NCBI GenBank assembly: GCA_973895155.1
Contig: OZ316892.1
Span: forward strand, 21,205,619-21,269,618
Reading direction: 5' to 3'
Length of the DNA: 64,000 nucleotides
Origin: Marsupella aquatica
Lineage: Eukaryota > Plantae > Marchantiophyta
Positions 1 to 64,000 of the stretch are shown here, piece by piece (within the stretch, counting starts at the first letter, position 1; every line of letters starts with the position of its first letter). The notes under the pieces were generated by a model, which was not told where the DNA came from, made no database searches, and was given only the letters and a program-made list of their open reading frames with translations. A program made the translations under genes and the position numbers.

Positions 1-820
1 CACGCACATCTGTCTTGTCTTGGTTGTTAGCAAAATAACTCGCCAAATATGCACGAGCTAACGGGTTGCCACCTGTAGCCTTTATCATCTGATCTCCAAT
101 TGGCTGCATGCCAAAGAAAATAATGCAGTACTCGTTAAACGCTGCAAAACCAATATTCATAAAGAAGCTTTAACATATACTAAATTGTTACATGATTCAA
201 TTCTGCACAAAAATGAAATAGATTTTCCAGCACTGTTGTGAATTGTACAGTCAATGTAAAACCAGAAAACTATAAGGAACAAACCAAAATAAGATTCGAA
301 AGTGGTATTCAGAAACGGACCTGTAACTTGTCAGGAATCAAATTGTCCTTCAGTCCAACTAGTCGCAAGAATGGTCTTCGCCTCATCATGTTTGGGATCG
401 GTCATAGGAATAGGGAAAGAATGTTTCCTACAGATGTAACACAAAGTGGGATCTTGAGAAGTAACCAAGTACTTGACTCGTTTACGACCTTCAGAAGCTT
501 TCAACATCTCATCTATAAAAATACTGTGGGACACATCGTCCAGAATGATTAACATCTTGTTGCCACTCAAAAAAAACTCACGGAGGGATTCTGCAATCCT
601 AAATTAAAAGGCACTGTGTTCTTTCTCTGGATGACTGGCTAAGCTGGCGGGAGAAAGTCTCCTCAAGATTTCATAGTGCTTGTTTGAAGGATCAAATTTG
701 GAGCTACGTGCACAATTGACAAGGAGCACGTATTGAAACACTTCCTTTCTGTTTTGATAGATCTTATGCACATATCTGGCAAGAGTAGATTTCCCTGAGC
801 CCAGCTGCCCACCAAACAGA
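1..820 (-). pseudogene. NB-ARC (NLR/STAND-type ATPase) pseudogene fragment, continues off the left edge
   Basis: Minus-strand translation gives NB-ARC motifs in the correct order: P-loop GGQLGSGKSTLAR (~815-775), kinase-2/Walker B KMLIILDDV (~560-535), RNBS-B KYLVTSQ, then a GT-AG intron (~320-104) and GLPL-like MIKATGGNPLA (~90-55). It is disrupted by an in-frame TAA at 604-606 and a frameshift near 360 (VGLKDNLIPDKLQ lies in another frame). Confidence 0.8.
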
Positions 821-3703
821 GATTCTACATGATTGTGAGATGAAAGAAAGAATTATTCAAAAAATGGATGGAAAAAATATTGAAGTCCAAGGAATCCGAA
901 CGGAAACAAGAGTGAAGGTTTGAAGAGTGTTTGCCTACTAGCTCAGAAGGCCCTAAGGATTGGCCGAACAAACAGATTTTGAGTCCGACCCACCCCACAA
1001 AGGACGCGAACGGGAAATCAATCAATCTAGGCAGCCAGCTAGTGACCACCTCGCATAACAGAAGACAATTCATCCTCCCATTCCTCGTTGTATCGGACTG
1101 ACAATGGATAGTTTCTTTAAGCGAGTGGCTCTGAATGCATTTTCGATATCGTAGAGTTGTACATGAAACAAAGCACTTGAGGAAGGAGCGGGGAAGGGCA
1201 AGCGTGGCATACCGTGGTGGGTACACCTCGTGAGAATACAGCAGTTGCAGGTACGTACGTGTAATTTCGGCAGGAACAAGACTGCAGTTATTTCGACATG
1301 CCATGAAATGTGATCAGCTGAACCTCTGCGATTCAGGAGCTACATTTTTGAGACGGGTAATTAGACTCGTCCAATTATATACTAACCCTTTGCAAACAGT
1401 ACACTGACAATCAAATCTCGGATGTAGAGGCGGACAGAGAGCTCAACTGATCACTGCGAGTGTATCGATACCTTGATATAGCAGGTTCCCGTCCTGACGG
1501 AATATGTGGGCAAGAAGACAAAACTAAACACATGTTTTGGGCAAATATGTTTGGGAGATAGCATAAAATTCCCCAAATTAATGTTGGTAATCCAGATGGA
1601 GATGGGGCAAATATAAATGTGAGAGCATATAATTGTTTTTTTTGCAAGATTTTTTATGGTCATCATCTCTATTTACGTTCAAGGAATGGGTAAATCAGGC
1701 TAATAAGATAAATTTAACAATCACATTTCATTTTAGATTGCATTTATTGGTAAATGTAATTTTCCCTGAAAAATGCACTTAGGGAGGGACTATTGGAAAC
1801 CAAACAAACCCATATAACCTCATGCACTACAAGAGGCATGCACGAAAGCACTGACATGCCCTGTTAAAAATTGCACAATGTTGTCCAAGTGGAAGTGCTT
1901 AATCCAGGGGTTCACCTTATGAAGTTGTTGTATACCTTGTGCAAACTACTCTCATAAACCCAAGCAAATACCACCCCCTCTCACAGGTATAGGAAGCTCA
2001 GAAAAACCACCAATCATTGCTGATATGTGGTGACATGTGGCACTTTTTGATTCTTTACGGTGGCTACTCCTAAGTACTTCCCTAAAATGAATAAAATGTA
2101 ATTATCTTATTTAGTTCTCACATGATGTCAACAATTTTGGAAGTGAACCCCCAAGAATGCTTAGGGTGGCTTTAAATTTAATGTGTGTGCAATGGCCCTC
2201 CAGTTTGCTTTGTTGCAAAAAAACTCCCAAGTGCCCAGGACTTCTTGTAAAGTCCTCATTCTCATTCTCTAAGATGGTTGAAATGGTCATCATGTTCTTA
2301 AATTGGAGTCATCATATGATTCATGAGTTTATATCATTTGCACTCAATGTAGAACAGGTTGAGGTGAAAACTTGAACACTAAGTCAGAATCAAACATAAT
2401 GTCCACAGAGTTCAAAAAGTGTTTTCTGTCAGGGGAACCAAGAATTTTAATTTTTGAACACAAGGTCATGATGCTCTGTCAGGGGAAGACAGCTAGTACT
2501 TTCAGATATTTTCCAAAATCCTTGAAAATCAAACGGCTAACTTCAGATTGTGCTCAAAATTCTTGGAAACTAAAAGGGTACCCTCAAAGCCAGGCCAACC
2601 TCAAAGTTTGACCAAGAAAAGGCTAACCTGGAGATTTATTCCAAGATCTATTTATTCCAAGATTTTTGGAGATCCAAGGGCTAACTTCTTTCCGGTGGAA
2701 CAGTGCTCCAGACCAACTCGGGTTCCATAGCGCTCACCTCGAGTCGCCCACCGGCGCTCCAGCAACTCCGGTTCCATGGCACTCACCTCGACTGGCCCAC
2801 CGCCAGTCTACCGCAGTAGGCTCGGCAAACCCCGGAAAGAGAGAGGTATCGGTTCGGTTGAGCTCGGCGCGGGAAAACGGAACACCGAAAGGACGACGAG
2901 TCGACGACAAAGAGACGAGGGAGTGGAGGGAAAGAGAGCTCGTTTCTGTCGTCACTTCTGTGACTAATAATATACTCTGTCATTCTCTCTCTCCTCTCCT
3001 TTCATCAGCACGATCGATCGACAGACAGGGGCAGCATTTCAAGGAGATCGTTGTCCTCCCTCCCTTTTCGATGGGCGGAAGGCTGGCGGGAACATCGATT
3101 GCGTCGTCGTCGTTCCGTAGATCTGTAGAGCAACGCCACGCCGCCTCGCCTTCGAGGACGCCATAGAGATTTTGCGTAGAACGCAGAGGTGATCGTCGGC
3201 GGGTACTCTACTGTTTATGTGGGAGCGGAGTATTTGGAACGACAGGCGGTGTTTAATCGAAGGGAGGAAGGGAGGCAGAGCAAGCACCGTAGCATTGCAT
3301 CTGTTTTCTTCAAGTAAGTTCGATCTTTTTGGAGTTGTGATATTAGGCATTGTTGAAGGCAGATGAGCATAGCCTGGGAGTGTGTATTTGGAACGATCCG
3401 AGCACTGGAGCATTGCCTCGCCTTCGAGTAGGTTAGATCGTTGGCAGTAGCGATACTTTGCTGAAAGGTGCTTGTAGGCTAGTGTTCATTTTGGAGGTGG
3501 ACTATTTTGGAAACGAGGAGCACCGTAGCGGGTTGCATCGCCTGCGAGTACGTTAGATCTTTTGCAGTACCGACAGCCTGGCTTGAAAATAGATGATTGT
3601 AGGCTAGTCATTTGGGAGTCGAGTGCTTGGAGCGAAGGGCAAGACTTCCGCGCTGGAGGTATAGCAGCAGGAGGAGAAGCGTAGGAGCTGTAGATTAGGA
3701 GCA

Positions 3704-5258
3704 ATGGTGTACGGAGACGACGAGCAGAGCGAGGATTACCTCTTCAAGGTGGTGTTGATTGGGGATTCCGCGGTAGGGAAGAGCAATCTGTTGTCCAGGT
3801 ATGCGAGGAACGAGTTCAATTTGAATTCCAAGGCCACTATCGGAGTCGAGTTCCAGACACAGACCTGTGAGATCGATGGAAAAGAGATCAAGGCACAGAT
3901 CTGGGATACCGCTGGCCAGGAGCGATTTCGCGCTGTGACTTCCGCTTACTACCGAGGCGCCGTTGGTGCCCTCGTCGTCTACGACATCACTCGCCGCTCG
4001 ACTTATGAGAATGTCACCAAATGGCTTGACGAGCTGAGAAGTAAGCCCCTTGATTCCACCATTGCTTGTAATGTAGGGCGGAAGTGTAACCGAAGCCTCC
4101 GTTTCAGGCAAGGCCACCGTCAAGGTTGTATTTCTTCGTCCGGTGACGTTGTCAGTTTCATTGGATGTTCAATGAAGAATTTAGGTAAGGCCTCTCGTCT
4201 GCGGCAAAGCAATGGGACTCTTGCAGGGACTGCATAGGTCACTACCAATGCGAATGTTCTACACCTCAATTCCTCTGATCTCTCGGCCGGGCTGTAGAAG
4301 GGAGTGACACAAGTTTATCCAAATGTCCTCTCGATCCATCGTTCTGAACCATGTCCAAGCGTTCTGTTCTGTTAGACGGCACCAGCTCTTCGAGCAGTTG
4401 GACATGTCCATCGGTGTACATGTGTAAGTTCCAACTGGTCCCTAATGTGGTGCCTTTGCACCGTGGTAGAAAGAGGTCCTCGTCGTAGAGTGCATGGCGC
4501 GCAGGTTGACGTTTGAAATCACGTCGTGCGGCGGGCGAGGCTGACTGGTTGTAGTACCTCCGTCTTGATCGAGATCGTGATGAGTGTTGCGCGAGTGGGG
4601 TACAGTCCTGTGTTCAAGACAGGTGGTGACAAGAACTTTCGAGTATGAAAGTGGTCGTGGGACAGGCCGGGGCCCATCTCAATGATTATGTTCTCACCGA
4701 AAGGAGCTAATAACACCACCAGAGGGGGATTTATTGTCGTTAGTTTTCTTAAGGTTCGTCGAGGATCAAGTTACCGGAAGAAAAAGAGCCTCCTTTGTTC
4801 TCCCCGGTTCTTCCGTTCCCTGCCTGGCGTTCCCTGCCCTGCCCTCAATCCGCACTGTATCTTTCATGTTGTTCCAGTTGATCCTTTGCGAAGCTGAATT
4901 CCTGCAGCTAACCGGCTTCCTGGGTTCCTTGTTGGTTGTTGCAGTGCATTCAGATGCGAGCGTGGTCACCATGCTGGTTGGAAATAAGTGCGATCTTCAG
5001 ACACAACGGGATGTGACAGTGGAAGAGAGCACCGAGCTGGCCGAGCGGGAAAGTTTGTTTTTTATTGAGACATCTGCACTAGATGCCACGAATGTCAGTA
5101 AGGCCTTTGAGACCGTCGTGAAGGAAATTTTTCGGATTGTTAGCAAGAAGGTGATATCTGCGGACACCATCGAGAAGGAAATGGTGGGCCAGAGCCTCAG
5201 ATTGACAGAGTCCGAGGTGAATGGAGCTGAGAAGCCGAAGAGATTTGGTTGCTGTTAG
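3704..5258 (+). CDS. RABA5: Rab11/RabA-family small GTPase (RabA5-like), 216 aa; join(3704..4040,4945..5258)
   Basis: GDSAVGKS P-loop, [10 protein letters not shown] switch [19 protein letters not shown] and C-terminal CC prenylation motif. A phase-1 intron (GTAAGC...TTGCAG) gives 651 nt of CDS. A probable 5'UTR intron lies at ~3314-3602. Confidence 0.95.
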
Positions 5259-7394
5259 GCGATTTCAGCTTCCGTCACGCAAGTTGAATACAGCATGCCT
5301 TCAATGTAGACGGAGCTTCGTCGATTAATGTCTACAAGGTGGACTCGGGTACTCTCGTAAGTTGAATTGCGTCGTCGGGAAGCTGTGTCATGGTTTGGGG
5401 CAATGTCTGATTGGGAACCTATCTGCGGAAGCAGATCTGGGATTCTTGTCGTCCAGCAGTAGCCACCTGATTTGAATTATGTTGGTTGAAACGGTGCATT
5501 GTGCTACGGGGCAATCTCCGATGGGAAGCTTTCTTCGGTGAGAAATCATGTACTCTTTACCGGTCGGTCGGTCGGCAGCAGCATCAGTAGCGGGCGCTCC
5601 AACGAGCCCTGTAGAGCATTTTTACACACGACATTGTGTGGCCGGATTTAGATCTGTACTGAACTGAGCAGGGTGCATATGTAAAGTTGGTCGTCCTTCA
5701 ATGTCTTCAGAAGTTTTATTTGATTCTTTGATCTAACGCTCCCATCCGTTCAATAGTTCGGAATAGTCTGTGAATATATATACTTGAGAGCTGAATACCA
5801 AATGTTGTCTTCTGTTCTTCCACACCTTGTGCGCGTATTTCTTCAATCGGTGAAGTTTTCCTTCCGAGCTATTGAATAGCATGTTTACGGTAGTGTAATT
5901 TACAGGGCGAATTTGATGTGAACATTGTGATCTAATGTGACTGATCGAGATGTTTTCGGCGTCTTTGAGTGGTGGTGGGATTTATCTGACATGACCCTTC
6001 ATGGCGTAAGCTTCCAACGAAATGCTCTGAGGAATCACTCAGCCATTTCTAGTGGGTGAAGCACGAGGGCTTGGACCTTGGATCACCTTTGATGTTCGAA
6101 TCAGTTGTCCGCTCCCCTCCTCTCAAAGGGGGATTGCTTCTGGTTTTTCCCTCTAGACTGGACCGTATCATGACATCGTTGTAGAGGTGGATTGCTTCTG
6201 TTCATTTCCTGCAGACTGGACGGTATCATGATTGAAGACAAATGCAGTTGGCTTTACCATAACTCAGAAACCCAGTCAGCTTTTATCAGGACTCGTAGGC
6301 AAATTCAGGCATGATTTCTACCTGTATCATGAGTGGAGACGGCCACGGTTGGCTGTACAATAACGCATGGGCATATTCAGGTTTTATCAGACGGCTTCAC
6401 CGTACCCCAGGGCCCATTCAGGTTGATGTCGCCTGCATGGCAAGTAGTGGGCCCCAAGTAAAACGTTCTTTGGTCTACAATTCTAGACCAATCCTCTGGT
6501 CCATTCATTTCCAAACTTTGCCCCTTCATTAAAGGTATCTGCAACACGAAGATAAGTCTCGCTTCTAGAGTAAGAAGCGGCCCCAAGTAGAAGGCTACTT
6601 TGTCTAGAACGCCATACCCATGTGAATTTATGACATTCCAGAATTCAAGGTCACCATCCTCATTTCTCTTGGTAAAAATGTAAGAAACCAAGAATGCATG
6701 AATTGAGCTGCAATAATAGTAGAAACAGAGATGCCAAATTCTGCCAATTTCTTTTCAAACAAGGCACGGATGGGACAGAATAATAGAAACAGAGATGCCA
6801 AGTTCTGCCAATTTCATCGCACACAAGTCACGGATGGGACAGAAGGAGGCAGAGACGGATTGAGGGCTGAGATAAAGGGCAAGCAGAGAATGCAATGTGG
6901 ATCTCTCCTCTTCACCATAAGTAGCACAGGAGTTCTAGTCTAGGCGTGTTTGAATCTGTTTGAATCCTGGTCTCTTCGGCTCTCTATATATCTCAAGAGA
7001 AAATATCTCCAGAGCCCAGAGTGTACGAGCTTCAAAGCTTCAGGGTTTCTTGTGGGCCTTTGTAATTTGTGGGCAAGTTTGCGAAGCTCTGGAACAAGAC
7101 GGCTTTTGTGAGAAGCCGTTTCCCATACTGTAGTTAGAATAGGGACCCGGGAGTGAGGCTCGGAATGTTTTGCAGGGAGTGCATGGGTCCAAGAATGCCC
7201 TTGTCCCGGAATTTGCAGTGGTGGGCCTGGGATTTAGCCCTACTCCCTCAGCCTTACAAGCCCCAACTTATGGAACCTTGCCTTACAAGCCCCAACTTAT
7301 CCTTGCTGGGAGTGAGGAGTCTGGATGTGTGTCAAGATGTTTAAGGGCTATGTTCCATGGGCTGGGAGTGAGGAGTAACAAATATATGTCAGAA

Positions 7395-7710
7395 TATTTA
7401 AGCCAATAATAAGACTCCAGCTTTTCTGGGGAGAATATTTAAGCCAATAATAAGACTAGCTTTTCTGGGGAGTGAGGAGTGTACAAATATATTTTCCCTC
7501 ACACTCCCTCTTAAACTTGGGCACCCCTTTATAGTTACCCTACAGGGCATTAGGGCATTCTCATTGGCTCCTAAGTCAAAATTCCTCATTGGCTCCTAAG
7601 TCAAAATTCACTTGGGTGATACTCCCTCTTAAACTTGGGCACCCCTTAATAGTTACCCTACAGGGCATTCGGGCATTCTCATTGGCTCCTAAATCAAAAT
7701 TCATATATTT
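7395..7710. repeat. Cluster of local direct duplications (~120-bp unit plus shorter units), probably a degenerate TE remnant
   Basis: ACTCCCTCTTAAACTTGGGCACCCC...GGGCATTCTCATTGGCTCCTAA occurs at ~7503 and ~7621. CTCATTGGCTCCTAA.TCAAAATTC occurs three times and AATATTTAAGCCAATAATAAGACT twice. Confidence 0.75.
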
Positions 7711-7864
7711 GAAATTTTAAATACTGTTAATACCTTGGCATATGCCACATTTGGGTCAGGTGTCATAAATCAAAACTCGTACATTTAAAATTTGTATACC
7801 TTGGCATATGACATATTTGGGCCCCAGGAGATGGGTGTCACACGGAGTGAGCTTACTCCCTTCC

Positions 7865-8056
7865 CCAGGCCCACGGAACCTTGCCCTAAGGCTAGTTATG
7901 AATGAGGCCCCCAGGCCCACGGAACCTAGCCCTAAGGCTAGTTATCAATGAGGCAGCGTGTTGCAACCCTACTATACATTGAGGGCCGTCAGTAAGGACT
8001 TTGAGGGCCCCCCAGTAATGGAACCGGACCCCACCCCTCAGATTTAGGGTTAGGGC
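7865..8056 (+). promoter_or_regulatory. Telo-box-like plus site II-like elements upstream of RPS20
   Basis: TTTAGGGTTAGGG at 8043-8055, and a duplicated CCCCAGGCCCACGGAACC motif at ~7863 and ~7910. Telo-box/site II pairs are established for plant ribosomal protein promoters. Confidence 0.5.
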
Positions 8057-8623
8057 TCGACTACGTACATGAGGCGGAAACCTCGCCTTCGGAGACTCTT
8101 TCGATTTCAGTTCGATTGTCGTGGAAGCTCTGTAAGCCTGTGAAGGACTTCTCCTCAGCAAGCGGTCGGCACGAGCCGGCGTCTGTCTCGGGTGCAACTC
8201 TCCTTCGACAATTTTGATCGTTCCGTTCCGAGAATTTCCAGCTAGAGGTATGTGTTTCGACTTGTTGAAATAAATCTGCTCTCTCAATTTCCTCAGTCCA
8301 CCTGAAGCTTGTTTGGGGATTTCTCGAGCTTCATCTGTCTCCTTCTTTCTCACGTTTTGGGAGGTTGCGTTATCGATGATTTTCTGTGGAGGTTATACTT
8401 AGGTTTTCCACTGATGCTGTAGATTTCCGCCTCGTCTCCTTAGCTTCGTCTTAGTGCACTCATCTGCCGACGTTCAAGTGTCTTCCTCGATAAGGAGGGC
8501 TTTTCAAAGGATAGGGCTTTGCCTTCGTTTAAGAAAGGAACCTTTTCTTGTGAGAGCTCCAGTGGCTTGGAGTTCATTTTCGTTTTCTTGTTGCATGACG
8601 ATTACCTTGGATATGAGCAGAAA

Positions 8624-9363
8624 ATGGCGACAGCAGTGCCACCAGTCCCAATCAAGCCCGGGAAGGCCGGACTTGAGGAGACCACGGAGGCCGTCCACCG
8701 TATTCGCATCACGTTGTCGTCGAAGAACGTGAAAAACCTTGAGAAGGGTAAGATTGCTATCGATTTCGCTGAGTTACTCCCATTGAAAAGGCAATTTGAA
8801 AGCGTATCTACGTCATTCTTATTGCTGCTGTGTAGTGACCTAAAGGTAATGACTGTATTTGCAGTTTGCGCCGACCTTATCAAGGGTGCCAAGGACAAGA
8901 GGTTGAAAGTCAAGGGCCCAGTGAGGATGCCCACGAAGGTGTTGCGCATCACCACCCGAAAGTCTCCTTGCGGGGAAGGTGCAGTAGCTTTCATTGTTCT
9001 CTTACCTCATCGCTTTCTCTGGCTTTTGTGTGTTGCTACTTTCTCTGGCTTTTGTGTGTCGCTACTGTTTCTGACTTCGAATACCTACGGCTACGTTGGA
9101 TTTTGTAGTCCTCTGCCGGGATTGGGAAATTCATCCGACTTAAATGGAACCCTTCCAGTCATTGAGTCAACCGATCAATCAACTAGTCTTAAGCAATACC
9201 ACCACCTTGTCGCTTTTCAGGTACTAACACTTGGGATCGTTTCGAGCTCCGAGTGCACAAGCGCGTCATCGACTTGCACAGCCCTTCGGAAGTAGTCAAG
9301 CAGATCACCTCCATCACGATTGAACCCGGCGTGGAGGTGGAGGTCACCATCGCTGATGTGTAG
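8624..9363 (+). CDS. RPS20: 40S ribosomal protein S20 (uS10), 126 aa; join(8624..8747,8865..8978,9221..9363)
   Basis: [102 protein letters not shown]. Canonical GT-AG introns, 381 nt total. Confidence 0.97.
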
Positions 9364-10555
9364 ACATATCTCTGGGGAGTGTTGGTGTTTTCTTACTAGA
9401 AGTAGTGGCCAGCGTTATCCATTACTAGTGAGAAACTCGTGCCTTAGTTTGTAACCGACACCAATTCTTCAACAAGTTGACGTGACTGTGTTTTCCACAC
9501 AGCTCTTGGTGTATAATAAACAACCAATACCTAGTTAGGAACTTGGTCAATTCAGATTTCATGATTTCCCTGCGCTCGTATTGCAATTGTTTTTATGACG
9601 TTCCAATTTGTCATGTAGAATTGAGTACTTTCTTAGTACCAGAGGTGAAACTAAACGTACACAATTGGAGGTAATTGTCTGGATCTGACGAGCTCCTGTC
9701 TCCGTGTCTCCGAGTAGCTGAAATACTCTTGGACATCGAATACTCTTCGTAATATGGAAGGTAAATTGAGTACACCAGGCACGACTTGGTCTAGAGCCTT
9801 TAGGAGCGACCAATCTTTCTTTTTACTTAAACTTGTATGGTGTACAATGTCTTCAATAGTATAAATTGCCCCCGAGCTTCACTGGCCGGCTCCTGCACCC
9901 TCATTTCCCACCCCGCCTCGTTTCCCTAAACCCTAGCCTATCGACGTGCAAGCTTTCCCCAAGTAAGAAAGGCTGGGGTCTTTGAGTACCACTTGGGACT
10001 GGTGTGTGCCGTGCCAAACAAGACCATCTGAGCTACGCTTTGCCCTGAGTGATGTCCGACAGCTTTTGCCTGTCTTTGCTGGACAAGAAACCACCCGGCT
10101 GATAGTAAGCTTGACTGAGTTGGATGGGCAATCTACATGAAAATTCCTCCAGATTGAATTTTGTCAGGGTTCAGATTCACCCTAGTGCCCGGAGACATTG
10201 TTGAGCAACTCCAAAAGCTGGAGGGTTATGAAAAGGTGCAACAAGGCTTTTGGGGTGGAAATAGTTCGACTCCTACTTTCGCTAGCACGCAAAATGCTTG
10301 GTACACCACCAAGCATTCTATTAGTGACCTCGATTCCATCCTGACATTCAGGAAGCACGGAGGTACTGCTGCCTCGGTAAGATGTGAGCTCGGTGCTGGG
10401 AAAAGAGTGCATTGAGAGCTCCTCTATTCGATTTTGACAAGCTACAGAGAGCTTGCTCAATGGTCTCCTTCCTTCCAACATAATTGAGAGCTTAGCTTGC
10501 CTTGCTGCTCCCTCACTACCAAACTCGCAAACAGACGAAATATTCAAGCTTCTGA

Positions 10556-10748
10556 GTGAAATTCAAGCTCTCGAACTAACAAAATTTGTGTAAATTTCGG
10601 TTTGGCAATTAGTATTGGTGATCAAGTGTTGTAATTGGAAATAATTGAAGTGAAATTCAAGCTCTCGAACTAACAAAATTTGTGTAAATTTCGGTTTGGC
10701 AAATTAGTATTGGTGAGCAAGTGTTGTAATTGGAAATAATTGAAGTTG
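10556..10748. repeat. Tandem duplication, ~95 bp x2
   Basis: GTGAAATTCAAGCTCTCGAACTAACAAAATTTGTG...TGGAAATAATTGAAGT is repeated back-to-back. Confidence 0.9.
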
Positions 10749-11014
10749 CAAAGAGTAATTCTGTGAAGGGTCGAAGCTCCCGTGGACACATACTTATGAC
10801 ACGCACACTCAGGATGGACAAGGAACGAATGACACTCGATGGACAAAGAAACTTAACGGTGGCATGGTATGGAAGTGTCATAGGTTCTGTGCAAGGATAT
10901 ATGTCTATAGTAACGCTTTACAGTGGCATATGGAACTCTCTCAAGCTATATACAAGGCAACATGTATATGATAATGCTTTGATAACAGCACATTGTGGGT
11001 CATCGTGGCCCCAG

Positions 11015-11153
11015 ATTGAGGGTGTCAGCTCAAGTTTTAAGGGGTGGTATGATTGTCTGTAACAGGGAGTTTGTACAGGTAAATGAATTGAGGGTGTCAG
11101 CTCGGGTTTTGATGGTTGGTATAATTGCCTGTAACAGGGAGTTTGTACAGGTA
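11015..11153. repeat. Tandem duplication, ~72 bp x2
   Basis: ATTGAGGGTGTCAGCTC...TGTAACAGGGAGTTTGTACAGGTA occurs twice. Confidence 0.85.
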
Positions 11154-11174
11154 CATGCAAAAGAGCTTTCTTAG

Positions 11175-11480
11175 TTTACACGAGCCTGAATGCCGAGTTT
11201 TGAATGTCAATAGTCTGAATGATATTTAAAAGCAATTCCAGCTGATGCCCAAAATTTGGTTGAATATGTTTTAGAATTTATTAGAGATTTTACACGAACT
11301 CAAATTGGAGAAGAAGACAAAATAATCATGCATGATTCATTTGGACATATATATATCCCATTGTTCTTTCCATGTGTAAATTTTGGTGGGATCCTGGAGT
11401 CACGGTCAAGTGGCTGCTTCATTCTAGAAGCCTAGACCCCAACTCTAATTTATGTTTACAAGTTGTTAGTAAGATCAAGA
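11175..11480 (+). repeat. Dispersed repeat family copy 1 (related copy at ~59210-59390)
   Basis: Both copies share ACACGAGCCTGAATGCC...TTTGAATG and TTCTTTCCAT.TG.AAATT.TGGTGG...GAGTCAC.GTC...GCTTCATT.TA...CCTAG.CCC...TAAGAT. Confidence 0.65.
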
Positions 11481-13171
11481 GTACTTCTGAACTCAAAATT
11501 ATGTAAAGCATGGAAAAGTACAAAGAGTGAATTCAGGAAGGGCATCCAGGCAACCCAACTCGTGGGCGGTTGCATGGGCAGAATACTGGACCAATCCATT
11601 GAAAAATTTCTATTACGGTCAAGTAATTAGTTCGTGGACCACCTATTAACAGAAAGCTTCAGATGACATCAACTCCTTGAACTCCTGAAAGTCCACCTTC
11701 CCATTAACGTCCGCATTGACTCCCTTGATCATCTGCTGACACTTCTTATAACTATGTCCTTCTTTCATGCCTAGGCTCTTCAACACCATCTGCACGTAGA
11801 CGAGGCCCTTCTTGAACCTACTAAGCTTGCTTCTCTTTCGTTCGCTCGTGCCTCATGCGTTGGACAATCTAACAGTAGTGAGAGGCATCACCGAGTTAGG
11901 AACTGCAATGATGACGTCATGGAAAGGAGTGCTGAGTGATCCAACATAGAATCATGTCCACTTCTTCCTTCGTGGCAGCAGAAGGTCGAGAAAATTGTCA
12001 CGATTACTTTGTCATCAGATCAACTTGCCGAGAGAGATTTAGTTATTATTCAATTGAAACACAATTCAGAATACGGGTGGGCAGCGGTTACTCAGGGTAA
12101 AAAAAATGGAAGGTGGGCCTCCTACTAATTGAATAGTCTGTTACCTAGGGTAAATAAAACGGTTATTTTTAAAACAGTTTTACATCACGATTTACGGCAT
12201 GGTGTCCTCAATTTTACCAAAATCATGCCACAGACACGAACGTTGAAGCAATTTTATTTTGTAAATCAATCCGTACCTGTTTGCGGCGCATCTCGATGAC
12301 GGGGCACGCTGCGGAGTCTCAAATTTTGGAAGGGACCTCTAGTGGGGTCCGTAAATATTGCAATGTCATCCTTGGACCTGAAGAGTTTAAATTGCAGGTG
12401 AGTACATTTTAGATTTTATTTGTGTTTATTAGGTATTTGTATGTCTGTCTGTACATCACTTGAAACATTTTTGTCCATCAGAGCTTCCAAAAATGATGCT
12501 CTCATGGACTGAGACTCTGAATCATGCAATTCCCATGTACCATTACACCTTCACTTATTGACACCCTTCTCATGTCCAAAATGTTTTAACAATTGAACAA
12601 AGTTTGTCCTTCAATATCAACTTGGTATCCAACTGAATTGACTCTTATTGGGATAGGCAGAAGTTGCTTGGACATATCTTTCCAACTAGTATAATATCTC
12701 TAGTTGTCATGAAGAATTGTAAGTCAAAGTGATGCATTTCTAAATATTACTCCATATGGCATTGTCCACAATTGCCGTTTGAAATGTATTTTGAATGGCT
12801 AACCTTGGCATAACCTTGGATTCCATATCTCCGCTGACACCCAGTCTGTGGAATCTAAGGATTTGGGTTCCTTAGAAAATCTCCTAGAGTTGATCTCAAT
12901 CATTGCACAGGGATGGTGGGCAACTCCAAGGCCACTCCCCTTCCGCTCTTGCAGCATAGGAGTGGTGTGCCAGGTTCAAAACAAGGTGACTGGGGCCAGG
13001 AGACCCATTACCCAAGGCCTATGGAGAATTCCTTTAGGCTCCAAAATGTTAAGGCTTCCAAAAGGGTCTTTGGCTGACTGGTGGGAGTGCTTTGTGTAGC
13101 TGATTAGTGGTAAAACTTTACTGAATTCCACCTCACTGAGTTTTTTTGGCCACTTTCAACAAAATTAGCTA

Positions 13172-13555
13172 CATTGTTCACCGTAATTAGTATGACTAAC
13201 ACTAATTTGAGAGCGCCCATTTCAAGGTCTACTCGTGAATTAGAGTTAGTCACACTAATTTTGTGCTAACACTATTTCCGCGCACATGAATTAGTGTTAC
13301 TCTGGTCTTAAGAGTGGAAAATGAGAGGGAAAACAACTATTTTGAAAAATTCACAACAATCAGTGTTGCTAGGGACTCAAGATCATCCAGTTTTTACAAG
13401 CAATTTAAACTAAAGTGAACAAAATTTGTTTTTAAAAACCAACAAAAATGAGTGTTACTTGGACTCAAAATCATTTTTACCAAAATTAGTGTTACTAACA
13501 CTAATTTAGTACTTAACACTAATTGTTGTATAAACACTAATTACGGTGAACAGTG
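13172..13555. mobile_element. MITE, 384 bp, ~20-bp TIRs, TA target duplication
   Basis: Left end TA|CATTGTTCACCGTAATTAGT, right end ACTAATTACGGTGAACAGTG|TA (one mismatch). The interior has many ATTAGT/ACTAAT subterminal motifs. A TA TSD suggests the Tc1/mariner (Stowaway-like) group. Confidence 0.8.
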
Positions 13556-15108
13556 TAATTTTGTTCTCTTCCATTAACTAGTTTACCACCTAGCTATAGA
13601 CACCACTAGCCAGAATGCCGATGGTCATCGCTAAATATACGGAAATCTAATGGTCAGATATGGGAATAATAAACAGATTATGAATATCTTGGCATTTGTT
13701 CCTCAGGTGAGAAAATTAGATAATAAATATTAGTAGGTTTAGGTTCTGATCATTTATAGGTGCGAGTCCATATATATATGCCAAAGGACAAAAACACCAA
13801 ACCGGGAGAGGGTCCCAAATGCAAAGAAACCCAATAAGAGGTCTGCATCTTCTTAGTTTTCCTTCCACAGTCAAGGGCATTTTCCTTGATGGCATTTCCT
13901 GGGGAAAATGTTAGATATTGCTCTAGTCTTGTGACTCATGAGCTAACCACAGTTAGTCTAACTCGGGTTAGGACTTAACTAATGTTAGTGGTAGTGTTGT
14001 TGTGCATATATCCAGGGTTGATGCCAGACCCTGGTGGAACTTAGGCTCATTGTTACAGAGCTAGTTGAGAGATAGGGAGAGCTTGTGCTGTGAATGCTTG
14101 GTATGGCCGGTTGGCCTAGAGTGCAGTAAAGCTCTTGTGTGTTCCCATGGACGTAGCCTCATGTGGAGGTGAACCACGTATCTCTTTGTGTCGACTCTTG
14201 TGCGTTGGATGGTTCATGGGCTTTGCCGTTGCGAATGTCGTCTATGCTCAACAGAAAAATGATGGACACAGAAATCCTTGTCCGCACACCTATGTCTGGA
14301 CCTATGGCCAGGTAGTTTTGGAACATATTCTTTTTGCTTTCCTGCATACCTGAGATTTGAGAGTCCCACTTTTTTTCGAGGCTGCTATATGGTGGGATAC
14401 TCTTTGGCTATCTTGTCTCATCCAATTTGATTGAAATGTATTTTTATGTTAATTTGGCCTAGTCCATGCTTCAGCCATGTATTATTTACAATTTAGTCAT
14501 TTTTGGCAACCCCTTTAACTTTCTTAATTTCCTTAGGTTTTGTTAGGTCTCCTATATTTTTTAAACATTTTGAATAACATTTTGAGGGGCATATTTCTCT
14601 ACTTGCATGAGAAGGTGGACCCTTCAACCAAGCAACTAGTACACTATTCATTGATGAGTACACCTTATATTCCATTGCTTATAGTATTTACATTGTGTAT
14701 AGTTTTTTCATGATCAGGTGTCACCTAAATAAAGAGCCCAAATAAATCAGAAAATTAGGAAAAAAACAAAGTTCAGTAGTTCAGGCTCTTTGAATCATAA
14801 AGTGTTGTACTTATATAAGTACATTGACTAGTATCTACAAATTAATGCACATGTAATATTGTACCTTTTTCATTTTAAAAAAAATATATAGTTTTTTTAT
14901 TAACTTTCTTACAATCATTCTTTCAATACTTTTTTTTTCAAATTAAATTGTCTCCTTATTTCAATTCTTTTTTTTCAAATTGAAATGTCTCCTTATTTCA
15001 ATTCTTTTAGATAAGTCACAATAAGCATGTACTAGAATGAACATGCTATAATAAGGGAGGGAAGAGAATAATAAGGGAGGGAAGAGGAAGAGAAAAGGCC
15101 CCCAAATG

Positions 15109-16852
15109 ATTCAGGGAGACGAGTCCCTGCATTGTCATTCAATGCACCTCGATTCTCCTCCACAGCCCACCGGAATGCTCTCTCCATTTTGTGTCTCACT
15201 TCAGTTTCAGGCCAGCCCCATTTTTGGGTCCAAGTTCAGTTTTGAGGAGGGCACATATTTTTGAGTAGTTCTAATGCTTGACGCTAATAACTTATTCAAA
15301 AATAATGTACATTTATAATATCAAGTTTTAAAATATCAATATATTTTTTAATATAAAATAATTAGAAAGGATTAAATGGGAATGAGCATGGAGAATTTAT
15401 GCACAGAGGTAATGTGTGACCTAGGGTATTGGAGCTCAGTTGAGACTACGAAGTGGAGTGTTCAAGGCACACAAAGGGCAACTTTTCTTTTCTTTGATTG
15501 AGGGCATGGAAAGGAATGAACCCTAGAGGGGTGGGCGGGGTGTCTAATTGTATTTGAATATGGAAATGCTAAATGAGATATATATGGGGGGTTCAAGTAA
15601 TTTGGAGATAGAAAAAATAACAAAGGAGGCACCCATCAGAGCCAGGGATAAAAATTAAAATAATGTCCAAAACAATTGGACTTGGGGATATGGAACAAGG
15701 GGAGCCATATATAGCAGCAGCAGAACTTTTGAGGAGACATGATCACATAAAAAACCATTTATCACTCAATCACATATCTTTTCTACATACAAGGTTGGAA
15801 ATAGTCTAAGTTGGCTACCCTGGGAAACAACAGAGTCTACCAAAGGTGCTGTGCTTGACACGTTTGTCAAGACACTCAAAGAACTAGGAACCATGCTTGT
15901 ACCAATTCCTTGCAAACTTTCAAAACCCTGTCAGTTTGAGCACACTTCCCAATCCTGGCCTTGTCTTCTCTACCACATACTTTTGGACTCGCTTCATAGG
16001 GGCCTTCTGCTGGGTTGGTTTTTATGCTCTTTTCATAGGGCTTTCTTTTGTCTTACTGGTTTCTCAGCTTGTTGCACAATTAAGACCTTTCTTCTCCTTT
16101 CTCTGCTCAACACCACCTCTAATATTGTTTTCCTTTTGACCAGTTACTAACCTCTTTTGTTGGCTTCTTGTACTCACCTCTTTTGTTGGCTTCTTCCTAA
16201 AACTGAAAGCAGCTACCCCACCAGGAACATGATTGGCACCTCACAACAATGGGCAGGTACAAGAAACTAATAAAAGAGGTTGGTTTATCTCCCTGGCTCT
16301 GATGGGTGTCTCCTTGGTTAATTTTTCTATCTCCAAATTACTTGAACCCCCCATGTATATATATATATATATATCATTTCTGATTTCGATATTCAAATAC
16401 AATTAGACACCCCCCCCACCACCTCTAAGGTTCATTCCTTTCCATGCCCTCAATCAAAGAAAAGAAAAGTTGTCAGTCGTGTGCCTTGAACACGCCAAGT
16501 CGTAGTCTCAACTGAGCTCCAATACCCTAGGTCACACATTACTTCTGTGCGTCAATTCTCCATGCTCATTACCATTTAATCATTTATAATTATTTTAAAT
16601 TTTATATTAAAAATATATTGATATTTTTAAAATTGATATTATAGAACTTGTACATTATTTTTGAATAAGTTGTAAGGGTCAAGCATTAGAACCCCTCAAA
16701 AATTTGTGCCCTCCTCCAAACTGAATGGGGACACAAAAATGTGGCTAGCCTGAAACTGAAGTGAGACACAAAAATGGAGAGAGCATTCCAGTGAGCTGTG
16801 GGGGAGAATCGGGGCGCATTGAATGACAATGCAGGGACTCGTCTCCCTGAAT
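15109..16852. mobile_element. Non-autonomous foldback/MULE-like DNA element with ~540-bp terminal inverted repeats
   Basis: ATTCAGGGAGACGAGTCCCTGCATTGTCATTCAATGC... (15109-~15650) is the reverse complement of ~16285-16852 (...GCATTGAATGACAATGCAGGGACTCGTCTCCCTGAAT). It is flanked by the direct repeat CCCAAATG (15101-15108; 16853-16860), extendable to CCCAAATGAT. No coding core was found. Confidence 0.88.
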
Positions 16853-19148
16853 CCCAAATGATCCAAGAGGTGCAACACGTCAAGGGGCGGTCTCTTTCCA
16901 AATGGCTATGGTAAATGGTACCGCCGTGTGGCCTTCAGATCGAACCTGCACACCACGAAGGATTTTACGGACCACAATCAAGATCTGAAAGAGCGAGGAA
17001 GTGAGCAAATTCTGCATGCGATGCCCGCATGCTTGAAGCACCACCGGGCTTTAATGTCCAACGAGCATGCAGCAGGGCAGCCGGCGGGGGCGTCAGGCAG
17101 GTCGGCTGCAGCCATGGCGTTATTAGGGAGCTGTTACTTGTGGGTACGTTTCTGACTTTCTTCACTCTGACGCCAAGAAGCAAAAGTGCTCGAAGTGGTT
17201 GTTGGTCGCAGATTTACAGTACTTTGGTACTGAGTACTCTGATTCACCCACGTACTGAGCGGAAATGCAGACAGACAGACACAGCAGAGAGAATGCAGAC
17301 TTCAGAGGCAGAGTTAATGGCCGTATTCACAAGTCCACTTTGAATTCGAGCATCATGACTGTACATTACGGTTCGGTAGGTGTGATATTGCCACAATTTC
17401 CAGATCGATCAAGACCTTCGCGCATCTTCATGGAGACGGGATTGAAGCAGATTTTGGGGATTTGTTGCAGCCCGGTAAATTTGAAGCTTCAAGAAACTTG
17501 CCAACGTGGTGAAATGTACATCTTAAGGGGAGACATTAAATAATTTATCGTTGCTCATGGCGGGTTTTTCAATTGGGATGTGCCGCATTGTGTCCCTGCA
17601 GTGATCAATCCGAGGGATTCTGATTGGATTCATGTAATTCAATGAATACACATTTAAATCTGAATTGAGGAGGTGATCGATGTCAGCTGACTCCTCAACA
17701 GGAGGTTACATGAAATGTGTTCTCGACATTGAACATTTGTCCCAAGACCAAGTATAGTAGCCCAGCCTCTCCAGTTCTAAATGAGGGCGTGCAGCAATCA
17801 TCATGAACAGGGGCTGTTCGTTCGTTTGATCGTTTCCCTGTACCGTGACTCTCTAGTGAACAGTTCCGAGAAGGTTAATCCACCATAGCCACGGAATCAT
17901 GGATGCTGCCGTAGAAGTGAGGTGCTTTGACTACTCACTGTAGTTGGGGCGACGGCTAGACGATTGCCCAACTGGGGACAGCGTTTCCACGATGGAGAAG
18001 ACTACAGTACGCGAAATCACGTTAATAGTATACACTGAATAAGATTGCGGGACACAGCCTAGATCCGGTACATTGTCAACAATTGATGGTGTAATCCAGG
18101 GATCGAGCTGCAAGGGAATTGACTCTTAACAACTTTAATCATAGAAATTATAGAGGAACCGTTGACTATTTAATGAAACTTCCGGTTTGAATTCTATGGA
18201 ATCAGGACTTCCATGAGCGGAATCTGCACAAGCAACAGGACGTCACTTTAAAACTTACTTGGGAATGTCGTCACTGCTGAATCAAATCTTATTGATTGTA
18301 ACTGAATTACCCCAAGTGAACGTTCTCGGTTGATAGAAGGTTTCATAATTGAAAGCACTTTTGTATGCAACAGAATTGAATTCCACGAATTTCAAAGCAT
18401 GAGGGTTCGGGACATCAGGACCTGAGGAATTATGAACTTTCGGAGGTCTGTTCAAGTCCAAGGGTTCAAATTTGAGCTAAGAGTCAGTAGCGCACGCCAC
18501 TCTCCAGCTACTGTAGCGTTGTGGGCATCAAGTTTAGAACGTCAAAGCACTGTAAAAACTGACAAATTCCGGGCTTGAACATCGACACCCACGACGGAGC
18601 AACAGTTTTTATCAAAAGCTGCCATCAGGTACACTCACGCTGTCCTCGAACATGTGTTCTCAACCACTTGATTATTTCTTTTTAGCTACGTCAATTGAGC
18701 AAAATTCAGGTCCTGGATATAAAGTATTCAATTCACAGAAACATAAAGGAAACATCATTTCTCAACCTGATCAGGTACCGTTTTGGTACAAGGTTCTCTC
18801 AGATACTCTGCCAGGCCGATATTGTAAGGTCTTCACTCTGACTGTAACGTGGATTTGAATGTTTGTTTGCTCAATGATCAACACAGACCGATTATCTGCT
18901 AGCTTTCGAAACTTACTTCAAGAAACTAAATTAACATCCATTGGAAAGGTTTGTGAATACTAGACTAGAACTCTACTCTATCTAGATAAGTGCGCGCTGG
19001 CGATGGACATGCTGCACTTCTCATGCAAACGTGGGAACGATGGCCTGTAAGGCAAATCGATTCAGTCGAATGCAGCAGCACTTCTTAAGACTTCGAACAT
19101 CTCTATCTTGGAAACTTCCCCGGCGACGTAGCATTGCCAAGAGTACAC

Positions 19149-20390
19149 CTAAGATGGACACTTGGCAGACCTCAGTGTGTAGACAAACGGAGAATCGCAG
19201 CCTTGCTTGATGCCGAGGCTGGCAGCGAGGTCAAGGAACTTGTTCGTCACAGCTTGTGACAGGGAAGGACTCCTGGCCAAGACCCACAAGGTCTGATCAA
19301 CACCCCCGGTGAGTACATTGGAACAGCTGTACACAAGAGCAGCGTTGTATCCCGAGCTCGATGCTCCATCAACCGCCAGAATCCAATACGGGGCAGGGAA
19401 CAGCTTCCCTGGGACTGGAGTGAAGGTCACGCTGAGCTTGGCCGCGTCGCTCCCGTTGACACTGGCTGTGCCGGAGATCGAGGAAACATTGTAGAAAGGT
19501 TTCTCCGTATCTTTCAAGACGTCTGTTGCGGCTTTAGTCGATGCTGCCAGAGCAGTGGACATGGCTGCCACTTCACCTTGGATGATCTTTGCTCCCGCAA
19601 GGATCTCGGTCGCTGCATCAGTCAGGACCAGGGAGCGGCCCATGGCGTCGGCACCCTTTTGGAACAAGTCTTTGGCAACGTTGATGAGATCCATCTGTGC
19701 ATCGCTGATGGTCTGGTAAGTGCTGTCGACGGTCGTTACTTGTGAGCTCGCAAGGCTCAGAGTAGATTTCATCGATCCAACCACGGTAGACGCATCTCCA
19801 TCCATCTGAGAAAGTTGGGAATTCTGAGTCTGTATTTGGCTGACGTACGTGGAGAGCTGATCGAGCTGGGGCCCGAAATCTGTGGATGCTTGCTGGATCT
19901 TTGACGCGGCAGTGGACACTAGGCCAGCTTCTGTGGGGTATGGGTTAGAGATGTCTGATTGAAACTTCCAAACCTTGGACAACCCTTGGTTCAGAAGCGA
20001 GTCGGACGCACGGAGCTGCGAGCAGACACTCCGAGCTTGCTGGCAAACCATGGAGGACGAAGCGGAGATGCCACCCACTGCGGTGATTGCCATCGGCGTG
20101 GCCGTGAGGAAATTGCTGTTGACGACCTTGAGAGAGGATGAACTTTCCGCTGTGTACTGAGCTTCAGCACAGATTCCACCGGCTTCCATCAGATTCTTGA
20201 AACTGGCCGAGCTGCCGATCTCATACCATTTGCCGCCATACGCTGAGAGGTCGATTTGATTGTACGTGGAGACGTCTGGACAAGTAGAGATGGAGACGGA
20301 ATCGCCACAATAGTCGCAGCTGCCGGGATGGAAAAATATTTGAAGCACCAGCGCCACTCCAAACGCAAATTTCAAGATCGCAGACGCCAT
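19149..20390 (-). CDS. Secreted lipocalin (ApoD/Blc-like) with a ~210-aa helical insertion, 413 aa, intronless CDS
   Basis: Hydrophobic N-terminal signal peptide. SCR1 IDLSAYGGKWYEIG, SCR2 APYWILAVD...YNAALVYSC and SCR3 LWVLARSPSL are present, with ApoD-like cysteines. An Ala/Ser/Gln-rich heptad segment lies between LKVVNS and SISGTA. Confidence 0.85.
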   Translation of the reverse strand: MASAILKFAFGVALVLQIFFHPGSCDYCGDSVSISTCPDVSTYNQIDLSAYGGKWYEIGSSASFKNLMEAGGICAEAQYTAESSSSLKVVNSNFLTATPMAITAVGGISASSSMVCQQARSVCSQLRASDSLLNQGLSKVWKFQSDISNPYPTEAGLVSTAASKIQQASTDFGPQLDQLSTYVSQIQTQNSQLSQMDGDASTVVGSMKSTLSLASSQVTTVDSTYQTISDAQMDLINVAKDLFQKGADAMGRSLVLTDAATEILAGAKIIQGEVAAMSTALAASTKAATDVLKDTEKPFYNVSSISGTASVNGSDAAKLSVTFTPVPGKLFPAPYWILAVDGASSSGYNAALVYSCSNVLTGGVDQTLWVLARSPSLSQAVTNKFLDLAASLGIKQGCDSPFVYTLRSAKCPS

Positions 20391-23300
20391 TTCTTCTCCC
20401 CCACCAGCTAAATTGGCCTTCTACTACTGTGGTCAATCGACTGGATGTGTCCACACCGGTACCTGTGGAGCAATCCACAGCCCTCCTGTCAGATATGTGC
20501 AGCTTGTCTCTCTCAGAGGAATCGTGAAAAGACGAATTTCTACCACGATGCAAACAAATAATTGAGCTTATCAACGAACTGTTAATGGAACTGAAGAACG
20601 TTAACAAATATCTAAGAAAAACTACAAATAAAGCAACCTTTTGACTCTGAAGTGTCTTGGATTGCAGATTTGTGCAAGTGCTCGAACAACAAAATTTAAT
20701 CACTGTTGGCCTGACGTCTTTTCGGGAGAGTGATTCGAGGACTCTTTTCACAACGCCAGAAAGACAGAATTCAGTGTGAAACTCTCTCGGACCAAAAACT
20801 CTCAACGCAAGTTCCCCCCCGAAGCTGCTGTTACAAATCCTTTGAAGGAACGGAACACAGCAAAAAGCATGTGACGCTATAAAGACCCAATTTCTTCCAC
20901 TAACATTGTCTGTCACGACCCAAGGCCAACATAGAGCGCCATGAACAGCGTTTGAATCAGACATATCTTTCTCGAATCCGTGATTGATGCTCTAGAGCAG
21001 AGCCGCAATCCAATAGGCTGACTCGATCGACCTTCCGAGCTGTCCTGTCCTGTGAGCATGCATTGGGCTTCTAGGTGGGGAAAAGTATACGTACCAGAGA
21101 TCTCGCTGTGTTCAATGATGTACTTCTCGGAATTCGAGGCTGCTCTCCCGCGAGCTAGCTACCGAGTGAAAGGACGCTAAAAGTTCCGGCCGCAATTTCT
21201 GCCAAGCATGAGGGCTGGTGTTCTACGGTCCCCGAGTTCCCATGAGAATGGAATCGCTTGTTTATGCGTTCGTTCAGACTTCACGCGTTCTAGAATGTGT
21301 TAAATTGGTGAGCGATTTCGACATGACGGTATGTCAGTACGTGGACTTCATGAGAACGAACAATTATGTCTCACCAGATTCTTACGAAGTCGGGGCTTGG
21401 AGCATTGACTTTGGCAATGGAGCATTGAATGTTGGTACGGTGCAGTACTGTACTCGTCACCGCTCACATTCCTCAGTCCTCACAGCTAGCTCAGTGTGGT
21501 GCTAGATCAAAGTCCGACTGTGGTGAGTAGCACAACTCCTTCGAATGAACAACAATCCACTCTCTTGGATCTTTCAGCAGGGAGTTGACGGCTCAATATA
21601 GTTGGATTCATACGAACTGTGGTCTAATTTAGTACAGCTCACTAGGTGAAAGAAATTCTTCCTCAGTCATCACGGATCTCTGATCGCCAGTTCCCATCAC
21701 TGCAGAGAAAGGTCTGACGGGTGTCTCAATATGGGGGTGGTATGTAATGTACTTGGAGTACTGGAGAGTAGTGGAGTGACAATAACTGTAAGCAACGTAG
21801 AAAGAGTTTGAACCGCATTGCGCCGTTGCTTGCCAGGATTGGGGTAGCTCGATCTGCCATAAAGTGGCAGAGATCGCATTTACTGTAAGACACACCTACC
21901 AGTAGAACAACATCAGAGCTATAGCTAGTTACCGGTGAGCAGTCTATCTGATGTCATTTGCTTTGGCGTTGCATGCATGAATTGCGTTGCCGCCACGCAC
22001 CGCCGCAGGCCACAGGAGAAGGAATGAAGAAGCATGGAAAGAAAGGAGAAACCCCCAGAGTGAGAGCAAGAAAGAAAGCAAGCTATATTAGGCGAAGGAA
22101 TTATGAAGAAGCAAGAAAGGAGAAGCCTCCAGCGTGAGTGCAAGAAAGAAAGCAAGCAGCAAGAAAGAAAGTTTGAAAGAAACCGAGCATGATGCTTGCA
22201 GCGAACAGTCTAGCGGATCTTGGCTGTTGCTGTTGCAGTCAGTTGGGCAGATTTGCGGGTGGGATTGGAAGTTGACAATGGTGGACAGCATTCTTTCCTT
22301 AATTATGGAGCTTTCGGAATGAATGCATATTAGTGACTTGGGCAGGCTTGCCGGAGGGATTGGAAGTTGACAATGGTGGATTTATAGCATTCTTTCCGAA
22401 TGAATGGATACCCGCCTGCCTCTGCTCCTGGAAATTGACGCTTGGAATCTTGGACTAGTGTCTTCCTTAGAAACCCTTCCCCCCATAACAAGGCTGGTCC
22501 CTGTATCCAAAATGACGCATATAGGGTGTCCGCACTAATGAAAAGCTCAATGCAATAGTAGGGCCTCTCAAAGCATGAACATAACTAATTATGACTTGGC
22601 TGTAAGGACTGAGTTATGGGAAGGGAATAAAAGTTGCAGGAGGCCAAAATTGGCTTCCACAATAAAGTGCAGCGGCCACTGACCAAAACCCGTAACTTGG
22701 ACTCGGAGACTTTCAATCCCTATCATCACAACATTGCATCATCAACGGCAAATCACGGTGCAATATCTGAAAACAAGACATGGGTCAGCCTTGTTTTTTG
22801 GGGAAGACGGTAAGAGAATTCAATGCAAACAAACAACATGGAGAACAACAAGATGAGGGTACTAGAATGAAGAACAAAATTTAGATCATCTTGAGGCTAA
22901 TTAATGCTGGTTAGTATTGATTAGACCTAAAAACCTGGCCACTGCCTGCCTGTATGAGATTTAGGGTTTAGATCTACCTGTATGAGAGTCAGTGATACGT
23001 GTAAATACAAAACGTTTGTTCCATCAGCTGGTCCCAGGCTGGGTGGGAGAGCACCATAGTGGGGTCTGGCAGATCCTGCATTCAAAACCTGCTGATTCTG
23101 AAGCATTTTAACATGCACCCCAAGCACCCAAAAGTGGGGTTCAATCATACTAGTGACACTTGGACCAAATGTGGACTGGATGAGCAGCAAAAGCTGGCAG
23201 TTGTGTAAGGGAGGCTGCAACGTGCCTCGAGATTGCTTTACCTGCTCAGTGGTACTACAGTAGATTGGCATATTTATTGGGGAGTTGTTGCTCTCTTATA

Positions 23301-26171
23301 ATTTATTAAAAAATGAGGTAGATCAGAAATTGAAGCTCCCATACTACCCGCCATACTAATCACAATAAATTATATTTGACAAGATGCCAGAAAAAAATGT
23401 CGTAATTTACATGGGTGGCTCTGAAATTTACTGGGTCGATTTCTTCAAAGGGCATTGTTACATAGTAGAAATGTCCATTTTTGCGCAATTTATGGGTGTA
23501 GAACAATAGTTACTTGGACTATCAGAATGCTATGGTAAAATGTTATGGTCCATATGAGCATCAACTTGGGTAGAAGTACACCTTAACACATTTACTTAAA
23601 GTTAGGATGTTCATATGCCTAGTACACATGGCATTTTCATATACTCTTGGTGGTGATGCATGTACACCTAAGTATGGGGAATAATGTCCCCTCAAGTTTC
23701 ACTGGAAATTTTCATATGCAGACAATAAGAATGGATTGATTTCTTGCAATCGTGAATTCTGGATGACAAATAACAGGCCAAAAAATATGAACTGTTGCCA
23801 ACAAATCAACTACCAAGCATGTTAACATGATAGCTGTCTTGATTACCTCTCAAACCATCAAACCTCATTGACTGTGTAAAGAGATTCAGGATGGCTTTAC
23901 AAGACATCAGGGCCCATTTCCTTTGGAGATTAAATCTGGACCATAAAATGGACAATTTATATTTTTTGAAGTGTCTCTAAATTCTATGTTTTAAACCCTA
24001 AACTATAGGGGATCAGAGATGTAGCAGATCAGAGACATTATTTCAAATTTGTACTGTCTCACAGTCTGCGGTGTTGAATTCTAAACTATAATACAAGGTT
24101 GCGCCCTTTTATACCGTGGTCATCATTCAAATATAGAGTGTCCAAAAAAAGATTCCAGCAAAAGAGGAAGGAGTAAATAAAAGATAATAAAGTTTAGTGT
24201 GAATGAAAGGGGAAGGAACACGCAAAAAGGAAACAGTGAAATGAGACCATGAAAAAGGGAAATGATTAGTAAATAAGCCCATGCAAGCACAAGGATCAAT
24301 GTAGATCCCTCTACTTTCCATCAATGCATAAGTGAGAACAAGATGTTGTTTTCAATGCAAGTCAAAAAATGTGCTATGTATCTTCCATAGTTTTGTGATA
24401 AGTATCAAAAACTATAATACACTATGGCACCAATTTATACCATGGTAGTCTTTCATAATTGCCGGGCCATTTTGGGTGAAAAAATTCAAAACCAGAAAAA
24501 ATTGAACCAATAAAACCAAAAAAACTCAAGTGGAAACTCAAGCCGTCACTTGGATTGCAGTGCCGCAAAGTCAACACCAAGCCGCTGCAAGTCGCGCCCA
24601 CCCCGCCCCCCGGGCGGCCAGCCCTGCCCATGCTGACTGGCTGGCTGGCTTGGGGCAGGGCTGGCTGGCACTGCCCTCTGCCTCCCAGGCCCCCTTTTGC
24701 CTCCCCACCTTGCGGCCCCTCCTCCCGACTCCCTCCTGCCTCCCAACCCCGCTCTCCCCTTTTGCCCCGACTCCCCCTCCTTGCACTCCCCCACTCAACC
24801 CTAAAACCCTGCCTCGATGACCCACCCGATCCCCGCTCTCGCCCTTGCCTGGACTTGGTCTTGCCCTTGCCTGGACTCAGTCTCGCCCTTGGACTCTGTC
24901 TTGCGTGTTGGACTCGGACTCATGCCTAGACCGAGGACCAGGTCCCTACTGGGTTTTTTTGTCCTCGCGCATGGAGGCCGGCCTGAACAAAATACAACAA
25001 TCCTCTGCCCTAACTCATCTCCAAAATTATTGGAGTTTTGTCAGTTAACAACATATTTTACTTGACAACACCTTTTACTAACTATGTCTCATTACTTATC
25101 CACATATTTCAATTGGCGTAACCACATCTTTGACATAATGTCATCTTTTTTATACTTAACAACATTTTTTATGCCACAGTATTCTACCGATTAATAACAT
25201 CTTTTATGCCATGACATCTTTTACACAATGATATATTTTTACTTAACGACATCTTTTATGGAAAATTATACGCACAGGTATTGAGCTATTAACTTCTATA
25301 ATACAAGGATGCGCCTATTTTGCCATGGTCGTCATTCAAATTTGCAGGGCACAAAAAACAAGAAATCTGGTAGAAGGAAGGAACACAACTACATTATCAG
25401 GACTTTTTACGTGTTACATGAAGACATTAAGCCCGACGTCTCCTTGCTGCTAAAGAAAGGCGACATACTCGACGTGAATGACGGCATGTTTTGTATGAAG
25501 TAACAAAGGTTACAGTTTACATCTTCCAAAACTACGTTACATACGTCAGTCCATACTACGTTACATATTAATGTCGTAAATAAAGACGTTATTCTGGACG
25601 CAGATTGAACAGGGAAATCAGCTGATAACATCGTTTAAAACGACGTTAATTTCAGATTACGTAGTTTGTGACTTTGTTAATGATGAGTCTGTCCAGGACG
25701 TATGAGTAGTTAGTCGTGTGAGGCTTGGTAAAAATGGTGTTAACGAGAACGTTTGAAAATAGTACCAAGAATGGAGAGACGTGAATGGAGTGCCGTTTGT
25801 GGTAAACATTAATCTTGTATGGAACATCCTTCCAGGCTACCTTAGTTGGGTGGGCTTTAGGTTTAGGTTCATATACACACGGAATACACATAAATAGACA
25901 TATGAAGTCCGGAATGCCACTATAAATGGGTGGCGTCAAAAGTTTGTGCCAAAAATGTACAAAATGCAGGTGGACGTCCACCTAGTCATGCATGGTATAC
26001 CCTAATGCCGCTGAGAGCGGCTCCTATCACGTCCAGACCTGCGAACAGAAATACGTGGCGGTGCCTCCGACTGTTTGCCTCGGGGCCGCAACTCGTACCG
26101 AAGTGGATCCTCGTCTGAACTACTGCTACCAGACACCAACTCCACAGCTCCCTTGCCTCTACTCCTAGGGA

Positions 26172-28206
26172 CTACATCTCTAGTGCCACTGTGTCCCCTA
26201 GTGGTATCCCTCTCGACACGGCTCCTCTTCCTCTCTCTATGTCTCTCCCTCCCCCCCCTCTCTCTTTCCCTCCCTCTTCTCTCTCTCTCTCTCTCCGTCG
26301 TCTATGGCTGGTATGACCCCTATCAGTCTCCACTGGAGGGGAGAGGTTAGAAGATGACCGGCCCTGTGTACCTAAACTGCCCTCCTGCCCACAGTCTACT
26401 AAGGCCTCCTCCTGCGTATCAGGCTCCTCCCCTCCATGATCTGCCTCCTCATCTTCCGCAATGGGTCGTGCCACTAACCCCTCTGGAGGACTCCAATCCT
26501 CCTGGATATGACATAAGGGATCAGTTTACCTCCTGCAAATAGTGGATGCAAAACCTAGTATAGAAGGAACCTAACCTGACTATGTAACTTACCACTGGGT
26601 GGTCCTCCGGGACTGAGTCTAGCTTAGCCCATAGGGCCGCCGGGCCATAGCATTTTGAATAGAGCCGCTCCTGCTCACTTGGCTCGGCGTTAGCTCCAAA
26701 CTTGCGTTTCTGCAGGAAATTGGAGAACGTCGTCACCATCGTCGTTAACTACAATGTACCTAACGATGTTTTATAATTAACGTCGTCCAAGACAAGGTAT
26801 ATAGTGAAACTTCAATATTAACGATGTAGAAAAGACGTTAATTAAATGTAACGTCGCGAGAGACGACATTAGGTAGGATGAACGTATGGGGTCTAGACGT
26901 TAAATTTAGAACTTGCGACGTTAGAGGAGAAAAACGACGTTAATTCAATGTTCTCACCGCAGCGGCCGAAGCATGAACAAGTTGTGCTTTGAAGAGGGTG
27001 GGGGACTTACATAGGTTGCAAGGAAGCCTCGCCATCCTCCCTGGCCCAAAATTTGGTCACACGCAGGCGGCCATTTGATTTGCGGGCTGCAGCAGCTTTG
27101 TCCCCCATGTGCACTCGCTTGCCTATTGGGGTGTCAGGTGCTGCTTCCAACTCAGCCACGATCAACTTGAAGTCGGCGTCGCTCATTCCTTCTGGTTTCA
27201 GGTATTGCTCTGTCCTTGGGCATCTCATTTTTCGAACCTTGTTTCTCCATCGAAACCTCCGATCTGCAAGGTAGCCTACGATCTTTTGTCTGATGTGCCT
27301 ATAGTCTATTTCACGGCCGTTCCTAAACCCAGCTTGCACATCGTTCAGGAGGAGCTGAAACTTCTTTGGGTTCTGCGCGAGATCCTTCCAAGTTGTCCAA
27401 CCAGGACAGTGCTTGGCACAACACGTCTGCACTCGATTTGTGAGGGCCTTCTCATCCAGAACATCCGGCCTAGCATCAAACGCATCCAAGGTGATGGTTG
27501 GGAGTTTGTCTCGACTCACAGCAGTAGTTACCGGTTGCGCAGGAGAAGGTTGTCGCTTCTTGTGGGAGTGACGTTCACGCTGAGGTGAGTACCTCTCTCT
27601 TCTGTCTGCCCTTGCATCTCCCTCTGTTCTTCTTCTTTTGTATGTACCTCTACTGTGTGGATCTGCATCTCTATACTCCTTCCCTTTCCCCTTCCGTCTT
27701 CTCTCATCAAGGCTGCTATTGCTGTTGTGTGTTCTATCACGATGCCTCCTCCGCCTGCGAGAGTCCCGATCCTGATCAGGCTGGAATCTGTCATGTGCTA
27801 CCCGGACCACACTCTTGATTGGGGTCCCACTAGGTGCCTGAGAATCAGGCTGCATTCCATTGAAGGCAGGATCGTCCCACCCATCATCTAGTAGGGACGG
27901 GAAGGAGTTCAGAGCATCGATCGAAGGCCCCCCATCCTCCCCCAAGAGCGTTGCATTCTCAGTTTCCACATAATCATCGAGGGTAGGAGCATTGGCCTCT
28001 ATATTTTCCAGGTACTCCAGAAACTGAGACTCCTTGCTTCCTTTTCCTCCCAAGAACTTCCAACTCTGGTTGAAAGCATGTATCAGCGAATGTGTCGATT
28101 GCATAGCTTTACACACCTTTTCTAACTCCCCTGGATCATCCATAGCCACCAAGTCTGCATCAAAATCTCCACTGGAAGGGAGATAGCCTGGATGAGCCAT
28201 AGTCAT
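26172..28206 (-). pseudogene. TnpA-like (En/Spm Ptta/Transposase_24-like) gene of the outer element; exons ~28206-27011, 26709-26593, ~26533-26172; apparent frameshifts
   Basis: 399-aa ORF with TWKDL...IVGYLADRRFRWRNKV...KPEGMSDADF...AAAARKS, typical of CACTA TnpA proteins. LGQGGWRGFLATY|GTAAGT lies in a shifted frame near 27050. A spliced exon KRKFGANAEPSEQER... follows. Confidence 0.6.
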
Positions 28207-28621
28207 TCACTGTTAAGATAGGAGGTCGAGAGGGGGAGAGGGGAAGTGTTGAATGTTGAATGTGAGTCACATTCAAGTCACTTCCCGATGTTTTGCTAAA
28301 GGAAAACAGCCGTAGCCCACGAACCTTGGAGACCCGCCGTTACCCTAATTTAACGTCATTAATCACAACGTTAACCAGGAGTGTAGGGTTTAGCGGCGAC
28401 GTTACATATAATTACGTCATACCTAACGACGTTAACTTATTAAGTACGTCGTACATTATTACGTAAACTAAATTCGGCAACCTCCCCACAACCTAAAAAA
28501 CGACGTTAATTTTAGGGGAACGTCGTGTGGATGGACGTTAGTTTGGTTAACGTAGCGGGATACGTTTATGCTTGGGGTTTAATATGTTGTGGGGGCCTTT
28601 GTAAATTTGATCACAGGGGAC

Positions 28622-30156
28622 ATGGCAACCTATGCATCGGACCATGATGGGGGCAGGCATCATCGGCATAGATACCATCATCATCATAGGGGGACGTATG
28701 ATGAGTCGGATAGGCGAAGGGATGACTCGTGTGACGATGACGATGAGCATGGCGGTAGTTCTCACCGACATAGACACCATCATCGGCATAGGGGGAGTTC
28801 AGCTTCATCGGGCTATAGGAGCAATGACGAGCGGCAGAGGAGGAGGGATGACGAGGGAGGGAGGAGGAGGGATGACTCATCCTATGAGGACCATGGTGGG
28901 GGTACTTACACCCGACGCAGAGATGACCATCATCATAGGGGGAGGGACGACCTGTCGGACCGGGAGAGAGATTACTCACCAGACATGTATGATCGATCTA
29001 GGTGTCACCAATCCAGGCGTCGTCGACGCAGACATGGTTCCGACGGTAGGAGAGGCCGGAGCCCCCATCATGCTGATGGATTTGGAGAGGCCATGGCTGC
29101 TCGTCAGGGGATTGGGCCAATTCGCAAGATGCCTTGCCCTTGCAGACGATGCAAGGGTGTTGTCTTACACGAGAGGACCACTGTCCTTAGCCATTTAGGG
29201 ATCCATGGTCGTTACACCCCCCCGACCCGAGAGGTAATACAATTTTGTTGGGTATTGCAATTATGATAACATCTCCTTCCTTGAATTGTTTTTTGATTGT
29301 CATATTCTGAACTTGTTTTGGTGAACATGTGGAACAGATTCCTATTGTAGTGCGATCTTCGCCTGTGGACCGCTTGAGAGACATTGCATATCGTGCACTC
29401 GCACCACTCGTCCATCCATCCGATTTGCCAGCCACATTGAGGGAGATAGACCGTGTATTTCGGAGGAGGAGGAGAGTGTTTAGGATGCACCCTATTGAGA
29501 GGGGAGTAGTGGTGACCACTAGACCCCGATCGATTGAGTCCCGTCCACCTAGGATTGTTCCACCCCGATGCCCTTTTCTTGATGCATCGGTGTCCCGGGC
29601 ACCGAGACAGTTGCGAGGGAGAGCCTTGGACATCTTAAAGGACTCCTTCCCAGCCCAGTTTGGACTCCCTATGGACCTCCCGCTTCGGGAGCCTATTATA
29701 GTTTGGGACCGCCCATGGGTCATCCTCCCCTCCACATTGGGGACTCATGTAGGACTTGGAGTATTTGCTCTTGTGGATATCGTGGTCCCTATCGGTTGTG
29801 CACCCGATGATTTGCCTCAGTTGTTTCCATTCTATGGGCCCAAGTATTCGGCGGCAAGATGGCGCATCTTGTCCCGACAGTGCCCAACCTTTAGTCGATA
29901 TGGCATGTCACTAAAGTTGGACCCTAGGTATGCTCAGATTGATGGTTACCCACCTCGCACGGGGAACTTGGCGGGTTACATCAATAGCACTATTGGTTCT
30001 CGGCGTTCAGGGTTTAGGCCAAATGCTGAGTGGCACGAGTTCCATGACCAGAGTCACCCTCGTTTGCCTGTAGCATGCACGCATTACATCTTGACACATG
30101 CTACCCGCACCATTAGAGCAGGGGAAGAGATTCTCGTAGATTATGATTGGCATTGA
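28622..30156 (+). CDS. Putative alternative isoform: Transpos_assoc Zn-binding exon fused to a SET-domain exon; join(28622..29233,29338..30156)
   Basis: Phase-0 donor GAG|GTAATA (29233) and phase-0 acceptor GAACAG|ATT (29338). The exon is open and encodes SET motifs GLGVFALVDI, FYG, IDG...GNLAGYINS...PNAEW and ATRTIRAGEEILVDY, ending at a stop. The SET homology is well supported by motifs; the splicing is inferred. Confidence 0.75.
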
Positions 30157-33100
30157 TGTTTACATGTGTACATGACATATTCATTATGGGGTGACCCTTG
30201 CATTTTTCATTATTGATGTTTCACTGTAAGCTTTATCACGGAAACCCTTTCTCTAATTGTTATTTGTCATTGCATATTGAAAACTCTAGGATGGTGTACA
30301 TATTACTCCCACACCTCACCCATCAATGATGACTACATCAGCCCGTGCCTTTCACGTACGTGCCACCTTACATTTCTCAGACGAGGAGGATGCTGAGGGT
30401 CAGCCCCTTGACCATGATGAGATGGACGATGAGGATGAGGAGTACCATGATGCATATGATGGAGAGTTGGATGATGATGGAGAGTTGGATGATGATGGAG
30501 AGTTGGATGATGATGTTGACGATGAGGGAGATGAGGGAGATGAGGGAGATGACCCTATCCTTGAAGAAGATGCCTTTGCCCACCTTGTTGACGTTCACTT
30601 TGGACCTCATGCACCTGACGCCGAGCACCCTATCATGGAAGTGGATCAAGAAGATTGGGATCACTTGGAGACTGAAGCCAGAACACCACTATTTGAGGGA
30701 TCTCCATCCTCATGGTAAGGTTGTCCTAAAATTATCACAACTCTGGAATTTCATCCAGTGAATATTGGGCAGTCTAAATTGTAGTGCCAGGCATGCCATC
30801 TAGCTACTTGGACTAACTGCAAAAAGTCTGGTGTTTGTGGTTTTGCAAATCCAGGTTGGGTGCAACTTTGTTGATGTTGAATTTGCAAGGAGTTTTCAAT
30901 GGTTCGGATGTCCATACAGATGCACTCTTCCAATTGTTCCACGGCAAACTCTTGCCCCAACCAAACACTCTCCCTGGATGTGTGAGGGAGGCTAAGAAGT
31001 TGTTAGCCTCAATTGGATTGGCTTTAGAGACTATCCACATGTGCCCAGGTGGGTGCATCTTGTATAGAGGGGTGTACAAGGATCACACTCACTTCCCAGA
31101 GGAGCACTGTAGGCTTCCACGGTATCGACCAGACACCATTGGAGACAAGATTGCAGAAAAGGTAATGTTTTCCTCAACGCAATGTGAGAACAAGAAAGTC
31201 CAACTTTTAACGTTGCATTCTTTCAAACAACGTCGTACATGACTATGTAATTGATTACTTTACGTCGTCCATCTCACTTTATGTCTTTCCACCTGACGTT
31301 TTTTTGTTTTTACATCGTATGGGATGCAATAACTAACGTCGCATGGTACATTAGGGTATGAAACGTCGTCCTTTACGATGTTAGTTTTAATAATACGTAG
31401 TGTGGAAGGACGTTTATTGTGATTGTCGTCAAATTGACGACGTTACATTGGATCTGGCAGGTTTGTTGTTATTTCCCAATCACTCCCCGACTTCAGCATC
31501 TCTACCGACGAAAGCACTTATCCACACTACAGACTTGGCATGTGGAGAACAAATCCCCACCAGGGATAATGCAATACCACCAAGATAGTCCAGCGTGGAA
31601 GCCACTAGAAGAAAACCACCCATTCTGAGACCCTCCCCTATGTGACTTGTGCAAGACCTTCATAAATATGCGACTCCAAGTTTGTGGGTGTCATGTTAGT
31701 TACATCATACCAACTAAGTTTTGGTGAGGCTGTGGGAAGTCATGCTTACAACTTTATCCAATGTCGCTATTGTAACACTGGTAAGTAAGAAATAGGTAAG
31801 TTATGTTAGTTACTCCACAATAGTGCATTGGACATCATTTTTTAAAATTCCGTCAGCATGCATACCCCATTAGCCAATTTCGGATGCCAATCCCTAATGT
31901 GCAACTCCCGGTGCAACTACATATTGCACACTCATGGTTCAATAAGTCCAAATCTAAATGGGTATAAATATGGGGGTTTTCATCAAAATGGTGGGTACTT
32001 TCACTTATAATGTGGGGTCATACCTGACTATATTTGGCCTTGTTCTTGACCAAAATGCACTCTCCCCACATTGAACTTTTTGCTAAGTCATTTGCATTTG
32101 TTCTTTTATGTCCAAACCAACCTGTTTGCTAAGTCACTCGATGGCTGCCCACATGTGAGGGGTACTACTTTCCCTCAGGGTCAGTGTACCTTGGAGGTTG
32201 GTTTTGCGAGAGAAATTGGGGCCCGTGCCCTAAGTGTTCAGGGTCAGTGTGCCGCGGAGGTTGGTTTTGCGAGGGAAATTGGGAGTCGACGACCTTCATT
32301 CCAGCTGCACTCTTTGCGAACTTCCTGTAGGGGGCAATGAAAGTGTTTGAGCGCGATTGGACTTTAGGGTGCAAATGTGTTTAGGATTGGCCTGCTACGA
32401 GCGTCAGTGTGGAGGTCTGCCAATCAGTTTTGAGGGGAGTCCATTGTCGCTTTTCAACCTGCTGGTGAGCTAAGCTGCTATTGAGTTTCAAGTGAGAGCT
32501 GCCGACTTGGAGTTGAGCTCTGCGAGGTCGAGCTTGAGTGTACATCTGCTCGACATACTTTTGGGAGCTCACAGTTGGCAGGAGGGCCAAGTCATTGCAC
32601 AAAAAGTTGCAGCCGTGACAGTGCAAGCTAGGTAGGCGGAGGCTGGTTACTACAAGCAAGGCGGAGGATCACTGCGAGCTAGGCGGAGGAATGCTACACT
32701 GCTTCACATTGTCAAGAGACATGCTGCATCGGCCCAAGTAAGGTTGCGTTGACCTATCTATCTCTATGTCACCTCTATGTCTGTAAGGTCCTAACCGATA
32801 GTGTGCTTAGTGAGGTCCTGCTTTAAGCTACATTTGTGCGATTGATTGTGTCCTGAGAAGCTTAACCATCACATGGGGGAATGGTAGCGAGAAAGGAGGG
32901 GTGGAGCCTGATGGTCGCCAATATTCAAACAGGGTCGCCTTGCTCGATTTGCAAACTTTCACTTAGGACGTAGATTAAAGCATTAGACTATGGGCTTCAA
33001 TCGCTATGGAAAAGTAGGTTTTTGCTGCGTGGCCCTTCAACAGTTGAGTGGTGTGAGGGCGTGCAAAGACAACGAGAGCTTTGGAAAGTAACTGTCATTC

Positions 33101-34716
33101 AGCCCGTCGTCCGAGTTAAGTTGCTGGTTTTGCAGTTTTACAGTAGTGCTTCATGCGCAATTCATGATACGGGCAGTCAGCGGGCTGCGACAATGTAGAG
33201 CCTGCGACAGCATTTTGTGAGTGTTGCAAGGTGGGTTTTCTTTGTTTGCTCTTCTATTCTTGGCTGTCAGTCGATTATTCACCCCATCTCGTAGTGCATT
33301 TTCTTTTGTCTTCGTCTTTGGAATCCCTGCTGGGACACGGTCGTAGTAAGCGGAAGAGGTGATCAGGTCCTGGGTTTATCTTTTCTTGAGGTTTGTGTAA
33401 GAGCCGGGATCTGTATTTTGGGACAAAGTAGTGTATGGGAGCTGCAGGGCATCTTTTTAGGGTATGAGATTTTGGTCATGGTACGTAGTGGAATAAGATG
33501 GATTTGCGAACTGGGAGCTTGGATTTACAGAGTTAGGCCTTTGAAAACATATTTTTCTTCTTCATCATTTCTTCCCCTCGTGTCACTATGCACCAAATAA
33601 TCCACGGAGAAATCGTTGTATTCTATAAGGAAGTGAGGATTGGTGACAATATTGTGATACTTTAGGACGTGTTTGTGAACGTTCGCTGGTGTAGCGATCA
33701 CCCGGGAATATGTGTTTTATAGCTGGAGTTTTCGATTCTCCAACTAAGTTGCTGATCCTTCCTCGACCTGCTTCATCTTGCAAAAGATTTGCTTCTAGCT
33801 CATTGATGAGGCGGTAATCGTAGTAGGCGTGACTATCGAATAATTTCAGGGCTCTGAAGAGTCACCCGTGGCAGAGAACAATGATTTTGAACATCTTGAG
33901 AAAGAGTTTCAAGCAAGATCCTTTGGCTTTGCCTTGGGTGATAGCGAACACATGTGTGTAGGCTTCCACACAACGGCGTTCCATGATCTTGGAACCCACT
34001 TGCTTTCTGGAAGTGACTATCCAGAACCTGGGGTCCTCCGGTGGTAGCCTTATCCCAAGGTTTTTGATGTTGCTTCAAAGTTGCTTTGAGCTGTCGTCTC
34101 AGTATCCATTTTCGCATCTTGGATTCGATAGTACTGAAGAGAGTGCCTGAGTTTCAATTGTCCTAAGAGATATCTCAATTCTCTAAGACGTCCGATTGTC
34201 AAGTACAATGTCAAGACTGAGCTGCCAAGATGCAGGTTCATGCATGAACACTCTGTATTTACCTTACCTCGAATATGAGATCCTGGCATTAACGAATGAC
34301 GACAATGTGTTTGCGTGTCCTTTCTGCCCTGTCCCAGCTCAGAATGACTACTCGTAAAGAGCTGCAAAGGCAAAATTGTTTTCGTGTTCTTCAGATTGGC
34401 ATGCAACAGTTTTCTCAACAATAATTTAACTATGGGGTGCAACCACAATGAAGTGCACGAGGGCGGAGGGAATCACAGAAATTCACCGGGGGCAGCTGCA
34501 TTGACTTCTTGATCCATCGCATGCCTTGCTTGCTTCTGATGATCAAGGGTTGTTTTTTGCGTAGGCCAAGGGCCGCATTTTTGAGGACGCACACATGCGA
34601 GTTGGCCCTTATTGTATTGAGTAGTATTTGACAGGTTCCCTGTTGAAATTAGATCTGATCTTGGTTTTTGTTGTCGTTCTTTTCCTTCTCTCTATACTAA
34701 TGCTTTTGTTTGCCAG

Positions 34717-34829
34717 GACGTCACAGTGATGGGGTCGTTTGATAATTGGATGCGAGGTGAATCCTTGTCTCCAGAGAGTACAGGAACATTCACAAATTTC
34801 TCCGCTACACTCAAATTGCGGCCAGGCAG
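34717..34829 (+). pseudogene. Captured exon of a CBM48 starch-targeting protein (PTST1-like)
   Basis: TTGCCAG|DVTVMGSFDNWMRGESLSPESTGTFTNFSATLKLRPGR|GTGGGT closely resembles the PTST1 CBM48 segment (VMGSFDGW...LSPEY...FSTTL.LRPGR). No flanking PTST1 exons were found. Confidence 0.8.
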
Positions 34830-35307
34830 GTGGGTGGCTTTTCTTTCAGTCAACCATGAAGTAGGTCGTGTGTTTTTTCTCTTGAAGTTGGCAATTTTAT
34901 GCTTCTCGATTCGTTCAACAGTGCGATGAGAAGTGAGGTTACTCCAGTATCTATGTGCACTACGGACCCTCCTGTCCGAATAGTTCACTATTGAATTGGT
35001 CCTGGATAGATTCGACTATTCAGTTCCCAATTCCAAAGATTCCATCCACTGCCGGTAGATTTTATCCATCCGGCAGATTGTAGAGTCGCTAGCAGAAATA
35101 GTCGTACTGTACTAACTAGGAAGCATGTGAAGAAGTAGTGTTCACAACCTCGTACTCTCGAATTACAACGTTGGAGGTGAATTGTAACTCTCCGTCCATC
35201 TGTACTATGTTTTTAGATCGTAGCAGTTGACCCGAGTGTTTGTCCTTAACGCAGTTACCAGACAGATGCTCTTGTGTTGGTCTGATTCGGAGTTGAGAAT
35301 GCAGCAG

Positions 35308-35640
35308 GTCGAAACTGGTGCAAATTTATGGATCAAAGGATACCAGGTTTGGAGTCGAGGCAATTCGAGGGCTCTTACACTCCAAGGTGTTGATGAATTA
35401 CCGAATGCTGAGAAGGTTACCATGGGCCCAAAGGTGTAGAAGACATCTGCTTAACGTAATTATTGTCCGTCCCTCATAAAATTATGTCTAGGTGTGTCGT
35501 AGGTGCGTGACATCCTTGTACCAGTCACTCATTGCTTTGTGAATCTGTAACTCTTTTCCAAGGTCAAAATGTGGTTACAGAGCAAAGTTTTGGTTATCGT
35601 GAAGTTAAGAAGGATGGTGTGACGGTGGCAAAGGCCTTTT
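35308..35640 (+). pseudogene. Captured two-exon fragment of mitochondrial chaperonin-60 (HSP60), degenerate
   Basis: YGSKDTRFGVEA/(frameshift)RALTLQGVDELPNAEKVTMGPK|intron|GQNVVTEQSFGYREVKKDGVTVAKAF matches the HSP60 N-terminus YAAKDIRFGVEARALMLQGV..LADAVKVTMGPKGRNVVIEQS.G.PKVTKDGVTVAK. Confidence 0.85.
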
Positions 35641-36444
35641 GCAAACTTGCCTATGGATCCTTGTCCTCCTATTTCACCTCACTGAAATTCTCGTTGTTCT
35701 TTCTTCTTTAACGTATAGATGAGTGCTATGTTGGAGGACGGAAAGAATCTTTACAATGAAGACGCTCCGTTAATCTTATTTGGTTGCTGCTCTAGAGCCT
35801 TTTCATCCAAATTAATGAAAACATGACTACCTCTGTTTAGTATATTTGTCCAAACACGCTGCAGGATTGGAAGCTCGGTTACTATGGTGAGAGAGACACC
35901 ACGGTCCCCCAGGTGCTCTTGATTGCTTCCGTCTGTCGTCTCCCCCTCTGTAGTTATAGCATAGTGTTGTGAATCAGTGCAGCAATGATGTGAGAAAATT
36001 ATTGGTGTCACGTTGATGGGTGGGCGGCAGTGGGATAATCGATTAGGCACCGAAGGAACGAAATGAAAGAATGCCGTAAGGGCGCAATCGGATCTCTCTC
36101 ACTCTCTCTTTCAACGCCAGGGGTCCAGGATCTTTGCATGCGACCATAACTATACCCAGAACTGTATGATCCAAGGGCCGCCAGAATGTTGTACAATGAT
36201 GGTGGACCACCTGGTGCTGTGGTTGACGAAGAAAAGAACGTGCCCTGCTTAGACACTCTTCGCGCACACAGCCCTTTTGCCATCACAGGTTGGTCTAGTT
36301 GTGCAATTCTGCAAAAATTTCAGACAACAAATGCGGTCCTTGCCGAACACGATGCTCAACAGGATGGTGGAAGTTGCAAGAGTCTCCTAGAAGTAGTGGA
36401 AGGCATGAAGCTTCAAAGCATTCATAGGATTGACAAACCGGTCT

Positions 36445-36680
36445 AGCTGTATGCACACTAATGTAGTGTATAACCAAGCTGTACGCACACTAATGTAGTG
36501 TATAACCAAGCTGTAGATATTTCTAAAGGAAACTGTGGCCCAAATGCTAATCCCTTGACTTCTGGAGGTCACCTGTCTACAAAGCTGTACGCACACTAAT
36601 GTAGTGTATAACCAAGCTGTAGATATTTCTAAAGGAAAATGTGGCCCAAAATGCTAATCCCTTGACTTCTGGAGGTCAGG
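36445..36680. repeat. Local tandem/direct duplications within the nested element
   Basis: AGCTGTA.GCACACTAATGTAGTGTATAACCAAGCTGTA occurs three times. GATATTTCTAAAGGAAA...CTGGAGGTCA occurs twice. Confidence 0.85.
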
Positions 36681-37269
36681 AGATCTTATTTTGGTTGTTA
36701 TAGCCAGCCGCATATTATTCCTTTTTTGATGTGAATTTTTACATTCCTGTAATCTGCCTATTCAGCTTGTCTTTCTTCAATCTTGGTGTATTTTACGATG
36801 GATGTAATTGTTTCTCCCAAAGAGTTCTCCTTCAGATATCTTGTCTGTCTGAAATCTTTTACTTCCATGCCGGCTTTGTAAATTCTTCACCCCCATGGGT
36901 CTTGTCGTTTCGGAATTTGGGGGCTTCCATATGCTTGACTATTCAGCTCTTAGTGCAGATGGTTTTCTCTTGACCATCAGCATTTGGCCAAAGGGTGTCT
37001 TTGCAATCACAGTAGATACGTGTACAGTCTTGAATCAGAGTCAATGCGTTTTGGTGCCTGACTAAAACATTGTTGATGCAGAAAAAGAGAGGAGGTTCGC
37101 CACTTGCTACAAGAATCACCGCAGTCGCTTGATGATCAAATGAATGATGCAATGCAAGATGGCGGGATTCCTGGGGATCCTAATATGATCCTGCAGTGAG
37201 TTTGTGTGACATGAATAGTTCAATGTGGCACTGAAATTGTGATTGTATTTTCATATTGGAATGTTGCAG

Positions 37270-40200
37270 AACCACAGAATTTTCAAAGAAACGAAAGGAG
37301 TATGCAAGAAGGGTGTCCAACACTATCTCTGGGCGTGTGCGTCGGAGTGAAAGGTTGAGCAAGAAGGTGGTACCTACAATGGCAGAATGTGGAGATGACA
37401 TGGATGCTGCACAGGTGGGTGCAGACACTAGACAAGAAGATGCAGATGATGAGTATTTTCCAGAGGAAATGGATGAGGATGGGGGTTATGAAGATGAATA
37501 CATTGCAGAGCAGCCCCAAAAGAAACAGGTAAGTAGTTTTCCCAACAAGGTTTTGAGTTAAAAACTCTTATTTGGAGGTTTCATATGTTCAGTACTACAC
37601 ATATGTACCTTGCTTAGTTCCTGACATTGTAGTTGGTGATGTGATGCAGCGTCCTGCCAGTTCTGTTTTGCCTTCAAAGCCTGTGCATGCACCATACCAG
37701 CAGGGGGGGCTGACCTTTGATCAAGGTTGGCAAGGTGGTAGTAGTGGTAGATCCCAGGCTGGTGCCCAATACTATGGCAGGGGGCAAGCTCTAGGTTATG
37801 CCCATGGTAGAGGCAGAGCAGGTCCAAACCCACAGTCTCGTGGGTTTGGACGTCCACCTCAACCATGGGGATGTGAGTATATATCTATATGCCAGTTCTT
37901 TGTGAAGGCATGACACTCCTGAATTTCAGACTGCATATCAATTTTTGACATTGTTTGGGATGTATTGGATTCAGACAACATGAAATTTTGTCCACCTACC
38001 ATTGCATGCAGATTCTGCCCAACCTGATTGGGCAAATGCTAGTAATGATCAGTTCCAATGTCCACAAGGACAAACATGGGTTGAACCAGGTTGGGAGGAT
38101 GGTGGTGGGTCGTGGAATGAACAAGGTTGGGAAGGTGGTGAAGGTAATTGGCAAGGATATCAAAATACAGTACCTACAAACGTTGGAAGAGGGGCAGGTA
38201 ATGTCTGATCTTGTCAGCAATGGAAGAACCCATTATATCTGGAGTCCATTCACGTGGGGGGGGATTCTGCACATGTATAATGATAGAAAATGTATGTGTG
38301 TAGGTTGGACAGTCGAACCATCGACTCAAGTATTCACTAATGCCCCTATGCAGATGCAGCACGGAAGGGGGACAGGTATGTCGGTGAATGTTTAGTTGTT
38401 TTCCTACAGTTTGTACTTAGTTTTCAGTACATATGTTTGCACACACATACCTAGAAAGTGACATCATTCGGCCCCTGTACTAGGCTGGACAGGTGGTCCA
38501 GGGTCGCAACAATTTCAGAGTGCAGTCCCTGCACAGGCATCTACAGGCAGAGCTACAGGTATGTATGTTTGAAGAATTCTTCTTGAAGTGAAGCATTGAA
38601 TGTTGCCGTCATCCATTCTGCTGTATGTAGTTCTCAAGCATGAATGGCATTGTATTTTCCCAGGTGGCTTCAGAACCCCAGGTAGGGTGAATGAAGGGGT
38701 GGCCAATACAACGCCCAGTACTACCGAGAGCAGTGCACGAGGGGAGGTGACAAAGAAAGGGAACGTAAAGTTGAATGAGAGACAATGGGTGGATGCTGAG
38801 TGTCCTCGCAAGAACCGATGGCATGCTAATTTGAAAGCTGAAGTATTGCGTTGGTTAGATGTGAGTGTTATTAATTTTAAAAAACAGCATCCAAAAGATT
38901 GGAAGACTGTATGTGAAAATGTTGCTGGCAAATGGAATTATGTGGGCAGTGATGATGGCGTGGACATAGGTTGCCTAGAGAGTACAGCAGGTAAAATCAT
39001 CAAGCAAGAGAGGTGGAGAATGCATAAGGCTTGGAAGGAAGGTGGGGAGAAGCCAGATATGCCTCCACCAGCCAGTTGTGATGATAAAGTGTGGGCAAGG
39101 TTAGTAGCTTATTTTGTAACAGATGCTTCAAAAAAGAAGAGTTCACAGATGACCGAGGCCAGGTTGAGTGTTCAGAACCCTAATCTGACAGGAAGGACCG
39201 GCACTGCACCGACAGCTAAACGTTTGGTAAGAATGAATGGCCTAGCTATGTAATTTATGCTACACTATGTACTGTTTTTTAGTGTAAACCCATACATGTA
39301 AACTTTGTTTTTTAGTGTACATTCCCTGAATATTGATCGATAACTTGTGTTTGCCATGCATGTGCAGAAACCCCAATTGGGGCAAAGCCCTTCAAAAGAA
39401 GAGTTGAGGGCCAAAATTGTGAACACCCGAGCTCAAGAGGGTGTATCTGAATCCTCCAAGCATGTAAGTTATATGAGTTCTGATTGGTAATTGAATGACC
39501 TGCGTTGAATTTCAGGTGTACACTGTATATAACATTGATTGTGCATATATTGCCCAACATTTCATATGGAGTGATTGAACCTATACCCATGTGTCATGTA
39601 GGGAGGTGGATCTTTACTTACAGAGATAAGTGGTCGTTTGAAGGCTGTCGAAACATGTCTTCCAGAGATCAATGAACGTTTGAATTCATTGACTGACTTG
39701 TTCCATGTGAACTTCAAGACATTAATGGAAGCTGTTGTGTCGGTGAGAGATAAAATTGATTCCAATTCTGCAGGAGTTCCACCATCACCACTTGAGGTGG
39801 CAAAGTCGATGCACTCTTCTGGCATGCCAACGACATGTAGGCTTGAAGGTAAGGCCTTTACAACTGTGTGGGATATGATTATTAAATGTATAGTTTGAAT
39901 TGACATTGTTTGTTGAATGTGTTATTTTTAGTAACATATATTGTGGTTGTTGTGTCCATAGAGAATAAGACAGGTGCTACAGAGAAGAAATATGAGAACC
40001 TGGCAAATACTCGCTGTAATTTAGAGGCAACAAAGTTGCAGTTTGTACAAGCAACTTGTTTGACAGAGGGCAGTCAACCATGTTTGGATAAGGATGACAT
40101 TGGCAAGGGAGTGGATGATATCAATGTTGGGGCAAATGAGGATATCAGCAAGCATGACAAGGATACCATTGAGCCAGATTCATGCTATGTAGATCTTGAC

Positions 40201-40758
40201 TCCATTGCAGAGATAAATGATTTGCAGAATGTATCATTCTCAATGATAGGTGTGCCTCTTGTTGAGATAAATCCAACCAAAGAGTTAGTTGGTATGACAC
40301 TCCCAGGTGATGAACCTGCTACTGTGACAGTCCTAATAGAGGAACCTACTGAGCCTAGCTTCACTACTGTGAAGAGAGGAAGCATGCGCACACGAAGCAA
40401 GTCTGCTGGTGGGAGCAAAGCCACGTCAAAGGTTTCATACAAACCTCCAAGAACAGTGCTGGCAGAAAGATCTAAAGTGGAAGTGGGGAAAGCACCTAAT
40501 GCTGAGGGACAAAGTGGCTTGTTAGCTATTGATGAGAGTGGAACACGAGTAGGATTTGGCAGAGTGCAGGTTGGTTCCACAACGTTCCATGGCAAGAGGA
40601 TTCCCCCAAGTTATTCAGTAGTGTTAGTCACATTACTAGTGAAACCTAAAGTTGTCCTTCCCATTCCAAACACAAATGATGATCCTCCTCAAAAGACACT
40701 TGGAGATGCTGCAGGTTCTTTGGTATTATGGCCAAGCAAGTTCATAGAGGATCCATAA
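37270..40758 (+). CDS. Multi-exon TnpA-like protein of the nested CACTA (Transposase_24-like core plus a C-terminal Tnp1/En/Spm-like domain); exact start and integrity uncertain
   Basis: Acidic and G/Q/W-rich N-terminal exons with GT-AG boundaries. Core ERWRMHKAW...PPPASCDDKVWARLVAYF...KKSSQMTEAR...TGRTG (38663-39226). C-terminal GRVQVGSTTFHGKRIP...VVLV...LPIP...TLGDA.GSLVLWP (to 40758). Confidence 0.7.
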
Positions 40759-43700
40759 CAATGTCATGCCATTATTTGTTTGTAGTGTGAGTCATGTCAT
40801 GTAGATTTTAGATGTCAAGAAGCAGTACAAGAATCATGTCCTCTTGGAGATTCATAGTATCATGCATGTGCTTTCAGTTATCTCATCCTGCAGTCATCAA
40901 TTATGAGTTCCTGTTTTGTCTGAATTACATTGATCACATTGTAAACTATTCCATTGGAATTTAAATGATCTTCATTTTTTAGCAAGATTGTGATTGTGTT
41001 TAATTCTTATGAATGTTTTATGTAGGATCTGCTTATATGATGCTTTGTTTCATGTGGATGTCATTCATGCTATGTTCATTTCTTGTATTCAATGTGTTAT
41101 ATTTCTAAAGTTAGAACATCAGTTTCTATGTATTGTAATGTGGAGTGCTCTCTCTCCTTATGAACTGTCCCTCTCTGTTCATTAGTCATGGTTATAACTT
41201 GCATGTGAACCTTATTAGTTATAAACATGAGTATATAGAGTCCCAAATGGTTTTGTTGTGTGACGCGGGCCAGGGTCTCCATTGGTCTCTCCTGTGACAC
41301 TAAATGGTCACACGCTAGTCGTTGTTGAATGCGGGTAAGTCATGTATGTGACTTACTATGTGACTCGCTGAAGTCATATTGCAGTCACGTAGAAACAAGG
41401 CTAGACTCCACAATAAAGTCACAGATCAGTCACAAATGGGTATCAAGCAAGTTGCAAAGCCCAGTATCAATAGTGACTTCCATTTTTTGGTCTCAACTTT
41501 TGCAACTCCAAGGGTCACAGCGTGGGTCAAGTCACGTTGAGTCACAATGAAGTCACATGAGCCAAAATGAGTCACATATTGCGGTCTCAGTTCACCTCGG
41601 ATTCTTCTAGTGAGCACATTGATGCCACTTGGCCAAATTTTTCCCAGGAGCCAAGAAATGTTCGTTTGGGGTTGGCAATCGATGGAGTGAACCCATATAA
41701 ACAACGACGGAAGCCTAAGTCCATCTGGCCTGTTCTTTTGATAAATCAAAACATCCCTCCATGGTTGGCAATGAAGAAGGGTCATGTGCTTCTATTAGCT
41801 ATAATTCCTGGACCCAAGGCCTGTAAGAATCCTGATATCTGTTTGGCTCCAGCTTATGAAGAGCTACATAATCTATGGGAGGTTGGAGCAGTGACAACAG
41901 ATGTCACTCGTGAAGCAGGCAATGGTAGGACCTTCAATATGAGGGTGATGATCACTCATTGCACCACAGATGGTCCAGGTAATTCATTGGGCAACCCAAT
42001 GACTATTGTTTGTACAATGTCATGTACAATGCAAGTGTTGGGGTTATTTGTGGTCTGAACATGGTTCAATGAAATGGCAGGTATGGGGACAATATCTGGC
42101 CTGAAGGTGGCAGGTTTTTCAGCTTGCCCTTCATGTGGCCCAGAGTTGCGTGGGAGGTACTCAAGACTACTGCACAAAACCACATATGAGGGCAGTAGGG
42201 TCCGGTTGGCAATGGATGACCACTTGCGACAAAACACAACACATTGGGCAGAGACTGAAGTGCGGCCATGTCCTAATGGCCCTTCAGCTGAAGGAAAAAT
42301 TCAAATGGCAGAGAAGGTGGAAGCAAAGTTACTAAAACCCAAGGATTGTGGAGTAAACCGACGCTCAGCTATGTGGGACTTGCCTTATTGGAGGGTAAGT
42401 GATAGAAGTGCATGGTTCCTTTACAGCAAATTAGACCAATAAAATTCTTAATTTAGAGATTGCAACTGATTCAATATGTTATTTCAATTTCCAGAGACTC
42501 CAGGTTCGATGGTTGTTGGACCCCATGCACATTGAAGTGAATGTTGCTAAGAACTTGGTGAAGCACATTTATGGGACGAATGACACTCGTGGAGTCCGAG
42601 AGGATGCTGAGAGGGTTGGAGTAGTGAAGAGTTGTTGGATAACACGTACTGGGGAGAAACCTCCTGGTCCTTGGATTTTGCCAAGAGAGGTTTTGAAGGA
42701 CATGAATGGGATGATAAGCGAGATGAAGTTCCCTAGCCATTACGGAGCTGGTTTTCGTGGGTGCACTACAAGGAATGATCACATACCCCCAATAGGGTTG
42801 AAGTCTCATGATTATCACAAGTTGATACAGCATGTGCTACCAACAGTCTTGCGTTGTTGTGATGATTCCCGGGAGCGTCGTTTACTCCGTCTGACTATAT
42901 ATGAGATGTGCTCCATTTTTAGGTATGATAATGTACCCTCTCTTCCATTGCTCTCTTGCAAGTTCTTGTTACACCTGAAGGAGCCATGTAATTCAACAAG
43001 TATTTCAAACTCATTTTTCTATGGCCCTATGTGGATCTGACATACAAAATCTTTGATGGTTTTGAGGAGGAACATAGGTGGGTATGTGCTAAGGAGATAA
43101 AGGAGTCTGAGATTCCTTTGATGAGAGAGAGGTCAGCTCGCGTGATGTGCAGTATGGAGAAGGTGTTTCCCCCATGCATATTTGACATGCAATTGCATTT
43201 ACTATGTCACTTGGTGGATGAGGTCGCGATTGCTGGTCCTGTCCATGCACGTTGGATGTATTGGGTAGAGCGCTTCATGAAAGTGCTCAAGTCCATGGTG
43301 CGTCAACCAGCTCGACCAGAGGGAAGTATGGCAACGGGGTATATCATGTCGGAGTGCCTCTTTTATTCCGGAGGGATGATAGGGAGTTTGGACACAGAAG
43401 CTCCCACAGCTTGGGAAGAGGCACAAGATGATGACAATGGTGGGTTGCGTTTGATGGGTGCATCAAAAAATCGTTCACTACATGACAACATACTTCGCCT
43501 ACAGATCCACAATTATGTGTTGGGAAATCGCCCAGAGATGTCTCAGTGGAGGGAGTTGCATAGGTACATATATGCAACTCTATATAACTGTTAATCTAAC
43601 AGTAGACGTTGTTCTACATTCTATGTGTGTAGAAGTTAGAGTGGGTTCAAGGAGCACTTCTTTGGATTGTGCAATATTCTCATGGATTCATACATTTTTT

Positions 43701-44829
43701 GCAGTGCATTCTTGGAGCAGCAACCGATAGTTGCACAACGGTATGCATTATTTCGCGTATGGGCATTGGAGCGCATGGATAGGCTCCTTGCAGAGCATGG
43801 ACCCTTATCCATTCCCATTGATGTACAGAACATCATTAGGGGACCAGGGTTGTGGGCAACGACCCATACACACATGTATGAGTCAGGGCACCACTTTCGC
43901 ACTTGGAGGACAGATCACATGAAGAAGAGTACATGTAACTCAGGAGTGTTCATGTTGACAGACCCAGGTGATGTTGAGATTCCCTATTGTGGCACTATAT
44001 TGGATATTTTAGACGTTCACTTTGGGTCATTTACTACTATTGTGTTAGAGGTGCGGTGGCACAAATCCATCATGTCACCTCCACATAGAGCCACCATGGT
44101 GAAAGATGAGTGTGGGTTCTATCGGGTAGACACGACTCGTGTAGCACCATCCGGGACTGAGGTTAGTGACACTATAGTATTTCCTAGCCAGGTGGATCAG
44201 TGTATTATGGTTCCGATGCACACTATGAGAGGATGGTCCATCGTCATTCCCATCTTCCCACGACGGAGGAAGGGTTTGATGGCATCAGTAATTGTAGATG
44301 ATATGGATCCATGACCATAAATATATTCAGTGCATGTATATATTCGTTATGGCCACCTTCATGTGGGTTTGTAGCATCTGTGGGTAACGTCGTTGTATGA
44401 CTATTATGTCCGATAGACCAATGTATCTTCAAACTACGTCGTATCAGGCAGACGTTAATTCCAATTAACGTCGTTTTATTGAGCCTTCAACGACGTTAAT
44501 TTAGCCACGACCCCGTTTACGTTACTCCACACGACGTTGATTCTCCACTTAAAACGATGTTAAACTAACTTATGTCGTTTTAGGGTACGTATTAAACCAA
44601 AGACGTCGTGTATTGCAACGTTACTATATCCGCGCGACGTTAATGACAGTGGTGACATTAATTGGCACATGCATTCAAAATGAAAAACATGAGGGAGTCT
44701 TTATTCAGTTTCAGTATGATATAGAGATACAAAGGTCCTACAAAGCACATTGCATGTCCACCACAAAGCGACTATAACCTAGCCGAATCACTAAACTGCC
44801 TCATCCATTGACATCCAGATTGTTGCTAC

Positions 44830-45390
44830 TTAAGGAGTTCCTTCACCAGACCAGTAGTACTCCTCATCTGCCTTCCTTCTTTTGTAAGAATCACGCCTCT
44901 GCCTCTGGTTCCATTTCTTCCGGACGACCTCTTCCCCAGCCTTTAGCCTTTCAGCCTCAACCTCAGTTGCACAACTTTCCTTGTAATCATACAAGACAAT
45001 GTGAAGCTCAGTCGGAGACAGCTCACATTTGGGCAATGTAGGTGGATATGCCTCCCCATCATCTGGGTTGGGCGCCTCATCCAACATCTGATCATCACCT
45101 GGATGCAGCAGGAAGTCTCCTGGATCCAACTGTTTGTTGGCCAGAATTGAGCACTCTACCCAACGGATAGAAATGAAATGAACTGTCTCTACAAAGTGCT
45201 CGATCAATCCATGGTAGTCACTGAAGTGCTCAACAACTTCTTTCCACGTATAGGCCAGCAAGTAGTCTGTTTCCGAGGTACACAACTTCTCAATAACACC
45301 TCCCCGACAAAAGAACCCACGTATAGTCTTGTCCTCTTCACCAAGTGGAAGGAAGCAACAATGCACATCTTTGAAGAACTTGCGCACCAT
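44830..45390 (-). CDS. Unknown 186-aa intronless accessory ORF inside the outer CACTA element
   Basis: ATG-initiated, protein-like composition (globular N-half, acidic linker, basic helical C-terminus RKKWNQRQRRDSYKRRK resembling an NLS). It sits between motif clusters, convergent with the transposase. No family recognised. Confidence 0.55.
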   Translation of the reverse strand: MVRKFFKDVHCCFLPLGEEDKTIRGFFCRGGVIEKLCTSETDYLLAYTWKEVVEHFSDYHGLIEHFVETVHFISIRWVECSILANKQLDPGDFLLHPGDDQMLDEAPNPDDGEAYPPTLPKCELSPTELHIVLYDYKESCATEVEAERLKAGEEVVRKKWNQRQRRDSYKRRKADEEYYWSGEGTP

Positions 45391-46339
45391 GATTGAACAC
45401 TGAGTCTAGATCCCACGCTGCAATTTCTCTGTACTCAGGAAGAGTGCATTCTCCAAAAATCACAAATGCAAGCCTACTTTGGTCTCAGCACTCTTAAACC
45501 AAAATCCTCCCGTAGAAAACCCAAGCTATACTCGAGTCAGCATGGACTACTCCTCATTCAAGTCGTCCACACCGATGTACTCAACGTCTAACATGGCTTG
45601 ATTCAATCGGAACGTCCTACAGAGCAACGTTACCACTTTTACGTCTCCCTCCACGACGTAAACATTGACGTCGTTATACCCTAAACACATTACGTCCTCT
45701 AATACGTCGTTAATATTGAACGACGACCAAAACGACGTTTAGGACAGCTCATCCAGAGACGTTAATTTTAAACGTGTTTCCAGCGACGTTAAAATGGGGC
45801 AATCGGCGCTTAGATTTCTCCGACGTCGCCGTTACGTCGGACGTAGTTATAAACGTAGTCATGGAAGTCGTTAATTATATTAACGACGATTATGAGGAGG
45901 TATTGTTTGCATCCGACGCAACAAAATCTAGTTGTGGAATATAAATAAATAAATTTTAGTTTAGTATGAATGAAAAAGAGTCACGCCAATGTCCAAGTAG
46001 GAGGAATCAAATGGGATGTCACTAACACAATGCACAAGGATAAGGAGAAAATATTGTACATACTCAATAAGGTGTAGATACTCAATAGAGTGAGATAGTG
46101 CATAGTTTAGTGTAATATTCGTAGGAGTTAAATTTTGGATACTATTTTAGTCAATAAGGGACTGCATACACTACTCAAATAAATCAATAATTCTCCCAAT
46201 ATTTAGGATGATTTTTTTACATTCATTTTTTGTGCCATTTTGAGTGCCAAAAAAAAACAATTATAAGGTCTAAAGACATAGTAAAGATCATGGCACTGGC
46301 GTTGATGGCAAGGTGTTGGGCGAGGGGCACACTTTTACT

Positions 46340-47078
46340 TCACAATATCTTTTTACTTCACAATATCTTTCACATAACGAACCATTTGGCCCCACATCAT
46401 CTTTTTATTCATGACATCTTTCACACAACAACATTTGTGGCAAAACGACTTCTTTTTTGTTAGTTACGCCAATCTTTTACTTGACGACATGTTTGGCAAA
46501 ATGACTTCTTTTTTCTTAACGATGTCTTTTACTTGACAACGGGCTTGACAACGTCTTTCACATAACTACATCTTTGAACTGGCAAAACAACTTCATTGTT
46601 CTTAACAACATGGTTTTACTCCGCGACATCTTGGGCGACACAACATCTTTTGTGCAACGCACATGTATTGAGCTATTTTGTACTTAACAACATTGTTATA
46701 CTTAATAAAACCTTTGGCGTAACGCATTACGACATCATTGACAACACGACCTCTATTTCTTCCACAACCTCTTGGCCGAGATTACATCTTTCTTCTCAAC
46801 AACCTCTTGGCCTACACGACATCTTTTGTTCTCATCGACTTCTTGGGCGACACGACATCTTTTGTTCTCACCGACATCTTGGCCAAGATGACATCTTTTG
46901 TTTTCAATGACATCTTGGGCGACACGACATCTTTTGTTCTCAACGACATCTTGGGTGACACGACATCTTTCTTCTCAACGACCTCTTGGTCGACATGTCA
47001 TCTTTCTTCTCAACAATCTCTTGGCCGACACAACATCTTTTGTTCTCAACAACATCTTGGCCGTCACGACATCTTTGG
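46340..47078 (+). repeat. Array of ACGACATCTT-core repeats in the Helitron 3' region (related array at ~25045-25260)
   Basis: Alternating units such as CACGACATCTTTTGTTCTC / AACGACATCTTGGGCGA, with a ~37-bp higher-order period at 46815-47075. Confidence 0.85.
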
Positions 47079-47870
47079 TGCAACGCACGGGTATTGAGCT
47101 AGTACGAGTATATTACACAAATTGATAAAAAACTGAGCGATTACTTCTAGTCGACTGTTGTGCAAATCAAGTTAGTAATAAATATCAAGCAATACAGATT
47201 ATTTTGTCACCCCAGCTTGATGTTGACCAGACGTAGTTGCATCGTTACCGTCCCCACAACGGGGCACTCATATTGTTTCATGAAGGACCTCACCTGAAGC
47301 TCGGTACCTCGTTCCCTTAAATATTAAACTATTCACGTATTCATCAAACACACGAGTTGTAACTTCCGTCAAAAGGAGGTTGCGTCCTATTGTTGTCACA
47401 ACTCTACCCTTTTCTCGCTCTTTCCGTTGACGTGTTACTTTCCATCCTGGCGCCTCTGTCATCCGAGTCCATTGCAAAAGCCAGGAAAATTGTTAGAAAC
47501 CACACATGCACTCCGCGACAATGTAGTTGCGGCTCGCTGCTTCCGTTGATATGTTTCCGCTTTTTAGCCTCTGTCGTCTGAGTAGACCAAAATTGCCGGC
47601 ATTAAAATTGCTAGCGACCACACACCCCGCGACAATGTCTGGACTGCTTCTCCTCTTCGACAGGCACGAGCGTCCATCAATTTCCCGACGAGCGGTGTGT
47701 ATATAACCTGTCAGTTTCTTTCCATGTTCGCATGATAGTCTGCTGTCACTCAGTACACAAGTTCTCAATGTGACTCGAAATCAGCGTCTATTTGTTGATC
47801 AGGATCGGCATTCTTTGCTTTCTCTTGATTTGTCTGCCAAGCTAAATCTAGTCTTCGTACAGAGACAATC

Positions 47871-48488
47871 ATGGGCCGTGTCAGCTCCGTGGTCGCTGGA
47901 GTCCTGCTCCTGGCAAGTTGCTTTGCCATTGTACAAGCTTCTGATCCAGATCTCACCACAGACTTCGAAGTTCCGGTCGGTGTTAACGCCTCCACCCTCG
48001 ATGGCAACTTCTTCACCAACATCGAGTTGCGAAATGTATCAATCAAAGCTGGGAATTTCGCCACCGTGACTCCCATCAATGAAGGTAAATTTCTAGCTCT
48101 TAAAGGCCTGGGAACTTCAGGAGCTCTGCTCGAATTCCCATCGGGCACTACCAATCCTCCTCATACGCATCCTCGTGGCACCGAACTTTTGTACGTCATC
48201 GAAGGTTGCCTCTACGTTGGGCTCGTTGACAGTGCCAACAACAAACTCTTCACCCAGAGCTTGTACCCGGGTGACCTTTTCGTTTTTCCCAAGGGACTAG
48301 TCCATTTCCAGATCAACTACGGATCCGCAACTGTGAAGGCCTTCTCCGGATTCAGCAGCTCTGGCCCAGGACTCGTCCGGTTGCCCAACGCTCTCTTCAA
48401 GTCCGGCATCTACGACGGTGTGCTGGCCGAGGGATTCGGAGTGTCGAGCACTGTTATCGACACTTTGATCGGTGCTACCGTGGAGTAG
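47871..48488 (+). CDS. Germin-like protein (cupin), secreted, 205 aa, intronless
   Basis: Signal peptide, SDPDLTTDF mature N-terminus, germin box NPPHTHPRGTELLYV and FVFPKGLVHFQ. Confidence 0.95.
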   Translation: MGRVSSVVAGVLLLASCFAIVQASDPDLTTDFEVPVGVNASTLDGNFFTNIELRNVSIKAGNFATVTPINEGKFLALKGLGTSGALLEFPSGTTNPPHTHPRGTELLYVIEGCLYVGLVDSANNKLFTQSLYPGDLFVFPKGLVHFQINYGSATVKAFSGFSSSGPGLVRLPNALFKSGIYDGVLAEGFGVSSTVIDTLIGATVE

Positions 48489-48511
48489 TCCCAAGCCTAG
48501 CTCGTTTTCAG

Positions 48512-48673
48512 CTCAAGGTTATCCATGGCCAAACGGTCTATATCCACATTTGAGCTTTAGCATTTTATCAAGAGCAGATAGTACAGGGATTCTCAAGGTT
48601 ATCCATGGCCAAACGGCCTATATCCACATTTGACCTTTAGCATTTTATTAAGAGCAGATAGTACAGGGATTCT
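48512..48673. repeat. Tandem duplication ~81 bp x2 in the germin 3' region
   Basis: CTCAAGGTTATCCATGGCCAAACGG...GCAGATAGTACAGGGATTCT occurs twice. Confidence 0.9.
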
Positions 48674-49323
48674 TACTCTTGGAGCAACGCAACGCTAAAA
48701 CTAGAACATTAGATTGGATATAGAAACGACCGTTTGTTTGGTGCTTTCCTATATTAACTCTGAGTTCAGTAGTCATTTGGCCGAGAGACATACTTGCTTT
48801 CTCGAATTGGTGGCCAGTGAGTGACTCTAGCGCGAATGAAGTGTTATCGATGACAATCTAATATCTGATACAGTTTGATTTGAAAATTTCTGCTCGAAGT
48901 TGCTACATCAACTCCCGGTCTGAAATCGTTGACATCGACCATGAGATGTGTTCCTCTCGTGTGACAATGAATGTCTTATTTCGCATTGACCGAGCAGCTA
49001 GGCCTCTCTCTCGAGATAGCCTACCAATTTCTGTTCCTTGAAAGCAACCTGACTTTTCCAAGGGAAGAATTGAATTTAAGTTTTAAATTCACAAACGTTC
49101 CGCTTGTATGGAAAAAAAAACTGTCGTTGTCTCCATGTATTCGTTCGATAGTTCGTAAAATCCATTCGATAGTTCACTCGAGTTGATGAGAGAAAGTTCT
49201 CAGTCGATGAGAGATTGATGGGGCACCGTCCCTTTTTCCCATACACAAAAAAACTAACAGATGGATAGGACTGCATTGTTTTAGTCGTGCATGGACTGGC
49301 AAAGTCTGTTGCTTGGATTGCAA

Positions 49324-49506
49324 TTTGATCCAAGCATTGATGGCCAGTATAGTGATATTTTACTGGTGGTACTCTGCTTCACCCTTTAATTTTCTCACTT
49401 CTTCGACACTGGATTTTAGTTTGATCCAAGCATTGATGGCCAGTATAGTGATACTTTACTGGTGGTACTCTGCTTGGCTTTTTAATTTTCTCACTTCCTC
49501 GACACA
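49324..49506. repeat. Tandem duplication ~96 bp x2
   Basis: TTTGATCCAAGCATTGATGGCCAGTATAGTGATA...CTCACTTC.TCGACAC occurs twice. Confidence 0.9.
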
Positions 49507-50673
49507 TTCACAGCAGATGACGTGTGCTTGTTAAGAGCAGATTTGATTGTGCTTTACTTCAATCAGTTGACTCCATTGATTGAATTACTTCACTATATTT
49601 TCACTCAGTTGTTAAGAACAGATTAGACTCCCTTGTATTAGCAATGCATGGACTGAGACTGTTTGTAAGGTCCATTGAATTAATTCACTCAGTTGTTAGA
49701 TAGTGGACTGCATTGGATCAGCAATCAATTGACAGTCATAAGTCTTCCACTGGTGTAGTACTTTGTGCTATTTTTCGCATTGGATCATTTTCTGGACATT
49801 CATTGGCGTTGTAGTGGTACTTCAGTTTTATGCTTGGAATTCAGTGCAATTACTCCCTTGATACATAAATGACCTGTGCGTGAACGTGTAAATCGGAGAA
49901 TGAGTAAGAGCAATATTGGACTGCACTCAACATCTTAGTGTTCAGATAATGTATCGATTATTCTTTAGACCCAATCAATCCTGGAGTTCGGAAAGGGCTG
50001 GCAGTCCCGGGAGAGCTGGAAGCGGAGGAATGGGTTCCTCTGACGGACGGCCGGAGCCATAAGATCAATTTCGTTAGATCTGACAAAAATCTGGGAATGC
50101 GGTAGCCAAAAAGGATCTTACACACCCATTGCTCATTCAACAAACACACATCGTCTCAAGCAGCGTGTTAGACAATCCAAGGAAATTTATCATATTAGAT
50201 AATATCTGCAGCGCGGTGAGAGAATCCTGGGATATTTATCATGCTGGATGATATTTGTGAGTGGGGTGGTTATCACGTCATTCCGCACCCATATTATCTA
50301 ACAAGGTAAACATCGTCAGGGTACGGGCATTGTCATATCGGTCGTCGGGCGACAGAGAGGAGCAAAGTGAACAACGTAAATATGTCATCTTGGAAGACGT
50401 GAGGGCAATAGGCCACCCAAAACTCAACCCTTCAACCATATCGCCCGACACAATAAATTCCCTGCGAAACACCGCGTTTTCGCAGTAGAAGGTAAATTGA
50501 ACAAATTTAATGGGATGCGCAGAGCAATCTGTCCGTAGATGAACCTCAAACTGACTGCAAATTTCCAGAAAACTATTACCGGCGAAGTCCTAAAGACTCA
50601 GATGAGACACCATGCTCATACTCTGAGGGTACTAGATGGAACCCGCAGGTAATTCAGTATATGGTGCACAATC

Positions 50674-50793
50674 ATGTGTTGCGCTGTAGTTTAGCTCTAA
50701 ACCAGTTGCGTTCTAGTGGTCAGGGCTGATAATCAACGCGTTTCCTAAACAGCTCGATCAACTGAACTGAAGTCTAATGAGAAATTGCTGTAG
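50674..50793 (-). ncRNA. Candidate box H/ACA snoRNA
   Basis: Two hairpins on the minus strand (ACAGC...GCTGT; GCGTTG-pocket-GCCCTGACCA...TGGTTTAGAGC-pocket-CAGCGC) followed by ACA+3 nt, with 14 nt from the pocket top to ACA. The hinge AGGAAA is a non-canonical H box. Confidence 0.35.
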
Positions 50794-51199
50794 CAGTCCA
50801 CCGCCAACTGAGAAGGTAAGTCTACGGACCTGTTCATGAAGTATCGTCATCCGCACCACACTAAATTCAATTGGCACGTAAAAACTGGCACGTAAAGGTC
50901 GTTGCCCGCATTGGCTAAGGATGAAAGGAAAGACAGTAGGTCTGTGAGAACATTACAACAGCAAAACCTACGGAAGTCTAAACATAGCTCCCAAAGAACC
51001 GGACCAAACCAACGTCTTTCTCATTGCAAATACATTCTCATCGTTACATCAGCGTTCAGCAAAATTCCAACAGAGATCAATCCACGATATCTCAAAGGAA
51101 CCGGACCAACTGAGTCAGCCGACAGATCTCCTCGTATAAAACAACAACAAGGCAGTCCTCAAAGCCATTTTAGCACGATGAACGACGAAAAGATCAAAA

Positions 51200-51590
51200 A
51201 CGCATCCTCTCCGTTGCAAAAACAACGCCCTCACCCCATCATCCAAGTCTTACACCACTCCGATACACATCCAGTCGCGATCTCAACCAAACAGAAACTC
51301 AACAAAGCTCCATGGCAAAAACAGGGCCATCACCACATCGAAGTGCTCCAGCACTGCGATATACATCCGGTCACGAACTCAAATGAACAGAAGCAACAAC
51401 ACAATTACAACAGCGGCATCACCACACCAGAGTGATCCAGCACTGCGACATACATCCGGTCACGATCTCGAACAAACAGAAATGGCAACTCAGCCAAGCT
51501 GCGTTGCAAAAACAGCGAAATAACCACATCACAGCGGTACAGCATTCCGCTACACTTCCCAGTCACGATCTCAAACGAACAAAAGAAGCA
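51200..51590. repeat. Four degenerate ~95-bp tandem repeats
   Basis: Core ...CAAAAACAG...CACCACATC...CCAGCACTGCGA.ATACATCCGGTCACGATCTC.AAC.AACAGAA at ~51215, 51315, 51405 and 51505. Confidence 0.85.
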
Positions 51591-51775
51591 ACTCTGCGAA
51601 TCTACCAACAAAACAATATGCAGAGAGCAATGAAGCGATGAAGCTGAGTTCTCAAGACCGCTTCCCACAGAATTGCACCGCTCTACCGGAAGTACCGCCA
51701 CAGCCGACTCGAAAACAACGATTCCTCAGACATCGACTCCATTACTCTGCACCTCGCCCGCATCAAAAACCCATC

Positions 51776-51875
51776 AAACCCTAATGTAGCTCGCCGAGTG
51801 AATGATCTCGGCCGGGCCCACTATTGCCTCCCACGGGACACTACAGGGCCGACTCGCATGTCAAGGCCCAATTTA
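51776..51875 (-). promoter_or_regulatory. Telo-box (AAACCCTAA) with adjacent GGCCCA site II-like motifs; probable promoter of a leftward transcript
   Basis: AAACCCTAA at 51776-51784; GGGCCCA at ~51815; AGGCCCA at ~51864. Confidence 0.5.
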
Positions 51876-54179
51876 CAGTAGGTGTTTCATAACCGGGGGT
51901 CATTAGTGAAAGCTATGGATTAGTGATATATCACATAATTCTGGTTGTGGGACCAGTTATGAAATTTTTAAAATGGTGTGAGGTAACATTGACCCTACCT
52001 CCCTATAAGGCACGAGTTAGTGCCTCACCTGTTCATAGCCAATATTTTTTTCCCTCCATTCTTGATCAGTCACCATCTCAAATGTAGCAGCCATCATCAT
52101 GTCAGGCGCAAAGTCCACATGCCTTCAGTTGTGGCTTTCCGGAATTCTGGAGTCCTGGATTTTCCCAATTTTCAGATTTGCGCCTTAAGTTGCGAGAGAG
52201 TAACGTGTTAAGTGTTGAGCCTGTGGGCTTTCCTTATTGTAACTGAAGATAGGCTCCCATAACTTCTACGTCTGTAATACTAGAGTTATGGGAGAGTCTT
52301 ATCTTGTTAAGGCCAGGCTTTGAGACGCCCCTATTGTTGCCTCCAACGAGACACTAAGGGCCAACTCGCATGTAAGAGGCCCTTTAGTTTGCGGCCCGTT
52401 GCCCTCTGACAATTAGGGGAAAAATACTCTCTAGTCAATCTTTGAATATGAAACCTGTCAAGCGTGTGGTTGTCTTCATAATATATAAAAAATTCATTTT
52501 ATCTATCAATCAAAGGTTTCAAACCTGCAAGGGCCAAAAACTTTGTGGCCCTTGCCTTAGGAAATGCAGGGATTGCTCTGTCAAGCCTGACACTTGAGAA
52601 CATAAAGCTGAGTAATTGGCTGAGTGATTTGATGACATGTGTGAGAATTAGACTCTGCATTGTGAAGGGCCCCTCACAATCATACCAGTTCGGCCTAAAG
52701 GAGAATGAGGCCTGTGACCAAAGCAAAATGTCCCCTCTCCCCAGTTCTTTTGTGTCCATCCCATTAAAACACCTTTAATCCTCCACCTCAACCCACCCTA
52801 AAAAGGAGGAAAAGTTTTTTAAACCAATCACATTAAAAGTCCACCATTGCCCTAAACTGAAACCAGGATAGACCACCATGTTGGACAAAGTGCTCATATG
52901 GACCACATTTGGTGGTCCATGGGAGTTTAGGGACCATAACTTGATGCTTCGGAGTCCTAAAGTATAATTTAGTTTTGCACTTGCAAGGCAACTAGAGAAG
53001 GAGGAGAAGGCAACTAGAGAAGGAGGAAACATACAAAAGAACAAAAGCTTAAAAAATTCATACTAACACCTAACTGAAAATTAATCTAATGGAATTTACC
53101 CATCCCCATTTATGATCTACCCATTCTCTCCCAAGAGAAAAGCAACCAAAAAAAGGGTAAGGGCAAATGAGCACACACCCTCTAATAAAATGTACCAGGG
53201 GGCTTTTTGGGAGGGATGACTTTCCAACAATGACCCGTATCCCTAAATAAATGGCATCTAGTCTCCATTCACAACCATAGCTGCCAGATTAAGTGACACC
53301 CAAGAGAGGAATCTATTCCCATCTACATCGAAGATTCCACCACATCTCACAAGATCCAGGTTTAGAGCCATCAAACATTCAAAAAATAAGAAAAATTTGA
53401 GGGGGGTAGCCCAGTTAGACTCTTTTGAGCTGGGTTTGAACACATTGGCCAGTGTAGCCTTTATGTTTAATTTTGGGGGTAAAAGGCTTCAAACTTTATC
53501 GAACTGAGAGAAGTATACAAGCCTTGAAAACAGGTCAAACCGAGGGTCAGGCACAGACTAGCTCAGCGGAGAGAACTCTTCGTGTATTAGATTTGGCCAT
53601 TCACTCTAACTGTACATCAATAGCCCCCATAAACGATGTGCCCCAGGAGCTATATTGACTAGATGAATGTCATGTCTGCCAGACCCAAGTAGGGGTCAAG
53701 TGACAAGCAATGTACAAAGACCTCAAAGAATCATTTGAGGACGTGATCCTTATATGGCTACAAGTCAGATTTTTAATCTCCACAAAGTAAGGAGATCTGC
53801 ACCGAGACACCTGCAATAGGTTTTGAGGTGACAACCTCACATTCACCGCTGACCCTTCCAGCTTCTGGACCTGTCAAGAGCTCTATCTTGCTAGCAAATT
53901 GGCCATTGCAGTCCTAAGATACTGTTAATTAACTTCGCATTTTAGATTTCCTTTCACAATCAAGTCGAGAAGCTTGAAGCCAGTCAACTGTTATCTCTGA
54001 AAACTTCGTCACAGAACTTGCAGGATCTTGCAAGCTTGGAGCAGTCCAGATTGTATCTTGCTACATCGGATGTTGAAGCTGTTTCCCAAACTCCTTCGAA
54101 CATTCAACACTGCTGTGCCACTCAGATAGAGAGGTCATGAAGTTCAGCATTGTTGCCAACGAAATTGCTTCATGGTCTT

Positions 54180-57092
54180 TCATTGCCTTAGCTCTGCTAT
54201 TCTCTTCATTTCTCGAAAGAGTTGGGATGCATCATCCAATCTGCTTGCTTTCTCATATATACGGATCATATTGACATACAGAAGATCTTCAGGCAAACCT
54301 CCCTCTGTCTTGAGATTCTCAAAAAGCTTCTCGGCTGCCTGAACGTTCCCGGATTTACCGTACAGCTTCATCATTTGCCAATGCACCTCATCATCTAGTA
54401 CATGACCTGCATCCTTCAGCTCAAAGAACAATTGCTCTGCTTTGTCCACTGACCCGAGCTTCCCATAAGACTCCATCACCCTCAAGCACGTGTCCGAATC
54501 AGGCAGGACTCCGCTGATCCTCATTCTCTCATAGACATCAATTGCATAGTCATATCTGCTCGTTGTGACGAATAGTCTGATCATATTTTTGAATACTGAA
54601 GGATCTTTCACTTCGCCAGCTTCATAAGATTTGAAGAAAAGGTTACTCGCTTCCCCCACCTTCCCAGCCGTTGCCAAGACATTGAGTGCAGTATCTCTCG
54701 ACACGGATAAGGGGTGGTGTAGTTCCTGGAGGAGACGCTTGGCATGGCCCACCATACCTGCTTTCTCATAAACAACAACCATAGCTTGGTATAAAATCTC
54801 ATCCATGCGAAACCCTCGCACTCGTAAGTTCTGGAAAAGTTGAGCCGCTTTATGATACTTACTTGCCTTACCATAGATTGAAATCAGGGTGGAGTAGGTC
54901 ATAGCATTTGGTTCAATGCCATTGATCTCCATTTTCCTGAGTAGCCTGGTCGCTTGTTCCTCAGCATTTTGTAGGGCGTAAAGCTTCATCATTGTGTTGC
55001 AAGTGACAATGTTCGGTCGTATTCCCTTATTTTCCATTGTGTGAAACAAGTAAAATGCCTCGGTCAAAGCTTCAGCTTGTCCATATACTTTGATCATGGT
55101 GTTGATGGTGACAACATTGGGACATAGATCAAAACTTTTCATACTTAAGAAAAGGTCTTCCGCTTCTTTTACTAACCCCAGCTTCCCGTATACATCTATC
55201 ATCATGTTACACGTTGTGGTATCCAAAGCAATACCTCCTGCTGTCATCTCGGAGAAAACTTCGGCAGCCTCATCATACTTTCCAGATTCTACATACGCAT
55301 TAATGAGAGCACTGCAAGTGACAGTATCAGGAGCAATACCGACCGACTTCATTTCCTGCAAGAGACTTTCTGCCTCTCGATATAGTTTGGCCTTTCCGAA
55401 CATATTAATCATTGAATTGTAAACTATCCGGTCTGGCTGAATACCAGCGGCCCTCAATTTTGAGAAAAGAGACACAGCTTTCGAATAATCCTTCACCCTA
55501 CCAGACAGTTCAATGAGAGTGCTGTAAGTTATCAAATCAGGTACAATCCCTCTCTCCTCCATTCTCTGCAGCCACATCAAGCCCGTGTCAAACTTACCAG
55601 CCTTCCCAAAAGCACTAATAAGGGTAGAGTAAGTGACTTTGTCAGGTGAGACTCCCTTCTCCTCCATTTCACGGACAAGTCCTTCTCCAAGCGTCCAATT
55701 TCTAGCTTTAAGTACATTCCTTATGATAATGTTGTAGGAGTACAATGCTGGTCTGCAACCCCCCTTCTCTATCATCCAGTCATGCAAAGCCAGGGCCCTC
55801 TGCCAATCCCTCTCTTGATTTAATAGAGTGACCATCAGCCTGAATGAGAGCTTACCTCTCCACTTGTCCATCACAGCGTCCACATCTTCAGCGCTCTCTG
55901 TCCCCCCCAAAGTCGTCAATATCTCCTCCAGATTGATGAAGTGATCAGGCTGGTTCGGATAGTACAAAACTCTGTACGATGAACTGCCACTTCTAGGTGG
56001 AAGTTTCCTCGCAATTCCTGAGGAGTGACCCAAAGTGGCATTGCTTGAAACGGAAGATTGCACTCGACTCCCCCCACTGTTCACCTGTTGATGTACAAAA
56101 TCCAGCATTATTCCCGAGCTAGCGAGGGATATAGAGGAACGATAGCTCCTTCCTTCCGTCTGTCTGCCTGTCCGCAGCGTTAAATACCGAGTGGCCGAGG
56201 GAAACAGAGGGTGCCATGGCTATTGTGCCAGGACATCAATAACAAATGTGATAAAGTTTAATGTTGGGATATGAGGCTCACAAGGGGCTACAACCTTAGA
56301 TCTAACTATATAGCATATGTGATAACCAGTTCAACAAAAGACAGCGAAGTAGAGAAACTTCTCAGATAGTCAATCAATGCTAACGAAATAAATGACAAAG
56401 TTAAGAAAAAGGACCCCTCAGCTCCTTCATACAGTAGTTGCAACGAACTTACTCCAGAAGGAACTCCGACCAACCGCAAAGCTATCGACCCAAACGCCAA
56501 AATACGACTAAAGCTATCCACACCAAATAACTTGCACTCAGTTCTTGGGAAGGAAACCATGGAAAAAACTAAGATGCTGTGCACCGATTGGCTTTTAGAT
56601 CGTCAACTCTCCAGTGAAGTAGTGCTCATTCTACGTGGGCACCGCAAGCTCTGAGTTCTACCTCTAAATCTCCCAAAGGCATGTCATAGTTTCTATATCA
56701 AGGACACTGTTCATAGTCTAACATAAAACCCTCGAAAACCAAATTCTATTAATAATACGCACGGCCCAACACAGATTGCAGAGAGGTAGCAACAAAGATA
56801 TCTTAATTTCCAACAGATGACAACGCCATCCCTTCTAGATCAAGCATTTTTGTCACGCAGACCACAGAAAAACTTCTCTTGAATGACCACTTCTACTACA
56901 GTAACTACCAACACGGGAAACCCAGCTGAAATGGGAAAAAAAAAGGGGAAAGGGACCAGACAATCCTCGAATCTCTCTCTAACTGCGCTCGCTATGGCCT
57001 CCGATCGAAATCCACACCTGGGTTGCAGCAATTTGACGCGCAGGAAGTGACCCGAGAGCAGCACCGACGATCGTGGCTGAAACCGCGGCCAT
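54180..57092 (-). CDS. P-type pentatricopeptide repeat protein, probably plastid-targeted (At5g39980/PDM3-like); join(57092..57018,56219..54180)
   Basis: Tandem 35-aa PPR motifs (P..VTYSTLISAFGKAG... etc.). LSFRLMVTLLNQERDWQRALALHDW and DYSKAVSLFSKLR recall At5g39980. An upstream 75-nt exon MAAVSATIVGAALGSLPARQIAATQ with CAG|GTGTGG and AATAG| sites is in phase 0 and supplies a transit-peptide-like N-terminus. Confidence 0.9.
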
Positions 57093-57919
57093 GTTCAACA
57101 ACAGCAACAACTGCAATGAAATGATAACAGAGTCGCAAGTCGCAACCCCTGCCCTGCCCTGCTCTGCTCTGCTCCGCTCCGCTCGTGTTGGCCGAAAGAA
57201 GAGTCGTCGCTCGGCAGGTTCTATTGCTACTACTGTATGCTAAAACCCAGCCCGAGCAAGCACATTCCACTTCCTGTCGTGCAGCTAAGATCTTCTTCGT
57301 CCATCTACCGAGGTGGTTGCCTTCTCACCTGCAATTACTGTGCCATGAAGGGCCAACGGCAGTGGTGGACTCGTGACGAGACTGTTTCAATCACGAAGGT
57401 AGGACATCAGAGAGCACCATCTTCCATATCTGAGGAATCGCAGCTCTAGAAGGGTCGGGATGTTGCAAAAGCCGACTTTCATTTACTCTCCTTGGAATTC
57501 CCCGGACTCCCAGTAGCAGCTGATAGTTGCCGATGAACCTGATTTGGGCCACAGACTCCATCCCCACCACTGGTCTGAACCTCGTCCATTCCATTCTTTC
57601 CTATCACCATACCCTAAACCCCACCTCCGAAGAAGCAAAGATGTTGAATTTAGACCAGGCAAACTATCAGCGAACGCAGAGGAACGTGAGCTGAGATCAA
57701 TCCTACGTTTACTGTCACCATTTGGGACTTGCGAGATCCTGACTCCACAAACCCACCTTCATGGTACTGAAGCCATCTCCACGTCTCACTCTGAGCTTAG
57801 AAATGTAATCATTAGAAGAAAAGACAGCTTCAGGGTTTTCTGTGAGCATCCTTGGTAGTTTGGCTACGCTCGGGTGTCAGTGACACTGGATTTGGTTGGT
57901 ATGTGTTCCACTCGCTTGC

Positions 57920-58095
57920 AGGTTTGTTTTTGTTGCTGGAAAAACCAAATGAATTCCATTCAAATAGCCAACTTACAAAAAAGGGGGCCCAAAAAGGCAC
58001 ACCAACCCAAGGTTTGTTTTTGTTGCTGGAAATGAATTCCATTCAAATAACCAACTTACGAAAAAAGGAGACCCAAAAAGGGACACCAACCCAAA
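57920..58095. repeat. Tandem duplication ~85 bp x2
   Basis: GGTTTGTTTTTGTTGCTGGAAA...AATGAATTCCATTCAAATA.CCAACTTAC...ACACCAACCCAA occurs twice. Confidence 0.85.
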
Positions 58096-60065
58096 GGACC
58101 TGAGGTCTAAGTGCTAAGACAGGGGAGGCAGGTACCAGGAAAGAAGCAGTGCCACCCTAGGGGGCAACTAAACAAGTAATTTAGAGACTACAGGCGGAGC
58201 AACACACTCCTAAAGACCGGCCAGTAATCAGGTTCCGGCGGGGTTCCTTCCAGTGGGTCCATGATAGAGTAACAACTCAATCAGTCAGTCTGCAGTGCAC
58301 CTTCCAAACCTGAAAAGGTAGGGGAAATCAAGGGGGAACGTGGCGGAACAGGTGGGACCTGAAGAATGTTGCTTGCAGGTTTTCAAAGGACAAGAAACCT
58401 CTCCAACTCCTACAGTAGGTCTTTGAGTAATTATTTGTGTGATTCGTCGGGCCAGCATTCAGACACCCTATTATTCTCTCGAGGTCACTTTACTACTTTG
58501 GGTCCTTCCACAAAATTTTTTACAAACTGTTAATGTCCACTTCTCCAGTTATACTTCGTTACTGTAGACCTACCCGTAACATCCAACCATGGTGGGTACA
58601 TGTTGGAACTTTTAAAACATTTTATGAAAATTGTTGGGTGATTTGTTTGTGTTAGAAATGAGCAAGGAGACTTAGTAGATCTCTCCCCACCCCAATAATG
58701 ACATACATTGTAGGGAACCCATTTCAGGGTGAGCCCCCAAAGATCCTTGAAGGACCCACACCAGGAGGCCAAAGATCCGAGGACCCGGAGGAGGGAGAGA
58801 GAGGATTAAATCAGGGCCCCAAAGTGGAACACCAGGGGCCAAGGAGATAATAAGAACTCTTAATATCCATTATCCACAGAACCCATTGCACCCACACCCC
58901 TCTTTGTGGAGGGGGGATGGAACCAGGAACTTTCGGTTCCAGGCTCATCCCCTAGCTAACTGACCTAAAAGCCAGTTATTGGGTTGTTAGGTGTAATCTA
59001 TGTTGAAAAAACTTTTGGAATTTTTATAACTTTCTTGGTGGGACCCCACTGATACTACCAGCACTGTCCCAGACGTTGTGGAAGGACAAAAGAGTCATTT
59101 TTGAAATTTGGTGTCCCCATGAAATCTCACAACTGTAGTTAATCCACAGTGTCCCACAAATTGTTGAAGGAAAATGGAGTCATTGTTGGCCTACATTTTC
59201 CTTTTTTTAAGAACACGAGCCTGAATGCCCTTTCTTTGAATGAGACTGACAATTCTCACCTTTCTTTCCATCTGCAAATTCTGGTGGACCTAGAGTCACT
59301 GTCTAGAGGCTTCATTGTACAAACCTAGGCCCCAATTCTATCTTCTGTTCACATTCTATGAGTAAGATTTGTGACTATGGTGATTGGATAGACCAAGGTT
59401 TGAAAATGGATAGTGACCATTCAACAAGACCCCCAAAGTCCTCAATCTGAGCCTCAATCCCCAGTACCCAAGCTTTGGACGGGAAGCAATGGTTATTCCC
59501 GTCCAGAGAGGGCTTCTTGCTCATAGTGAAGGTGCACAACAAGGTACATGAGGGCGTAGTGCTAGTTCAGAGTTGCGAGCCTAGACTCACCTGTGTTTGC
59601 CATTGAGGCTGACCTGCAGGCTTTGCCAATTGTTTCAGAGAGTCCAGGAGAGAGAGCAAAGGAAAATGGATTGGTTGGGAGAGCCAAGAAGTAGCGGACT
59701 GGACTTTACAGAAGGTCTCTCTTTAAATATAGGTTAAAAGGAAGGGCTAACCTCCTAGGTTAAGTATAAGATGAGGGAAGGATAAACTTATTTTAGAAAT
59801 TATTTTGGGGATGGGAATCTTTTTAGAATGTTTCAAAAATAGTGGTAAAAAATAGTTAAAAATAAAAAAATTCTTATTTTTAGGGTATATTATAGCTAAA
59901 AACATGGAGCGTGTTATGATACCCCTTTAGAGTGAGGTCCCCGAGCCCAGACACTCTTCCCACAACCCGCACACTAGACAAGGTTCAGTCTATTCAGCAG
60001 TATGAAAAATATTGTGCAACTTACAGGGACTGGACTATTTACCATATCAATCGGGTGTGGTTGGC

Positions 60066-60311
60066 GCTTAAACCTACATATTTGAAGACAACCATTTGGA
60101 GTTCAATTTTTGTTCACATGCTCTATTCCACGGGAACAAGTGTGAACTACTGCAGGAATTAATAACTAAACTAATGAGATTCACTAATCGAGTTAAGCTT
60201 AAACCTATCTAATTATTTGAAGGTAACCATTTGGAATTTTTCCGAATGCTCTATTCCACTCGTACAAGTGTGAATTAATGACTAAACTGATGAGATCCAG
60301 TAATCGAGTTA
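60066..60311. repeat. Diverged tandem duplication ~125 bp x2
   Basis: GCTTAAACCTA...ATTTGAAG..AACCATTTGGA...ATGCTCTATTCCAC...ACAAGTGTGAA...ACTAAACT.ATGAGAT...TAATCGAGTTA occurs twice. Confidence 0.75.
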
Positions 60312-62753
60312 TTAGCAATCATAACAGTCGCCCTAAGAAATAAACAAAGGCGCCGAAACAGGTGTCTCTCCCACACAGCTTCTCGAATGACGTTTGATGA
60401 GATTTCATTATTCGTAACTAGAAACAAAACAGAAGGATCAAGGATGATAATATACTATGGTATATCCCAGTGACTCCGGATTCCCCCGGATTCTCCCAAT
60501 CCTCACCCTTCGAGCAGTGTGCCCCGCATCACCCGCTAGATTCCCTCTTAATCGACGGTGAACCGTAACAGCCTGAAATTCGACGACTGAGATTCCGTCC
60601 CCACATTCCATTCGCGGTGAATAGCGGCGGGAATAAATTCGCACCGCAAGAAATCCCGTTCTGTAGATTGTCTGTCGTTGAAAAAGCACAACAGAAGAGA
60701 TCAATGGACATGACTATCGAGAATTCCACATTGATCCCTTTCGTGCGGCTCTGCAGGTCTGGTGATTCACGATAATGTACCTGTTTCGGGCCACGAATTA
60801 GACTGTTCGCCAGAGACGACTTCGAAGACTGATCTTCAGTAACTGAGATTGAGAAAAAGAGTTCACAGGCACTGTTGCTCGGAGATCATCACTTGGCTGT
60901 TGATCATCTTCTTTCAATGCGGTCGACCGGTTTGCAAGAGTAGGATGGGAATGTTCTACTCTGTTGTTTAGGCGTAGGCGAGGAGCAGTTGAGGGGCATT
61001 AGGGAGGCCTGCAGAAGAAAAGACATTTCGGGGTCCCGACTTTTTGAGCTGTTTTACATCTACTGAATAATGTGGTCGATCATGTCATTTGATCGATTGA
61101 TGTGATCTCGGACTCTCAAGAGTCGGTCGGTTTGCAAGAGTAGAATTGGAATGTTCTACTCTGTTGTTGTTAGGCGGAGTCGACCAGTTGGAGGGCGAGG
61201 CATTAGAGAGGTCTGCATTTCGGAGGCTCGAGTTTTGGAGCTGTTTGGATGTTGATAGAATGCTGTTGGAGAAAAGGGAGTTTGACGGTATGCCGGCTGG
61301 AGCTAACTTACTTTTTCAGGGAGGGCTATGAGGGGGTGATTTGATTTCGAAGCTATCATCTATCAGCTTAGAAATATATTCGAGAAGGAGGGTCACCTGA
61401 AGGGCGTCGAGGATGGAGAAGCGGAGCCTTTTGGACGAGAATGTATCCATCGATGATCGGCGAAGGTTTTTGCGCTCCTTGGCGTGCCGGTTCTGGAGCG
61501 TGATTCTTATTCTGTCGTGGATCGTGGTGTTGTGCTGCATTACACAGGACAACAAGAGGAAGGCTCAACCCGTAAACCCGGTATTTGTCTCTACCCACTC
61601 GCGACACAGATTTGATGTGCATAAATTGATTGGACCAGGGCAATGTTGGAATTGCATTCTTGGTGTGGACCACCGATCGGATTTTCTTCGCGACTGTCTT
61701 GGTTAATAGAATCCCAGAAAATACAGATCTTGGATGTACTGTAGATCTGTGCGTCTCTTTCGTTCTTTTGCTCTCTGTCTTTTCTGTGTCCCGTTGTATA
61801 AATCTCTCGGATGGGTCTCCATGTATCCTACGCTGTGTTTGTGTCTATCTATTTCTTAGTCGATGTTTTTCTATCCTCCTTGTGGGTTTCTGCCTCTGGA
61901 CTCCGGGCAATCTAAACTTTTCGTGTCCGTTGGCCCTGTTAGGTCTCCCATGCACAGCAATTACTCGTCTTCATGGATAGACATCCCTTAAATTGGGCTG
62001 TGTACTTCGAACTGACTGATTGAATTAGTGATCTCTGTACATTGTTGGTCCGTTGATCCTGTTTTGTCTCCGTAGACATTAGTTCAGTTATTTATAGTGA
62101 CTCTCTTGAAATTGGACCGTGGTCGTTAAATTGACTGACAGATTCAATTATTGATGGATGGATTGATTGGCTCTTTCTACCTCTGTTTGCTGACTTCCTG
62201 ATCTGCCTTGCAACCTAGGACTCTGGGTGGACATTTCACATTGTTATTCCCATGTTCTCCGTGGACATTGAATGCATTTATCGGTTCGCCCTCCTTTCTC
62301 AATCGGGCAAATGTGGGCTTCAAGAAAACGTTTTCATTATAGTCCACTCTCATGGGAAAATGCACTAAGGCTACAGGGGTGACAAAAAATATGAGGCGGC
62401 GATAGTGATGGACGCCAAGACCTCCCTGGGATTCTCTTCCTACCTTTCCTCTCAATATCTCCTGTTTTCGCCGAAGATTTCCTTCGGTCCGATTACCTCG
62501 ACCGCTTTCCAGGTCTCTCGACTCAAAAGCACAGCGGGTGCAACGACAGTTGACAATGTCTGTCTAAATAAAACATCTTTATCGATAATTTACCTTAATG
62601 TCAAATGGGAAATGTGATCATGGATTGAAAATGGAAGTTTTTGGAACGAAATGACGGTATAACAGGGAAAGAACTGCTGCTAGTTCCCGGTGTGAAAAGA
62701 GGAGGTCAAGGAGCAGTGATTGGGTCACCTCAGCATTTTCTATTGTCCTAGTC

Positions 62754-64000
62754 ATGGCCACGCTTATTTGTGTTTGTGGTGTGGAGCAGCTTCTTCCCGC
62801 TGTTCAGCTGCCGGATGCGCCTAGTACTTTGCAGGGCCCCTTTCAGCCGAGGACGATTCCTTTCAATGAATCACTAGGTTTCGGAAGTGAAGAGGTGAAT
62901 GGAACAGATCCTCGTGTAGTGAGAAGGGTGACAGGATGGGGGCCAGAGCAAATTTCTTTGGCTCTTTCGACTCCAGACTCTATGTACGTCTCGTGGATCA
63001 CAGGTAATTTGCAGTGGCTGCCACGCTCTGTGCCTCCCCGTCAAGCGTGGGTTCCTTTTATTCCTGCAAGAAATCGGCTATATATAGTGTTCTATTTCCC
63101 ATAGGCAGTAAATGCCGAAAGGTTCTTTGGGGTGGACTTTTTTAATAGATTTCATTTTAGTCGCAAAGCATTGACAGCCTGAAAATGAAAATAGTTCACG
63201 CACGAATTTTGGGAAAGCTCAGCTTGGTCACGCACAAGGTTGTTGGACGAGTAAAACGAAGCAATGAACTTGCTTAGAGGCGGAGAACTGGTTTGGTTTG
63301 CGAGTGAGCACAAAGTGCGACGAGACTCATAATTGTGGAGGTGTGGTACAGGTGAGGCACGAATTGGATCCAGCATTGCACCTCTGGATCCAAGCACAGT
63401 GGCAACTAAAGTTCAATATGGTACCAAAAGTGGTGACCTGTCTCTCACTGCCGTTGGAACCAGCGAGGTTTACAATCAGCTATACCCTTATAAAGGGCTT
63501 GAGAATTATACATCTGGCATCATCCATCACGTGAAAATATATGGTAAACCCGTTATAGCCGCTTCGTTTATTACCTCTAGCTGATATTCAAATGCCGACT
63601 TCTGTGCGACCATTTCTCTTTATAAGTGAAGTTCTTGACCAGTTTTTGAGTTGTTTGAATTGTATTGACGGTGATAATTGTCTGTGGTCGAAGGATTGGA
63701 GCCAAATACAAAGTATTTCTACAGAGTTGGAGATCCCGCCATTCCAGCCCTAAGTAAGGAGCTCTCATTCAAAACTTTGCCAATTCCTGGGCCTGACAAC
63801 TTTCCTACATCTATTGCTGTCATTGGAGATTTGGGCCTGACATACAACTCCACATCCACAATTGACCATCTGATGCAGAATAACCCTGATCTCGTATTGA
63901 TGATTGGTGACATGGTTTATGCGGACCTGTATGTGACAAATGGCAGTGGTTCTTCTTCCTATAGCACGTCCTTTCCCAATACTCCAATTCACGAGACCTA
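62754..64000 (+). CDS. Purple acid phosphatase, PAP15/PAP13/PAP23 (phytase-type) clade, partial; join(62754..63003,63352..63543,63694..>64000)
   Basis: PSTLQGPF, DPRVVRRVTGWGPEQISLALS, VYNQLYPYKGLENYTSGIIHHV, GLEPNTKYFYRVGDP, and metal-ligand motifs GDLG and GDMVY. Phase-1 GT-AG introns. The start codon is uncertain. Confidence 0.93.

Follow-up and report, generated by a model that had tools for sequence, protein, structure and literature searches.

This locus raises the question of whether the first intron of a CACTA transposase gene contains an alternative terminal exon, encoding a SET domain, by which one transcription unit could give rise to two proteins. Within the window (the complete 64,000-nucleotide stretch of Marsupella aquatica DNA that was analyzed), the balance leans slightly toward a model in which a conserved SET terminal exon resides in intron 1 of the transposase gene, and in which a likely product joining a zinc knuckle to this domain (Zn-SET) possibly acts on chromatin.

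The gene lies in a complete element with the characteristics of CACTA/EnSpm transposons, namely CAC...GTG inverted-repeat ends, a 3-bp target-site duplication (TSD) and a Tnp2 transposase (Table 1). Such ends combined with a 3-bp TSD are an EnSpm-type hallmark (PMC12730594). The sequence CACAACTA begins at 25384, its reverse complement ends at 45936 to form an imperfect terminal inverted repeat (TIR), and GAA flanks the element on both sides. The terminus reads CACAA, unlike the CACTA or CACTG common in flowering plants. The family is multicopy in all four sequencing runs examined, and these runs behave as DNA. Neither ORF A nor ORF C has a Pfam match, and ORF A showed no similarity to the Ptta ORF of the nested element by BLASTP; ORF A is possibly a TnpA-like DNA-binding accessory gene of the element.

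The transposase is 1228 amino acids long when assembled through GT-AG introns, and matches PF02992 (E=2.3e-34) and PF13960 (E=2.7e-30); the plus-strand portion from 41616 to 44314 carries the Transposase_21 and DUF4218 domains. The nested CACTA that splits exon 4 contains a Ptta/TnpA-like ORF and nothing that matches a transposase, and the empty-site joint 31599>41613, at which it is absent, occurs in 4/4 sequencing runs. A preliminary description of this DNA held that the SET frame is intact while the transposase is broken. The SET frame is indeed intact, but the transposase is interrupted only by the nested CACTA and has no internal stops once that element is excised, so the difference cannot be taken as a sign of selection on this copy.

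Table 1. Features of the outer element and of the insertion nested within it, in window coordinates
Feature	Position	Strand	Description
Outer CACTA/EnSpm element	25384..45936	.	~10.5 kb without nested insertion; complete
ACGACGT(T/A/C) sites	25640..45740	.	22 sites; clusters in noncoding parts of outer element
ACGACGT clusters	25640; 26727-26934; 28426-28520; 31230-31437; 44387-44603; 45653-45732		28426-28520 upstream of exon 1; 31230-31437 in intron 3
ORF A	26593..28206	-	Divergent, multi-exon; probable frameshift near 27075
Exon 1	28622..29233	+	204 codons; H/R/D-rich low-complexity tail and CxCxxC..H zinc knuckle (~29135-29215)
Predicted intron 1a	29234..29337	+	104 nt, GC 0.32, GT..AG
SET terminal exon	29338..30156	+	272 codons and TGA
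AT-rich spacer	30157..30289	+	133 nt after SET stop; ends in second phase-0 acceptor
Transposase exon 2	30290..30714	+	Acidic; phase-2 donor
Transposase exon 3	30855-31161	+	
Transposase exon 4, 5' part	31461-31602	+	
Nested CACTA	31603..41612	.	10,010 bp; TIR CACTAGAAGA, TSD AGC; interrupts exon 4
Transposase exon 4, remainder	41616-41978	+	
Transposase exon 5	42081-42394	+	
Transposase exon 6	42495-42922	+	
Transposase exon 7	43078-43563	+	
Transposase exon 8	43705-44314	+	
ORF C	44830..45600	-	Convergent; several premature stops in 5' part

The 3' end of exon 1 encodes CPCRRC...H...HGRY and is followed by a phase-0 donor, GAG/GTAATA. The last 48 amino acids match PF13963 with E=5.4e-5; over the full exon the match (E=6.8e-4, 20.2 bits) falls under the Pfam cutoff of 27.7. 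A weak search for longer proteins that carry the exon-1 zinc region yielded 0/7 candidates at E<=1. Two phase-0 acceptors follow the donor. The acceptor GAACAG/ at 29338 opens the SET exon, and CTCTAG/ at 30290 leads into exon 2. Intron 1a resembles the remaining transposase introns in size and composition. Its read-through was rejected, as it is 104 nt long with a stop at 29264-29266. The SET exon contains the motifs GLGVFA, GNLAGYINS..PNAEW and IRAGEEILVDY, and shuffling its bases 20000 times never gave a sequence free of stops. The encoded protein segment consists of N-terminal helices (amino acids 9-42), a disordered linker and a well-folded core (amino acids ~85-272), and its first ATG is codon 50, downstream of the conserved helices. 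In all these respects the exon 1 boundaries, its zinc-binding motif and donor, the two acceptors and the stop-free 272-codon SET exon are as the preliminary description gave them.

The segment 29338-30156 encodes a SET fold, as had been proposed from its motifs. It matches the Pfam SET model above the cutoff of 22.4 (24.7 bits, E=3.2e-5). AlphaFold predicts the core with a pLDDT of 94.5 and a pTM of 0.88 (an earlier fold from 18 sequences reached a pLDDT of 63). Foldseek matches the model to SET8 and LegAS4 at E ~1e-6, and VIA superposes it on SET8 with Z 12.7 and an rmsd of 2.3 A over 123 residues. Among solved structures, the profile matches LegAS4 best (E 8e-7), a result for which the deeper A2 profile was needed; the A1 profile produced a single weak match to PDB sequences, E=0.98. 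The domain shares its fold with SET8/KMT5A, SET7/9, MLL, EZH2 and LegAS4/RomA (Z 11.5-12.7), as well as the motif I glycines, the Asn and the C-terminal Tyr. It differs from these catalytic domains in a family-specific N-terminal hairpin (WGRxW), in insertions and in the lack of a post-SET or cSET tail, and identity is 16-25%. No SET subfamily stands out, and so the substrate is not readable from the structure. Viral SET structures match at the level of the fold only, with a best E of 5e-7 and identities of 8-23% among SET rows; therefore no donor can be named.

The active-site residues give a mixed picture. Tyr159, Asn181 and Tyr220 are named cofactor or active-site residues of LegAS4, and they align to Y188, N216 and Y269 of the SET exon under a numbering offset derived in the analysis. 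The ELxF/YDY motif, as defined in PMC3178901, is present as EEILVDY with the Tyr in the catalytic position, the F/Y position being V/A in the family. The NHS/CxxPN motif departs from the canonical form, reading N-S-x, with residues inserted ahead of PN (N in 54/58 aligned rows, S in 56/58, the final N in 58/58). The preliminary description took NS in place of NH as a sign that the domain may be atypical or catalytically altered. The departure is real, and NS is found in 56/58 family rows, but LegAS4, of Legionella, is an active bacterial SET enzyme that likewise lacks the His. The departure thus lowers canonical membership, not necessarily activity. The motif-II Tyr is Phe in the window copy, and in the family it is F in 31 and Y in 27 of 58 rows. 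The larger doubt on catalysis is the absent post-SET tail. Only 3 residues follow Tyr269, and the family median is 7 (range 2-28, 56 rows). The review PMC3178901 ascribes a post-SET region to all SET methyltransferases, states that it gives the lysine channel and the cofactor pocket their shape, and links very short ones to inactive PRDM constructs. The chances that the SET protein is catalytically active appear to be even.

Relatives of the SET exon form 129 protein clusters at E<=1e-3. Among the 58 aligned rows, G141, N229 and E264 are present in all 58, G167 in 57, Y269 and S217 in 56, Y188 in 55 and N216 in 54. The related element L001 has a SET exon that is 50% identical to that of the window. 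For this pair dN is 0.51 and dS 2.8 (0.41 and 2.1 for the core), giving a dN/dS of ~0.2 from a single pair with dS near saturation. L001 repeats the whole layout: its phase-0 donor falls at the codon used in the window, a phase-0 acceptor opens the SET exon, a stop follows SET, and another phase-0 acceptor leads into an exon 2 homologous to that of the window. The introns of the two elements barely align. The L001 SET frame begins with ATG and carries a premature stop. The recurrence inside intron 1 for which the preliminary description called is thus seen in a distant element, and Riccia gene models, which put SET beside a zinc knuckle and Tnp2, are consistent with it. Purifying selection, also raised there as a check, agrees with the dN/dS and the 129 clusters, which point to conservation, not stray capture. 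From sequence comparison, the SET exon is almost certainly selected cargo of the element.

SET relatives reach ferns and Ginkgo, and the CACTA lineage appears to be spread across bryophytes. None of 13 pattern matches proved to be a prokaryote genome contig encoding a relative of the SET exon. Because it is rooted only at the midpoint, with no SET protein of a host as outgroup, no order of events can be taken from the SET tree.

The splice sites and reading frames are compatible with a two-product locus and are conserved between the window and L001. Contigs of a diverged subfamily from sequencing runs X2 and X4, both of one study, align over the acceptor at 29325-29351 and not in the introns, and X2 contigs align up to the SET stop with introns unaligned. 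Read joints near the introns were rejected as splice junctions, their ends not being GT..AG. A zinc knuckle and SET occur in one protein in five Riccia gene models (P0035, P0042, P0061, P0071 and P0174), which are predictions, and in P0032, a single-frame Logan ORF that may stem from an intronless DNA copy. Judged from these sequences, production of a Zn-SET isoform by a 29233>29338 splice is probable.

Other arrangements of the exon have to be weighed against this splice. CACTA elements are known to capture gene pieces (Pack-CACTA), and the SET segment might be a neutrally drifting host fragment caught by this copy; that idea is refuted by the dN/dS, by the 129 clusters and by the recurrence of SET at this position across distant families, and it is scarcely credible. 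SET might instead be an independent gene nested in intron 1, with a promoter and a start codon of its own and unfused to the zinc exon. Met stands at codon 13 in four close relatives, of which three are ORF-start calls, and ATG starts the L001 SET exon. Arabidopsis EnSpm families alternate between spliced and split-gene layouts (bioRxiv 10.64898/2026.08.24.746577), and there are parallels in HarbingerS and Plavaka, whose SET accessory genes stand alone. However, codon 13 of the window exon is TTG (Leu) and the first ATG is codon 50; the 104-nt intron 1a is typical of the element, L001 keeps its acceptor and phase, and single Zn-SET proteins are present in databases, all of which make a nested gene unlikely. 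A cassette exon that exits by an internal donor, to give one Zn-SET-transposase fusion, would explain why eight database proteins continue from SET into the transposase, and a phase-0 GT is available at 30136. Those eight proteins share exon-2 starts but use differing donors, leaving SET at many different points. Moreover, the 30136 donor is weak (CTC/GTAGAT) and would remove Tyr269, and the stop directly after SET is conserved (86/93 matches that reach the SET C terminus end within 30 residues), so that a cassette is very improbable.

Given a Zn-SET isoform, its biochemical role could take several forms. It might be a pseudo-enzyme that serves as a reader, scaffold or decoy for histone tails or host silencing factors, as the missing post-SET tail, the NS motif and the frequent Phe at the motif-II position would suggest. 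That the cofactor glycines, Asn216 and Tyr269 hardly vary within a very diverged family, and that an active enzyme likewise lacks the NHS His, makes this role rather unlikely. An active methyltransferase of a non-histone target, for instance the transposase of the element or a TnpA-like partner, would tune transposition and not chromatin. Exon 1 would be common to Zn-SET and the transposase, SET comes without a histone-reading domain, and the structural matches do not separate the many SET classes, one of them being SET7/9, which has substrates other than histones. Yet the solved structure that the profile matches best is that of a histone H3 methyltransferase, and this role seems quite unlikely.

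Under the two-product model, use of the proximal acceptor and 3'-end formation after the SET stop would yield a 476-aa Zn-SET accessory protein, and the distal acceptor, with a 1056-nt intron, would yield the transposase. Acceptor choice might also limit how much transposase is made, in the manner of TnpA/TnpD splicing in Spm. At copies of its own element, Zn-SET may methylate lysine-bearing chromatin proteins or bind to them, perhaps recruited to ACGACGT clusters by the shared exon-1 domain or by an element-encoded DNA binder, and there it would oppose host silencing. The 22 sites in these clusters compare with a shuffle mean of 1.36 and a maximum of 6 in 1000 shuffles, only 1 site occurs in 43 kb outside the outer element, and the nested element has 0. 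CpG o/e is 1.1-2.1 at the clusters versus 0.4-0.75 elsewhere. The noncoding parts of L001 contain two ACGACGT sites. Short motifs in noncoding regions are also the targets of VANDAL and Spm anti-silencing proteins. The clusters could be explained by ordinary TnpA binding, and the proposal that Zn-SET acts as an anti-silencing chromatin writer is tentative, with its chances somewhat below even. The broadest version, a bryophyte-wide CACTA lineage in which a zinc-knuckle exon is spliced either to the transposase or to a SET methyltransferase without a post-SET region, and in which a histone mark at the CpG-rich clusters shields the copies, is doubtful.

Known systems share parts of this arrangement. 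Maize En/Spm and Arabidopsis ENSPM3/7 have CACTA termini, a 3-bp TSD, a Tnp2 transposase and short noncoding motifs, and one transcription unit gives a transposase and an accessory protein, as is predicted here; in Spm, TnpA and TnpD arise by alternative splicing (PMC13547354; bioRxiv 10.64898/2026.08.24.746577). Their second product is the helix-turn-helix (HTH) protein TnpA, whereas here it would be a zinc-knuckle-SET protein whose exon lies in intron 1. The term "SET domain" has 0 occurrences in the main text of either source. The targets of TnpA and VANC are short noncoding motifs (PMC13547354; PMC10398659), which in VANDAL elements are clustered internally and are likewise paired with an element-encoded accessory protein. 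However, VANC is not a SET protein, VANDAL is a MULE, and anti-silencing is demonstrated there and hypothesized here. The red-algal Plavaka PAG2, of the EnSpm lineage (bioRxiv 10.1101/2025.02.11.637652), also has SET as long-lived cargo with a proposed function; compared by its description, it differs in having a separate gene, an adenine methylase-SET fusion and elements of 17-19 kb. HarbingerS, oomycete MuDR and SET-carrying Helitrons are DNA transposons with a SET histone methyltransferase-like gene (PMC12730594; Bostrychia preprint), but they belong to other superfamilies, and their SET is an accessory gene, not an exon sharing the first exon of the transposase. SETMAR/Metnase also combines SET and transposase coding sequence in one locus, as a domesticated single-copy mariner host fusion, in contrast to a multicopy element in which SET has its own stop. 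The preliminary description knew of no SET isoform of a CACTA transposase. That novelty stands for an intron-nested SET exon in a land-plant CACTA, which was not found in a targeted search of research papers, but not for SET cargo in general, which is known elsewhere, including in the EnSpm lineage.

The plant anti-silencers VANC and TnpA are DNA binders, and TnpA depends on host demethylases. A histone-modifying enzyme encoded by the element would, if true, be a different anti-silencing mechanism. For the SET cargo of oomycete and red-algal transposons, chromatin action is only proposed, and the occurrence of this family in liverworts makes the role of transposon SET domains testable in a plant. 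The family also represents a large SET clade that folds well and has no post-SET tail, and through it a class of Riccia gene models named "SET domain-containing protein" can be accounted for as transposon exons.

The sequence establishes the exon layout of the locus, and re-reading it bore out the boundaries and phases proposed for exon 1, the SET exon and transposase exon 2 in the preliminary description. Within intron 1 of the CACTA transposase, a phase-0 AG at 29337 opens a stop-free run of 272 codons (the SET exon), and a second phase-0 AG at 30289 opens exon 2. None of 20,000 shuffles of the SET exon is stop-free. The proposed SET identity is confirmed by a Pfam score of 24.7 bits, above the cutoff of 22.4. 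Exon 1 was thought to encode PF13963; the zinc knuckle is present, but its Pfam match is below the cutoff.

Features of the locus and its surroundings (window coordinates)
Feature	Position	Strand	Characteristics
Host-looking ORF	3665-4234	+	
Long inverted repeat	15108-16853		arms about 550 bp, 87-94% complementary; foldback or MITE-like element
Lipocalin ORF	19152-20420	-	423 aa; lipocalin matches in two stretches (PF08212, E=7.5e-16), long insert between
Outer CACTA	25384-45936		termini CACAACTA; target duplication GAA
ORF A	26593-28206	-	divergent, within outer element; probable frameshift
Exon 1	28622-29233	+	204 codons; CxCxxC..H knuckle, then phase-0 GT donor
Nested CACTA	31603-41612		target-site duplication AGC; Ptta-like ORF
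ORF C	44830-45600	-	convergent, within outer element; several premature stops
Host-looking ORF	47829-48485	+	
Host-looking ORF	54183-56219	-	

Judged from sequence comparison, the SET exon is conserved cargo of the CACTA. Of 1769 candidates from a word-indexed search, 17 proved to be relatives, and in a profile search 129 clusters reached E<=1e-3. Sources were checked for 30 of these. The named ones come from Riccia sorocarpa, the liverwort Calypogeia fissa (nearest of the named relatives, at 47-56%), Psilotum (a transcript) and Ginkgo (a gene); the remainder are Logan, ENA or JGI records. A midpoint-rooted tree was built from 63 of 144 rows, those whose core is complete, leaving out 81 partial ones. 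In it, a clade of 46 rows (98/92) unites the window, the family of the metagenome locus L001, two Calypogeia rows, the Riccia rows and the protein P0032, and the Psilotum and Ginkgo rows lie in a different clade (100/98). Most sequences that reach the end of SET (86 of 93) finish within 30 residues of it. Remote members from Calypogeia (P0060/P0147 and P0083/P0160), Ginkgo (P0107, Gb_21150) and Psilotum (P0095) differ at the N-terminus, which is Cys/His-rich in P0060 and in P0107, and P0060 has a longer tail; these are possibly domesticated copies or other carriers.

A single locus, L001, came out of 60 metagenome pattern matches, and its layout is exactly the one described above: a phase-0 donor at the same codon, a phase-0 acceptor, the SET stop, a second phase-0 acceptor and a homologous exon 2. 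The two SET exons are 50% identical, with dN 0.51 and dS 2.8 (core, 0.41 and 2.1); because dS is near saturation, the dN/dS of 0.2 is rough. The L001 SET frame has one premature TGA. Global alignments of the introns scored negatively, each matched by 2 of 200 shuffles. A SET exon nested in intron 1 of a land-plant CACTA is a real, conserved arrangement, and apparently one undescribed so far. In titles and abstracts on CACTA/EnSpm and SET, including those on liverworts and Sphagnum, no such land-plant element was found; Repbase, supplements and subscription papers may differ. The available text of PMC12730594 places SET genes in HarbingerS and oomycete MuDR elements, and that of bioRxiv 10.1101/2025.02.11.637652 in Helitrons and red-algal Plavaka elements, which belong to the EnSpm superfamily.

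A Zn-SET isoform, predicted to join exon 1 to the SET exon, is probably made; alternative splicing of En/Spm is established (available text of PMC13547354 and bioRxiv 10.64898/2026.08.24.746577). Splice phases are conserved, and intron 1a (104 nt, GC 0.32) resembles the six other introns (100-299 nt). The first 49 codons of the SET exon lack an ATG, yet the helices at residues 9-42 are conserved. Knuckle and SET share one protein in five Riccia models and in a single-frame Logan ORF, and diverged contigs from two read runs of one study (X2 and X4) align over the acceptor and not within the intron. However, four relatives have Met at codon 13, three of them as ORF-start calls, the L001 SET exon starts with ATG, and no read crossing a junction was found in the four runs. 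SET parts are joined to transposase sequence in 8 of 174 proteins collected (six of the eight were traced, all to Riccia), and one further protein has exon 2 by itself. In the joined proteins the SET exits vary and the exon-2 starts are common, which we read as artefacts of gene prediction near a distal acceptor that is itself real.

The expected SET fold was recovered: the predicted core is confident (pLDDT 94.5, pTM 0.88; 58 sequences), and in structural comparison it scores much the same (Z 11.5-12.7) against SET8, COMPASS Set1, MLL, EZH2 and SET7/9. Foldseek likewise matched SET8 and LegAS4 (E about 1e-6). Among solved structures, the profile search ranked LegAS4 first (E 8e-7), described as an H3K14 methyltransferase in the source text available. 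A preprint, as far as its available text goes, names six LegAS4 residues as cofactor-cleft or active-site. With a numbering offset worked out here, three correspond to conserved positions: Y188 (kept in 55 of 58 rows), N216 (54) and Y269 (56). Of the remaining three, one maps to F165 (F in 31, Y in 27), another to R187, and the last falls past the end of the SET protein. More generally, Tyr-to-Phe changes at the F165-equivalent site move product specificity towards multiple methylation. NS does replace the usual NH, a departure earlier suspected of altering catalysis; LegAS4 likewise lacks the NHS His, so NS is compatible with activity. The main doubt about activity is the short tail, with 3 residues after Tyr269 (median 7 across 56 rows); a review (PMC3178901, available text) assigns a post-SET to all SET methyltransferases and considers it required for channel closure. 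Speculatively, the missing tail might be contributed by a partner, by dimerisation or by the knuckle of exon 1.

With the nested CACTA removed, the Tnp2 transposase comprises 1228 aa from eight exons with GT-AG introns and zero internal stops. The empty-site joint 31599>41613 is found in all four read runs (two studies; one run is possibly the window's own source), and each run covers 30 of 30 bins. We read these runs as DNA because introns are covered and the longest contigs are 15-185 kb. Because joint and full coverage recur in every run, the outer family is multicopy and the window copy was knocked out by a single insertion. The preliminary description had pointed to an intact SET frame beside a broken transposase; since one insertion disabled the copy, the intact frame alone is no sign of selection.

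No transposase match was found in the nested CACTA, whose Ptta-like ORF (38600-39250) matches PF03004 below cutoff (E=1.6e-4). In each of the four runs, the 3' half of the nested element (about 36900-41570) has a summed contig depth several-fold above that of the outer element, which suggests an abundant non-autonomous family. Degenerate repeats of the same ACATCTT-type family (families D1-D3) flank the outer CACTA at 25125-25245 and 46365-47100, consistent with its insertion into an older repeat. Two host-looking ORFs presumably encode, from their motifs, a Rab-type GTPase and a germin-like protein; the third, at 54183-56219, is a 679-codon frame.

Noncoding intervals of the outer element totalling 2535 bp contain 22 copies of ACGACGT, a motif spotted by eye and counted afterwards (shuffle mean 1.36, maximum 6, 1000 shuffles). 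The 43 kb outside the element has one copy, and the motif is absent from the nested element and from the coding regions counted. CpG o/e is 1.1-2.1 in intervals bearing the motif versus 0.4-0.75 elsewhere, and noncoding parts of L001 have two sites. The clusters are a possible target of Zn-SET. According to the available text of PMC10398659 and PMC13547354, short motifs in noncoding regions are the sites at which VANC21 and Spm TnpA act, with local hypomethylation as the result. Ordinary TnpA-type binding alone would be enough to explain the ACGACGT clusters. A Pfam search of ORF A and ORF C gave no match; ORF A may be a TnpA-like motif binder.

Most likely, a single promoter upstream of 28622 would drive a shared transcript. 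Use of the near acceptor, with the transcript ending past the SET stop, would yield Zn-SET (476 aa), and use of the far acceptor would skip SET and yield the transposase. Zn-SET is predicted to act on chromatin lysines at cognate copies. Perhaps, though improbably, the CACTA carries a sequence-directed chromatin writer that would shield its own transposon.
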